A stretch of DNA of 43,407 nt from a virus (Duplodnaviria; Caudoviricetes). Below the pieces are notes generated by a model. The model was not told the DNA's origin and did no database searches. It saw nothing but the letters and a program-made list of their open reading frames with translations. A program made the translations under genes and the position numbers. Shown piece by piece: positions 1 to 43,407 of this stretch. Where the stretch lies: positions 1 to 43,407 of the IMG/VR virus record IMGVR_UViG_3300037424_001991. One strand, written 5' to 3'. Every line of letters begins with the position of its first letter. Positions within the stretch are counted from its first letter, which is position 1.

Positions 1-201
1 ATGGCAGAAGGCACTGTTAAATGGTTTAACGATTCAAAGGGTTTTGGTTTTATTGAGCAGGACGGCGGCAAGGATGTATTCGTACATCATTCCGCAATTC
101 AGGCGCAGGGCTTCAAGTCCTTGCAGGAAGGCGCCCGGGTAACCTTCGACGTTGTCGACGGCCCCAAGGGACCCTCCGCAGCCAATGTTGTTCAACGCTA
201 A
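1..201 (+). CDS. cspA: Cold-shock protein (host gene)
   Basis: 66 aa with GTVKWFN, KGFGFI (RNP1) and VFVHHS (RNP2); lies outside the att repeat. Confidence 0.95.
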
Positions 202-221
202 AACCTGTTGAATGATATTTT

Positions 222-250
222 AAGGCCCCGCCTCGGCGGGGCTTTTTTTT
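222..250 (+). terminator. Rho-independent terminator of csp gene
   Basis: GCCCCGCC-TC-GGCGGGGC hairpin followed by T8. Confidence 0.85.
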
Positions 251-270
251 GTATATTTTTTTGCCGGAAT

Positions 271-304
271 AAAAAATGGTTTACGGATAATTCCGTAAAC
301 CATT
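271..304 (-). terminator. Terminator downstream of the displaced host tRNA 3' half
   Basis: AATGGTTTACGGA-TAAT-TCCGTAAACCATT hairpin with a T-run on the minus strand, just past the CCA end. Confidence 0.7.
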
Positions 305-312
305 CATTTTAC

Positions 313-360
313 TGGAGCCAACGAGGAGAGTCGAACTCCTGACCTACTGATTACGAATCA
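313..360 (-). repeat. Left att site: 3' half of tRNA-Thr(CGT)
   Basis: 48-bp direct repeat of 43360-43407 with 4 mismatches. The minus strand reads TGATTCGTAATCA...GGAGTTCGACTCTCC...CCA. Adjacent to the integrase. Confidence 0.95.
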
Positions 361-434
361 AGATTTTTGTGTAATATCTTTTTGTTTTTGCGTTGATATT
401 AGCTTTGGAAAATTGCCTACGTAGACACAGTTTC

Positions 435-1460
435 TCACTCCCGCCCCTTCCGCATTGCCGCAGTTTTGTCCTGGGCCTCCACCAGTCGCCTGGTTTGCAC
501 TTGTGTGTAGATGGTGGTGGTGCTGATGTTGGTGTGGCCCATGGCATTTTGTACCAGGCGGAGGTCGCCTGTTGCTTCGAGGGTGTCGGTGGCGTAGGCG
601 TGGCGGAATTTGTGGTGGGTCATTTTGTAGGGCAGGCCGGCTTTTTTTGAGGCGCTGGCCAGGAGGGCCTTGATGCTTTTCAGGGGCATGCCGGTTTTGG
701 GGTTGAGGAATACCCAGCCGGTGGCCTGGCGCCGGTCGAACATCAGGGCCCGGAACTCTTCGGGCAGGGGGAGCTGCAGCGGCCTGCCGCCTTTGAGGCG
801 CACGGTGATGATCCCCCGCTCCCAGTTGACCTCTTCCCAGCGGATCTGGGCGGTGGAGGTTATCCGGCCCCCGGTGGTCCACATCAGCAGGACCAGGGCC
901 TTTTTTACCGGGTCGGCGATATGCCGCAGCACGGCCAGCACCTCGGAGGGCATGGGCACTGTAGGCAGGGGCCGGTGGTATTTCGGGGTTTCTGGGCTGA
1001 AATGGAGCGGAGCGGCGTACCCCTGCTTGACCATCCATGTGATCATTCCCCGGAGGTAGTGGATCTCCTTCTGGTTGGTGCGTTTTTTGTCCGGCCGCAG
1101 GGCGACAAAGTCGGTGATATGCGCCGGCCTGATCTGAGCCACGGTGAGCTTGCCAAAGATCCGCATGATCTTGGGCATGGCCTGCTTGACATCGGCATGG
1201 GTGCTGGCGGCCCGGTTGAGTTGGTGCCAGCGCAGGTATTCGGGCAGGGTGGCGTCCAGAGGCAAGAATACAGTTTTGGCGCTCCCAGCCCGGTTGAGCC
1301 CCGCGTTTTCCCGGATCGATTGTTCGTAGAGCACTGCCTCTTCCCTGGTGCCCTCGAATTGTTTACGCCTGCGTGGTCCGTTGCGCCCCTCCGGATACCA
1401 GTCGATGCGCCAGACGGCTTTGCCAGGCTCTTTTGCGTGCCGAACGAATTTCATTGCCAT
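435..1460 (-). CDS. int: Phage integrase (tyrosine recombinase)
   Basis: TGGRI...K...HKFRH...MGH...TTIY catalytic pattern; N-terminal arm-binding-like region; next to att. Confidence 0.95.
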   Translation of the reverse strand: MAMKFVRHAKEPGKAVWRIDWYPEGRNGPRRRKQFEGTREEAVLYEQSIRENAGLNRAGSAKTVFLPLDATLPEYLRWHQLNRAASTHADVKQAMPKIMRIFGKLTVAQIRPAHITDFVALRPDKKRTNQKEIHYLRGMITWMVKQGYAAPLHFSPETPKYHRPLPTVPMPSEVLAVLRHIADPVKKALVLLMWTTGGRITSTAQIRWEEVNWERGIITVRLKGGRPLQLPLPEEFRALMFDRRQATGWVFLNPKTGMPLKSIKALLASASKKAGLPYKMTHHKFRHAYATDTLEATGDLRLVQNAMGHTNISTTTIYTQVQTRRLVEAQDKTAAMRKGRE

Positions 1461-1951
1461 CAGCGCACCCTTATGCCCACCATTCCGAGAGTTTTACCAT
1501 TGCATATCCCGGTGACCGTTATCAGTTCGCCATGCTTTAGCCCGGCGACAAAGGCATTATTACGCCCCCCATCGAATGTCACCATGACTTGCGCGGAGAA
1601 TATCCCGGTAGAAAGAGTAACGACCGGGCTGTCGAATGCCTTACTGATTCCGCTGACCAGGCCGCTGACCTTTATCAGTTTGTTTTCGTAGAGCTGGTCG
1701 GCGGCAATTTCGTTTTGCTCATAGGCACTGTATAGCTGCGTTGATGTTATCTCGATGGGCCTGATCGTTTCTTGCCTGTCCTGCTTGTTTTCAGAAAGCG
1801 ACATTGCGATAATAACCAGAGCGATCAGGATTAGAAGCCAGGTGGCGCCACGAGACATACCCCCGCCCGGCCTGGATATTCCGCAATGCGGGCATGACTT
1901 CGCGGAGCTGCTGATATGGGCACCGCATTCTTTGCAGGATTTTATGGCCAT
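1460..1951 (-). CDS. Zinc-ribbon + transmembrane + OB-fold (tRNA_anti-like) protein
   Basis: CKECG...CPHCG, a hydrophobic helix, then YEQNEIAADQLYENKLIKVSGLV typical of tRNA_anti-like domains. Confidence 0.75.
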   Translation of the reverse strand: MAIKSCKECGAHISSSAKSCPHCGISRPGGGMSRGATWLLILIALVIIAMSLSENKQDRQETIRPIEITSTQLYSAYEQNEIAADQLYENKLIKVSGLVSGISKAFDSPVVTLSTGIFSAQVMVTFDGGRNNAFVAGLKHGELITVTGICNGKTLGMVGIRVR

Positions 1952-1975
1952 TCGTTGGGGTATCCACGCCTTTTT

Positions 1976-2614
1976 TCACATGCTGAACGCGATCCTGGAC
2001 CAATGATCTTCGGAGATGATCGAAGGCTTTTTCGTTTTCTCACGGTACTCGCTTGCCTTCTCTATCTTGCGGCCATAAGAAGTGTGAGCCCAGTCCCTGC
2101 TGGAGAATGTCCCTATGACAAGATAGTCGATGGACATGGTGACGATATCTTGCACTTTCCCGCCCCGATCTATCACCACCTCTTCGCATAATTGCCGGGG
2201 GCCATAGGCGAATTTGCCGGTGAGGCAAAAGGACATGGTCGGGAATTCCACCATCGGCGGCGGTGAGCATAACGGGAACGATGCCGCCATATTTACCGGC
2301 TGCACCATGATGTTTTCCCCTGTGTAGTCTCGCAGGATACCGAGCAGCTCGATCTTTTCTTCGTCATCAAGGATGCCATCGATAAGCATTTCGTGGATGC
2401 GGCAATACAGTTGGTTTACGAGCCGATCTTCACAGAAGGAAATGTTGCACTCCATCCACGACCGCAAGAATTCAGCTTCTTTTTGGTTTACGGTGGCATC
2501 GGCGACAATACCTCTGGCCATGCCGATCAGTTCGTCTATGGCCCGATCATTTACGCGTTTTCGCCCGTAAAGCCGGTTTAAAGGTTGGCCATCGTCGTCA
2601 AACATATCCCTCAC
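1976..2614 (-). CDS. BRCT-domain protein
   Basis: C-terminal FCLTGKF...GG...DYLVIG...YGRKIEKA...IISEDHW BRCT pattern. Confidence 0.8.
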   Translation of the reverse strand: MRDMFDDDGQPLNRLYGRKRVNDRAIDELIGMARGIVADATVNQKEAEFLRSWMECNISFCEDRLVNQLYCRIHEMLIDGILDDEEKIELLGILRDYTGENIMVQPVNMAASFPLCSPPPMVEFPTMSFCLTGKFAYGPRQLCEEVVIDRGGKVQDIVTMSIDYLVIGTFSSRDWAHTSYGRKIEKASEYREKTKKPSIISEDHWSRIAFSM

Positions 2615-2667
2615 CCCAGGTTTAAGTTGTCAGGCTTTGAACCGATACGGTTTTGGGCACAACCAGC

Positions 2668-3180
2668 CTAAGCACTTTTTGCCGCGTCTCTTTTTTCGCC
2701 GTCCTGTTCTCGGGCCGACAGCTCAGGGCTGACGAATTTTGAAAAAGACTGATACCGGCGCACGATATCCTCGTAAAACATCAAGGCCTGTTCCTCTTGG
2801 CCGTCAAAAGTCTCATCCATCCAGGCCACGATCTTGCGCAGCATGTAGTTCTTGACCGTGGCCCTTTTCCCGTTATCGACCAGCCGTTTGGCTGCCTCAG
2901 CGTTTCCTGGCTGGACGGTGGCGGTAATTTCCGCTACCTTTAGTGGAGTGGCTTTTCCGGTAACGAGTTCCTCAAAAGTAGTTTCACCAAGCTTTACGAT
3001 CTGGGCGAGTATGTCCAGGCTCGGGTTAATCGACCCGGTTTCGTATCCTGACACTGTCCCTTTTGTTTTTCCAGCCCCCTCGCAATCCAGCATTTTCCCG
3101 AAATCGCTCTGATTCAACCCGAGTTTCTTGCGGATAAGCCGTATTCTTTCGCCTCTGGCCCTGCTTTCTTTTGTTTCCAT
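2668..3180 (-). CDS. CI-like XRE HTH repressor
   Basis: RIRLIRKKLGLNQSDFG...TVSGYETG HTH; divergent from a second HTH gene. Start chosen at ATG 3180. Confidence 0.85.
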   Translation of the reverse strand: METKESRARGERIRLIRKKLGLNQSDFGKMLDCEGAGKTKGTVSGYETGSINPSLDILAQIVKLGETTFEELVTGKATPLKVAEITATVQPGNAEAAKRLVDNGKRATVKNYMLRKIVAWMDETFDGQEEQALMFYEDIVRRYQSFSKFVSPELSAREQDGEKRDAAKSA

Positions 3181-3366
3181 ACTAAGATTTTTACCCTTGT
3201 TTCTTGTTACGTCAAACAAGTTTTACAAAATAAAACTATAAGGGTTAAGATTTTATAATTACTAAACTAATTCAAAGATATTGCCAAAATGTACCGTTAT
3301 GTAAAATTTTACGCTTGACTGTTCAGTATTGCTGAATAATAATGGGGAAAAGTTCAGGAGGAACAG
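3181..3366. promoter_or_regulatory. Immunity switch region (divergent promoters and operators)
   Basis: AT-rich intergenic region. TTGACT at 3315 followed by the palindrome TTCAG-N5-CTGAA; palindrome GTAAAATTTTAC at 3301-3312 with related TAAGATTTT motifs; AGGAGG RBS. Confidence 0.7.
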
Positions 3367-3924
3367 ATGATAGGAAGCGTATTGAGGGCGGCGAGGAAAA
3401 AAAGAGGCTGGACACTTGACCAACTCGGCGACGTAGTTGGACTGACCAAGGGTACGCTCTCGAGCTATGAGAACGACAACACCAAGGGCGGCCCGGATAC
3501 CGAAACCCTCTGCAAGATCGCCGACGCCCTCAACGATCTATCCATCCTGGTCAGCCACTGCCAGTCCTGCCCGGTGCGCAAACACATCTTCCTCAAGCAG
3601 TTTCCCGAGCTTAACAACATCCGCCGCGACCCGGCGATCATCGCCGCCAGGCTCCGCAAGGAGATGGTCGAAGCAACCGAGGCTCTGGATCGACTTACCG
3701 AGCGTTTTTCCGATGCCGATTTCAAAACCAGACCGGATTATCAGGAGTTTTTCGAGCGGGAGATGGAGCAGGTGGTGGATGCCGAGCGCGCCATTGAGAT
3801 CCTCAAGTTCGAGCTGATACTCTCCGGCACCCATTCCAGCGCGGATATACAGAGGGTATACGAACGCCAGCAGCAGAAGTGCATCGACAATGGGCACCAC
3901 AAACCAGAGGGGGAAGCGGCATGA
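3367..3924 (+). CDS. Cro/CII-like XRE HTH regulator
   Basis: LRAARKKRGWTLDQLG...TLSSYEN HTH with strong RBS. Confidence 0.85.
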   Translation: MIGSVLRAARKKRGWTLDQLGDVVGLTKGTLSSYENDNTKGGPDTETLCKIADALNDLSILVSHCQSCPVRKHIFLKQFPELNNIRRDPAIIAARLRKEMVEATEALDRLTERFSDADFKTRPDYQEFFEREMEQVVDAERAIEILKFELILSGTHSSADIQRVYERQQQKCIDNGHHKPEGEAA

Positions 3925-4208
3925 GTTTTGAAACCTCCTCCACCCTGTCCATTAACGGCGTTGAGCTCACGCTTTCCGTGCGCGTTTTAGACGAAGGTCT
4001 TCGCAATATTTACGGAGTGCAGCCACTTTTTTCCGTATCCGAAGAGCCTCCAGCCGATCTTCTCCCTCACATTCTTCCGGTAATGCCTCGCGCGCTAAGT
4101 CAAGCGCACGATCTAATTTCTGAAAATCTATTACGGGCATCTGTTGACCTCATAGAAAGCTCCATCAACGAAGGGAAGGGCCATAAACCAGGGGAGGAAG
4201 CGGCATGA
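3921..4208 (+). CDS. Hypothetical early protein
   Basis: ATGA overlaps at both ends. Confidence 0.6.
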   Translation: MSFETSSTLSINGVELTLSVRVLDEGLRNIYGVQPLFSVSEEPPADLLPHILPVMPRALSQAHDLISENLLRASVDLIESSINEGKGHKPGEEAA

Positions 4209-4405
4209 ACGAGCAGAAAGCAGAGTCACTTATCGGTACAGAGGTTAGCTGTCGGCCCCCGTATCACGAGAATGTCCAGGTGTTCAAGATAGCCGATGTG
4301 GCCCGCTTTCATGGCAGGCCGCTGCTTGTTCTTGAAAATGGGTACCAAGCATCCGTCACGGAGTGTTCTCTCCTGGATGGCGGGATGCTTCCGCAAGTTC
4401 AGTGA
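4205..4405 (+). CDS. Hypothetical early protein
   Basis: GGAGG RBS and ATGA coupling. Confidence 0.6.
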   Translation: MNEQKAESLIGTEVSCRPPYHENVQVFKIADVARFHGRPLLVLENGYQASVTECSLLDGGMLPQVQ

Positions 4406-4589
4406 TGGCATTGGCTATGCCATCGAGTGAGGAGGCCAGCTCCTTGCCGGTATCGCGGAGGGTCATGGCGAGTCCCTCGATGGCGCCGGGGCTGAGATCG
4501 TCCCTGGCAATGTTTCCATTACCGAGTAATCGTAGGCTTTTGGCGATATCGAAAAGGGCCTCTGCGATGAGTTCGTTTTTGTCAGACAT
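4356..4589 (-). CDS. Hypothetical protein, opposite strand to the early operon
   Basis: AAGGAG RBS 7 nt before the ATG; helical-looking sequence. Confidence 0.6.
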   Translation of the reverse strand: MSDKNELIAEALFDIAKSLRLLGNGNIARDDLSPGAIEGLAMTLRDTGKELASSLDGIANAITELAEASRHPGENTP

Positions 4590-4718
4590 GAACGGTCTCC
4601 TTGGGAAAAAAGGCTTAGGAACAATGAAGCCGCGCTGAATCCTGGCTTGTGGGGTGGTTTAGATGATCCTATCAGGGACGGGCAAAGATTTGCAACACCT
4701 AAAAATGGAGCAGGTGGC

Positions 4719-5126
4719 ATGAACCAGAGCACGCTTTTCAACTCAACCAAAAGTTGCCCGTCCATCTTTGAGCAGACCGGATGGGAGCGATGCCATCCGA
4801 AACAGATCTGCCAGGAGATAGAGGTGCTGACCCAGATAAGCTCCTACTCCTACGACTTGAGCGATCAGGGGTTTGTTGCTTATTTTGCTTCCCGGACCGG
4901 GGTGTTGCTTACGGACGATCCGAGAGCTCGCTTTTCCCTCACCTCGCCATGGAATGAGGCCGAAGCGTGGCTACTCAACAGCCAGGAGTTCACCTATCTG
5001 GAAAACGGATTGCCGGTGGCCTCATGGGATCGCCCGCCCTTCGTCAGTATGTACCGCATCCTGCGCGGCCAGCTCCAGGATTGCTGGGAGCTGTACCAGG
5101 TGGAGTTGATGGAGCAGGCGGCATGA
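4719..5126 (+). CDS. Hypothetical early protein
   Basis: GGAG/AGGT RBS before ATG 4719; ends EQAA with ATGA overlap. Confidence 0.6.
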   Translation: MNQSTLFNSTKSCPSIFEQTGWERCHPKQICQEIEVLTQISSYSYDLSDQGFVAYFASRTGVLLTDDPRARFSLTSPWNEAEAWLLNSQEFTYLENGLPVASWDRPPFVSMYRILRGQLQDCWELYQVELMEQAA

Positions 5127-5347
5127 CTTCCGCCGCCTCCATCATCCTCGCCCGCCTCGATGAAATCGAGCGGCAAAACCAACAGGTGCTGGCATTGCTG
5201 GCCAAGATGGCAGGGGAAAACCCTCCCCCTCCCCAGGCCGAGGAAGAAATATCCGTATCGCGCCGCATGGAGATCCGGCAGATGGCCTTTGAGGCCACCC
5301 GCACTCCCGGCAAAAAGAAACCATCCCGCCAAGAGGCTAGGGCCTGA
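5123..5347 (+). CDS. Hypothetical early protein
   Basis: ATGA coupled; coiled-coil-like N-terminus. Confidence 0.55.
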   Translation: MTSAASIILARLDEIERQNQQVLALLAKMAGENPPPPQAEEEISVSRRMEIRQMAFEATRTPGKKKPSRQEARA

Positions 5348-5537
5348 TGCCAATCGGTAACGCCACCGAACCTTCACGAACCTTTTTTCGTGGACCATCT
5401 CCAAGGCTGGCCGCCGCCCAGCCATCTAATCAGGCCAGCGGCGAATCATTACCTGATTTTAAACAGCCAGAGTTATCAGGAAAGATCATGGTGCTGGAGG
5501 AAATGATCCGGCAGGAACTCTGTTAAGGAGAACCGCA

Positions 5538-5738
5538 ATGGAAGAGCAAAAAGCGCCTGGCTTCTCTTCTTCCCCGCCCACGGTAGATCTGGCCCTGGAC
5601 TCCATTCAGGCCAGCGATATCGAGCGGGAGGTAGTGCACCGGGTTTGCCGGGTGGACGGAGCCAGGAGCGCATTGCGGGTGGTCAAGGAGTACCGCGCCG
5701 CAAGGCAGCAATCAATACAACCAATGGTGAGGGTATGA
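5538..5738 (+). CDS. Hypothetical protein
   Basis: AAGGAG RBS. Confidence 0.55.
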   Translation: MEEQKAPGFSSSPPTVDLALDSIQASDIEREVVHRVCRVDGARSALRVVKEYRAARQQSIQPMVRV

Positions 5739-5959
5739 AAGAATGTCCACAAAGAGACGCTCTGCACAGCTCCGGGATAGCCGCCCTGCTGGTGGTATTT
5801 CTCCTGGTAGTGGGATGGCCGGCGGTGATGATGGCCTGCGCAGCAAGCTCGAACGCCCAGAGATCTGCCCCAAATCGCATCGATCAACTCATGGTGGAGC
5901 GCTCTGTTCTTTGTGCGGCCGCCAATGTGAGTTTGCCTGATTACGGATTTACTCCATGA
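5735..5959 (+). CDS. Small membrane protein
   Basis: ATGA overlap; one hydrophobic segment. Confidence 0.45.
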   Translation: MKECPQRDALHSSGIAALLVVFLLVVGWPAVMMACAASSNAQRSAPNRIDQLMVERSVLCAAANVSLPDYGFTP

Positions 5960-6086
5960 GCAAGGCGGCAGCTGATATCCGCTTTTGCTCACAATGCAAA
6001 TGGCGGACGGCGGTTGGTTGCCCGAGCAGATCAGGCCGGGGTTGCCCGGCCTGGGCGCCGGACGAATGAGAAAAATAGGAGGGGAT

Positions 6087-6302
6087 ATGGAAGGAATCAC
6101 ATTTAAGCCTACACATAAGCTGCTTTTGTGTTGCAGCGCCATGCCTGTGTTGCCTGCCACAGATGATGAGCGTCGTTTTTTTAAGAAAATAGAGACCATG
6201 GATTTCAAAGGCCGCTGTTTCATTGTCAATGAAACGGACGAAGGCCGCAAGTTCAGCGCCGAGAGGTGCAAACGGCTGACTGCGGAGTCAGACCTGGATT
6301 GA
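6087..6302 (+). CDS. Hypothetical protein
   Basis: AGGAGG RBS before ATG 6087. Confidence 0.55.
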   Translation: MEGITFKPTHKLLLCCSAMPVLPATDDERRFFKKIETMDFKGRCFIVNETDEGRKFSAERCKRLTAESDLD

Positions 6303-6480
6303 TGTGTTGAAGAAAGAGCGGCCAGGCACTGAAAAAAGATGCTACCTCCGAGCACTCGGCGACAACCAGGGACGTGCGACCAGCGGTAAAAGTGTTTGTA
6401 AGCCGCAAACAGCAAGGTGCAGATCGCTCTTTCTTGAGCACATCAATCAATAAAGTTTGAGGGAAAACAAGGAGCTGATC

Positions 6481-8388
6481 ATGGGAACAACACAGGAATA
6501 CACCATGCCGGTTGAGCTGACGAAGATAATAAAGCCAATGCCGGCGGGCCTGATCAGGCTGATAACTCTCAAACAGCTGAACACTCAAGCCTATTGGGTG
6601 CGGCCGGTGATAACCGGAGCCCGACCCGGCGTTTGCCCATGTTGCGGCGCGGTCCACCCCATGGCTGCCCACGGAGTATGCGGCGGCTGTTACGAACCCG
6701 CCATCAAAAAAGGCCTCTTTGGCCCTGCCTTGCTGGACCATCTGGCTCACCGGGCGAAATGCGGCAAGAAGATTAGGCCCTCGGGGCCCAAAGCGATCAG
6801 TGGGGAAAAAGTGTACGCCATGGCGCCTGCACTGGCATCGGTTTTGCGGCCGATGTCGCAGGCCGAGGCCGAGACGGCGACCCTCGCCGGGTTGATGAAG
6901 TTTTGGCGCCGCCCTTTAATCAAGCATAGCCAGGTGAGCGCCTGCCCGTGCTGCGGAAAGCAAAGGGCTCTGAAATGCCGTGGGCTATGCTCCGGCTGTA
7001 ACAGCGACAAGGTGGCGAAAAACAATCTTACTGGTCTTGCCCTGTTGCATCATCTATCCCGCCGCGCCAACCATGGACACACAGCCCTGGTGGAATGGCC
7101 TGGCCAGATATTGAGCCAATTCATCGAGGCGGAATGTACACTCTCTCCTCCGCGATCGGTGCTTGTCGCGACCCTTTACTCAGCTTTCTGTCTTTGGCAC
7201 GAGGACAACCTCGACAAAGGACCCCGGCCAAGCCTAAAAGCTTTCGATCACATGATCATGGGTGGCGAGCAGAGTGAGCTGAGTAGAGAATCGTGGCCCG
7301 TAAAGAAAGAGCAGAGAGAAGGCAAATACCATTACTCGGGTATCTCGCTTAAATGTGACCTCAAGGAATCCATCAGCCCGGCTCCGGAGTCGCCATCTCC
7401 TGCGGCTACCCCCCTCGCCGGGGCCGGGCAGGTGGAGTGTAAAGAGCAACAAGCCGCTGGCTTGGAGGGCGTTGCTGTGGCAGTCGCCATTCGCATTGCC
7501 CTGGGGCTCGACATCAAAACGTCGGTGCGGGATCTGCCTGCCCTTGTTGGCAAGCTCGTCGCTGACGTGAAGCACCATAAAGAACAGCATTTAATGCTGG
7601 ATGAGTCCTACTGCAAAGTTTCGATTGCGCTTGGGGCGGCAGAAAACGAACAACTCCCCACTATTGCTACCCTCCGCATGAAAGAGCTGGCCACCACCAA
7701 CGCCAAGGTGGCCGAACTCACCCAGGAGGTCGCCAGCCTGAACCGTCTGCTTGCGAAAACACCCATGGACGGCTTGGCCGAGGCTGCGGAAGAGCAGGGC
7801 TTTTCTTGGAGTGCGGCCGCCGCGCTGATGTCCATCTGCACTGCCCTTTGCCTCGACCAGCAGACGCCCCTGGAAGAGATCGTCAAACACATCGGCAGTC
7901 TTGTGGAACAGCGTGACATGCTGGAGCAGGAGTCGCGGGCTGTCGCCATTGCCCTGTGTGCCGGAGAGGATGACAATCTGGCCCTGATCGCCCTCCGTGC
8001 GATGGACGAAGCACAAAAGGCGGCTTGCCTCTGCGCACCAGCCGCCACCGAGGAGGCAATCGTTGCCAAGTGGTCCGGGTTGCCGGTGCCTGATGGTTAC
8101 GAGGCCTTGACCGATGTTATGACCGACGCAATCCACCAGGCGGCTTTCGGCAAAGGGTTGGAGCGCCACGCCGACCACCGGCCATTCCACGAGCAGCCCA
8201 TCATGCGGGAGACTGAGGCTGTCGGCCTCGGGCACCCTGCAGGCCAGGCCCGCAAGAAGATCCTGGAGGCGGTGCGCTGCTGCGAGGATCACCCGGAGAG
8301 AGCCATCGCCGATCTGCTCGGCGCCATCAACTACACCGCCGCGCTGGTGATCGCCATCCGTGCCAACCGGGTTGAGCAGGCCGCATGA
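6481..8388 (+). CDS. Large mosaic early protein (two Cys4 zinc-finger repeats, winged-helix-like segment, coiled coils)
   Basis: AAGGAG RBS; CPCCG...CxGC occurs twice; FIEAEC...LYSAFCLW segment resembles the D5 C-terminal domain. Confidence 0.8.
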   Translation: MGTTQEYTMPVELTKIIKPMPAGLIRLITLKQLNTQAYWVRPVITGARPGVCPCCGAVHPMAAHGVCGGCYEPAIKKGLFGPALLDHLAHRAKCGKKIRPSGPKAISGEKVYAMAPALASVLRPMSQAEAETATLAGLMKFWRRPLIKHSQVSACPCCGKQRALKCRGLCSGCNSDKVAKNNLTGLALLHHLSRRANHGHTALVEWPGQILSQFIEAECTLSPPRSVLVATLYSAFCLWHEDNLDKGPRPSLKAFDHMIMGGEQSELSRESWPVKKEQREGKYHYSGISLKCDLKESISPAPESPSPAATPLAGAGQVECKEQQAAGLEGVAVAVAIRIALGLDIKTSVRDLPALVGKLVADVKHHKEQHLMLDESYCKVSIALGAAENEQLPTIATLRMKELATTNAKVAELTQEVASLNRLLAKTPMDGLAEAAEEQGFSWSAAAALMSICTALCLDQQTPLEEIVKHIGSLVEQRDMLEQESRAVAIALCAGEDDNLALIALRAMDEAQKAACLCAPAATEEAIVAKWSGLPVPDGYEALTDVMTDAIHQAAFGKGLERHADHRPFHEQPIMRETEAVGLGHPAGQARKKILEAVRCCEDHPERAIADLLGAINYTAALVIAIRANRVEQAA

Positions 8389-8639
8389 TCGATCCAACAT
8401 GGGGATTAACCGCTGCCAGTGTGATCGGTGCGGGATTGAACGCCATCGGCCGCCGTGCCGGGTTCACCGTCTGGATATTCAGCAACATAGGCTGGGTGGC
8501 CACCAATGCCTCCCGCGGCCTTTGGCCACAGGCCGCGCTCTTTACCGCCTACCTCGGATTTTCCGTGGTGGGCTTTTTCATGTGGTCGCCGCCGGCGGCA
8601 CCCAAGGAACAACCCGAGGTTCATCCTGATGCCCTTTAA
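8385..8639 (+). CDS. Small PnuC-like membrane protein
   Basis: Three hydrophobic segments; GFTVWIFSNIGW motif. Confidence 0.6.
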   Translation: MIDPTWGLTAASVIGAGLNAIGRRAGFTVWIFSNIGWVATNASRGLWPQAALFTAYLGFSVVGFFMWSPPAAPKEQPEVHPDAL

Positions 8640-8970
8640 CTCTGGCATGCTTCTGATAGATGGCCACCGCTTCCCGCAAGCCGATCCCTACGGGCATCCG
8701 CCGGGCCTCCTCGAGGCCTCACCGGTGCAGACCGTTCCGGTGGCCGTACATTCTCACAGGGTTTCGCTCCCCGCCGCCCCCCCCCTCCCCCTTTCTAAAG
8801 AAAGCAGCCCAAAGGTCCATGACGGTCGCGGGTCCTTTGGGGCGATAAAAGCCACACGGGTCAGCGAGCCCCGATTGTTGCGTGCGGGGAAAATCCATGG
8901 GGGGGTGGAATCGTGGAATCGTGTGTCTGGGGTTGCGGCTCTTGCAGAAATGTTGGGGAGGGCAGCGTGA
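8629..8970 (+). CDS. Hypothetical protein
   Basis: Fills the gap between coupled neighbours; GAGG before ATG. Confidence 0.4.
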   Translation: MPFNSGMLLIDGHRFPQADPYGHPPGLLEASPVQTVPVAVHSHRVSLPAAPPLPLSKESSPKVHDGRGSFGAIKATRVSEPRLLRAGKIHGGVESWNRVSGVAALAEMLGRAA

Positions 8971-9245
8971 TTAATTGCCCGCACTGCAATGCGACAGGTG
9001 CCACTCGGCACGGATATACCGGGGATGGTCGGCAGCGGATGCTTTGCCAGTCACCTGATTGCGGCCGGGTTTTTGTTTCAATGACTCTGCGGCCCCGGGT
9101 GAGCCAAACCGCGAAAGAGATCGCCGGGGAGCTGGCAGCCCAGTTGGGTAAGCCGCTCACCGCCGCGATTCTGGCCAAGGCCACCGGACTCAGTGAGCGA
9201 ACAATTTACGCATTGAAAGCAAAACAGGGGGCGGCTGGTGTCTGA
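8967..9245 (+). CDS. Zinc-ribbon + HTH DNA-binding protein (InsA-like fold)
   Basis: CPHC...G...GRQRMLC...CGRVF, then ILAKATGLSERTIY HTH. Confidence 0.7.
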   Translation: MINCPHCNATGATRHGYTGDGRQRMLCQSPDCGRVFVSMTLRPRVSQTAKEIAGELAAQLGKPLTAAILAKATGLSERTIYALKAKQGAAGV

Positions 9246-10899
9246 CGAACAACCGGAAAATAGCGGTGTCACCAATGATATGTCGGAGATCAGAAGGCTG
9301 AGCCAGGAGCGGGCCGAGGCGGAGCGCGAGGCCGCGAAGTCCGACAAACCTCAAGGGGTGGCGGGCCTTTCCCTTGATTTCATCGCCGAATGCCGAAAAA
9401 AGGATGAGCTGGGAGACTCTGAGCTCTATAGCGCCATTCATCGCGAAAGATTTGCGATGAATATTGACACCGAAGGCGTGTGGTACGCCTTCTCAGACCA
9501 TAGATGGCAGATAGACAAAAACAAATGCTGGGCACTTGCGGCGGTTGAAGATGTGGTCCAGGCCTACATTCGCGAGCTGGCAGACGTAGAAGAGAAGATA
9601 GCCAGCCTTGAGAGTGACGAAAACAAGAAAGATATCGTCAAAAAACTCAAAAATAAACGAAATGCGATAATTTCTCGGTGCAGTCGGCTCCGTAAGGGCC
9701 GGGGCCGAAAAAGCATGATCGATATGGCGACCTCGAACTCCAATCCGCTGGTTCTGTCCTATGATCGGCTCGACCAGGACCCATTTCTCCTGGGGGTGAA
9801 AAACGGGGTGGTGGATCTGCAAACCGGCGTTCTCCGTCCCGGCCGCCCGGGCGACTATATCACCATCGTCGCCCCCACCGAATACCTCGGCATTAAGGCC
9901 AAGTGCGATGCCTGGCGCCATTTTCTCCTCGAGGTCCTGGTAGACCAAGACACCATCGACTATGTCCAGCGGCTCCTGGGATATTCCATCATCGGCACCG
10001 ATCTCGGGGTCCGGGTCTTCCCCATCTTCTACGGGGAGTATGCCCAAAACGGCAAGGGCACCATCCAGTCAGTTGTTCTCTCGGTGCTCGGCCAAGTGGC
10101 GGGCACCATTCAGTCGGAGATGCTGATCTCCACTAAGTTCGCCAAGTCGGCCGGCAGCCCCACCCCGGAGATCATGGATCTCAAGGGAAAGCGCACGTTG
10201 TTCGCCAGCGAGACCGAAAAAGGCCAGCGCTTCGCCACCGCCGCGGTCAAGCGGTATGCCGGCGGCGATAAGCTCAAAGGCCGCGGTCTGCAGGATCGCG
10301 CCTTCACCGAGTTTCGCCCGAGCCACACCATGTTTCTGATCACCAATTACATGCCCCATGCCCAGGCAGACGATAACGGCTTTCACCTCAGGGCCAAGGT
10401 CATCCCCTTTCCTTTTTCCTTTGTCGAGGATCCGAAGGCGCCATACGAGAAAAAGGCGGACACAAAGCTTCAGGCGAAGCTCCTGGCAGAGGCCTCCGGG
10501 ATCCTCGGTTGGCTGGTTGAGGGGGCGCTCCTCTTCCAGCAGATGGGGCTGGCCACTCCGGACAGCATCAAGGAGCCGACCGCTGCGTACCGACGCGGCG
10601 AGGATCAGGTCCTCGATTTCGTGGAGGCCTGCTGCATCCTGGATCCAGACTTCAAGGAGAACGCCACAAATCTCTACACCACGTTCCGGATCTGGTGGCG
10701 GGAAAATATCAACAACACCCCGCCAAGCATCAGAAACTTCGGCGACGGGCTCAAGATGCATTTCAAAAAGGAGAAGAATGGCACGGTCACCTACTATGGT
10801 CTGCAGGTTAAGCCGGACCTTCTGGCGGCTGCTCTCAAGGCCGGAAAATCATCCGATTCAGGTGGCTCATGGGCTAACAATGGACAGTCTGGACAGTAA
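9238..10899 (+). CDS. P4/D5-family primase-helicase (D5_N + SF3 helicase)
   Basis: LGVKNGVVDLQTG, Walker A-like GEYAQNGKGT, FASE, FLITNYMP. Confidence 0.92.
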   Translation: MSDEQPENSGVTNDMSEIRRLSQERAEAEREAAKSDKPQGVAGLSLDFIAECRKKDELGDSELYSAIHRERFAMNIDTEGVWYAFSDHRWQIDKNKCWALAAVEDVVQAYIRELADVEEKIASLESDENKKDIVKKLKNKRNAIISRCSRLRKGRGRKSMIDMATSNSNPLVLSYDRLDQDPFLLGVKNGVVDLQTGVLRPGRPGDYITIVAPTEYLGIKAKCDAWRHFLLEVLVDQDTIDYVQRLLGYSIIGTDLGVRVFPIFYGEYAQNGKGTIQSVVLSVLGQVAGTIQSEMLISTKFAKSAGSPTPEIMDLKGKRTLFASETEKGQRFATAAVKRYAGGDKLKGRGLQDRAFTEFRPSHTMFLITNYMPHAQADDNGFHLRAKVIPFPFSFVEDPKAPYEKKADTKLQAKLLAEASGILGWLVEGALLFQQMGLATPDSIKEPTAAYRRGEDQVLDFVEACCILDPDFKENATNLYTTFRIWWRENINNTPPSIRNFGDGLKMHFKKEKNGTVTYYGLQVKPDLLAAALKAGKSSDSGGSWANNGQSGQ

Positions 10900-11073
10900 A
10901 ATGGATATTTACACCAAGATCAAACAGGCCATATTTTATCTGATTACAGATAGTTACGCTATTGCGTCTGGACGGTGGACAATCAGGACGGTGTTACCTA
11001 GCCAAATAAATTCACAGGGGGAATGTTTACGCGCGTGCGTACTATATAACCCTCCTAACTGTCCAACTATCCA
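10881..11073. repeat. Putative replication-origin iterons
   Basis: Cluster of TGGACAG/TGGACGG/TGGACAA repeats with inverted CTGTCCA/CTATCCA copies between the helicase and primase genes. Confidence 0.5.
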
Positions 11074-11100
11074 AAAAGAAGAAGAGAAAGAGAAGAGAAT

Positions 11101-12597
11101 ATGATGCAATTCTTTAATTTCCCTGGCTTTTCCGGATTTCGGGCCGGCGGCAAAAACGGTGGAGAGTACCATGGCAAATGTCCGGGCAATGGTCCAGACT
11201 GCATTTGCCTTGAGAAAAACAACAACCGGATGCGGGTCTGGCCGCTGCAGGGCAACACCGGTACCTTCAGCTGCCGCAAGTGCGGCCGGGGCGGCGACGC
11301 CATCCAGTGGCTAGACGATTTCGAGGGCAAGGGCTATCTCGAGGCCTGCGCCTATCTCGGCATCGAGCCCAAGACCCAGACCAAGGCCTCTGTTCCCGGG
11401 CGTTCCTCCAGGGCCCGGCCGGTGGCGGAGCAGGCCCGCAAGCTCACCATCCACCCCTTTTCCTCTCCGTCTGCGGTGTGGATCGAACATGCCGAGAAGT
11501 TCGTGGCCGGATGCCATGAGCAGCTGCTGGCCAACCAGGAGCAGCTCGACTATCTCGCGGCCAGGGGCATCAGCCGTGAGGCGGTTGTCGCCTGCCTCCT
11601 CGGCTGGAACCAGGCGGACACCTACCGCGCCCGGGAGAGCTGGGGCCTGCCCACCGAACTGCACGGACAAAGCGGCAAGGCCAAGCGGCTCTGGCTTCCG
11701 GCCGGCTTGGTCATCCCGGTGTACCGCAGCGGCGTGCTCCAGCGGGTGCGGGTACGGCGGCCGGAATCAGAACGGGCAAAGATGTGCGAAAACCTCAAAT
11801 ATTACCGGATCCCCGGCTCCTCCATCACCACCATGATCCTGGGCGACTCCACCCGGGCCTTCGCGGTAGTGGAGGCGGAGCTGGACGCCGTGGCCATCTT
11901 CTCCGCCGCCGCCGATCTGGTCTCCGCCGTCTCCATCGAAACCCTGGAGGGAAACCTGGACGCCGAGGCCTACGCGCTCCTTTCCGGATCCCTGGCCATT
12001 CTCGACGCCCTGGATGCGGACGCTCCGACCACTCCGGCCCTGCAGCGCGCCCTGGCAAAGTGGTCCGCAACCTTCGAGCGGCATCTGCGCTGGCCGGTGC
12101 CGATGGGCAAGGACCCGGGCGATGCGTTCAAGGCCGGGGTTGATCTCCGCGCCTGGGTCCTTGAAGGCCTACCCCCGGTATTCAAGATCGGTTCCGGACG
12201 TTCGGAGCTTCCCGGACAGTCCGCTTTTTCTGGTTTGTCGGAGGGGGGGGCGGAAATTGAGGCAGGCGCCGTGGAGGAAATGGCGGTGGAAGGCGTGGGG
12301 AGTGCCTTGGATGATGTGGAAAAACAGGAAACGCCCCCCACGGTTGTGGCGGTGGAAGACGATCTCGCCGAGCTGGCCGGGCTGCTGGAGAAAAATCCGG
12401 TCCAGGTGGTCAAGAGCCTCCGGGATGGATACGAGGTGCGCATCCAGTGGCAACCGTCCTGGCGCTCCGCCAACCAGGAGCTGGCCAACCGGATATCCGA
12501 TCTGGTGCATAAATCAGAGGCGGTTGCTGTGGCCATCCATCGGCATCCGGCCATAGTGATTCATGGCCGAAATCTTTTGATGGGGAAACAAATATGA
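11101..12597 (+). CDS. Zinc-finger DNA primase-like protein (Toprim)
   Basis: GEYHGKCP...FSCRKCGRGGDAIQW, VVEAELDA, DAD, GKDPGD. Confidence 0.85.
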   Translation: MMQFFNFPGFSGFRAGGKNGGEYHGKCPGNGPDCICLEKNNNRMRVWPLQGNTGTFSCRKCGRGGDAIQWLDDFEGKGYLEACAYLGIEPKTQTKASVPGRSSRARPVAEQARKLTIHPFSSPSAVWIEHAEKFVAGCHEQLLANQEQLDYLAARGISREAVVACLLGWNQADTYRARESWGLPTELHGQSGKAKRLWLPAGLVIPVYRSGVLQRVRVRRPESERAKMCENLKYYRIPGSSITTMILGDSTRAFAVVEAELDAVAIFSAAADLVSAVSIETLEGNLDAEAYALLSGSLAILDALDADAPTTPALQRALAKWSATFERHLRWPVPMGKDPGDAFKAGVDLRAWVLEGLPPVFKIGSGRSELPGQSAFSGLSEGGAEIEAGAVEEMAVEGVGSALDDVEKQETPPTVVAVEDDLAELAGLLEKNPVQVVKSLRDGYEVRIQWQPSWRSANQELANRISDLVHKSEAVAVAIHRHPAIVIHGRNLLMGKQI

Positions 12598-14390
12598 CTC
12601 CTGTCATCCTGAAATATCGTGAGCGCTTCCGCAAATCCCCGCAGCTCTCCATCAACTTCGGTGAGCTGGCCATTGATAATTTCGCCGGCGGCGGCGGAGC
12701 GTCAACCGGGATTGAGGCTGCCATCGGCCGTCCGGTGGATATCGCCATCAACCACGACCCAGTCGCCGTGGCCATGCACGAAGTCAATCACCCCGGCACG
12801 CGCCACTATCCCGCATCGGTGTGGGATGTTGACCCGCGCAAGGTTTGCGGGGGTCGTCCGGTTGGTATCGTCTGGTTCAGCCCGGATTGTAAGCACTATT
12901 CAAAGGCCCGCGGCGGAAAGCCGGTTGAAAAAAAGATCAGGAGTCTCGCCTGGGTGGCAGTGCGTTGGGCGGCTACGGTCAAGCCCAGGCTGATCGCCCT
13001 GGAAAATGTCGAGGAGTTTGTCACCTGGGGTCCGCTGGTTACAGATATAAACGGCGACTGCTACCCATGCAAGAAACGGAAGGGCCAAACGTTCCGGAGC
13101 TTCGTCAATGCGCTCCGCCGCCAGGGATATGAGGTGGACTGGAAAGAGTTGCGGGCCTGCGATTACGGTGCCCCGACCATCCGCAAGCGTTTCTTCCTGA
13201 TCGCCCGCTGCGATGGCCAGCCGATTGCCTGGCCGGAACCGACCCACGGAGATCCGAAAAGCGCTGCGGTAAAGAGCGGGAGGCTGAAGCCATGGCGGAC
13301 TGCCGCCGAGTGCATTGATTGGTCCCTGCCCTGCCCTTCGATATTCGAGCGCAAGAAGCCTTTGGCCGAGGCCACCATGCGGCGGATAGCCAAGGGGGTT
13401 ATGCGGTATGTGGTGGAGAGCCCAGAACCGTTCATCGTGCCGCTCACCCATCACGGAAAGCGGCAAAACCACAATATCAACGAACCATTCAAAACGGTGA
13501 CCGGCGCAAATCGCGGCGAACTGGCACTCGTAGCTCCAATTCTCACTGAACACGCCAATGCATCATCCCCGCGTTGTATGCCAATAGCGAGCCCGATGCG
13601 GACGCAATGTGCCCAGGTGAAAGGTGGACATTTTGCCATGGTTTCCGCCTTCCTCGCCAAGCATTACAGCGGGGTTGTCGGATCAGAATTAACCATGCCC
13701 ATCGGAACAGTGACCGGCATCGATCACCACTCCCTGGTTGCCGCCAGTGTGGTGCGCCATTTCGGAGAAAGCGTCGGCTCTTCTCCCGCCGAACCGGTCG
13801 GGACCATCACTGCCGGAGGCCTTGGCAAGACCGGGATTATCGCGGCGAATCTTGTCAGAAATTTCGGGAAAAGCTTCGGGGCCGATGCGGCAGGTCCGGC
13901 CTGTACCATCACCGGGAAAAGCAAAGACTCCCTGGTCACCTCTCACCTGGTCAAGCTGCGCGGCACCTGTAAGGACGGCCAGCCGGTAACCAAGCCGGCC
14001 CCAACCATCACCGCCAGCGGCACCCATGTCGGCGAGGTCCGGGCCTTCCTGATGAAATACTACGGGACGGATCAAGACCCCAAGCTGGTGGAGCCGCTCC
14101 ACACGGTGACCACGAAAGACCGCTTTGGCTTGGTTACCGTCAAGGGCGAGGAATACCGGATCGTAGATATAGGCATGCGGATGTTGTCTCCCCGGGAGCT
14201 GTACCGTGCCCAAGGATTCCCGGATAACTACATCATCGACCGCGATTCGCACGGCAAGCCCATCACCAAGACCGAACAGGTTGCCAAGTGCGGCAACAGT
14301 GTCTGCCCGCCAATCGCGGAGGCACTGGTGCGAGCGAACATGGCGGCGGTCGAGGTTATCGCTGTCGGAAACCCATCAGCCCGGGCTTAG
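12594..14390 (+). CDS. DNA (cytosine-5) methyltransferase
   Basis: DNFAGGGG (motif I), SPDC (IV), LENV (VI), RKRFF (VIII), GNSV (X). Confidence 0.93.
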   Translation: MTPVILKYRERFRKSPQLSINFGELAIDNFAGGGGASTGIEAAIGRPVDIAINHDPVAVAMHEVNHPGTRHYPASVWDVDPRKVCGGRPVGIVWFSPDCKHYSKARGGKPVEKKIRSLAWVAVRWAATVKPRLIALENVEEFVTWGPLVTDINGDCYPCKKRKGQTFRSFVNALRRQGYEVDWKELRACDYGAPTIRKRFFLIARCDGQPIAWPEPTHGDPKSAAVKSGRLKPWRTAAECIDWSLPCPSIFERKKPLAEATMRRIAKGVMRYVVESPEPFIVPLTHHGKRQNHNINEPFKTVTGANRGELALVAPILTEHANASSPRCMPIASPMRTQCAQVKGGHFAMVSAFLAKHYSGVVGSELTMPIGTVTGIDHHSLVAASVVRHFGESVGSSPAEPVGTITAGGLGKTGIIAANLVRNFGKSFGADAAGPACTITGKSKDSLVTSHLVKLRGTCKDGQPVTKPAPTITASGTHVGEVRAFLMKYYGTDQDPKLVEPLHTVTTKDRFGLVTVKGEEYRIVDIGMRMLSPRELYRAQGFPDNYIIDRDSHGKPITKTEQVAKCGNSVCPPIAEALVRANMAAVEVIAVGNPSARA

Positions 14391-14416
14391 GTAAGACAAC
14401 AAGAGGGGGAAAGGAT

Positions 14417-15601
14417 ATGACAATGCCAGCGGAGAAACGCATCAAAAAAGGGTTGTGGTGGGACCGCAACTGGCCAGTGCTGGAAGGCTGTACCCCGTGC
14501 TCGCCTGCCTGCGATAACTGCTTTGCCGCCGAGTATGCCCACCGTTTTGAGGGTTCGCTCCCGTATCTACGCGGGTTGACCACGCCGGAAGGCAAATGGA
14601 ATGGCACCGTGATCATGCGCCAGGATCAGCTTGACCTGCCTCTCAAGACCAAGAAGCCCACCGTCTGGTTTGTGGCCGAACGGTCCGATCTGTTCCATCC
14701 GTCGGTGCCGGTTGAATACCTGGACCGCATCTTTGCGGTGATGGCGATGTCTCCGCAGCACACCTTCATGGTGCTGACCAAGCGGCCGGAGCGGATGCGG
14801 GATTATTTCTCTGGGTGGGTCGGCGGCAGCAGGGAGGTAAAAACGTCCAGTCCGAATATTATGGGCGAATTGCGCTTGCCGTTTCCCAACCTCTGGCTTG
14901 GCGTCACCGCCGAAAACCAGGAGCAGGCAGACAAGCGCCAAAACTGTATTCTTGCCTCTGGACGCCACCCTGCCCGAATACCTGCGCTGGCACCAACTCA
15001 ACCGGGCCGCCAGCACCCATGCCGATGTCAAGCAGGCCATGCCCAAGATCATGCGGATCTTTGGCAAGCTCACCGTGGCTCAGATCAGGCCGGCGCATAT
15101 CACCGACTTTGTCGCCCTATAAAACTCGAGGATTTTGATAAAGAGCTTGGAGAGCCATATATTGGTCGAGACTATTTGCGTGTAATCCATGACCCAGTGC
15201 AGCAAGAAGATGTGCGCGGTCATATCGATTGGGTCATATGCGGTGGAGAATCAGGCAACAAGGCAAGGCCGGTGCATCCCGATTGGGTGCGCTCTCTCCG
15301 TGATCAATGCGCCCACGCCGGTGTCCCTTTCCTCTTTAAGCAGTGGGGGGAATGGATTGAGTGTAGCTCTGATTCGACCGCCGCAAGATCGACGCCTCAC
15401 AGTGGGTATTGTTCGCCGATTGCCTACACCCCATTCAAAGAGCACCACAACTCCTGGTGTTATCAAGATGGGCGATGTAAATCAGCCAGGACGCTTGAGG
15501 AGGAGGGATTTTGTTTTGTTGCCAAAGTGGGCAAGAAAGCAGCCGGGCGCCTCCTGGACGGCAAGGAACATCTGGAGTTCCCCCGGGCCTTCGCATGCTG
15601 A
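14417..15601 (+). CDS. Phage Gp37/Gp68 (DUF5131)-family protein, interrupted in frame by an integrase-derived segment
   Basis: GCTPCSPACDNCFA, SDLFH, LTKRPER, WLGVTAENQ, DWVICGGESG, FLFKQWG. The usual SxEPLLG segment is missing and replaced by 14934-15118. Confidence 0.85.
   Translation: MTMPAEKRIKKGLWWDRNWPVLEGCTPCSPACDNCFAAEYAHRFEGSLPYLRGLTTPEGKWNGTVIMRQDQLDLPLKTKKPTVWFVAERSDLFHPSVPVEYLDRIFAVMAMSPQHTFMVLTKRPERMRDYFSGWVGGSREVKTSSPNIMGELRLPFPNLWLGVTAENQEQADKRQNCILASGRHPARIPALAPTQPGRQHPCRCQAGHAQDHADLWQAHRGSDQAGAYHRLCRPIKLEDFDKELGEPYIGRDYLRVIHDPVQQEDVRGHIDWVICGGESGNKARPVHPDWVRSLRDQCAHAGVPFLFKQWGEWIECSSDSTAARSTPHSGYCSPIAYTPFKEHHNSWCYQDGRCKSARTLEEEGFCFVAKVGKKAAGRLLDGKEHLEFPRAFAC
14934..15118 (+). 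repeat. Exact inverted copy of integrase-internal segment 1099-1283
   Basis: 185 bp identical to the reverse complement of 1099-1283, checked base by base. Confidence 0.97.
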
Positions 15602-16944
15602 AAATTGAAACCTGGCCCCTGGCCAAGATCATCCCCGACGAAAACCATCTGCGCAAGAACAACCACGCGGTGGGCAAGGTGGCCGAGGCCATTGCCACCT
15701 TTGGTTTCCGTGTGCCCCTTCTGGTGCGCAGCCCAGGCGAGTTGGTGGATGGTGATCTCCGCTATAAGGCTGCCAAGCTGCTAAAGTTTACAGAAGTGCC
15801 GGTCATCCTGGTCGACGATCTTTCCGATGCCCAGATCCGCGCTTTCAAAATCTCCGTCAACCGCATGGCTGACTTGGCAGAGTGGGATGAGGAGCTGCTC
15901 GCTGCGGAGCTACAGCGCCTCATGGACGATGGCTTTCCGGTGGAGCTGACCGGCTTCGATATGGACGAAGTCGACAAGCTGCTGGCCGGCCTGGTCGACA
16001 ACGAAAAAGACCCGGACCTCGCCCCGCCGCCTCCGGCTAATCCGGTAACAGAGCGCGGTGATCTGTGGATCATCGGCGATCACCTTCTCCTGTGCGGAGA
16101 CTCCACCTCCAGCGAAGATTTCACCCTACTCATGGCTTGCGAGACCGCCGATCTGGTCTGGACCGATCCGCCATACAACGTCGATTACAAAGGCAAGGCA
16201 GGGAAGATCCTCAACGACAAGATGAAATCTTCGGAGTTTTCCGCCTTCATGTGCCAGGTGTTTTCCTGCCTGGCTGCGATCATGGCCCCAGGGGCGCCCA
16301 TCTATGTTGCCCATGCCGACACGGAACGGCTCAACGTGCAGGGGGCCATGAATACTGCCGGGCTCAAGGTGGCCTCCTGTCTGATCTGGCGCAAGAATCA
16401 GATGGTGCTGGGCCGCGCCGATTACCACTGGCAGCATGAACCGATTCTCTACGGCTGGAAGCCAGGGAGTAGGCACAGCTGGCACGGTGGCCGCACCAGA
16501 CGCACCGTGTTCGAGCTGGATGGAGATCCGCAGGCAATGCGGATTAGCGACACCCAGATCCAGGTCAAGGTCGGGGATGAATTCCTGCTGGTCTCCGGTG
16601 AAAACCTCAGCGTGGACCGGTACTGCTCAACCATTGCCTGCGAGGACAAGCCCCTGCGCAATGAAGACCATCCGACCATGAAGCCGGTGGCGCTGATCGA
16701 GCGGTTCCTCGCCAACAGCAGCCGCCCGGGCAATGTCGTGGTGGATGCCTTCGGCGGCTCCGGCTCCACCCTGATCGCTTGCGAGATCCGCAAACGCAAG
16801 GCCAGGCTTATGGAGCTCGACCCGCGCTTCTGCGATGTCATCGTGCGCCGCTGGCAGGAATATACCGGCGGAATTGCAACTTTGGCTGGCACGGATGCCA
16901 GTTTTAATCAGGTGAAGGAACTCCGAGGTAAGGTGGATGATTGA
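15595..16944 (+). CDS. ParB-like N-terminus + DNA N6-adenine/N4-cytosine methyltransferase
   Basis: FGFRVPLLV, TDPPYN, HPTMKP, DAFGGSGST. Confidence 0.92.
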   Translation: MLKIETWPLAKIIPDENHLRKNNHAVGKVAEAIATFGFRVPLLVRSPGELVDGDLRYKAAKLLKFTEVPVILVDDLSDAQIRAFKISVNRMADLAEWDEELLAAELQRLMDDGFPVELTGFDMDEVDKLLAGLVDNEKDPDLAPPPPANPVTERGDLWIIGDHLLLCGDSTSSEDFTLLMACETADLVWTDPPYNVDYKGKAGKILNDKMKSSEFSAFMCQVFSCLAAIMAPGAPIYVAHADTERLNVQGAMNTAGLKVASCLIWRKNQMVLGRADYHWQHEPILYGWKPGSRHSWHGGRTRRTVFELDGDPQAMRISDTQIQVKVGDEFLLVSGENLSVDRYCSTIACEDKPLRNEDHPTMKPVALIERFLANSSRPGNVVVDAFGGSGSTLIACEIRKRKARLMELDPRFCDVIVRRWQEYTGGIATLAGTDASFNQVKELRGKVDD

Positions 16945-17695
16945 ACGCCTCCCCAATGAAATTCTTGACGCAGCCAGCAAGCCAGAGCAGGTCGAATACA
17001 CGATCCACTACAAGGCAGTGCTCAAGGCTGCCAAGGCCTATGGCGATGAACCATCCACCGCCAGGAAGAAGATCTGGGAAGAGTCGAAACGGTCATTGTC
17101 CGACCAGGAAGCGCATCTGATGGAAAAATACGGAAAGGAACAGGCCGCGCCGGACACCTTTGCCACCCAACAGGATGTGCTGGTCTACCTCAAGGCCGGT
17201 GGCTATAAGATCGAGAAGTCCGCCCTCTCGAACCATGTGCGGACCCGGCTGCTGATTAAGAAACAAGGGGTTTTCCGCCGCCAGGATGTGGATAAATACG
17301 CGGATCTCCATCTGCAGTCCGGAGCCACAGGCCAAAAAGCTGCGGACAAAAAGCTGGCCGGGCTGCAGGAGCGCAAGCTCAAAGCCGAAACCGACCGCAC
17401 CGAGGAGCAGGCGCGAAAGGCCAAGCTCGAGCGGGAGGCCATGGAAGGGAAAATGCTCCCGAGGGCCGATGTCGAGCTGGAGCTTGCCGCCCGGGCGGTG
17501 GTCATCGACTCCGGGATCAGCGGCCTTATCCAATCGCATGCCGCCACCTGGATCGACCTGGTCGCCGGCGACCAGGCAAAGCTCCCGGATCTCACCGAGG
17601 CCATGGCCAACAACTTTCGCACCCTGCTCAACGAATACGCCACCACCGATATCATCCGGGTGGTGCTCAATCGCGGCGGAAAAAGCGATGATTGA
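16937..17695 (+). CDS. terS: Terminase small subunit (Nu1-like)
   Basis: HTH-like segment followed by coiled coil ERKLKAE...KAKLERE..EGKMLPRADV; lies between the methylase and (beyond the integron) terL. Confidence 0.7.
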   Translation: MIERLPNEILDAASKPEQVEYTIHYKAVLKAAKAYGDEPSTARKKIWEESKRSLSDQEAHLMEKYGKEQAAPDTFATQQDVLVYLKAGGYKIEKSALSNHVRTRLLIKKQGVFRRQDVDKYADLHLQSGATGQKAADKKLAGLQERKLKAETDRTEEQARKAKLEREAMEGKMLPRADVELELAARAVVIDSGISGLIQSHAATWIDLVAGDQAKLPDLTEAMANNFRTLLNEYATTDIIRVVLNRGGKSDD

Positions 17696-17774
17696 CCCGG
17701 CTAATAAATATGCCACCGGAACAGTAAACCATCCCACCGGAAAACCGTTAAAACTCACCGGACCGCGCCAATGA
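17688..17774 (+). CDS. 28-aa linker ORF coupling terS to the first cassette gene
   Basis: Starts in ATGATTGA overlapping the terS stop and ends in ATGA overlapping the next start. Confidence 0.4.
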   Translation: MIDPANKYATGTVNHPTGKPLKLTGPRQ

Positions 17775-17828
17775 AACAGAATAAAAAACGCACAGATCCT
17801 CGCGGTCCGGTGGAGAGCTTTGTTAGCC
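17739..17828 (-). other. attC: attC site 4 (distal; R' box degenerate)
   Basis: Minus strand: GGCTAAC AAAGC TCTCCACC GGACCGCG...CGCGGTCC GGTGAGT TTTAACG GTTTTCC. Confidence 0.8.
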
Positions 17829-18571
17829 GTTCCGGTGCTGTGGTTGCCTCATACGGCGGAGGAACAAACAGCACTGCCATGATTATTGAATGGGTTGCCC
17901 GTGGTCTGCGATTGGATGCTGTAGTTTTCGCGGACACCGGGGCCGAGAAGCCAGAGACGTATGCTTTTGTTGATCTGTTTTCTGGCTGGCTGGTGCAGCA
18001 TGGATACCCTGCGGTGGTGGTTGTTCGTAATGACGGGATGCACGGCAGCCTGGAACGGGAGTGCTTGACAAATGGCCGGTTGCCGTCCGCCACTTTTGGG
18101 TTTTCGTCCTGCTCGGACAAGTACAAGTTGAGGCCGTTTCGTAAGTGGCTAAAGACCTCGGGCCTGGAAAACGTAACTGTGCTCCTTGGTTTTGACGCTG
18201 GAGAGCCGGGCAGGAAGTCACGGGCGCTGAAATATGCCAGCGGGTATGACAAGGTTTTTCCGCTGATTGAATGGGAGTGGAGCCGTGAGCGGTGCATTGA
18301 GGCCATTGACAATGCTGGCTTACCCCGGCCAGGCAAGAGCGCCTGCTTTTTTTGCCCCAACACCAAGCCCCATGAAATCTTGAAACTCCAGGCCTACCAC
18401 CCGGATCTGGTCGAACGGGCGATTGCGATAGAAGACAACGCTAGCCTCCGCAGCATTAAGGGCCTGGGGCGGGCGTGGTCGTGGAAAGATTTTATCTGTG
18501 CCGATGACGCACAGCAAAAAATGTTTGGCAGCGTTTGCATGGGGCAACCATGTGGATGCTACGACGGCTAA
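17771..18571 (+). CDS. PAPS-reductase-family (PP-loop) protein; cassette 4 gene, inverted
   Basis: SYGGGTNST, FADTGAE, YKLRP, FPLIEW, KSACFFCP. Starts inside attC4; its TAA stop lies in the next attC R' box. Confidence 0.85.
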   Translation: MKQNKKRTDPRGPVESFVSRSGAVVASYGGGTNSTAMIIEWVARGLRLDAVVFADTGAEKPETYAFVDLFSGWLVQHGYPAVVVVRNDGMHGSLERECLTNGRLPSATFGFSSCSDKYKLRPFRKWLKTSGLENVTVLLGFDAGEPGRKSRALKYASGYDKVFPLIEWEWSRERCIEAIDNAGLPRPGKSACFFCPNTKPHEILKLQAYHPDLVERAIAIEDNASLRSIKGLGRAWSWKDFICADDAQQKMFGSVCMGQPCGCYDG

Positions 18572-18655
18572 CGTGGCTGGTCACTTGCCAGCCGACAAAC
18601 TTGAATAACAAAAACCGCCGCTCCAACCTGGTCAAGTGCAGTAGCTTTGTTGGGC
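18566..18655 (-). other. attC: attC site 3
   Basis: Minus strand: GCCCAAC AAAGCT ACTGCACT TGAC...GGCA AGTGACC AGCCAC GTTAGCC. Confidence 0.88.
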
Positions 18656-18873
18656 GGCCTACCGAGGAGGAGATAAATGCAAACCGTAACGAGGAATCAG
18701 GTGTTGATGATGGCGGCTACAATATTTGCTGGGGTTGTGGCGAACCCTTGTATGGCAGCTATGGTTGCGGACCAGTACGCAAGGCAAAACTTACTGCAAC
18801 AGACTTTGTGGGATGTGCAAAATATGTTCACATCATCCGGTATCGAAATCGTTGAAGGTTGAGGCCGCCCAAC
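18569..18873 (+). repeat. 305-bp exact direct repeat, copy A (cassette 3); copy B at 19249-19553
   Basis: Identical sequence whose boundaries fall on the AAC/GTT recombination triplets. Confidence 0.96.
18677..18862 (+). CDS. Hypothetical 61-aa protein, cassette 3
   Basis: GAGGAGG RBS; fits between attC sites; AATIFAGVVANP hydrophobic motif. Confidence 0.7.
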   Translation: MQTVTRNQVLMMAATIFAGVVANPCMAAMVADQYARQNLLQQTLWDVQNMFTSSGIEIVEG

Positions 18874-18954
18874 GCCAGAACTCAGCGGGCCCGGCTCAGG
18901 ACCAGCCGGAACGCCGCGCACGTTTACCGGGTCCGATGGAGGGATTGGTTAACT
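18867..18954 (-). other. attC: attC site 2
   Basis: Minus strand: AGTTAAC CAATC CCTCCATC GGACCCGG...CCGGGCCC GCTGAGT TCTGGC GTTGGGC. Confidence 0.9.
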
Positions 18955-18957
18955 GTT

Positions 18958-19251
18958 ATGACTGACGCCGACATAAAAACTGAAACGTCTGACTCTCTGG
19001 CCGACCTCAGAATGAGAATTGTGGCAGAGTTGGCCAGACGAACAAAAGAACCGACCCAAAGATGTTGGGTTGTCCGCCTCAGTGGTTGTGAGAGCGGTGC
19101 GACGTTTTTTAAAAAATATGAAGAGGCTAAGACGGAATTTATTGATGAGGTCGATTTTACCGTGCGGGACACAGGAAATAAATATTCGTTAGAACCGCTC
19201 GAGATACCCACCTCTGATTATAATTCTAGGCCAGATCGTTGGTACAGTTAA
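18958..19251 (+). CDS. Hypothetical 97-aa protein, cassette 2
   Basis: Low-GC ORF filling the cassette; ATG 3 nt after attC2; TAA stop within the next R' box. Confidence 0.75.
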   Translation: MTDADIKTETSDSLADLRMRIVAELARRTKEPTQRCWVVRLSGCESGATFFKKYEEAKTEFIDEVDFTVRDTGNKYSLEPLEIPTSDYNSRPDRWYS

Positions 19252-19335
19252 CGTGGCTGGTCACTTGCCAGCCGACAAACTTGAATAACAAAAACCGCCG
19301 CTCCAACCTGGTCAAGTGCAGTAGCTTTGTTGGGC
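19246..19335 (-). other. attC: attC site 1
   Basis: Same as attC3 but R' = GTTAACT, donated by the neighbouring cassette as expected. Confidence 0.88.
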
Positions 19336-19356
19336 GGCCTACCGAGGAGGAGATAA

Positions 19357-19542
19357 ATGCAAACCGTAACGAGGAATCAGGTGTTGATGATGGCGGCTAC
19401 AATATTTGCTGGGGTTGTGGCGAACCCTTGTATGGCAGCTATGGTTGCGGACCAGTACGCAAGGCAAAACTTACTGCAACAGACTTTGTGGGATGTGCAA
19501 AATATGTTCACATCATCCGGTATCGAAATCGTTGAAGGTTGA
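19357..19542 (+). CDS. Hypothetical 61-aa protein, cassette 1 (duplicate of cassette 3)
   Basis: Identical to 18677-18862. Confidence 0.7.
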   Translation: MQTVTRNQVLMMAATIFAGVVANPCMAAMVADQYARQNLLQQTLWDVQNMFTSSGIEIVEG

Positions 19543-19546
19543 GGCC

Positions 19547-19607
19547 GCCCAACCACCGTTATAAAGCCACCACGGCGGTCTAACCCACCAGCCGCCGAGG
19601 GCACAAC
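19547..19607 (-). other. attI: attI site
   Basis: Minus strand TTTATAA-CGGTG-GTTGGGC (L box, 5 nt, R box) with no attC hairpin; upstream GTTAGAC and GTTGTGC direct-repeat-like boxes; 5' of intI. Confidence 0.75.
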
Positions 19608-19640
19608 CACCCCGCAAACCTTAACCGGGAGGGCAAAACC

Positions 19641-20648
19641 ATGAATCAGCCAGCACAGCAAACACCGCCGCAATCAACGCCCGACAATAACCCCCCCCGG
19701 CTCAAGGACCAGGTCCACGCCGTCTGCCGTCGTCGCTATCTTTCCCTGCGCACTGAAAAGTCCTACTGGCACTGGATTGTCGCGTTCTGCCGCCACTACC
19801 AGAATCAAGTCCACCCACGCGACATGGGCGACCAGGAGGTCACCGACTACCTTACCCATCTGGCCGTCAAGCGCGGGGTGGCGGCGGCTACGCAAAACCA
19901 GGCATTCAACGCCTTGCTCTTCCTCTACCGCGACGTGCTGGAAAAACCCCTCGGCAACGTCGACGCCATGCGGGCCAAGCGCACCCGGCGTCTGCCGGTG
20001 GTCCTCTCCCGGGATGAGGTCAAGCGGCTGCTCGGCAAGATGACCGCCGTCCACTGGCTGATCGCGTCGCTCCTGTACGGCTCCGGCCTGCGGCTCATGG
20101 AGGCCATGCGCCTGCGGGTGCAGGATGTGGATTTCGACCGCCGGCAGATCATCGTCCGCATGGGCAAGGGCAACAAGGACCGCGTCGTCCCCCTGCCCAG
20201 CGCCATCGTCGGCGAGCTGCAGCGCCACCTTGCCGCGGTCGAACGGCTTCACCAGCAGGACCGGGCCGACAAGATTCCCTGCTCCATGGAGCCGTCCCTG
20301 GCCCGCAAGTTCCAGCTTGCCCCTTACTCCTGGGGATGGTTCTATGTTTTCCCGGCTCGGCAGCGGGCCATCGACCCGATCTCCGGCAAGCTCAAACGCC
20401 ACCACCTGCACGAGACCGCGATCCAGAAGGCGGTGCACGAGGCTGCCCGGGCGGCCAAACTCACCAAGCGCTGCGGCTGCCACACCCTGCGCCACAGTTT
20501 CGCCACCCACCTGCTGGAGGCTGGCCGGGATATTCGGACCATCCAGGAGATGCTGGGCCACAAGGATCTCAACACCACCATGATCTACACCCATGTGATG
20601 AGCCGGGAGGCCATTGTCAGCCCGTTGGATATGGTGATCGGCGCATGA
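19641..20648 (+). CDS. intI: Integron integrase
   Basis: SLRTEKSY, AATQNQAFNALLFLY, YGSGLRLME, GKGNKDR, IntI-specific insertion (LARKF...WGWFYVFPA...DP.SG...RHH), HTLRHSFATHLL, LGH, TTMIYTHV, SPLD. Confidence 0.97.
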   Translation: MNQPAQQTPPQSTPDNNPPRLKDQVHAVCRRRYLSLRTEKSYWHWIVAFCRHYQNQVHPRDMGDQEVTDYLTHLAVKRGVAAATQNQAFNALLFLYRDVLEKPLGNVDAMRAKRTRRLPVVLSRDEVKRLLGKMTAVHWLIASLLYGSGLRLMEAMRLRVQDVDFDRRQIIVRMGKGNKDRVVPLPSAIVGELQRHLAAVERLHQQDRADKIPCSMEPSLARKFQLAPYSWGWFYVFPARQRAIDPISGKLKRHHLHETAIQKAVHEAARAAKLTKRCGCHTLRHSFATHLLEAGRDIRTIQEMLGHKDLNTTMIYTHVMSREAIVSPLDMVIGA

Positions 20649-22705
20649 TCCCCCACGCCGCCCCGCGCCAGATAACCATCACCACCCCCCCTCCCTGGAT
20701 CACGCCGGAGATCGCCGCCCGTCTTTCCTCCGGTCATGAGTTCCGCTTCTCCAAACCGGAGCGCAAGGTCTGGCGCAAAAAGAAGCTGATCCCCGCTTCC
20801 GACTGGGCCGAGCGCAACTTTATCCTCACCGACGGCCCCCTCAAGGGTAGCCGCTGGCGGCGGGAGATGGCGCCCTGGTCGGCCGGGATGATGGACGCCT
20901 CGTTTTTCCCGTCGGTGCGGCGGAACATAAACTGCAAATCGGTCCAGTCGGCCGGCTCCACCTACATCAGCGCCTGCCTCTGCTACGCCGCCGACCGCCG
21001 CCCCGGCGACACCATGATCATCATGCCCAGCCAGGCAGCGGCCCGCAAAAGGATCCAGGACCGGTTGATCCCGATGATCGAGCAAAGCCCGGTCCTGGCC
21101 GACCTGCTCACCGGCAAGGAAGACGACAAGGCCTCCTGCCGGGTCAAGCTGACTCATATGCTGATCTACGCCGGATGGGCAGGCTCCCCAACATCCCTTG
21201 GCGACACCCCGGCAAAGTATGTCATCAAGGACGAAGCCGACAAATGGACCGAATCGGATACCGCAAACAACGAAGCCAGCAGCCATAAATTGGCGGACAA
21301 GCGGGTGACGACGTTCGAGAATTCTTACAAAATGTGGGACAACTCGACCCCCACCGTCGAGTCCGGCCACATCTGGCAGGCCCTCCTCACCGAGACCCAG
21401 ATCATCAGCTCGTTTTGGGTCCGCTGCCCGGACTGCGCTACCTACCAGGTCATGATCTCCCGGCAAATCGTCTGGGAAGGAGGCACCGAGGCCAACCCGG
21501 TCAAGGTCGAGGCCGAGCGCCTGGCCGGTTACACCTGCCACAATTGCGGCTCCACCTGGGATGATCACCGCCGCAATCTCGCCGCCCAGGCCGGGGAGTG
21601 GAGAGCCCTGCCCACCGAAGGCTGGGCCGACCGCCTCGAAAAACTCAAATCAGGCGATCACACCGCCTTTGACGGCGCCATTGAACTTTTTGAATACCTC
21701 CGCAGCCACCGCCCGGAAACCATCGGTTTCCACACCCCGGCCTGGTTTTCCCGCTATGTCAGCCTCAGCAAATGCGCCGCTGCGATCATCCGGGCCGCAA
21801 CCTTGGGCCTCGATGAGGTCAAGGATCTGGCCAACAACTTTGCCGCCGAGCCCTGGCGTCAGGTGATCCAGCAGACCGCCGAGTCTGATATCCTCATGGC
21901 CCGCTGCGCCCTGCCCCCGCAAACCGTTCCTGCCCAGGCCGTGGCCCTGGTCTGTTTCATCGACATGCAAAAACATGGTTTCTGGTTCTGCGTCCGGGCC
22001 TTTGCCCGCGATTTCACCTCCTGGAACATCCACCACGGCCAGCTGCCGGACTGGGCCGAGCTGGAGGCCCTGCTCTTCGAGACCAGCTACCCGGTGCAGG
22101 ACTCAGGCCGGACGATGCGGATCTGGCGGGCCGGGCTGGACACCGGCGGCGGCAAGGACAAGGATGCCGATATCAGCCGCACCGAGGAGGCCTATTTCTG
22201 GCTGCGGAAAAACGGCCAGGGGAGAGGCTGCCGGGTATGGGGCACCAAGGGCTCCAGCACCAGGATTGCCGGGGGCCGCTTGCGGGTGGGCAAGCCCCTG
22301 GACAAAACCCCCAGCGGCAAGCCGTTGCCCGGCGGCCTGCAGCTCATCTTCCTCGACACCGACCAGCTCAAAGATGCTTTTCACTACCGGTTAGGCCAGA
22401 CCCTCACCGGCGGCCCCCAGGCGGCCTGGCTGCACAGCGAAAGCGGCAAAGACTACGCCCGGCAGATCGCCGCCGAGAAAAAACAGAAAAACCGGCAGGG
22501 GGTTGATGAGTGGATCAAAACCAGCAAAGACAACCACTATCTCGACTGCGAGGTGGGGTGCCTGGCCCTGGCTGATCCGGAGTGGCCGGGCGGCGGGGTG
22601 AATTTGCTGCTGCCGCCGGCGCCGCCCCGGACCCCGGAGAAAAAAAGAGAAGAAGACGGTTTTTCCATCGGCAAATTCAACAGACCGGAGTGGCTAAACA
22701 GATGA
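20645..22705 (+). CDS. terL: Terminase large subunit (lambda GpA family)
   Basis: KSVQSAGS (deviant Walker A), VIKDEAD, STPT, CPDC/CHNC, IDMQ, DTGG, NHYLDCEV. ATG overlaps the intI stop. Confidence 0.92.
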   Translation: MIPHAAPRQITITTPPPWITPEIAARLSSGHEFRFSKPERKVWRKKKLIPASDWAERNFILTDGPLKGSRWRREMAPWSAGMMDASFFPSVRRNINCKSVQSAGSTYISACLCYAADRRPGDTMIIMPSQAAARKRIQDRLIPMIEQSPVLADLLTGKEDDKASCRVKLTHMLIYAGWAGSPTSLGDTPAKYVIKDEADKWTESDTANNEASSHKLADKRVTTFENSYKMWDNSTPTVESGHIWQALLTETQIISSFWVRCPDCATYQVMISRQIVWEGGTEANPVKVEAERLAGYTCHNCGSTWDDHRRNLAAQAGEWRALPTEGWADRLEKLKSGDHTAFDGAIELFEYLRSHRPETIGFHTPAWFSRYVSLSKCAAAIIRAATLGLDEVKDLANNFAAEPWRQVIQQTAESDILMARCALPPQTVPAQAVALVCFIDMQKHGFWFCVRAFARDFTSWNIHHGQLPDWAELEALLFETSYPVQDSGRTMRIWRAGLDTGGGKDKDADISRTEEAYFWLRKNGQGRGCRVWGTKGSSTRIAGGRLRVGKPLDKTPSGKPLPGGLQLIFLDTDQLKDAFHYRLGQTLTGGPQAAWLHSESGKDYARQIAAEKKQKNRQGVDEWIKTSKDNHYLDCEVGCLALADPEWPGGGVNLLLPPAPPRTPEKKREEDGFSIGKFNRPEWLNR

Positions 22706-22935
22706 GCAACCATGTCGCCGCAAAAACCCGTCGTGTATTCACCACCAAGGACGAGATTAAGGACTATCTCAATATCTCCGACATTTTGTTCAAAAAGTTC
22801 ATCAAATCCGGCATGCCTGCCCTTTTTATCGATGGCCGCTGGTACGCGCACGCCGACAACATCGACGGCTGGTTCCGCGCCACCACCATGGTCAGCCACA
22901 GAGGGATGGATCCGGAAGAATTGGCCTCAAAATAG
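22702..22935 (+). CDS. Small winged-HTH (Xis/MerR-like) protein, candidate late activator
   Basis: KDEIKDYLNIS...FIKSGMP...DGRW...IDGW pattern. Confidence 0.65.
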   Translation: MSNHVAAKTRRVFTTKDEIKDYLNISDILFKKFIKSGMPALFIDGRWYAHADNIDGWFRATTMVSHRGMDPEELASK

Positions 22936-22970
22936 CCCCCAAAACTTCATCTTAAAAAACCTGTCAAGAC

Positions 22971-23050
22971 CTTTTCACCCCTCGTTTACCCCCAGAACAC
23001 CCCCCGTTTACCCCCCGTTTCCAATATTTGCCAAAAACCCACGGTATAGT
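22971..23050 (+). promoter_or_regulatory. Candidate activator-dependent late promoter
   Basis: Tandem 11-bp-period repeats ending ACCCC, upstream of TATAGT, with no properly spaced -35. Confidence 0.5.
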
Positions 23051-23088
23051 GTGCTCAACAAAAAAGCACCACTACCAACGGGGCAGCA

Positions 23089-23304
23089 ATGGCAATCAAA
23101 ACCACCCTAGCGCAACTTGAGGAAGTCCAGGCCGCGATCAGCAAGGTCATGGGCGGCCAGGATGTGGTCATTGCCGGAAACCGGATGACCCGCGCCAACC
23201 TCAAGGAGTTGACCGAACGCGAGACCCTGCTCCTCGCCCGCTACAAGTCCGAGCAGGGCACCGGAGGCATCCATTTCTCCACCGGCCTGATGAGGCGCGA
23301 CTGA
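23089..23304 (+). CDS. Head-tail joining protein (gpW-like)
   Basis: LEEVQAAI...GQ...GNRMTRANLKEL; located before the portal. Confidence 0.75.
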   Translation: MAIKTTLAQLEEVQAAISKVMGGQDVVIAGNRMTRANLKELTERETLLLARYKSEQGTGGIHFSTGLMRRD

Positions 23305-24992
23305 TGCAGGGTGCTGCCAGCCAAAGTGAGATCTTCGCCACTGCGATGAATATCATCTCTTCTTCCCTGGGTCAGCCCATGGCGGCACAGCGTGCCCCCA
23401 GTGCCCCCATATTGTACGGCGCTAACAACCAGCCCCTTGCTCCCTCCATGCCGCAGTACGGCATCCAGCGTACCGCCGCCAAGCGCAGCGGCTCCATGAA
23501 AAAGTGGATTCCGCGCCGGGTGATCGGCCAGCAGCAGGAGGCCATCGAGCGCGAGGCCATGGTCGATCGCTCCACCGACCTGGTCAACAACGATCCCCAT
23601 GCCGCCGGGGTGGTGGATCTTTTCGCCACCACCGTCATCGGCCCCGGCCTCACCCCCCATTACAGCCTCGACCCGGAAGACCTCGGCCTCGATCAGGAGC
23701 AGGTCCGCATCGTCCAGCGGCAGATGCGCAACAATCTCCGCACCTGGTCCGGTTTCGCCGACGCTGGCGGCCGACTTACCTTCGGCGGTATCCAGCACCT
23801 GATCAAGCGTAACCTTTTCCAGTACGGCGAATATCTCGTTTTGCTGCCGATGCTTGCCGACACTGCCCGGCCCTTCTCTCTGGCCTGCCAGGTGCTCCAC
23901 CCCCTCCGGCTCAAGACCCCGAGCGATTTCCTCAACCGCCCCGACATCCGCGACGGGGTCGAGCTGGGCGAGTACGGCGAGGCCAAGGCCTACTGGATCA
24001 AAAAAACCGATGGCAGTCGGGGCCGGATGCTCAACGACACCTCCGCCAATTTCCTTCGTATCGAGGCCAAACAAGGCCACCGCTGGCGGGTGCTCCACGG
24101 TTTCATCCAAAAAGAGGCCGAGCAGGTCCGGGGAGTCCCGGAGTTCGCCCCCGGGATGAAGATGTTTCGCGACCTAAACGACTACCTCGACGCCGAGCTG
24201 GTTTCCAATATCGTCACCGCGGCCTTTTCGATGTTTGTCGAAACCACCGGCGACCAGTACAACCTGGCCAACAACCTGGCGACCTTCAGCGAAACCAGCA
24301 CCGTCAACGGCCAGACCAAAACCGACCGCTACCAGGAGATGCAGCCCGGTCAGATCATGTACGGCGGGCCCGGAGAAAAGCCGCACCCCATCTCCGCCGC
24401 CCGTCCAGGAGCCACCTTTGAGCCCTTCACCAAGGTGATCAAAAAGGCGATCGCCGTCTCCTGCAATATCCCCTACCCGGTTTTGTGGCGGGATGTCGAA
24501 GGGGTCAGCTTTGCCGGGTTCCGCTCGGCCATGCTCGAAGCCTGGCGGGTCTTTTCCTGCCACCGGCAATGGATGGGCAGCGGCTTCTGTCAGCCGGTCA
24601 ACACCATGCTCCAGGAGGAGGCCTTTCTCCGGGGCAAGCTCGACATCCCCGATTTTTATGAGCGGATGTGGGATCTCACCGCCGCCGAGTGGGTAGGCCC
24701 CCCCAAGGGCGATATCGAGCCGATCAAGGCGGTCCAGGCCGACCTGATGGCGATCAACGGCAATCTCAAAACCAGGCAACAGGCCATCGCCGAGCGCGGC
24801 GGCGACTACCGCCGGGTCTTTGACGATCTGGCGGTGGAAAAAGGGATCCTCAAGGAAAAAGACCTCTACGACGACCCGGCCAAAGCGCCGCCCCGCGCTG
24901 CAGCCGCCGATAAACCGGAAGACGAAGAGGGCGCCGCCATCCTGGCCCGCCTCGATGAGGTGGTGTCAATGATCGAGGAGCAACGCGAATGA
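23304..24992 (+). CDS. Portal protein, lambda family
   Basis: RSTDLVNNDPHA, DGVE...G...AYW, QVRGVP, SFAGFRSAMLE, IEPIK. Confidence 0.93.
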   Translation: MQGAASQSEIFATAMNIISSSLGQPMAAQRAPSAPILYGANNQPLAPSMPQYGIQRTAAKRSGSMKKWIPRRVIGQQQEAIEREAMVDRSTDLVNNDPHAAGVVDLFATTVIGPGLTPHYSLDPEDLGLDQEQVRIVQRQMRNNLRTWSGFADAGGRLTFGGIQHLIKRNLFQYGEYLVLLPMLADTARPFSLACQVLHPLRLKTPSDFLNRPDIRDGVELGEYGEAKAYWIKKTDGSRGRMLNDTSANFLRIEAKQGHRWRVLHGFIQKEAEQVRGVPEFAPGMKMFRDLNDYLDAELVSNIVTAAFSMFVETTGDQYNLANNLATFSETSTVNGQTKTDRYQEMQPGQIMYGGPGEKPHPISAARPGATFEPFTKVIKKAIAVSCNIPYPVLWRDVEGVSFAGFRSAMLEAWRVFSCHRQWMGSGFCQPVNTMLQEEAFLRGKLDIPDFYERMWDLTAAEWVGPPKGDIEPIKAVQADLMAINGNLKTRQQAIAERGGDYRRVFDDLAVEKGILKEKDLYDDPAKAPPRAAAADKPEDEEGAAILARLDEVVSMIEEQRE

Positions 24993-26365
24993 ATAATTAC
25001 GAGAAGAAAAACGCCCAGCGAGTCATGGCCCAGGTCTACGGCCAGCCCTGGCTGATCACCGAAGACGGCCTCTCGCAGATCGCCGCCATTGCCGACCGCC
25101 AGGGCGACATCGAAGCAGTCATGGTCAAGCGCGGCGAGAAACCGGACAACACCAGCCGGATCACCATGCGGGACAACGTCGCGGTTTTGGCAATCAGGGG
25201 GCCGATCTTCCGCTATGCCAACATGTTCACCGAAATTTCCGGCGCCAGCTCCATCGCCGCCCTGGCGGCGGACTTCCGCACTGTCCTGGATGATCCGGCC
25301 GTCAAGGCGATCATCCTCAATGTCGATTCCCCCGGCGGCCAGGTGAGCGGGGTAAACGAATTCGCCCAGCAGATCTACGACGCCAGGGGCAACAAGCCGA
25401 TTGCCGCCTATGTCGGCAACCTCTCGGCCTCCGCCGGGTACTGGCTGGCTTCGGCGGCAAGCACAATGGTGATCGACCCCACCGCCATGCTCGGTTCCCT
25501 CGGCGTGGTGATCGGCACCCGCAAGCCGGAAGACGGCTCCATGGAAATCGTCTCCAGCCGCGCCCCGAAAAAACGGCTTGACCCCACCACCGCCGCCGGT
25601 CAGGCCGAAATTCTGACCCGCGCCGACGATATCGAAGCGGTTTTCTTTGCCATGGCCGCCCGCAACCGTGGGGTAGGCGTCAACATCATCGAGGCCGATT
25701 TCGGCCAGGGTGGCATCTTGGTCGGAGAAAAGGCCGTGGCCGCTGGCATGGCCGACCGCCTCGGCAGCCTGGAAGGTCTGATCGAAGAACTGAACGCACA
25801 AGTAAATCCCCCACGGCCGGCCTGGCCGATGAGGTCAACCGCCGCCGTTGCGGCACACACAAAAGGAGTTCCGGATATGAACCTCGAAGAATTGAAGGCG
25901 AAGTATCCCGAGGCCAGCCAGGCGATTTTCGACGAAGGCCAGGCCGCGGGGAAAGCAAAAGCAGTTGAGGAAGGCGGCAAACTCTCCGCCGAGGCCATTA
26001 CCGACGAAACCACCCGAGTCCTTGGCCTAGCTGCCGTCCAGTTCGGGCCGGAGCAGGGCGAGGCCTTCGCGGCCATCGTCACCACCGGGGTCACCGTGGA
26101 TCAGCTCAAGGCGATCCGTGGCGCTACCCCCACCCCGGCTGCAGCTTCCTCCACCCAGGCGGACATGCTGGCCGCGATTACCGCCGCCGGCGCACCCAAC
26201 CCTGGGGCCGGAGGCGACCAACGCCCAGGCGCCAAGGATTTTGACGCCCTGGTCGCCGAGCATCAGGCCGCCCATAAAAGCAGCAAAACGGCGGCCATGC
26301 AGGCAGCCATGCGGCAGGATCCCGCCGCCCATAAATCCTGGCTGGCAAAACAGCAGGTCCATTGA
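24989..26365 (+). CDS. Prohead protease (S49) with C-terminal scaffold
   Basis: VDSPGG, ASAGYWLAS, GSLGV; internal AAGGAG+ATG at 25877 suggests a nested scaffold start. Confidence 0.9.
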   Translation: MNNYEKKNAQRVMAQVYGQPWLITEDGLSQIAAIADRQGDIEAVMVKRGEKPDNTSRITMRDNVAVLAIRGPIFRYANMFTEISGASSIAALAADFRTVLDDPAVKAIILNVDSPGGQVSGVNEFAQQIYDARGNKPIAAYVGNLSASAGYWLASAASTMVIDPTAMLGSLGVVIGTRKPEDGSMEIVSSRAPKKRLDPTTAAGQAEILTRADDIEAVFFAMAARNRGVGVNIIEADFGQGGILVGEKAVAAGMADRLGSLEGLIEELNAQVNPPRPAWPMRSTAAVAAHTKGVPDMNLEELKAKYPEASQAIFDEGQAAGKAKAVEEGGKLSAEAITDETTRVLGLAAVQFGPEQGEAFAAIVTTGVTVDQLKAIRGATPTPAAASSTQADMLAAITAAGAPNPGAGGDQRPGAKDFDALVAEHQAAHKSSKTAAMQAAMRQDPAAHKSWLAKQQVH

Positions 26366-26380
26366 TCGAGCGATAGCCGC

Positions 26381-26415
26381 CAGCACTCGGAACGCAGCCC
26401 TCTGCACTCAGAACT
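26381..26415 (+). repeat. Degenerate heptamer tract (CAGCACT-type)
   Basis: cagcact cggaacg cagccct ctgcact cagaact, directly before the RBS. Confidence 0.6.
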
Positions 26416-26433
26416 AAAAAAAAGGAGCACACC

Positions 26434-27396
26434 ATGCCATACAACGAAGGCCCTAAAACTTTCAAAGCCGGGACCGCCCTGCTTGCCCGCCGCCGGGTGA
26501 AGATCGAGAGCGGCACCACCACCACCCCTCCCGAGGTCGTCTATGCCGGCGCCGGTGAGGATTTTATCGGCGTCACCGAATACGCCGTGGCCGACGGCGC
26601 CGATGTGGCAGTCAAACTCAACAACCAGCCCGGCACATTCGAAATCGAGTGCCTGGTTGACTCAGCCATTGCACGGGGCACCGTCCTCTACGGCGGGGCC
26701 AACGGGGTGGTAACCGACGCCTCCTCCGGCACCGCCCATGGTCTCGCCCTCGAAGTCGGGGCCGATGGCTCCCATATCGAGGTCGCGCTCTGGAATGTCA
26801 AGTCCACCACCGCCGCCACCGTCTCCGTGGCGGATACCGCCGAGCACACCGACCAGACCACGGTCGAGGCGGCCATCGCCGAGATCTACGCCAATATGTT
26901 CACCGCCCAGGCCACCCTCCCGGTGCCCCTGGCTGGCATCACCCTGGAAGACGGCACCGCCCTGACCAAGCAGGCCACTACCGCCACCGGCATCGCCCAG
27001 CTTGCCAATAAAGAGCAGGTGATCATGGTTCCGGTCAGCGGCGCCGAACTGGCCCTGGGCTTTTCCCTCCCTGTCCCCCAGGATCTGGACGACACGGCCG
27101 ACATCACCGTGCATGCCTTGGTCGGCAAGGATGCAGCCAACGACGCCCTCACCCTGGACTGCGAAGTTTTCCCGGTCGGGGTAGGCGATCTGGCCAATGC
27201 CGATATTCAGGATACCGCTGCCCAGGCCATTGTCGCCACCGGCACCGAGCTGGTCTTCACCTGCGGCGCGGATGGAGTCCTGGCCGCCCCCGGCGCCCTC
27301 TCCGTGGTCCTGACGGTAGGTGGCACCAACGACGGCGACGCGGTCTACCTCTACGGAGCCTGGATCGAATACAAGCGGAAGCTGTTGACCGCATAA
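26434..27396 (+). CDS. Capsid decoration/cement protein with C-terminal extension
   Basis: Between protease and capsid; DUF2190-like N-terminal ~120 aa. Confidence 0.65.
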   Translation: MPYNEGPKTFKAGTALLARRRVKIESGTTTTPPEVVYAGAGEDFIGVTEYAVADGADVAVKLNNQPGTFEIECLVDSAIARGTVLYGGANGVVTDASSGTAHGLALEVGADGSHIEVALWNVKSTTAATVSVADTAEHTDQTTVEAAIAEIYANMFTAQATLPVPLAGITLEDGTALTKQATTATGIAQLANKEQVIMVPVSGAELALGFSLPVPQDLDDTADITVHALVGKDAANDALTLDCEVFPVGVGDLANADIQDTAAQAIVATGTELVFTCGADGVLAAPGALSVVLTVGGTNDGDAVYLYGAWIEYKRKLLTA

Positions 27397-27454
27397 CCCT
27401 GGGATTGCCGCTGATTCAGCGCCCCCCATTATTTTGACTTAAAAGGAGCACATC

Positions 27455-28456
27455 ATGCCTCAACCAGCCGCAGGAACTGCGACCTACCGCCCCGACCTGG
27501 GCACCGCCGTCATGGAGTATGTCGAAGACGCTACCATGGCCAATATCGGCCTTGAGCTGATGCCCCTCTTCCCGGTTGCTTTGCAGTCGGCCAGCTATCC
27601 CGTTGTCCCCAAGGAGGCGCTGCTCAAGCTGCCCGATGTCTCCCGCACCACGCGGGGCAAGTACAACCGCGGTGATTTTGAATACGAAGACGGCTATTTC
27701 GCCACCAAGGAAAAAGGCTGGGAAGAGCCGGTGGACGACTCCGAGCGCTCGTTGCTCGAAGTCAAGGCACCGGGTATTGCTGATTATATCGCCACCGAGC
27801 GGGCCTGGGGTCACATCATGCGGAACCAGGAAAAGCGGATCGCTAATACCCTGTTCAATGAGAACAACTTCACCGGCCACGCGGTAGGAACCGAGTGGAA
27901 TACCCTCGGCACCGCCACCCCGATTGATGATGTCGGCGATGGGATCTCTGCCTTCCGCCTCCAGTGCGGGATGCTGCCGGATGTGCTGGTGATATCCTAC
28001 GAAACATTCCGCAACCTGAAAAACGTCGATCAGATAGTGGACCGGCTCAAGTACACCTACCCTGGTATCGACATCAACAAGATGAACAGCCAGCAACTCG
28101 CTGCTATCTTCGACGTACCAAGGGTTTTGGTTGGCGGCGCGGTTTACGATTCCGCAGGCAAGGGGCTCGACGCATCCATTGCCGGTATCTGGGACAAGGA
28201 GTATGCCGCCCTGGTCAAGATTAGCAGCGGCAGAGATCTGACCAAGCCAGGACTGGGCCGATCCTTCCTTTGGACAGAGGACAGCGCCCAGAACCCGATT
28301 GTTGAACAGTACCGCGAGGAACAGACCCGCAGCGACATCTTCCGGGTTCGCCACCATGTGGACGAGGCCCTGATGCAGTCCAAGGACGACTCCGGCACCG
28401 TGGTCAGCAACATCGCCGCGGCCTGCGTCTACCTGTTCAAGAACATCCACACCTGA
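27455..28456 (+). CDS. Major capsid protein
   Basis: Position, size (333 aa), strong RBS, lambda gpE-like W...ATPIDD motif. Confidence 0.85.
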   Translation: MPQPAAGTATYRPDLGTAVMEYVEDATMANIGLELMPLFPVALQSASYPVVPKEALLKLPDVSRTTRGKYNRGDFEYEDGYFATKEKGWEEPVDDSERSLLEVKAPGIADYIATERAWGHIMRNQEKRIANTLFNENNFTGHAVGTEWNTLGTATPIDDVGDGISAFRLQCGMLPDVLVISYETFRNLKNVDQIVDRLKYTYPGIDINKMNSQQLAAIFDVPRVLVGGAVYDSAGKGLDASIAGIWDKEYAALVKISSGRDLTKPGLGRSFLWTEDSAQNPIVEQYREEQTRSDIFRVRHHVDEALMQSKDDSGTVVSNIAAACVYLFKNIHT

Positions 28457-28462
28457 TCCGGA

Positions 28463-28497
28463 TGATTGCCCGGCGGGTATTTCCTGCCGGGCAATCA
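28463..28497 (+). terminator. Stem-loop after the capsid gene
   Basis: TGATTGCCCGGCGGG-TATTT-CCTGCCGGGCAATCA; no U-tract. Confidence 0.55.
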
Positions 28498-28513
28498 GGC
28501 CAAGGAGTAAGCC

Positions 28514-28912
28514 GTGAGCAAAAAAAATAAAACAGAACCGGACGAGCAGACCGACGCCTTGCTGGCCTCGGTTGCCGAACTGTCCGGGGTAATCCGCAGC
28601 AAGGACGAGGCCCCGGCCGTGTTGCAGGGTCAGGTTGACAGCCAGGCGGTGATGCTGGCCGAGGCCGAGGAGCTTCTCGCCCAGTCTGCGGCCTTGGTCC
28701 AGGAAATTCCGGAGCTGCCGATCTGCCCGCCCATCGCTTCCCCTGGCCGGGAGATGGGCCTCGATGAGGCCATCCAGGTCCTGAAGGATAACGGCTTCAA
28801 GATCCTCACCGAAGTCAAGATCGAGGATTGCAAAGACGAATCCGGCCAGCGCCGCCGCAGCTTCCGCAACCAGGGCCGTTACGAGGTTGCCCTGGTGCTG
28901 AACAAGGGCTGA
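28514..28912 (+). CDS. Hypothetical protein
   Basis: AAGGAG RBS, GTG start. Confidence 0.65.
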   Translation: MSKKNKTEPDEQTDALLASVAELSGVIRSKDEAPAVLQGQVDSQAVMLAEAEELLAQSAALVQEIPELPICPPIASPGREMGLDEAIQVLKDNGFKILTEVKIEDCKDESGQRRRSFRNQGRYEVALVLNKG

Positions 28913-28915
28913 AAA

Positions 28916-29221
28916 ATGAGCTTGTGGGACGACATGGGTGATGCGATGACCGATCTTTTTGGCGAAGCTGGCGAACCAGCCACCTGGAACGGCATCCCCA
29001 TCACCGCCCTGCCCGGCCAAGCCTCCGAAACCACCCTCGGCTCCCCTGGCGCGGTGGTCCCCACCCTGGTGATCCAGGTGCGGGAGGCCGAACTCGGGGC
29101 CAGGCCAAAGGCGGGAGCGGTGGTGGTGTACCAGGATAAAACCTGGTCCGCCACCCCGTTTCCCACCGCCTCGGCGGGGATCTGGACGGTGGGGCTCAAT
29201 CAGGAAATTATCAGTTTGTAG
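28916..29221 (+). CDS. Head-tail joining protein (FII-like)
   Basis: Position, size and LFGE..EPATW motif. Confidence 0.6.
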   Translation: MSLWDDMGDAMTDLFGEAGEPATWNGIPITALPGQASETTLGSPGAVVPTLVIQVREAELGARPKAGAVVVYQDKTWSATPFPTASAGIWTVGLNQEIISL

Positions 29222-29230
29222 GGAGGGGAC

Positions 29231-29806
29231 GTGGCGATTCAGATTTATTTCGATCAAACTTCGGTAAACGCTGCCAAGTCCGCCCTTGACGGGATCAAGG
29301 GCGGGCTGCCCCGTGCCACGGCCAGGGCGCTCAACGACACCTTTACCGGGGTGCGCACCGACATGGTGGCCCTGATCCGCGACAAGTACAACCACAAGGC
29401 CACTGATTTGCGGGCGCGGATCTCCATCGTCAAGGCCAGCGCCAACTCCCTGGCCGGGCTTGTGCAGTCCAAAGGCCGCGCTTACCACCTCACCGACGTT
29501 GCCACCACGACCCAGACTAAAAAAGGGGTCACGGTCAACGTCAAAAAAAGTACCGGCCGCCAGCTGATCCCATCGGCCTTCATCAATGTGGGTAAGAAAA
29601 GCGGTAAAAAAATCGTTTTCCGGCGTGTCGAACATGGCGGCAAGATGGTTGGCCGTTACCCCATCGAGGCCAAATACGCCCCGCATCCGGAGATCATCTA
29701 CAACACCCCGGAAAACTGGCTGGATCTCCAAGGCAAGGCAAAGGTCCGCCTCGACAAAAACTTCGCCCATGAAGTGGACGCCATCCTCAAGGGCTACGCC
29801 AAATGA
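29231..29806 (+). CDS. Minor tail protein (gpZ-like)
   Basis: ATARALNDT, basic composition, SAFI, RYPIE. Confidence 0.75.
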   Translation: MAIQIYFDQTSVNAAKSALDGIKGGLPRATARALNDTFTGVRTDMVALIRDKYNHKATDLRARISIVKASANSLAGLVQSKGRAYHLTDVATTTQTKKGVTVNVKKSTGRQLIPSAFINVGKKSGKKIVFRRVEHGGKMVGRYPIEAKYAPHPEIIYNTPENWLDLQGKAKVRLDKNFAHEVDAILKGYAK

Positions 29807-30273
29807 GCAAGACGGTGCGCCAGCAGATCATCGAGGGGTTTGCCGCTCATTTTGCCGCTTACGGATGGCAAAGCGCATCGTTTGCGGCGGTGTACGTCGG
29901 GAGGATCGTTTTCGATCCCGACACCGACCCGCTGCCACTGATCACCATCTTGCCCAGGCCGGACGAAACGGCGTCCACCCTCTATGGCACGGACAGCAAC
30001 ACCATGCCGATGGATGTCACTGCCGTGCTCCGTCTGGAAGCTCCGGACGGAGTGGCCCTTACCGCCACCGATCTGGGAGAGCCGGTCAAGGGCGAGCTGC
30101 AGGCGGCGGCGTTTGCCATCCCCACCGCTCTGGCCGACCTGGTGGAGCGGATAGAATACCGGGGCGGCGGGATTGACGATTATCCCGACACCCTCGGGCA
30201 AAGCACCTTCACCGTCAGCCTGTCGCTGGCGGTGGTGTACGAAACCAAAAAAGGCGACCCGTATAGTCAGTGA
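29803..30273 (+). CDS. Tail terminator/completion protein
   Basis: RQQII...LP.ITI...Y.T..GDPY; position before the tail tube. Confidence 0.6.
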   Translation: MSKTVRQQIIEGFAAHFAAYGWQSASFAAVYVGRIVFDPDTDPLPLITILPRPDETASTLYGTDSNTMPMDVTAVLRLEAPDGVALTATDLGEPVKGELQAAAFAIPTALADLVERIEYRGGGIDDYPDTLGQSTFTVSLSLAVVYETKKGDPYSQ

Positions 30274-30278
30274 AAAGA

Positions 30279-30408
30279 GACCGAAGGCTGAAGACCGAAG
30301 ACTAAAAGGAAAAACACTTCAGCCTTCAAAAAATAGACCGAAGGCCGAAGACTGAAGGCCGAGGGAATTTTAAACCTTCAGCCTTCAGTCTTCAGCCTTC
30401 AACCTTCA
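30279..30408. repeat. Inverted heptamer arrays (RCYGAAG / CTTCAGY)
   Basis: Two GACCGAAG/GCTGAAG tracts, each followed by complementary CTTCAGC tracts. Confidence 0.85.
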
Positions 30409-30425
30409 AAAAAAGGAGAATCACC

Positions 30426-31412
30426 ATGGGTAAAACCAACAGCGCGGACCAGGCCATGGTCCAGTACGAATCCGGCCAGACCTTGGTGCCGATGCAGGCA
30501 ATGACCGACTCCGGCGACCACACCACCTTTTCCATCGCCGCCAAGCCCTGGTCCGGCAAAGCCGGCAAGGAGCCGGTGATCAGACCAGACGGCCTGGCCA
30601 CCGGCGGGGCGATCACCCCAACCGCCCTGACCAACGACACGGTCACCGTCGCCGCCCTCACCTGCTACCTGGCCGGGGTATTAACCTCCGTTGCCTCCGA
30701 TGATCTGCTGGTTGATCGGGCCGTCACCACCGATACCCATATCATTAACTCGATTATTGTTGATGCTGCCGGACTCCTGGACGTTGTCCCAGGCACCGAT
30801 TACACGGCGTTTTCCGAGACTCGCGGCGCTGACGGCGGACCTCCCTTGATCCCGGTCGGCGCCATCGAGATCGGTCAGGTCCGTCTGGGCTCACTCACTC
30901 CAGCGGTTGTAGCTGCCTCCGAGATCTACCAGGTGCCGGGCAGCCATCAGGAGCGCTACGATTTCCCGATCTTCAATGAGGATTCCGGCCGGGGCACCAT
31001 CACCTTTGCCGCCACCCTGCCCGTCATCCATACCGGCACCGTGGCCAAGGCCGTCTCAGCCGAGGTCTACACCCCGATTTTCGCCACCATCGACCCTACC
31101 TCCGATTTCGTTCCTCCGGAGACCACCCACAGTCAGAGTTCGACCCAGGTGTATGGCGGCACCATCGGCGCCAGCTCCAGCTCCCTGACCCAGGGCAGCT
31201 TCACCGCCTATCTCAAGGACGGCATCACCGACCAGGTTGTCAAAGTCAAAAACGAAACCCTCTGGTTCCGCATGTACCCGCACCGGCTCAAGGCCCCGTA
31301 CCTGCTCTGTCAGGGCAAGCTCGGCATCGGCAGGACATTCCCGGCCGGAAACTCCCTGCAGGCGGCCTGCACCATCTCCGCTGACGCACCGGCCATCGAG
31401 GTGGAGGCGTAA
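30426..31412 (+). CDS. Major tail tube protein
   Basis: Strong RBS; sits between the terminator protein and the chaperone; beta-rich. Confidence 0.65.
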   Translation: MGKTNSADQAMVQYESGQTLVPMQAMTDSGDHTTFSIAAKPWSGKAGKEPVIRPDGLATGGAITPTALTNDTVTVAALTCYLAGVLTSVASDDLLVDRAVTTDTHIINSIIVDAAGLLDVVPGTDYTAFSETRGADGGPPLIPVGAIEIGQVRLGSLTPAVVAASEIYQVPGSHQERYDFPIFNEDSGRGTITFAATLPVIHTGTVAKAVSAEVYTPIFATIDPTSDFVPPETTHSQSSTQVYGGTIGASSSSLTQGSFTAYLKDGITDQVVKVKNETLWFRMYPHRLKAPYLLCQGKLGIGRTFPAGNSLQAACTISADAPAIEVEA

Positions 31413-31418
31413 AAGAAA

Positions 31419-31518
31419 AGTGCGAAGTGCTGAGTGCTGAGTAAAAGAAAAGTGCCTCGTACTCGGCACTCAGCACTCGGAACTCAGCACTAAAAGAAAA
31501 GCACTCGAAAATCAGCAC
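31419..31518. repeat. Inverted heptamer array (AGTGCTG / CAGCACT)
   Basis: Core 31426-31495 matches 37038-37107 at 69 of 70 nt. Confidence 0.9.
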
Positions 31519-31537
31519 AAAAAAAAAGGCCAACCCC

Positions 31538-31975
31538 ATGCCGTTTGATCAGCAGAAATTCAGCAACACCAAATTCTCCCCGCGCACCGACACGGTCCAG
31601 GTTCCGGCCCTGGCAGATTTTTTCCCGGAAGGCGAAAAACCGGAGATCACCATCCGCGGCCTCACCGGCGAGGAGTTTGCCAGGGTCCGCGAGGCCCAGG
31701 AAAAAAATCGCAACATCGTCGCGGTGCTCGAGGCCCTGGCCGGGGCCGGAGCTGAGGAAAAGATCCAGGCCATCCGGGAAACCCTCGGCTTGGATTCGGA
31801 CCACGTTCCGGACGATCTGTCCCGCCGGATCGAGCAGCTTGCCCTGGGCAGCGTCGATCCGGTTTTGGATGTGCAAGCGGCGGCCAAGATTTTCCGGGTC
31901 TGGCCGGTGGTAGGTTACGACCTCACCAACCGGATCACAGTGCTGTCCGGCCAGGGGATGCTGCCGGGGGAGTAG
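31538..31975 (+). CDS. Tail assembly chaperone (G-like)
   Basis: Follows the tube gene; ITIRGLTGEE motif; ends CCG GGG GAG TAG. Confidence 0.75.
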   Translation: MPFDQQKFSNTKFSPRTDTVQVPALADFFPEGEKPEITIRGLTGEEFARVREAQEKNRNIVAVLEALAGAGAEEKIQAIRETLGLDSDHVPDDLSRRIEQLALGSVDPVLDVQAAAKIFRVWPVVGYDLTNRITVLSGQGMLPGE

Positions 31976-32139
31976 ATCGCCTCTGGGGTGATCCGGCGGT
32001 CCGGACTGCCCTCCACCTCGGCCACGCCAGGGGCAAGATGTTGTACGAGCTGCGGCCTGATCTGTTTCCCCAGGGGTATCTGACCCCGGCGGAGACGGAG
32101 TTGTGGGCGAGGTTTTTTGCCGAAATTAAGAAAAAATAA
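31969..32139 (+). CDS. Frameshift extension of the chaperone (T-like)
   Basis: The -1 frame is open from the GGGGGAG run to TAA 32139 and encodes LT.AE.ELW..F. Confidence 0.6.
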   Translation, partial: GVDRLWGDPAVRTALHLGHARGKMLYELRPDLFPQGYLTPAETELWARFFAEIKKK

Positions 32140-32151
32140 GGGGTGGGCGGG

Positions 32152-32367
32152 ATGGATATACTGAAAGACATAAACTTTGTCCAGGTCATCATCACCGCCC
32201 TGCTGGCCTATGTGGCCTGGACGTTTCGCATGGCCCTGCACGACTTCCGGCAAAGCATCAAAGATCTGTACGAAAAATATAATCACGCGGAAACCAGACT
32301 CACGCGGGTTGAAACCATCCACACGATAAAAGGCTGCGACACTATTAAAGATAGGAGGACATCGTGA
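32152..32367 (+). CDS. Single-TM coiled-coil protein (holin/antiholin-like)
   Basis: N-terminal TM, then HAETRLTRVE motif; in the lysis cluster. Confidence 0.6.
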   Translation: MDILKDINFVQVIITALLAYVAWTFRMALHDFRQSIKDLYEKYNHAETRLTRVETIHTIKGCDTIKDRRTS

Positions 32368-32561
32368 TCCAGATCACCATCGATCCGAACCGCTGCGTCA
32401 CCTGCGGCAACTGCGAGGCCCACCTCCCCGGCCTGACCGACCACATCCCCAATGGCCGGTTGCTGATCTCAGAGAGCAACCCCAATGTGGACGGGGACGC
32501 GATCCAGCGGGCCATTAATTGCTGCCCGCTGGAGGCTTTGAAACTGGAGGCGGTGGCGTGA
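32364..32561 (+). CDS. Ferredoxin (single Fe-S cluster type)
   Basis: IDPNRCVTCGNC...AINCCPLEAL; AGGAGG RBS. Confidence 0.85.
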   Translation: MIQITIDPNRCVTCGNCEAHLPGLTDHIPNGRLLISESNPNVDGDAIQRAINCCPLEALKLEAVA

Positions 32562-32773
32562 GGTTACTGACTGACTGGCGCTGCATTGTCCGCCGTGCTT
32601 GGTCTTTCCGCCTGATGGCGGCGGCCTGCCTGCTCTCCGGCATCGAGGTTGCTCTGCCGATGTTTGCCTCCTCGTTCCACCGCGGGTCGTTTGCTGTGTT
32701 GAGCCTGATCACCACCGGCCTCGCCCTGGCCGCCCGCCTGATTGCCCAAAAGGAGCTGCACGCCGATGAATAA
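32558..32773 (+). CDS. Holin-like protein
   Basis: DWR...RAWS.RL, two TM segments, ARLIAQ; directly before the lysozyme. Confidence 0.75.
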   Translation: MRLLTDWRCIVRRAWSFRLMAAACLLSGIEVALPMFASSFHRGSFAVLSLITTGLALAARLIAQKELHADE

Positions 32774-33254
32774 GCCATCCCGCACCACGATCGCCAGCCT
32801 CGCCCTGGCCGCCTCGACCCTGGTCGGTATTGCCTCCTACGAGGGGTACAGCGACCGGGCTATTATCCCGATCCCCGGCGACGTGCCGACCATCGGTTTC
32901 GGCACCACTACCGGGGTTAAGCCGGGCGACACCATCACCCCGCAGCGGGCGCTGGTCCACCTGCTCGACGATGCCGGAAAATCGGAAAAAGCGGTAAAGG
33001 GCTGCGTCACCGCGCCGCTCTACCCCTACGAGTTCGCCGCTTTCGTCAGTCTCGCCTACAACATCGGCGGGACGGCGTTTTGCGCATCGACACTGGTCAA
33101 GAAGGCCAACGCCGAGGACTATGCCGGTGCCTGCAAGGAGATCCTGCGCTGGGACCGCGCCCAGGGTCGGCAGGTTCGCGGCCTGACCATTCGGCGGCAG
33201 GCGGAATACCAGCAGTGCATGGGAGGGGAAATCAATGCCACTCTGGGCCATTAA
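32766..33254 (+). CDS. Endolysin (GH24 lysozyme, probable SAR type)
   Basis: Weakly hydrophobic N-terminus, then EG...DVPTIGFG.T, AYNIG, GLTIRRQAE. Confidence 0.93.
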   Translation: MNKPSRTTIASLALAASTLVGIASYEGYSDRAIIPIPGDVPTIGFGTTTGVKPGDTITPQRALVHLLDDAGKSEKAVKGCVTAPLYPYEFAAFVSLAYNIGGTAFCASTLVKKANAEDYAGACKEILRWDRAQGRQVRGLTIRRQAEYQQCMGGEINATLGH

Positions 33255-33762
33255 AGCATGCGCGAGCCTGGCGCTGGCCGCCGCTCTGCTCATCGGCTAC
33301 AACCTCTGGGCCAGCCACCAGCAGGGCATCGGCGAAGAGCGGGCCACCGATAAATACAACACGTTGATAGCCACTCAGAAAGTCGAAGCAGCCGACCTGC
33401 TGGCAAAAGAAACCGCCCGCGTGACGGCCACGGAAAAGGCTTTGCAAGCCTCAAAAAACAATCAGGAGATCCAGGATGCAAAAAATACCAAAGTCGTGGC
33501 CGGTCTCACTACTCGCCTGCGTGATCTTACTGTCAATGGCCGCCTGCGCGACCCCCATGCAGGACGTGGGCCGAGTGGTAACGCCGGCCCCGGTAACGCT
33601 ACCTCCGGTCCCGGCGATTGTCCAGACCACGGAGCCGAAGCCCCCGGGGTACTTTCAGCGGAGCTTAGCGGATTACTTCAGCGTCTTGCCTTAGAGGCGG
33701 ATGAAATCAATGTGGCCTATACCTCCTGCCGGGCGGATGCGGAATCGGTGAGGAAATTATAA
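33235..33762 (+). CDS. Inner-membrane spanin (Rz-like)
   Basis: N-terminal TM plus coiled coil; follows the endolysin. Confidence 0.8.
   Translation: MPLWAIKACASLALAAALLIGYNLWASHQQGIGEERATDKYNTLIATQKVEAADLLAKETARVTATEKALQASKNNQEIQDAKNTKVVAGLTTRLRDLTVNGRLRDPHAGRGPSGNAGPGNATSGPGDCPDHGAEAPGVLSAELSGLLQRLALEADEINVAYTSCRADAESVRKL
33476..33694 (+). CDS. Outer-membrane spanin lipoprotein (Rz1-like), embedded in +1 frame
   Basis: Signal peptide with lipobox MAAC and a Pro-rich mature part, nested in Rz. Confidence 0.8.
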   Translation: MQKIPKSWPVSLLACVILLSMAACATPMQDVGRVVTPAPVTLPPVPAIVQTTEPKPPGYFQRSLADYFSVLP

Positions 33763-36641
33763 TGGCAAACGCAGACCTTGAGCGCATCATAAAAATAGTC
33801 TTTGCCGGAGACGACAAGCAGGCGGTCGATTCCATCAATCGGGTCACCTCCGGTCTCTCCACCATGGACGGCGCGGTCGGCACCTTCACCGATCCCCTGG
33901 CCGGGATGGCGGACAACGTCCTCAAGGTGGATGCGGCCCTGCTGGCCCTGGTTGCCGGGGGGCTGCTGTATGCGCTCAACAAGACCAAGGAGTTTGAGTC
34001 TGCCACGGTCGAGCTGGTCAAGGTCATCGGCGATGAGATCGGCCGCCTTGATGAGGTCAAGAAGTTCGCCATCGATATCTCCGACACCTACGGCGAGTCA
34101 TCCGCCGCCGTGCTGGCCAGCGTGGCAAATTTTAAGCAGGCCGGTTTCGGGATTTCCGAGTCCATGCTCCTCACCAAGAATGCCATGGATCTCAAGATCG
34201 CCGGAGATATCTCCGCCGCCGAGTCCAGCGAGTATCTGGTCAGCATCCTCAAGGGCTTCAAGGCCCCAGCCGAAGATGCCGCACGGGTGGTGGATGTTCT
34301 CAACGAGGTGAGCAACAAATATGCCACCGATGTCCGCCAGCTCGCCACCGGCATGGCGGAGCTTTCGCCGATCGCCTCCAAGATGGGCTTTTCTTTCGAG
34401 GAGACGGCCGGGATCCTGACCCCGGTGATCGAGGTCTTCCGCGATGGCGGCGAATCGGCCATTGCCCTCAAAACCGGCCTGCTCAAACTGATAGACGATT
34501 CCGCCCCGGTCCGCGATGCCTTGGAGCGGCTGGGCGTGTCGCAGCTCGATGTCAACGGCCACATGCGCAGCGGCAAGGACATCCTCCTCGATGTGGCCAA
34601 GGCCTTTCAAACCGCCGAACAGAACGACAAGCTCTTTCTTACCCAGCAACTGGTCGGCATCCAGCAGGCGGGAAGGATGGTCGAGGTTTTCGATGGCTTG
34701 GCTAAGTCCACAGAGGTGACCAATGTTGCCCTGGGCGCGACCGGTTCGGCGTCCGAAGAGGTGGCCGCCCGTCTGGCTTCGTCGGAGGTGTCGATCAACC
34801 GCTTCAAGGAGGGCTTCGACAACCTGGCCATCTCGATAGGCAGCCAGTTCGCCGCAGCCGCCAAAGAGGCGGTTGACGGAGGCACCAGCATCGAGAATGC
34901 CCTGCGCAAAATGGTGGATGACGGCACCTTCGAGCCGATTTTTGCCAAGCTCCGCGATTTCACCGCCGAGTTCGGCCAGTATCTGGGCGGCATCGCCGAA
35001 GCGCTGCCAGAGGCCATGCAGCATGTGGACTTCTCCGGGTTTCTCGCCGCTCTGGGCAGTCTGGGCGACACCCTGGGCGGATTTTTCGGGGATCTCGACC
35101 TGACCAAACCGGAAGACCTGGCCAAGGGCTTGCAAACGGTGGTGGATGCCGTCACCGGCCTGATCCGCATCACCGACGGCATGGCCGAGGCCTTTAAGCC
35201 GTTTTTCGACCAGATCGTGGACTTCTTGTTGAAGGTAGCGGACAGCGACGAAGAACTCCAGAAGACCATCGGCAAGATCCTCTCATTTGCCAAGCAGATC
35301 GAATCCACCAGCCTGGCGGTGGTGGTGGGTCTGGCGGCAATGCGCGAGGCGGGAGTGGCTGTCGCCCCGGTTTTCGATGTGCTGGCAGGTTCGATACAGC
35401 TGGCTTTCAACGGTATCCAGGTCTCATTCGACACCCTGATGCTCACCCTCGCCCTGGCCCGGCAAGGGTTTGCGAAATTCTGGGACACCATCACCCTCGG
35501 CCAGAGCGATGTATTCCACCAACAACTGCTTGACGCCGAGGCGGATGTGAGCAAGTGGGCGGACGCCATTGTCCGTGATGGCATGGACGCCGAGCGCGGA
35601 CTCAACCGAGTCGCCGAAGGATTTTCCACCACCGGAGATTCCGCCGACGCAGCCGGCACAAAAATAGGCGGGGTCAAGGGCCAGCTGGACACCATCCCTT
35701 CCCACACACAGGCCGAGGTGGAATTTTACCTCTCCGGCCAGGACAAGCTGGCCTCGGCCCACAAGGCCATCACCGATCTGCCCGGGCAAAAAAATGTCGA
35801 GATCACCACCTCCGACCTCGACAGCATGCGCACCACCCTGGCCGCCTTCGGCATCGATATCGCCAATATCCCCGAGGAAAAGCTGGTGGCCCTCAAGGCG
35901 ATCACCGACGATGCCTCCTACAACGCCGCGGTGGAACAACTGGCCCTTGATTTTCCCACCGAGAAGTCAATCGCTCTACGGGCCTCCATCGACCAGGATT
36001 CAATGACAGAGGCTCAAGGGGAACTCAACGCGTTCGCCGATCTGGGCATCACCGTTACCGTGGATGATTCCGGCCTGGTCACCATCACCAATGAGCTGGC
36101 AGGAACCAAGGATCTGAATATCACCGCCAAGGTGGACAAGACCAAGGCGGAATCAGACGTTAAAAAAATGGCCGATGCCGCCAAGGAGCTGGAAAAATCC
36201 GTGGAGTGGCGGGCCAAGCTGGATATAGCCGAGGTCGAGGCCAACGCCAAAATATTGGCCGCCACCCTCTCCACCCTCGGCAGCACCTTCGACGCCTCCA
36301 CCAGCCATGCCTCAGCCATGATGAAGGAATGGTCCGATGCCCAAGGAAAATCCGGGGATATCTGGTCCAGCGATGTGTACAAATCCAATCAGCTCACCGA
36401 CATGATGGAGAGCGAGGAGCTCAACCGGCAGTCCATGCTCTCCCAGCAACGCGATCTCACCGCCGCCGAGATCGACTACATGCGTGCCCGCACCACCGCC
36501 CTGGCCCAGGGCGATGCCCTGATCAAGATCGACGGCTCCGGCCTGGCCCCGCATCTGGAGGCGATCATGTGGGACGTGCTGGCCGCGATCCAGGTCCGCG
36601 CCAATGAAGATGGGCAGTCCATGCTGCTCGGCTTGAGCTAA
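33762..36641 (+). CDS. Tail tape measure protein (TP901 family)
   Basis: 959 aa, Ala-rich helical; VDVLNEVSNKYATD...L..G motif. Confidence 0.92.
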   Translation: MANADLERIIKIVFAGDDKQAVDSINRVTSGLSTMDGAVGTFTDPLAGMADNVLKVDAALLALVAGGLLYALNKTKEFESATVELVKVIGDEIGRLDEVKKFAIDISDTYGESSAAVLASVANFKQAGFGISESMLLTKNAMDLKIAGDISAAESSEYLVSILKGFKAPAEDAARVVDVLNEVSNKYATDVRQLATGMAELSPIASKMGFSFEETAGILTPVIEVFRDGGESAIALKTGLLKLIDDSAPVRDALERLGVSQLDVNGHMRSGKDILLDVAKAFQTAEQNDKLFLTQQLVGIQQAGRMVEVFDGLAKSTEVTNVALGATGSASEEVAARLASSEVSINRFKEGFDNLAISIGSQFAAAAKEAVDGGTSIENALRKMVDDGTFEPIFAKLRDFTAEFGQYLGGIAEALPEAMQHVDFSGFLAALGSLGDTLGGFFGDLDLTKPEDLAKGLQTVVDAVTGLIRITDGMAEAFKPFFDQIVDFLLKVADSDEELQKTIGKILSFAKQIESTSLAVVVGLAAMREAGVAVAPVFDVLAGSIQLAFNGIQVSFDTLMLTLALARQGFAKFWDTITLGQSDVFHQQLLDAEADVSKWADAIVRDGMDAERGLNRVAEGFSTTGDSADAAGTKIGGVKGQLDTIPSHTQAEVEFYLSGQDKLASAHKAITDLPGQKNVEITTSDLDSMRTTLAAFGIDIANIPEEKLVALKAITDDASYNAAVEQLALDFPTEKSIALRASIDQDSMTEAQGELNAFADLGITVTVDDSGLVTITNELAGTKDLNITAKVDKTKAESDVKKMADAAKELEKSVEWRAKLDIAEVEANAKILAATLSTLGSTFDASTSHASAMMKEWSDAQGKSGDIWSSDVYKSNQLTDMMESEELNRQSMLSQQRDLTAAEIDYMRARTTALAQGDALIKIDGSGLAPHLEAIMWDVLAAIQVRANEDGQSMLLGLS

Positions 36642-36650
36642 GGAGTCCCC

Positions 36651-37010
36651 ATGCGTATCGGTATTTCCACCCCGGTTTTCGACCTGGACGGCGCCCGGCT
36701 CATCCGCGTTACCCCCCAGTCCGTCCCGTCTCTGTTCAGCGGCTCCCGCAGGGTATCGTCCACCGCCACCCTGGACGGCGGCGCCCTGCTCTATGATACC
36801 GGCTATGCGGTGGCGGACAGGCGCCACACCATCGAGGCGGCGGAGCACGACGTGCACGCCACGGCGGCCTGGTTCGCCATGCTGGTGAAAACCTACAACC
36901 TGATCAGGGTGGTCACCGACGAAGGGGTTTTCCTCGCCGCCCCGAGCAAGTGGTCGATGAAAAACAACGCCCCCACCCTGGATCTGCTTTTCGCCGAGCA
37001 GCTCGCTTAA
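36651..37010 (+). CDS. Probable distal tail protein
   Basis: Directly after the tape measure; RRVS..ATLDGG motif; AAGGAG RBS. Confidence 0.6.
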   Translation: MRIGISTPVFDLDGARLIRVTPQSVPSLFSGSRRVSSTATLDGGALLYDTGYAVADRRHTIEAAEHDVHATAAWFAMLVKTYNLIRVVTDEGVFLAAPSKWSMKNNAPTLDLLFAEQLA

Positions 37011-37016
37011 CCGAGG

Positions 37017-37107
37017 AAAAGTGCTGAGTGCGAAAAAAGTGCTGAGTGCTGAGTAAAAGAAAAGTACCTCGTACTCGGCACTCAGCACTCGGAACTCAGC
37101 ACTAAAA
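37017..37107. repeat. Inverted heptamer array (AGTGCTG / CAGCACT), second copy
   Basis: Near-identical to 31426-31495. Confidence 0.9.
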
Positions 37108-37124
37108 AAGAAAGGAGAAACACC

Positions 37125-37595
37125 ATGCCCGTAACCATCGCCCAATATTATCAGGCCGGATTGTACCGCAACGACGGCACCATCAATCTGCTCAACCCGG
37201 CCATCACCATGGCCCTGGTCAGCAAGGACTATACCCCGGATCTCGACCTGCATACCATCTGGGCCGATGTGTCCGCCAACGAGGTGGCCGCCGGAGATGG
37301 CTACACCACCGGCGGAGTGGCCCTCACCACTCTCGGCCTGGCCCGTACCGGCCCGCTCACCACCTGGGACGCCGATGACATCACATGGGCGACTCTGACT
37401 AAAATTTTCAAATATGGGGTCATCTATCTCAACGACACGGTCGGAGCCGTGGTCAAGCCCCTGATCGCCGTGGTGGACTTTGACAACAGCTCGGGCACCG
37501 CCGAAGTGACCTCCGGCGGCATCGATTTCCAGTTCATCATCGGCGCGGATGGACTGTTTGTCTTTGGCCCGGATACCGCAATCTGCGCATTATAA
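37125..37595 (+). CDS. Tail-associated structural protein
   Basis: NEV..G.GYT.GG..L, DADD.TW motifs; strong RBS. Confidence 0.65.
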   Translation: MPVTIAQYYQAGLYRNDGTINLLNPAITMALVSKDYTPDLDLHTIWADVSANEVAAGDGYTTGGVALTTLGLARTGPLTTWDADDITWATLTKIFKYGVIYLNDTVGAVVKPLIAVVDFDNSSGTAEVTSGGIDFQFIIGADGLFVFGPDTAICAL

Positions 37596-37604
37596 GGTGA
37601 GGCG

Positions 37605-38804
37605 ATGCCAAGCAATCTCAGCAGCATGATAGCCGACCGGGTGGCGGAAACCACCACCACAACAGGCACCGGCACCGTTACCCTGGCCGGGGCAAAACCT
37701 GGATACAGGTCTTTTTCCGATGCCTGGGGCGGCGTCAGCGCCGAGGTGTATTACTGCATCACCGACGGCACCGATTTTGAGGTGGGGATGGGGACTTTCA
37801 CCAACGCCATCGACGAACTCACCCGCGCGACCGTGCTTTCCTCATCCAACTGGGGAAGCCTGGTAGACTGGACGGCCGGGGCCAAGGATATTTTCTGCAC
37901 CCTCCCCGCCGGGGTAGCAGGAAAGGCCACCGAGACATTCGAGGAGGCAATCACCGTCACCGTCGGCACTGCCGCTAATTTTTCATCCATCGGAGAGGCT
38001 ATTGCCTATCTGAGCCACCTCCAGCCCGCCTATGACCATGGCGGCATCCCGGCGACCATCGAGTTGCAGACCGGTTTTGTCATGGCCGAGCAGATTGCCG
38101 TTTCAGGCATTGACCTGGGCTGGATCACTATTACCAGTGTTGATCCCGAGGTGGAGATTGACGAGACCGCAATCACCGCAGTGTTTTTTGGCTTGACTGC
38201 ACTGATTTCAGTAAGCAGTGGCACCGGCCCTAATATCGCTTGTCTTTTTGCCAATGCTACCGGAACTGCGATTAACACCGGGATTGCCGTGATCAACGGC
38301 AGTATCCTGATCGCCCCAGGCTGCGGAGTACCGGGCTGCGCCGGGTCTGGACTCTATGTCGAGGGAACAAGCCGGGTCATGGCCAACGACTCGGTATTTA
38401 GCGGCGGAGGTATCGGTATTGAGGTCTCTGGACCATCCTTTGTTTCCGCGGACCGCGCTGATTGTTCCGGCTCTTCATACGGCATTACTGCCACCGGACC
38501 TGCTCAAGTGTCAGCCGGTAACGCGACCCTGGACGACTGCTCGATCTCGGCCTGCCACGCCGAAATTTCGGCACAGGTTGACATCAACGGAGCCACTGCC
38601 ATAGGCGCTGGCGGCGATGCCGTGACCGCATCCGAGGGTGCCAGGATCAGCGCCGTCGGTGCCGTCCTTACCGGCGCCACCGGCACCGCCGTAGTGGTAA
38701 GCTCCGGCGGGATTGTCGTTGCCAACGGCACAGGTACCGTCACCCTGTCGCAAACCGAAAATACCATCACCGCAGCCGGCATCATTTTCCGCGAGGTCGT
38801 GTAG
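37605..38804 (+). CDS. Tail fibre/spike protein with beta-helix-like repeats
   Basis: ADRVAETTTTTGTG.TLAGA N-terminus; Gly/Ala/Ser-rich repeats. Confidence 0.7.
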   Translation: MPSNLSSMIADRVAETTTTTGTGTVTLAGAKPGYRSFSDAWGGVSAEVYYCITDGTDFEVGMGTFTNAIDELTRATVLSSSNWGSLVDWTAGAKDIFCTLPAGVAGKATETFEEAITVTVGTAANFSSIGEAIAYLSHLQPAYDHGGIPATIELQTGFVMAEQIAVSGIDLGWITITSVDPEVEIDETAITAVFFGLTALISVSSGTGPNIACLFANATGTAINTGIAVINGSILIAPGCGVPGCAGSGLYVEGTSRVMANDSVFSGGGIGIEVSGPSFVSADRADCSGSSYGITATGPAQVSAGNATLDDCSISACHAEISAQVDINGATAIGAGGDAVTASEGARISAVGAVLTGATGTAVVVSSGGIVVANGTGTVTLSQTENTITAAGIIFREVV

Positions 38805-39713
38805 GTGCTCGGTCTCCATCCTATATCCGGGGAGCCCGTCTCCTCACTGGGGGGAGACGCCGCTCTTTCCTTGGGGCTCACAGCCGCGGCAAGATTGCCC
38901 TGGCTGGCAGGCAGTCCTGCAACAAACCTTCCCATCCAAATCACCACCCCGACCGCTCGGGCGCCATGGCTGGCAGGCAGTCAATCTGCTGCCCTCTCCG
39001 CCACCTCATCTATCCCGGCGCTCAGCGGCTGGATATCCGGAGAGCCATCATTCGCACATGGCGGCGCCCTCTTATCCGCCCCGGATATCCTCGGCTGGCG
39101 GTACGGCTCCCCATCATGGGCCTGGCGGATGGCCCCGAACCGCCCCCGCCAGGAAATCCACATCTGCATCCTCACCGGAGGCCATGTGGGCCTGTCGGAC
39201 ATCGAGCTTCCCATCTCCTCCTGGCAGGCCCGGCTCAGAAACGGGGATCCGACCTATGTCTCGGCCATCGTCCCAAACGCCCTGGCCTATGCGGAGGCGA
39301 TCATCGCCCGCACCGGCGGGCAGCTCAAGATATACAAGGGCTATCAATTTATCGATCTGCAAGGAGGCAGGTTCCTTGCCCTGGTGGCGGAGACCGGGCT
39401 TACAAGTATCCGGCACGACACCGGCCCCAGATCCAGCTCCGTCACTCTGGTCGGTTACGCCAACATCACCAACGCAGCCCCGAAAACCGTGGCCTACGAT
39501 GCTCTGACCTACGGGTCGCTGCAGGCGGATGGCAAACGCCGGTGGCGGACCGGCCTCAAACTCAACATCGCCGAGGCCATGGCGGGAGACACCTGGACGT
39601 TTATCGCTAAGCCGGGAGACACCGTGACCTACCAGGAAGAATCCATGGTGGTAGGGTTCATCTCCCTTGCCGTTTCCGACACGTTTGAGCTGGTCGAGCT
39701 GGTGGAGGCCTGA
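38805..39713 (+). CDS. Minor tail protein
   Basis: MLG..PIS..P.S start; located in the tail cluster. Confidence 0.6.
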   Translation: MLGLHPISGEPVSSLGGDAALSLGLTAAARLPWLAGSPATNLPIQITTPTARAPWLAGSQSAALSATSSIPALSGWISGEPSFAHGGALLSAPDILGWRYGSPSWAWRMAPNRPRQEIHICILTGGHVGLSDIELPISSWQARLRNGDPTYVSAIVPNALAYAEAIIARTGGQLKIYKGYQFIDLQGGRFLALVAETGLTSIRHDTGPRSSSVTLVGYANITNAAPKTVAYDALTYGSLQADGKRRWRTGLKLNIAEAMAGDTWTFIAKPGDTVTYQEESMVVGFISLAVSDTFELVELVEA

Positions 39714-39716
39714 GCG

Positions 39717-41288
39717 ATGGGCAAAGCGCAGATAATGGCCAGCCTTGGCGAAGGGCTGTACCAGGCCAGGATTACCTACAATACCACCCTTCCGGCCGTT
39801 AGAAAGGCCGCGCTTGAGGCCTGCAAGCCTGCTCTTGAGCAGCAGCTTGCCGCTGCGACAACAGCCCGGCAGACGGCAGAGACGGATGTTGTCGCAGCGC
39901 AGGCAGAACTGAACCTGCTCATCGAGCAACTGGCGGCCGCCACCCCGGAGGAGGCCCCGGCCATCCGCGATGCCATCGTGGAAAAACAGGCGGCTGCCAA
40001 AATACCCGGCGAGATCCTGGGAGCCGCCCGCCGGAAAGAATCCAGTCTCACCCTGGCCCTGGTCCAGGTGGATATGGAGATTGTCCGCCTCGATGCGGTG
40101 CTGGCGACTGAAGACACCAGGAATATCTGGTGCGCCGATTATTCCAACACCCTCACCGGCCAGGTGGACACCATCGAGATCAACGGCGAGCCCGGCCAGA
40201 TTCTAATAGCTCCGGGAGGCTCAGGAGAGGCCTCTGCCCTGCTAACCGGGGCCGAGGCCATGAGCACCGCCAACTGGGCCAGAAACTTCGCCTTGCACCC
40301 CTATTGGCAGAAATGGAAGCCCACCTACCGCACCGGACTAATCCTCTCCATCTCGGGAGATACCTGCACAGTATCCCTGGATCCGGCCGAGAGCAGCTAC
40401 CAGGCTCTGGATATCAACCAGCAAGCTATTCTCGGCGGCGTGCCGATCCAGTACCTGGAGTGCAACGGCCTGGCCTTCGAGGTCGGCGATGGGGTGGTGG
40501 TCCGGTTTACAGGCCAAAACTGGAGCAGCCCGGTGGTGGTCGGATTCGCGCACAACCCGGAAGTGTGTTGCCCTGATATCCTCTCAATCCAGTACACCAC
40601 GTTCAACATGTTTCTGGGAGAAGCACAGGAACTTTCGCTGGCCGAAGACACGAGTCATTCCTGCCCGGTATACTGGTCGATCTTCCAATACCCGCAACCG
40701 GCGGACTGGGCAAACCCGACCCCCGCCGAACTGATCGCCGCTGCAACCGGTGACGGGACCCGTGGCACCCTGACCAACCTGGACGGCTCCCCGCTTAATG
40801 CTTCGACCCCGGTAGTGCTCTATACCGCGCCTAGTGCCTGGATCAGCTGCGATGCGTCTCAGGCAACGGTCCAGGCCCACGGGTTCGGCCAAACTGACGA
40901 AATGACGATGCATGTGAGCGATGCAGTCAACGCGACTGGTGCCGTCCAATGGAGTATTGGCGCTGGTTTTACCGCTCAATATGGATTTGGTAGTTTAGGA
41001 GGCCCACCATGCCCCGGGTATACCTGTTACGTTTATGGAAATATCTACAATCATCGTATTTATTGTTCTTCCGGCGAGCAATGGGAACAATACTCCCCCG
41101 GCGGCGGTGCCGCCTTCTATTTGCCCGGTTATTGCGCCTCGCAATGTATCTTAGGTACCTCAGTTGACCCCAGCACTCCCGGTATTCCATCGTCTGCATG
41201 GCAGTCTTTTCCTGGCGCTTTGCAAATGAATCCCCCGAATGATCCGATGGACCCCCCCTCGGTTACATGCTGTATGGTGCCAGAATAG
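39717..41288 (+). CDS. Tail tip/hub-like protein with Cys-rich, lower-GC C-terminus
   Basis: Coiled coil, WCADY, WQKWKPTYR.G, Y..CNG.AF.VGD.VVV.F. Confidence 0.7.
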   Translation: MGKAQIMASLGEGLYQARITYNTTLPAVRKAALEACKPALEQQLAAATTARQTAETDVVAAQAELNLLIEQLAAATPEEAPAIRDAIVEKQAAAKIPGEILGAARRKESSLTLALVQVDMEIVRLDAVLATEDTRNIWCADYSNTLTGQVDTIEINGEPGQILIAPGGSGEASALLTGAEAMSTANWARNFALHPYWQKWKPTYRTGLILSISGDTCTVSLDPAESSYQALDINQQAILGGVPIQYLECNGLAFEVGDGVVVRFTGQNWSSPVVVGFAHNPEVCCPDILSIQYTTFNMFLGEAQELSLAEDTSHSCPVYWSIFQYPQPADWANPTPAELIAAATGDGTRGTLTNLDGSPLNASTPVVLYTAPSAWISCDASQATVQAHGFGQTDEMTMHVSDAVNATGAVQWSIGAGFTAQYGFGSLGGPPCPGYTCYVYGNIYNHRIYCSSGEQWEQYSPGGGAAFYLPGYCASQCILGTSVDPSTPGIPSSAWQSFPGALQMNPPNDPMDPPSVTCCMVPE

Positions 41289-41783
41289 ATGCTTGCCTCC
41301 GCCCGCACATATTGGCAAAAAGCATACCCGGGCCAGCCTTGCAACATCACCCAGGCCATGCGGGAATACGCCGCCTCAATTTTCGCCTCACCCCTGCCGA
41401 GAAAAACCGGGACTCAGTATGGCAAAACACAGGACGCCCCCCTGAAAAAATGCCGGTGCGGTGCGTTCATGCACATAACCGAATCAGACAGGCAGGATTA
41501 CGAGTCCATGCTTGTTTGTGCGGAGTGTGGGGAACGGGAATACTCGGATTTATCCGTGGCGGATTACGTGCGGGCCGTATCAGCCGCCCGCGAAGAAAAA
41601 GACTTTGCTGATGTTGATGAGATCCGCGCTCCCTACGAAATCAGGGAACAACGCCGGGCGATCTGCGCGGCCTGCGAACACATCAAGGATGGCCGGTGCA
41701 CGGCCTGCGGCTGCAGGATCAAACACCGCACCTACTACCGCATATTGGCCTGCCCAAAAGACCACTGGCCTCCGGTTGACTGA
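41289..41783 (+). CDS. Cys-rich putative metal-binding protein
   Basis: CRCG, CAEC, R..IC..C...C..CGC...CP...W. Confidence 0.7.
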   Translation: MLASARTYWQKAYPGQPCNITQAMREYAASIFASPLPRKTGTQYGKTQDAPLKKCRCGAFMHITESDRQDYESMLVCAECGEREYSDLSVADYVRAVSAAREEKDFADVDEIRAPYEIREQRRAICAACEHIKDGRCTACGCRIKHRTYYRILACPKDHWPPVD

Positions 41784-41815
41784 GTCAGAAATAAAAAAAG
41801 GAGCAAAAAAAAACA

Positions 41816-42928
41816 ATGGCAATCTACCCGGCAAAAATCACCCTCGACCCCCACACCCGAGGCGACATCTGGCTCGGCGGCATCCATTTCGGCCCGGTAA
41901 CCATCAACGGTGACCCCCCGGAAAACCCCATTGCCTCGGCCCGCCTCCAATTCCGCGACCCCCGCACCGCCAGGAAAGGGAAACGGAAAACCCTCTCTGT
42001 TTTGCGCTTTGAGCAAAACCTTGGCGCAAACCTCAGCCAGCTCCACCATGAGTTGCTGGCCGGAGAATACCGCCCGGCAGCACACCGGCAATTCTGGATT
42101 TACGAACCCAAGCCACGCCTGATTAAAGCCCCGACCTTCCGCGATGTGGTTGTCCAACACGCCATTTATGCCGTGATCAACCCGATTTTTGACCGTGGCT
42201 TTTTGCCGGACAGCTTCGGATGCCGGATCGGCAAGGGAACCCACCGGGCCAGCGACCAGGCGCAACGGTATCTCCGGCAGTCGCCGCCCGACAGCGTGAC
42301 GCTCCAGATGGATATCCGCCGTTTTTACTACCGGATCGACCGAGTGATCCTCAGGGTTTTGATCGAGAAAAAAATAAAGGACCGCAGACTGGTTGATCTG
42401 ATGATGGCCTTTGCCGAGCACGACGAGCCGCTGGGGGTTCCGATCGGCAGCTTGCTCAGTCAGCTCTATGCCCTCATCTACCTCGACCCGCTCGACCATT
42501 TCATCAAGCGGGAGATCAAGGCCAAGCGGTATGTCCGCTATGTGGACGACTTCATCGTGTTCGGCGTATCGCGGGACGAGGCAAAGGTAATCCGCCTGCG
42601 CATCGCCGCCTGGCTGGACGCTCATCTGAGTCTTGAGTTTTCCCGCTTCACGATCCATCCGGTGAAGCGGGGGATCAACTTTGTCGGTTACCGCACCTGG
42701 CGCCGGACCAAGTTTGTCCGCCGCCGAAGCATCCGCAATTTCCGCAAAAACCTGCGCCTTGGCAAGATAGCAAGCCTCATCAGCATCCTTGGCCACGCAA
42801 AGCCGACCGCCACTTATAAATATTTCACCCGCCAAATACAGGAGAACGGATATGGCAACAATCTATCGCTACCAAAAAATAACCACCCCCGGGCCAAACG
42901 GGACCACGGTGCAGCATCGCAACACTGA
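41816..42928 (+). CDS. DGR-type reverse transcriptase fused to ~50 aa of a tail-protein-like N-terminus
   Basis: ARKGKR, EPKPRLI, RDVVVQHA, SFGCR.GKGTH, DIRRFY, PIGSLLSQ (DGR signature GxxxSQ), YVRYVDD, FVGY. Confidence 0.9.
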   Translation: MAIYPAKITLDPHTRGDIWLGGIHFGPVTINGDPPENPIASARLQFRDPRTARKGKRKTLSVLRFEQNLGANLSQLHHELLAGEYRPAAHRQFWIYEPKPRLIKAPTFRDVVVQHAIYAVINPIFDRGFLPDSFGCRIGKGTHRASDQAQRYLRQSPPDSVTLQMDIRRFYYRIDRVILRVLIEKKIKDRRLVDLMMAFAEHDEPLGVPIGSLLSQLYALIYLDPLDHFIKREIKAKRYVRYVDDFIVFGVSRDEAKVIRLRIAAWLDAHLSLEFSRFTIHPVKRGINFVGYRTWRRTKFVRRRSIRNFRKNLRLGKIASLISILGHAKPTATYKYFTRQIQENGYGNNLSLPKNNHPRAKRDHGAASQH

Positions 42929-43289
42929 GGACAACGAGATCACCGAACTGGCTACCGTGGATGGCCTGACCTATATCTCGGTGCCGGACGGGGTGGTTCT
43001 GCCGGAGCAGCCTATAGCGCTGGAAGTGGTGGCCCTTGACGACACCCTGCGCTCGCAGATCAAGGCTGCATCGCCGCACTCCAGGTTGATCGGACAGCGC
43101 ATGATCGACACAATCCGTGCGGCGTACGGCATCGATGATGAGATGTATTTTGCCAGGATTGGAGTAGGGGCCGCGAACGGGCTGTATGTGCCGACCGCCT
43201 CCGAGATGGAAGAGATGGCGACGTTTGGGGCATTTGTTGAAGGCGTGCGTGAGTGGGGCCGGAGTGAGCGGGCCAAGTTGGGGCTATGA
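42852..43289 (+). CDS. Hypothetical protein downstream of RT
   Basis: AGGAG RBS; overlaps the RT 3' end. Confidence 0.7.
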   Translation: MATIYRYQKITTPGPNGTTVQHRNTEDNEITELATVDGLTYISVPDGVVLPEQPIALEVVALDDTLRSQIKAASPHSRLIGQRMIDTIRAAYGIDDEMYFARIGVGAANGLYVPTASEMEEMATFGAFVEGVREWGRSERAKLGL

Positions 43290-43319
43290 GTGTAGACCCT
43301 GCGTAGACACTTTTGTATT

Positions 43320-43352
43320 AAAAAGGGTTCTCGGAATTCACCGAAAACCCTT
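43320..43352 (-). terminator. Phage-supplied terminator for the reconstituted tRNA
   Basis: Minus strand AAGGGTTTTCGG-TGAATT-CCGAGAACCCTT followed by Ts. Confidence 0.6.
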
Positions 43353-43359
43353 GCTACCA

Positions 43360-43407
43360 TGGAGCCAACGAGCGGAGTCGAACCGCTGACCTACTGATTA
43401 CGAATCA
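43360..43407 (-). tRNA. tRNA-Thr(CGT), 3' part (right att site; 5' part presumably outside the window)
   Basis: Anticodon arm TGA-TTCGTAA-TCA, T arm AGCGG-TTCGACT-CCGCT, acceptor strand and CCA. Confidence 0.88.

Follow-up and report, generated by a model that had tools for sequence, protein, structure and literature searches.

A temperate phage carries an integron between its terminase genes and likely uses it to swap accessory genes

We examined a 43-kb window (43,407 bp, the whole stretch of DNA that was analysed) and identified an integron, with its integrase, an attI and four attC sites, between the two terminase genes of a temperate phage. We put at roughly 80% the probability that this element is a complete integron owned by the phage, which likely gains, loses and reorders accessory genes via IntI. 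Judging from gene content and arrangement, phages likely use an integron to swap accessory genes such as those of DNA methylases.

The prophage and the terminase junctions

The window holds the gene set of a temperate phage, namely att sites, an integrase, a repressor, and replication, head, tail and lysis genes, and by this content it is an intact temperate phage. The features framing the integron are:

313..360, no strand assigned: left attachment site of the prophage, a copy of the tRNA 3′ end (direct repeat of 48 nt that matches 43360-43407 at 92% identity)
435..1460, minus strand: the prophage's own integrase, distinct from IntI (PF00589, phrog_1)
16937..17695, plus strand: terminase small subunit gene terS (phrog_57, E 2.3e-10; homologs abut terL in L015-L017)
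20645..22705, plus strand: terminase large subunit gene terL, gpA type (PF05876, PF20454), its start overlapping the intI stop
43360..43407, minus strand: 3′ part of a host tRNA and right attachment site (Rfam RF00005, 5′ cut by the window end; 48-nt repeat)

The sequence-only reading had placed the integron exactly between terS and terL, and the phrog_57 terS and gpA-type terL do flank the array and intI. It was also right about the missing companions: no transposase or resistance family was found among the 45 ORFs of the window scanned against family models, and no inverted repeat pair brackets the integron in the window. Lacking transposase, terminal inverted repeats and resistance cassettes, the element is, by sequence, not a mobile integron on a transposon. 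The array had no match among GenBank phages, and no excision joint was detected in the contigs examined, which drop rare variants.

A misassembly at the terS or terL junction had been named among the outcomes that would refute the finding. The 300-bp repeat might have caused a host integron to be joined to a phage contig in assembly; the unitig graph is indeed interrupted at the duplicated cassette, and sequencing run X1 and contig L001 may share their source with the window. Against this, unitigs of one sequencing run bridge terS to attC A and attI through intI to terL at flat depth (unitig 1 covers 15500-18598 and unitig 2 covers 19249-23500, with zero differences and a depth of 24), and independent contigs with other cassettes have the same junctions. 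Misassembly is refuted for the two outer junctions, and as an account of the element its probability is negligible.

Integrase, attI and attC sites

19641..20648, plus strand: integron integrase IntI, 335 aa (TIGR02249 above cut-off; 2A3V alignment)
19547..19600, minus strand: attI, crossover GTT at 19551-19553 (minus-strand reading), conserved in six clade members
17739..17828, plus strand (bottom-strand coordinates): attC A, the distal site (covariance model E 2.5e-10, outside the training set; intact near-identical copies in L264 and L265)
18566..18655, bottom strand on plus: attC B (model match, in the training set; right arm with an extra C and T)
18867..18954, bottom strand on plus: attC C (model match)
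19246..19335, plus strand: attC D, a copy of attC B (model match)

In the profile search IntI scored 399 bits with TIGR02249 (cut-off 265), and the XerC and XerD models both remained under their own cut-offs. Its residues 28-330 aligned with the solved Vibrio IntI4 structure 2A3V, and the catalytic residues R151, K176, H281, R284, H307 and Y316 are all present and invariant across 15 clade members; the alignment includes the IntI-specific insertion, which had been claimed along with a full catalytic set. Identity to class 1 and Vibrio enzymes is 43–45%. The overlap of the intI stop with the terL start, noticed earlier, was seen as ATGA. No LexA box match, as a sign of SOS control of intI, was present in 19400-19700 with an E. 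coli-type consensus, which may differ from that of the host.

The attI-like site proposed at the 5′ side of intI is supported by alignment of six clade members (the window, L002, L004, L005, L007 and L024), which are conserved up to the GTT, after which their first cassettes differ. By this alignment, attI adjoins the 5′ end of intI and has a GTT crossover.

For the attC sites we built our own covariance model (CM) from 20 phage attC sites, with attC A outside that set; it was used instead of a hand-written detector, dropped because it found one of the four window sites and gave as many matches in shuffles. Over the 43-kb window the CM found exactly the four sites and none elsewhere, so a covariance-model check of the kind suggested by the sequence-only reading came out in their favour, the held-out attC A included. 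Stem covariation was detected in 57 cells changed on both sides versus 20.4 in shuffles, with lower values in slid controls. AAC/GTT R boxes, paired L boxes and extrahelical bases on one strand are present, attC A being degenerate at R′. Complementary cassette ends of at least 7 bases were found in 81 of 105 viral cassettes versus 7 of 103 control pairs. Long complementary ends were considered as a phage speciality and rejected as such, as bacterial cassettes show them too (mean length 8.7 nt, versus 8.1 nt in viral ones). Under unconstrained folding the attC hairpin was not the lowest-energy form of attC B and D, and folding alone neither supports nor excludes the sites. An Rfam search of the array gave no match, and a search with a 15-nt attC B pattern returned chance matches, the sole aligning sequence being a twin contig.

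Cassettes and their cargo

Measured from AAC to AAC, the cassettes are 827, 301, 379 and 301 bp long, and they carry the following ORFs:

17771..18571, plus strand: cassette 4, PAPS-reductase-like, 266 aa (PF01507, phrog_424 E 2e-37, weak SspD)
18677..18862, plus strand: cassette 3, 61 aa, without family (strong ribosome-binding site; one 92% homolog)
18958..19251, plus strand: cassette 2, 97 aa, no Pfam match (weak lead to DUF5448-like phage proteins)
19357..19542, plus strand: cassette 1, attI-proximal, identical copy of cassette 3 (300-nt direct repeat)

The four attC-bounded cassettes reported earlier thus stand in their lengths and sites, with two corrections: the 301-bp cassettes are copies of a single cassette, and in attC A the distal R′ box is shifted out of register (a GGT triplet or a 7-nt spacer) compared with the intact copies in L264 and L265. 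The same tandem order of the duplicated cassette is found in L001. The PAPS gene probably starts within the loop of attC A, and its stop codon lies in the AAC of the next site. Family and homolog searches gave no function for the 61-aa and 97-aa ORFs, the DUF5448-like lead of the latter having an atlas score of 0.83, under the reliable bar.

The PAPS cassette recurs in L008, L264 and L265, at different array positions and with ends at AAC, and arrays that belong to a different IntI clade are among those holding it; its ORF is intact in five other contigs at 86–94% identity. The left attC moves with the gene, as seen in both the duplicated 301-bp unit and the recurring PAPS cassette, and attC C is 95% identical to an L135 site that carries another gene and has different flanks in runs X1 and X2. 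By these comparisons, the cassettes move as units whose ends lie at the crossover.

Among the 150 bottom-strand cassette ORFs of the viral loci, 44 matched PHROGs, including 11 methyltransferases, 4 PAPS-reductase-like and 2 radical SAM proteins; since the other 106 have no family, a counter-defence role rests on a minority of ORFs. The cargo families are present as ordinary phage genes also (window 12594-16944; L018). The genes for methyltransferase and DUF5131 proteins that precede terS were examined as former cassettes and rejected, as the CM scan found no attC remnant.

Cassette genes are inverted relative to their attC sites

The array had been reported earlier without gene orientation; the sites are real, and what was missed is that all four ORFs are inverted relative to attC. 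The attI and attC sites are in canonical orientation to each other, and all four ORFs lie on the attC bottom strand, which makes them co-directional with the phage operon. The usual integron arrangement has top-strand cassette ORFs driven by Pc; here the ORFs are on the bottom strand, an orientation that a passage in Nivina 2016 (PMC5027507) describes as one that Pc cannot express, and no promoter match was found in attI. Across viral loci, PHROG matches fell on 44 of 150 bottom-strand versus 1 of 132 top-strand ORFs. The longest ORF was bottom, top or ambiguous in 66:28:33 cassettes of 53 viral loci versus 3:62:19 of 24 bacterial loci, the latter taken from a generic-pattern scan of 1 of 64 parts of the genome contigs. 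In bacterial integrons such as Vibrio L206 and Pseudoalteromonas L217, the CM matches lay on the strand expected for bottom strands upstream of intI.

Insertion of ordinary cassettes in flipped (top-strand) form was considered and rejected, because flipping would invert attC along with the gene. Here attC keeps its canonical orientation to attI, and genes move together with their left attC. The inversion is not universal, since 28 viral cassettes were scored as top-strand (10 of them from L144, an array of ordinary appearance) and since canonical ORFs occur in the downstream arrays of a phage clade (L132, L137 and L138). As a promoter search of 15000-21000 gave little more than expected (3 versus 2.3), read-through of the array by a phage transcript is proposed from gene order only.

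Distribution and exchange of the integrase clade

We collected IntI loci from IMG/VR as the 80 best-scoring of at least 583, near-duplicates included. A terminase gene lies no more than 1.5 kb downstream in 25 of these 80, compared with none of the bacterial-genome loci scanned. The site between terS and terL is the commonest of several, others preceding a phage integrase or primase, and all nine other loci of the window clade lie in packaging modules. The earlier reading had asked for the same synteny with other cassettes in other phages, and for an IntI phylogeny. The synteny of intI and terminase was found, with different cassettes, and a quick tree placed the window IntI in a phage-dominated clade; the backbone of this tree did not resolve and it gave no support to a single origin of all phage IntIs.

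The prophage might instead have captured, once, an integron piece from a host chromosome and be carrying it along as a passenger; Qi et al. 2023 describe such cases for Vibrio and Shewanella, and the published phage integrons are of that sort (PMC9892861). Two cluster members derive from bacterial MAGs, and host chromosomal relatives are compatible with a scan in which 1 of 64 parts of the genome contigs, searched with a generic pattern, held no clade member. Yet this integron sits mid-prophage, 17 kb and 23 kb away from the att sites, the same site is used in phages with TerL 31–69% alike, clade members of known context are all in packaging modules, the cargo belongs to phage families, and the ORFs of bacterial arrays run the opposite way. 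With the central position, inverted ORFs and phage context of the clade (host genomes searched in part), the element does not resemble a sedentary integron fragment, and we consider a captured passenger very improbable. The claim of a phage-resident gene-capture platform is upheld by the shared synteny with other cassettes, the phage-dominated clade and the phage-type cargo.

IntI and TerL identities are discordant (IntI 93% and TerL 31% between the window and L023; 48% and 87% between L023 and L147), which argues that the platform has been swapped between phages. Furthermore, intI is deleted or broken in three of nine clade loci (L006-L008). In L006, attI and the intI 5′ end are gone and the junction is at an AAC triplet within intI, as IntI itself would cut, which suggests, indirectly, IntI recombination. 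Broken alleles were found by a C-terminal pattern, so their retained intI 3′ end is uninformative on coupling and was rejected as evidence for it. With these broken intI genes and the degenerate attC A, many arrays may be decaying. "Domesticated" holds for the group but not for every lineage, since intI was deleted in some and swapped between unrelated terminases.

These observations could also fit an intI-attI module that is a selfish hitch-hiker, spreading between phages at gene junctions and retained there through its coupling to an essential gene; the cassettes would be genuine, yet neutral or selfish for the most part, and the phage would gain little. Clade members resemble each other far more in IntI than in the neighbouring TerL, intI was lost in L006-L008, most cassette ORFs are small and without known family, and the window has a duplicate cassette. 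However, the strong orientation bias would let the cassette genes be read with the phage operon, the cargo families repeat and are ordinary phage genes as well, and the PAPS ORF is intact elsewhere. Hence we regard this explanation as unlikely, if clearly less so than a captured passenger.

A model for cassette exchange in phages

In the phage-owned integron that we favour, IntI would act as it does in bacterial integrons and recombine attI with the folded bottom strand of attC. A phage transcript running through terS to terL, and not a Pc promoter, would serve to express the cassettes, which may be why their genes are inverted. Since intI would be on that transcript and coupled to terL, shuffling would peak in lytic growth, when co-induced or co-infecting phages and single-stranded DNA may be available. 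The main task of the cargo, which comprises orphan methyltransferases and PAPS-reductase-like, radical SAM and Lar-like proteins, would be to counter host restriction, and the intI-attI module could pass between phages of common hosts by recombination at this junction. The hosts are probably of Desulfobulbales type, from the names of two cluster members.

More tentatively, and with somewhat less than even odds, many environmental temperate phages may run their own integron system and cassette pool and make cassettes themselves, an attC body being fitted before an ordinary phage gene (the mirror of bacterial cassettes) and IntI made with terminase in lytic growth, giving progeny with reshuffled anti-restriction genes. 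If so, cassette genesis would be directly testable, as genes with and without attC, one gene with two attC sites and one attC with several genes form a natural series for its study. Integrons are regarded as devices of bacteria, and lately as stores of anti-phage defence genes (10.1101/2024.07.02.601686). In the present case several IntI clades place the same machinery in phages, with counter-defence-like genes and an apparent rewiring for reading by the phage operon. Loss of intI from such arrays, as in L006-L008, would explain the clusters of orphan attC sites with methyltransferases that have been reported in phages, and the system would give phage mosaicism a further route, fast and site-specific.

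Comparison with known systems

The statement in the sequence-only reading that integrons are normally chromosomal or carried on transposons and plasmids needs a qualification, as integrons in phage genomes are already published. The main text of Qi 2023 (PMC9892861) reports 3 complete integrons and 1 In0 in 10,705 phage genomes, these being host integron fragments or a class 1 integron on a P1 phage-plasmid, with host-type IntI, and it describes CALINs in phages; it also reports methyltransferases among phage cassettes and recombination of phage attC sites by IntI1. Those cases are alike in having integron parts within phages and methyltransferase cassettes, and that main text describes no phage-specific IntI clades, terminase position or inverted ORFs. 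Phage integrons are published only as captured bacterial pieces or CALINs, and we found no publication on the window lineage.

With bacterial integrons (class 1 and sedentary ones, e.g. Vibrio cholerae IntIA/IntI4, PDB 2A3V), the window element shares the IntI insertion and catalytic residues, an attI beside the intI 5′ end, a divergent attC-bounded array, complementary cassette ends and the reuse of attC bodies for different genes. It differs in sitting in a phage operon with the intI stop on the start of terL, in its cargo, which consists of phage genes and not of resistance or anti-phage genes, and in its bottom-strand cassette ORFs, whereas those of bacteria are mostly on the top strand.

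Phage morons and orphan methyltransferase islands are accessory genes between structural genes and belong to the same gene families as the cassette cargo. The window genes differ from these in that each is flanked by recombination sites and accompanied by a resident recombinase.

Prophage context

The window is one whole prophage. A scan of 45 ORFs detected genes for an integrase, repressors, primase, three DNA-modification enzymes, terminase, a lambda-type portal, protease, capsid, tail, endolysin and a reverse transcriptase (RT). The relevant features are:

1–201: left flank, presumably a host ORF resembling a cold-shock protein
313–360 and 43360–43407: 48-nt repeat, copies 92% alike, corresponding to the 3′ end of a tRNA that the window edge truncates
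435–1460: the phage's own integrase (ORF scan)
17739–17828: attC A, the distal site, with the PAPS cassette (17771–18571)
19547–19600 (−): attI
19641–20648 (+): intI
20645–22705 (+): terL
31425–31500 and 37037–37112: 76-nt intergenic direct repeat (96%) in the tail region, with an internal inverted repeat
41289–42928: right-end RT assigned to a DGR-like family (phrog_1423)

Relative to the tRNA end, the left repeat copy has 4 mismatches in 48 bases, which is unusual if the prophage integrated recently. As the phage has a separate integrase, the enzyme at 19641–20648 is therefore dispensable for lysogeny. No template/variable repeat pair was found for the window's RT; RT homologs also lie near the integron in loci L108, L151 and L161/L165.

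IntI, attI and attC sites

The enzyme scored 399 bits against TIGR02249 (cut-off 265) and fell below the cut-offs of both the XerC and XerD models. Its alignment to the solved structure of Vibrio IntI4 covered the IntI insertion, and R151, K176, H281, R284, H307 and Y316 were invariant in 15 clade members. Six clade members share the stretch before intI as far as a GTT, beyond which they diverge, as expected of an attI with different first cassettes. The sequence-only reading had claimed all catalytic residues, the IntI-specific insertion, an attI-like site at the 5′ side of intI and an overlap of its stop with the terL start, and all of these were borne out.

AAC triplets at 17743, 18570, 18871, 19250 and 19551 delimit units of 827, 301, 379 and 301 bp, in agreement with the four attC-bounded cassettes (301, 379, 301 and about 827 bp) proposed earlier. 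Both ends of each unit are perfectly complementary over 9–12 nt, and the two 301-bp units are a single cassette, duplicated. The suggested covariance-model check was run with our own attC model, trained on 20 sites (2 from the window and 18 from five related phages), the stems of which covary beyond shuffled and slid controls, the structure being drawn from the same sequences, which favours covariation. Across the 43 kb it matched four sites, all inside the array, and recovered site A, unseen in training, at E 2.5e-10; it scored no attC in the tail-region repeat. It overlooked a 203-nt attC-like site (L007:7088–7290), the loop of which holds the start of the next ORF. The likely PAPS start codon sits in the attC A loop in four copies. 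The window copy of attC A has its distal R′ shifted out of register, and this would tend to fix the PAPS cassette in place.

A misassembly at the terS or terL junction would make the arrangement an artefact, and is hardly credible: in run X1, which may be the window's source, single unitigs cover 15500–18598 and 19249–23500 and cross both junctions with no difference, at depth 24. Judged from its sequence, the element is a real, complete integron, which belongs to the family by every feature tested except Pc-driven expression, there reversed.

Inverted orientation of cassette genes

The attC bottom strand carries a 6-nt spacer and a 7-nt L′ on the AAC side, and an 8-nt L″ with its extra base and a 5-nt spacer on the GTT side. 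Under this geometry pairing favours the + strand over the − strand (mean 5.1 vs 3.2 of 7 pairs over 23 sites, with the register off by one base at several, including window sites A, B and D). In bacterial integrons the model matches fall on the same strand relative to intI as in the window; therefore, the window array is canonical, running away from the 5′ end of intI on the − strand. The window's cassette genes oppose this orientation and are co-directional with terS, intI and terL.

The longest ORF between neighbouring sites lay on the bottom, top or neither strand in 66/28/33 cases in 53 viral loci and 3/62/19 in 24 bacterial loci, single-match bacterial loci and duplicate contigs being left out and one hand-picked long L007 site added. 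ORFs stopping at a site were on the bottom strand in 99 and the top strand in 42 of 146 viral sites, compared with 21 and 72 of 111 bacterial sites, a count that omits five viral loci with canonical-looking arrays (L129, L132, L137, L138 and L144). PHROG families were matched by 44/150 bottom-strand ORFs (150 of 170 candidates submitted, at most two per interval) vs 1/132 top-strand ORFs (one per interval). Because the site left of the gene travels with it, these units are not ordinary cassettes inserted in reverse.

L132, L137 and L138 represent a separate phage IntI clade with arrays downstream of intI and canonical ORFs; with this layout, their cassette genes are again co-directional with intI. 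Their cargo includes methyltransferases and a radical SAM gene.

Cassette cargo

The 44 PHROG-matched cassette ORFs comprised 11 DNA methyltransferases, 4 PAPS-reductase-like and 2 radical SAM proteins, among others a DHH phosphoesterase, a Lar-like protein and DUF5131, although missed sites could put non-cassette genes inside some intervals. Family and function searches gave no assignment for the window's two small cassette ORFs. The same families as the cargo occur as ordinary genes, without attC, just upstream of terS in the window, and in L018 a radical SAM gene that shares 60% identity with the L154 cassette lies between terS and terL, where no attC was found. Two cassettes (L104:1530–2080 and L008:392–1036) hold several ORFs, among them a small gene of the HTH or ribbon-helix-helix type, behind an AT-rich leader, and are possibly self-regulated modules.

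Cassette mobility and loss of intI

Together with attC A, the PAPS cassette takes the last place in the window array, the first in L264 and an internal one in L265 and L008, and identity between arrays ends at AAC triplets. L264 is the contig of L135, whose IntI belongs to another clade than the window's. In L267 the same PAPS ORF (89%) is paired with a different attC. The attC C body is found again beside another gene in L135 and between different flanks in contigs from runs X1 and X2, the change points being again at AAC and GTT; such reuse was found in nine pairs among 105 viral cassettes. The depth of the X1 contig, which carries a 93% copy of attC C (window 18871–18951), is 3.5 times that of the prophage, and this suggests a more abundant element that may draw on the same site pool.

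Three intI deletions, all different, were detected (L006:6759, L007:8001–8243, in frame, and L008:3912), and orphan arrays remain in phages. L006 lost attI and the intI start, the break falling on an AAC within intI; this fits the off-target GWT sites that Loot et al. (10.1101/2022.09.11.507474) describe. At L002:1140–1448, the gene separating terS from the last attC terminates at an R box, and by eye an apparent decayed site precedes it; this cassette is possibly becoming fixed in the phage genome.

Location and exchange of the platform

The window IntI has 14 relatives at 62–94% identity, followed by a gap down to <60%, and forms one fully supported clade with them. The names of two members refer to Thermodesulfobacteriota and Desulfurivibrionaceae MAGs, which gives a lead to the host. 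Genomic context is available for nine other clade loci, not counting the twin contig L001 and the duplicate L024. In seven of them (L104, L106, L107, L006, L007, L008 and L023) terL directly follows intI; the remaining two have terS-terL of another family (L105) and a portal (L025). Arrays are visible in five of the nine and every one is different, so the search for intI-terminase synteny with other cassettes was successful.

A wider scan gave at least 583 confirmed tyrosine-recombinase matches, the best 80 of which were studied. The IntI insertion is present in all 80, and a terminase gene lies ≤1.5 kb downstream of intI in 25 (21 flagged first plus L118, L105, L145 and L159, with the window's twin and near-duplicate pairs counted); the next long gene is a phage integrase in 13 others and a primase in 5. 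In 16 loci chosen for a terL start near intI, a start codon overlaps or lies ≤4 nt from the intI stop. The position just before the phage's own integrase is a second preferred intI site; intI directly precedes it in the same direction in L133, L146, L149, L151, L153, L155, L160, L164, L170, L173, L175, L176 and L181.

The proposed IntI phylogeny was run as a quick tree, in which the phage IntIs of these best 80 matches form several phage-only clades on an unresolved backbone. Qi et al. 2023 (PMC9892861) treated phage integron parts as captured bacterial material; that the integron is such a captured host piece is very improbable here. In the integron-free distant terminase relatives L015–L017, terS adjoins terL and no attC was found.

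IntI identity is barely correlated with TerL identity (Spearman 0.19 across 22 loci, with non-independent pairs), IntI/TerL values being 93%/31% for window-L023, 98%/21% for L110-L113 and 48%/87% for L023-L147. These sequences indicate that the platform passes between phages. It could instead be a selfish hitch-hiker, which we regard as unlikely. The recurrence of intI beside terminase genes with other cassettes, an IntI clade dominated by phages and the phage-type cargo favour the earlier proposal of a gene-capture platform of the phage rather than a passenger.

Proposed mechanism

We give this phage-owned platform, with its mechanism as a whole, a probability of about 0.8. The parts list, the orientation, the mobility of cassettes across arrays and the exchange of the platform are taken as established. 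IntI would be active in recombination in the phage, the cassettes would be transcribed by read-through from the terS side, shuffling may be timed to lytic growth, and the cargo may give a counter-defence benefit. If so, the newest cassette would sit at the far end from the promoter, opposite to the Pc gradient, yet transcription would have to cross the entire array to reach terL; together with capsid size, this would limit array length.

Comparison with known integrons

The survey of 10,705 phage genomes by Qi et al. 2023 (PMC9892861) yielded 3 complete integrons, 1 In0 and 17 CALINs; it noted methyltransferases in phage cassettes and reported that phage attC sites were recombined by IntI1. 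Our tblastn search of GenBank phages retrieved their records, together with Virus Rctr41k, two Acinetobacter phage contigs and an intI1-bearing Salmonella record; identity was <46% throughout. Rctr41k (L263, KX853513), a bioreactor-enrichment phage whose record is 'partial', a class excluded by Qi et al., has, within 4680–9155, an IntI-like gene annotated xerD, followed by a methyltransferase and small ORFs with two weak attC-like matches (E 0.16 and 0.61). No description of terminase-linked or inverted-cassette phage integrons was found in the literature covered, which mostly excluded subscription papers and bioRxiv supplements.

According to Nivina et al. 2016 (PMC5027507), genes in this inverted orientation cannot be expressed from Pc. 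In the bacterial integrons compared the ORFs are mostly on the top strand, whereas in the phage arrays they are mostly on the bottom strand. The window integron is a variant of the integron family that reverses Pc-driven expression.

Follow-up and report, generated by a model that had tools for sequence, protein, structure and literature searches.

A phage integron between terS and terL whose cassette genes run opposite to their attC sites

In integron theory, the asymmetry of attC exists to point genes away from the promoter Pc. In classical cassettes, the stop codon falls within the TAAC box that directly follows the gene. In inverted-integrase integrons, intI runs in the same direction as attC. 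Phage morons and accessory islands near the terminase consist of small, AT-richer genes among head genes. The part of Qi et al. (2023, PMC9892861) available to us describes phage-borne integrons and CALINs, with integron parts in phages and DNA methyltransferase cargo. The complete integrons described there are host-type captures with canonical genes, which we checked on L015, L017, and L018 (related loci are cited here by L numbers). The same text reports no reversal of genes relative to attC and no platform in a terminase operon. Reversed cassettes as a phage rule were not found in the literature covered, which leaves out most subscription journals.

The stretch of DNA analyzed here (the window) is 43,407 nt long and is a 43-kb temperate prophage. 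The phage integrase and repressor genes are on the minus strand at its left end. Replication, methyltransferase, head, tail, and lysis genes run rightward on the plus strand. A direct repeat of 94 nt is found at both window ends (269-360 and 43317-43407, 79% identity) and probably represents attL and attR. It resembles the 3' end of a tRNA, and a presumed cold-shock-like host gene opens the window. The host is likely Desulfobulbales-like; the closest named records are Desulfobulbaceae, Desulfurivibrionaceae, and Deltaproteobacteria MAGs. The window also contains a reverse transcriptase gene near the tail genes (41816-42928; phrog_1423, E 8.4e-93), possibly part of a diversity-generating retroelement. 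A 185-nt exact inverted duplicate (1099-1283 and 14934-15118) places a phage integrase piece within a DUF5131 gene and is either an insertion or an assembly artefact. A direct repeat of 71 nt with 98.6% identity lies at 31425-31495 and 37037-37107. ARAGORN found no tRNA genes in the window, and an Rfam scan of 17000-20500 gave 0 matches. Cumulative GC skew did not locate a replication origin, which bears on the idea of the bottom strand as lagging-strand template (after the accessible part of PMC5371416).

An integron with IntI, attI, and four attC cassettes sits between terS and terL. Its parts are as follows.

16937..17695, plus strand: terS, terminase small subunit (phrog_57, E 2.3e-10), upstream neighbor of the array
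17740..17828, minus strand: attC 1, attI-distal, part of the PAPS-reductase cassette, from its sequence and its L067 and L068 homologs
17771..18571, plus strand: cassette 4 gene, PAPS-reductase-like phage accessory protein (PF01507; phrog_424, E 2.3e-37)
18566..18655, minus strand: attC 2, travels with the 61-aa gene to its right
18677..18862, plus strand: cassette 3 gene, 61 aa, older copy (ORF with GAGGAGGAG ribosome site)
18867..18954, minus strand: attC 3, travels with the 97-aa gene (covariance model 18.4 bits; spacer score +32.4)
18958..19251, plus strand: cassette 2 gene (97 aa), with its stop inside the R' box that follows
19246..19335, minus strand: attC 4, identical to attC 2 from TAAC onward
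19357..19542, plus strand: cassette 1 gene, attI-proximal exact copy of the 61-aa gene (305-nt exact repeat)
19547..19590, minus strand: attI (inferred), R box 19547-19553 and adjoining conserved core
19641..20648, plus strand: IntI, intact (TIGR02249, 399.4 bits against a cut-off of 265)
20645..22705, plus strand: terL, GpA-type terminase large subunit (PF05876, PF20454)

The intact IntI lies 87 nt from the attI R box and rules out the CALIN class (attC clusters without an integrase). Over 317 aa it shares 44% identity with IntI1, and the alignment shows no long gap. It is a true integron integrase, in which the IntI-specific insert is present and the catalytic motifs are intact. Residues R150, H281, R284, H307, and Y316, which we take to be the catalytic ones, are invariant in five IntI family members. 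The attI core AAC-x-ACCG-x-TA is invariant in 9 of 9 aligned sites, and cassette ends match there. This core marks a putative attI between intI and the array, whose functional identity we infer from the sequence.

The locus shares several parts with classical integrons (class 1 and the sedentary chromosomal integrons of Vibrio, Shewanella, and Desulfobulbales-like bacteria). These are a TIGR02249 IntI, attI at the intI 5' end, an attC top strand pointing away from intI, a bulged L box, and matched R'' and R' ends. It differs from them in that the phage genes are antisense to the attC top strand and no Pc-like site was found. In the phage, attC forms a 5' leader, the stop codon falls at the crossover end, and intI runs the same way as the cassette genes, its stop overlapping the terL start (ATGA). 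Since intI is on the plus strand and the attC top strand is the minus strand, the arrangement is not that of inverted-integrase integrons. Methyltransferases, PAPS reductase, and Lar-like proteins are typical phage families, as in morons. Unlike morons, the accessory genes here are bounded by attC and lie beside their own IntI and attI.

The cassette genes of the window are AT-richer (45 to 55% GC) than terS, intI, and terL (59 to 64%), and only the PAPS gene among the four has a family match. Its first ATG lies inside attC 1, with an alternative GTG at 17840, and its TAA stop is in the next R' box. The 61-aa protein has one homolog (92%) and a strong ribosome-binding site. The 97-aa ORF fills 99% of its cassette core and has no homolog but itself; this gene call rests on ORF fit. 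Weak atlas leads were obtained for the 97-aa protein (DUF5448/Eaf, 0.83), and the 61-aa protein likewise has weak leads only.

Polarity of the attC sites was compared with 26 control attC from annotated arrays (class 1, Vibrio, Shewanella, and Pseudoalteromonas), whose orientation was taken from the genes annotated there. Unpaired attC bases sit on the R''-L'' arm, according to the accessible part of Bouvier 2009 (PMC2727003). In sites 2 to 4, the minus-top arm holds the unpaired L-box base; the bulge test gave 8.2 versus 5.3, 9.1 versus 8.1, and 8.2 versus 5.3 (minus versus plus). A spacer weight matrix, which was correct for 26/26 controls in leave-one-out, favored minus by +16.5, +32.4, and +16.5 bits. 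Sites 2 to 4 have the R''-L''...L'-R' layout of attC. In sites 2 and 4, the spacer is 6 nt long on each of the two arms; their lowest-energy DNA folds, computed from input coordinates 2 nt too wide, differ from the attC stem. A covariance model built from the 26 controls, which is small and has rough E-values, gave five matches in the window. All five were on minus and weak (best 18.4 bits, E 0.059); those at sites 1, 2, and 4 were partial, and one match fell outside the array. In relatives, 20/20 matches were on minus, and in L067 and L068, 8/8. The initial annotation had read the attC sites on the minus strand. Every model match in the window and its relatives agrees with that reading, with none on plus. 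The minus strand is confirmed as the attC top strand in the window, as is usual with a divergent intI.

Site 1 was missed by the scanner and has a non-canonical R' box (17740-17746). The PAPS cassette may therefore be locked in place, or may have been inserted at a secondary site. Polarity of site 1 was judged from its homologs in L067 and L068, which have a canonical core and score 27.3 and 25.9 bits on minus. Scanner-missed sites were added by eye (window 17735, L007 7089, L008 344, and L064 9252), and the hand-curated site lists omit weak scanner hits inside ORFs. One locus, L013 (Virus Rctr41k, KX853513), was excluded from all counts because its bulge and spacer tests disagree. It contains four attC-like sites (8415-10101) downstream of an intI-like gene, with bulge on minus, spacer on plus, and genes on plus.

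The strongest polarity evidence lies in the cassette boundaries. An exact 305-nt repeat (18569-18873 and 19249-19553) spans the left attC and the 61-aa gene and ends at the right-hand AAC. Contig L001 has the 305-nt duplicate too; its proteins are identical to those of the window, and it is possibly not an independent case. The newest, attI-proximal position of the window thus holds a duplicate. A duplicate in first position is an outcome of copy-and-paste shuffling in classical integrons, in the part of Souque 2021 (PMC8024014) available to us. In the window, L008, L067, and L068, the left attC of the PAPS gene is homologous, and to the right of its stop these four have differing attC or attI. 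L069 has the same PAPS gene with another left attC. The five versions of this cassette move with the attC upstream of the gene. By their sequence, the ends of the duplicate and of the shared cassettes place the exchange at G|TT of the R' box. The R'' and R' ends agree over at least 7 nt in 37/43 cassettes (shuffled mean 2.8, maximum 9); by itself this match does not discriminate the two orientations.

The PAPS protein has 1110 homologs. Its gene differs from four relatives at 64 to 85 synonymous and 11 to 27 non-synonymous codons. This homology and mostly synonymous change support a real ORF. Four versions keep the in-frame ATG inside attC, across a 6-nt indel. Of the 80 best-matching viral loci that carry the gene, a minus-top site is adjacent in 8, a weak plus-top call was obtained in 2, and 70 have none. 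Since so few have an adjacent attC, PAPS is an ordinary phage gene that some lineages packaged as a cassette. It occurs in 4/401 genomes of the probable host order, twice as a reversed cassette beside IntI and twice without attC; none of the four is in a canonical array. One match lies beside IntI, terS, terL, and portal genes, and one is on what seems, from length and sequence, to be viral contig L069.

Gene strand was surveyed in 33 segments from nine loci that carry either an IntI of this clade or the attI that goes with it. Strands were called from a fit rule and family scans; a longest-ORF rule was too noisy on distant viral loci. By ORF fit, 22 segments were plus only, 5 both, 6 neither, and 0 minus only, so that no segment has its gene solely on the attC top strand as in classical cassettes. 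Of 26 control segments, 14 were canonical, 1 was reversed, and 11 fitted neither. PHROG matches were obtained for 14/67 plus and 0/57 minus ORFs (13/61 plus without six hand-added ones). Pfam matches were obtained for 12/67 plus and 0/57 minus ORFs. In the window, all four cassette ORFs are on plus, and the minus-strand ORFs of its cassettes have no Pfam or PHROG match. The initial annotation had proposed that the cassette genes are inverted relative to attC and co-directional with terS, intI, and terL. Both statements hold, with polarity on minus and the genes and their neighbors on plus. The cargo comprises DNA methyltransferases, PAPS reductase, a DHH phosphoesterase, a Lar-like protein, an FtsK-gamma domain, and small regulators, and it resembles ordinary phage accessory genes. 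DUF5131, which the window encodes as a fixed gene (14288-15601), is carried on a reversed cassette in L067 (2869-3591). Cassettes of two genes, one of them HTH or NikA-like, occur in L066 (6397-7090 and 7468-7925), L008 (391-1030), and L002 (1531-2074).

At distant viral IntI loci (33 of 45 collected), 92/96 chained sites were minus-top. ORF fit gave 20 plus, 3 minus, 2 both, and 42 neither (n=67), and PHROG matched 16/46 plus versus 1/50 minus ORFs. IntI was above cut-off in 169/301 genomes of the probable host order, from which we examined 21 loci chosen for long flanks. There, 37/41 chained attC point away from intI, as in the phage. ORF fit gave 7 canonical, 1 reversed, and 17 neither (n=25), compared with 22/33 plus only in the clade. 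Pfam matched 8/22 canonical and 0/13 reversed ORFs, with 5 of the 8 from one locus. These arrays hold toxin-antitoxin and other genes. Integrons of the probable host order are canonical, unlike the phage design. A phage-specific cassette pool had been put forward earlier; the PHROG split between strands and the canonical host-order arrays support a pool of phage type.

No minus-strand sigma-70-type Pc was found in 8/8 family loci (scan range 95 nt ahead of intI plus its first 300 nt, or 80 nt for L007). The same rule recovers the class 1 Pc in 2/2 controls and finds nothing in 2/9 host-order integrons. The absence of Pc is suggestive for the sigma-70 consensus that was scanned; the scan would miss a late promoter of phage-specific type if one lay between attI and intI. 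The window array has no promoter or terminator above chance in its layout, no plus-strand promoter-like site of at least 9/12, and no intrinsic terminator at the plus-strand attC hairpins. A LexA-type box was not found before intI. A stop-start overlap follows intI in 8/10 loci, counted by eye. The overlap of the intI stop with the terL start and the lack of promoters or terminators above chance make expression of the cassettes from the phage lytic transcript a fair reading of the gene layout. In L066, plus-strand promoter-like sites precede two-gene cassettes. The initial annotation had the newest cassette promoter-distal. Any gradient with position is unlikely to be steep, because that cassette is followed by intI and by terL, an essential gene, and strong polarity would be intolerable; position effects are probably mild. 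It also had the cassettes silent or antisense in a host integron. The geometry agrees, but not for all of them; the promoter-like sites of some relatives' cassettes suggest that not all are silent in a lysogen or host integron.

The intI-attI platform likely moves between phages, since IntI is 84 to 94% identical among phages whose TerL proteins are only 28 to 71% identical (L007 and L008 being fragments). Its position varies. It is found before terL, in the terL-portal gap (L066), or before a gene that we take to be HNH-like by its motif (L005). The array lies among head genes in the window, L002, L004, L064, L066, and L213. In a quick tree, seven intact members form one clade with 100% support, apart from 21 host-order integrases. 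Other IntI lineages (46 to 49% identical; L067, L069, and L213) also have reversed cassettes, and two of them share the PAPS cassette. The intI gene is broken in L006, L007, and L008, with deletions in L007 and L008. In L006, a cassette is joined at AAC inside intI (6752-6760), and attI and the first part of intI are missing. L065 (3871-4209) and also L003 contain a second attI-like site with a reversed cassette, downstream of terL and away from intI. A metagenome scan gave two short clade members, L127 and L129, without upstream arrays, and one contig that was already in the set.

We are fairly confident that this is a phage-resident integron whose genes are reversed relative to attC, with cassettes and intI likely in the rightward packaging operon and not driven by Pc. 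An upstream phage promoter would transcribe terS, the cassettes from oldest to newest, intI, and terL. IntI would recombine the usual bottom strand (plus here) and insert cassettes at attI. The attC would become the 5' leader of its gene and could supply the start codon. IntI would be made together with TerL and act in lytic growth. Progeny would then vary in accessory genes, such as those for methyltransferases and PAPS-reductase-like proteins. Given the geometry, a promoterless cassette moved from one pool into the platform of the other would lie antisense there.

Expression outside the lytic operon is unlikely. Here the reversed cassettes would have their own promoters or act as lysogen morons, and intI would be under a separate promoter. 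The L066 sites fit this, since they precede cassettes encoding HTH or NikA-like regulators, and so does the AT-richness of the window cassette genes. Against it, the window array lacks such sites, and the array lies among head genes in six loci. Capture of a host chromosomal integron piece, with the reversal a host-lineage trait or chance, is very unlikely. IntI is common in the order, captures by Vibrio phages are described in the accessible part of PMC9892861, and single reversed cassettes exist in bacterial arrays (1/26 controls). The host-order arrays are nevertheless canonical, with toxin-antitoxin and other genes. The phage IntI clade stands apart from all 21 host-order integrases, and the PAPS gene is rare in the order and absent from its canonical arrays.

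We give still less credence to canonical plus-strand cassettes (gene, then attC), which would mean that the polarity call is wrong or that the integrase prefers the other strand. In 25/43 cassettes the gene is followed at once by a TAAC box that contains its stop codon, as this reading expects. The boundaries largely refute it, however. The duplicate includes its left attC and excludes the right one, and the left attC of PAPS is constant in four loci while the right neighbor changes. In addition, attI and intI are on the right, and the model matches are all on minus. Least probable of all is the insertion of whole cassettes backwards by top-strand recombination (Nivina et al. 2016). That reaction is described in the part of PMC5027507 available to us, but it turns a gene and its attC around as one unit. 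Here attC faces attI normally while the gene by itself is reversed, and the same cassette is reversed in several phages. Backward insertion is refuted by this anatomy.

Beyond the phage-resident integron with reversed genes, a more tentative proposal, which we regard as rather doubtful, is a mirror-image phage integron with its own pool. In it, the reversal would be a firewall, and reversed cassettes would be born by DNA recombination without an RNA step. Promoterless host cassettes, anti-phage ones included, would be antisense in the phage, and phage cassettes would be antisense in the host. Host integrons store anti-phage cassettes that are switched on in first position, according to the accessible part of 10.1101/2024.07.02.601686, and this is a possible reason for the reversal. 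In cassette birth, an attC upstream of a phage gene would recombine with the TAA-C stop of the gene as a secondary site. A frame of at least 40 codons ends in the R' box TAA in 25/43 cassettes, with the PAPS and 61-aa cassettes counted more than once, and 29 boxes have TAA. These crossover stops, the one gene with two attC types, and the L006 junction are the basis of the model. The AAC junction inside intI, with attI lost, is the outcome that an attC-by-secondary-site reaction predicts. Excision at nearby genomic sites is reported in the part of 10.1101/2022.09.11.507474 available to us. By itself the birth model leaves the 7- to 12-nt match of R'' and gene end unexplained, and this DNA-only route is speculative.

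Every callable gene of the clade is reversed, and the clade's own IntI and attI lie within the head operon, so the machinery of integrons could serve a phage transcript. The same machinery could diversify phage progeny in each lytic cycle. This points to two pools of cassettes, able to recombine with one another but lacking cross-expression. Phage cassettes are likely silent in a host integron unless they carry their own promoter. Annotation that assumes an order of gene, then attC, would assign each of these attC sites to a gene it does not belong to. If true, the DNA-only birth model would offer a testable route to how cassettes arise.
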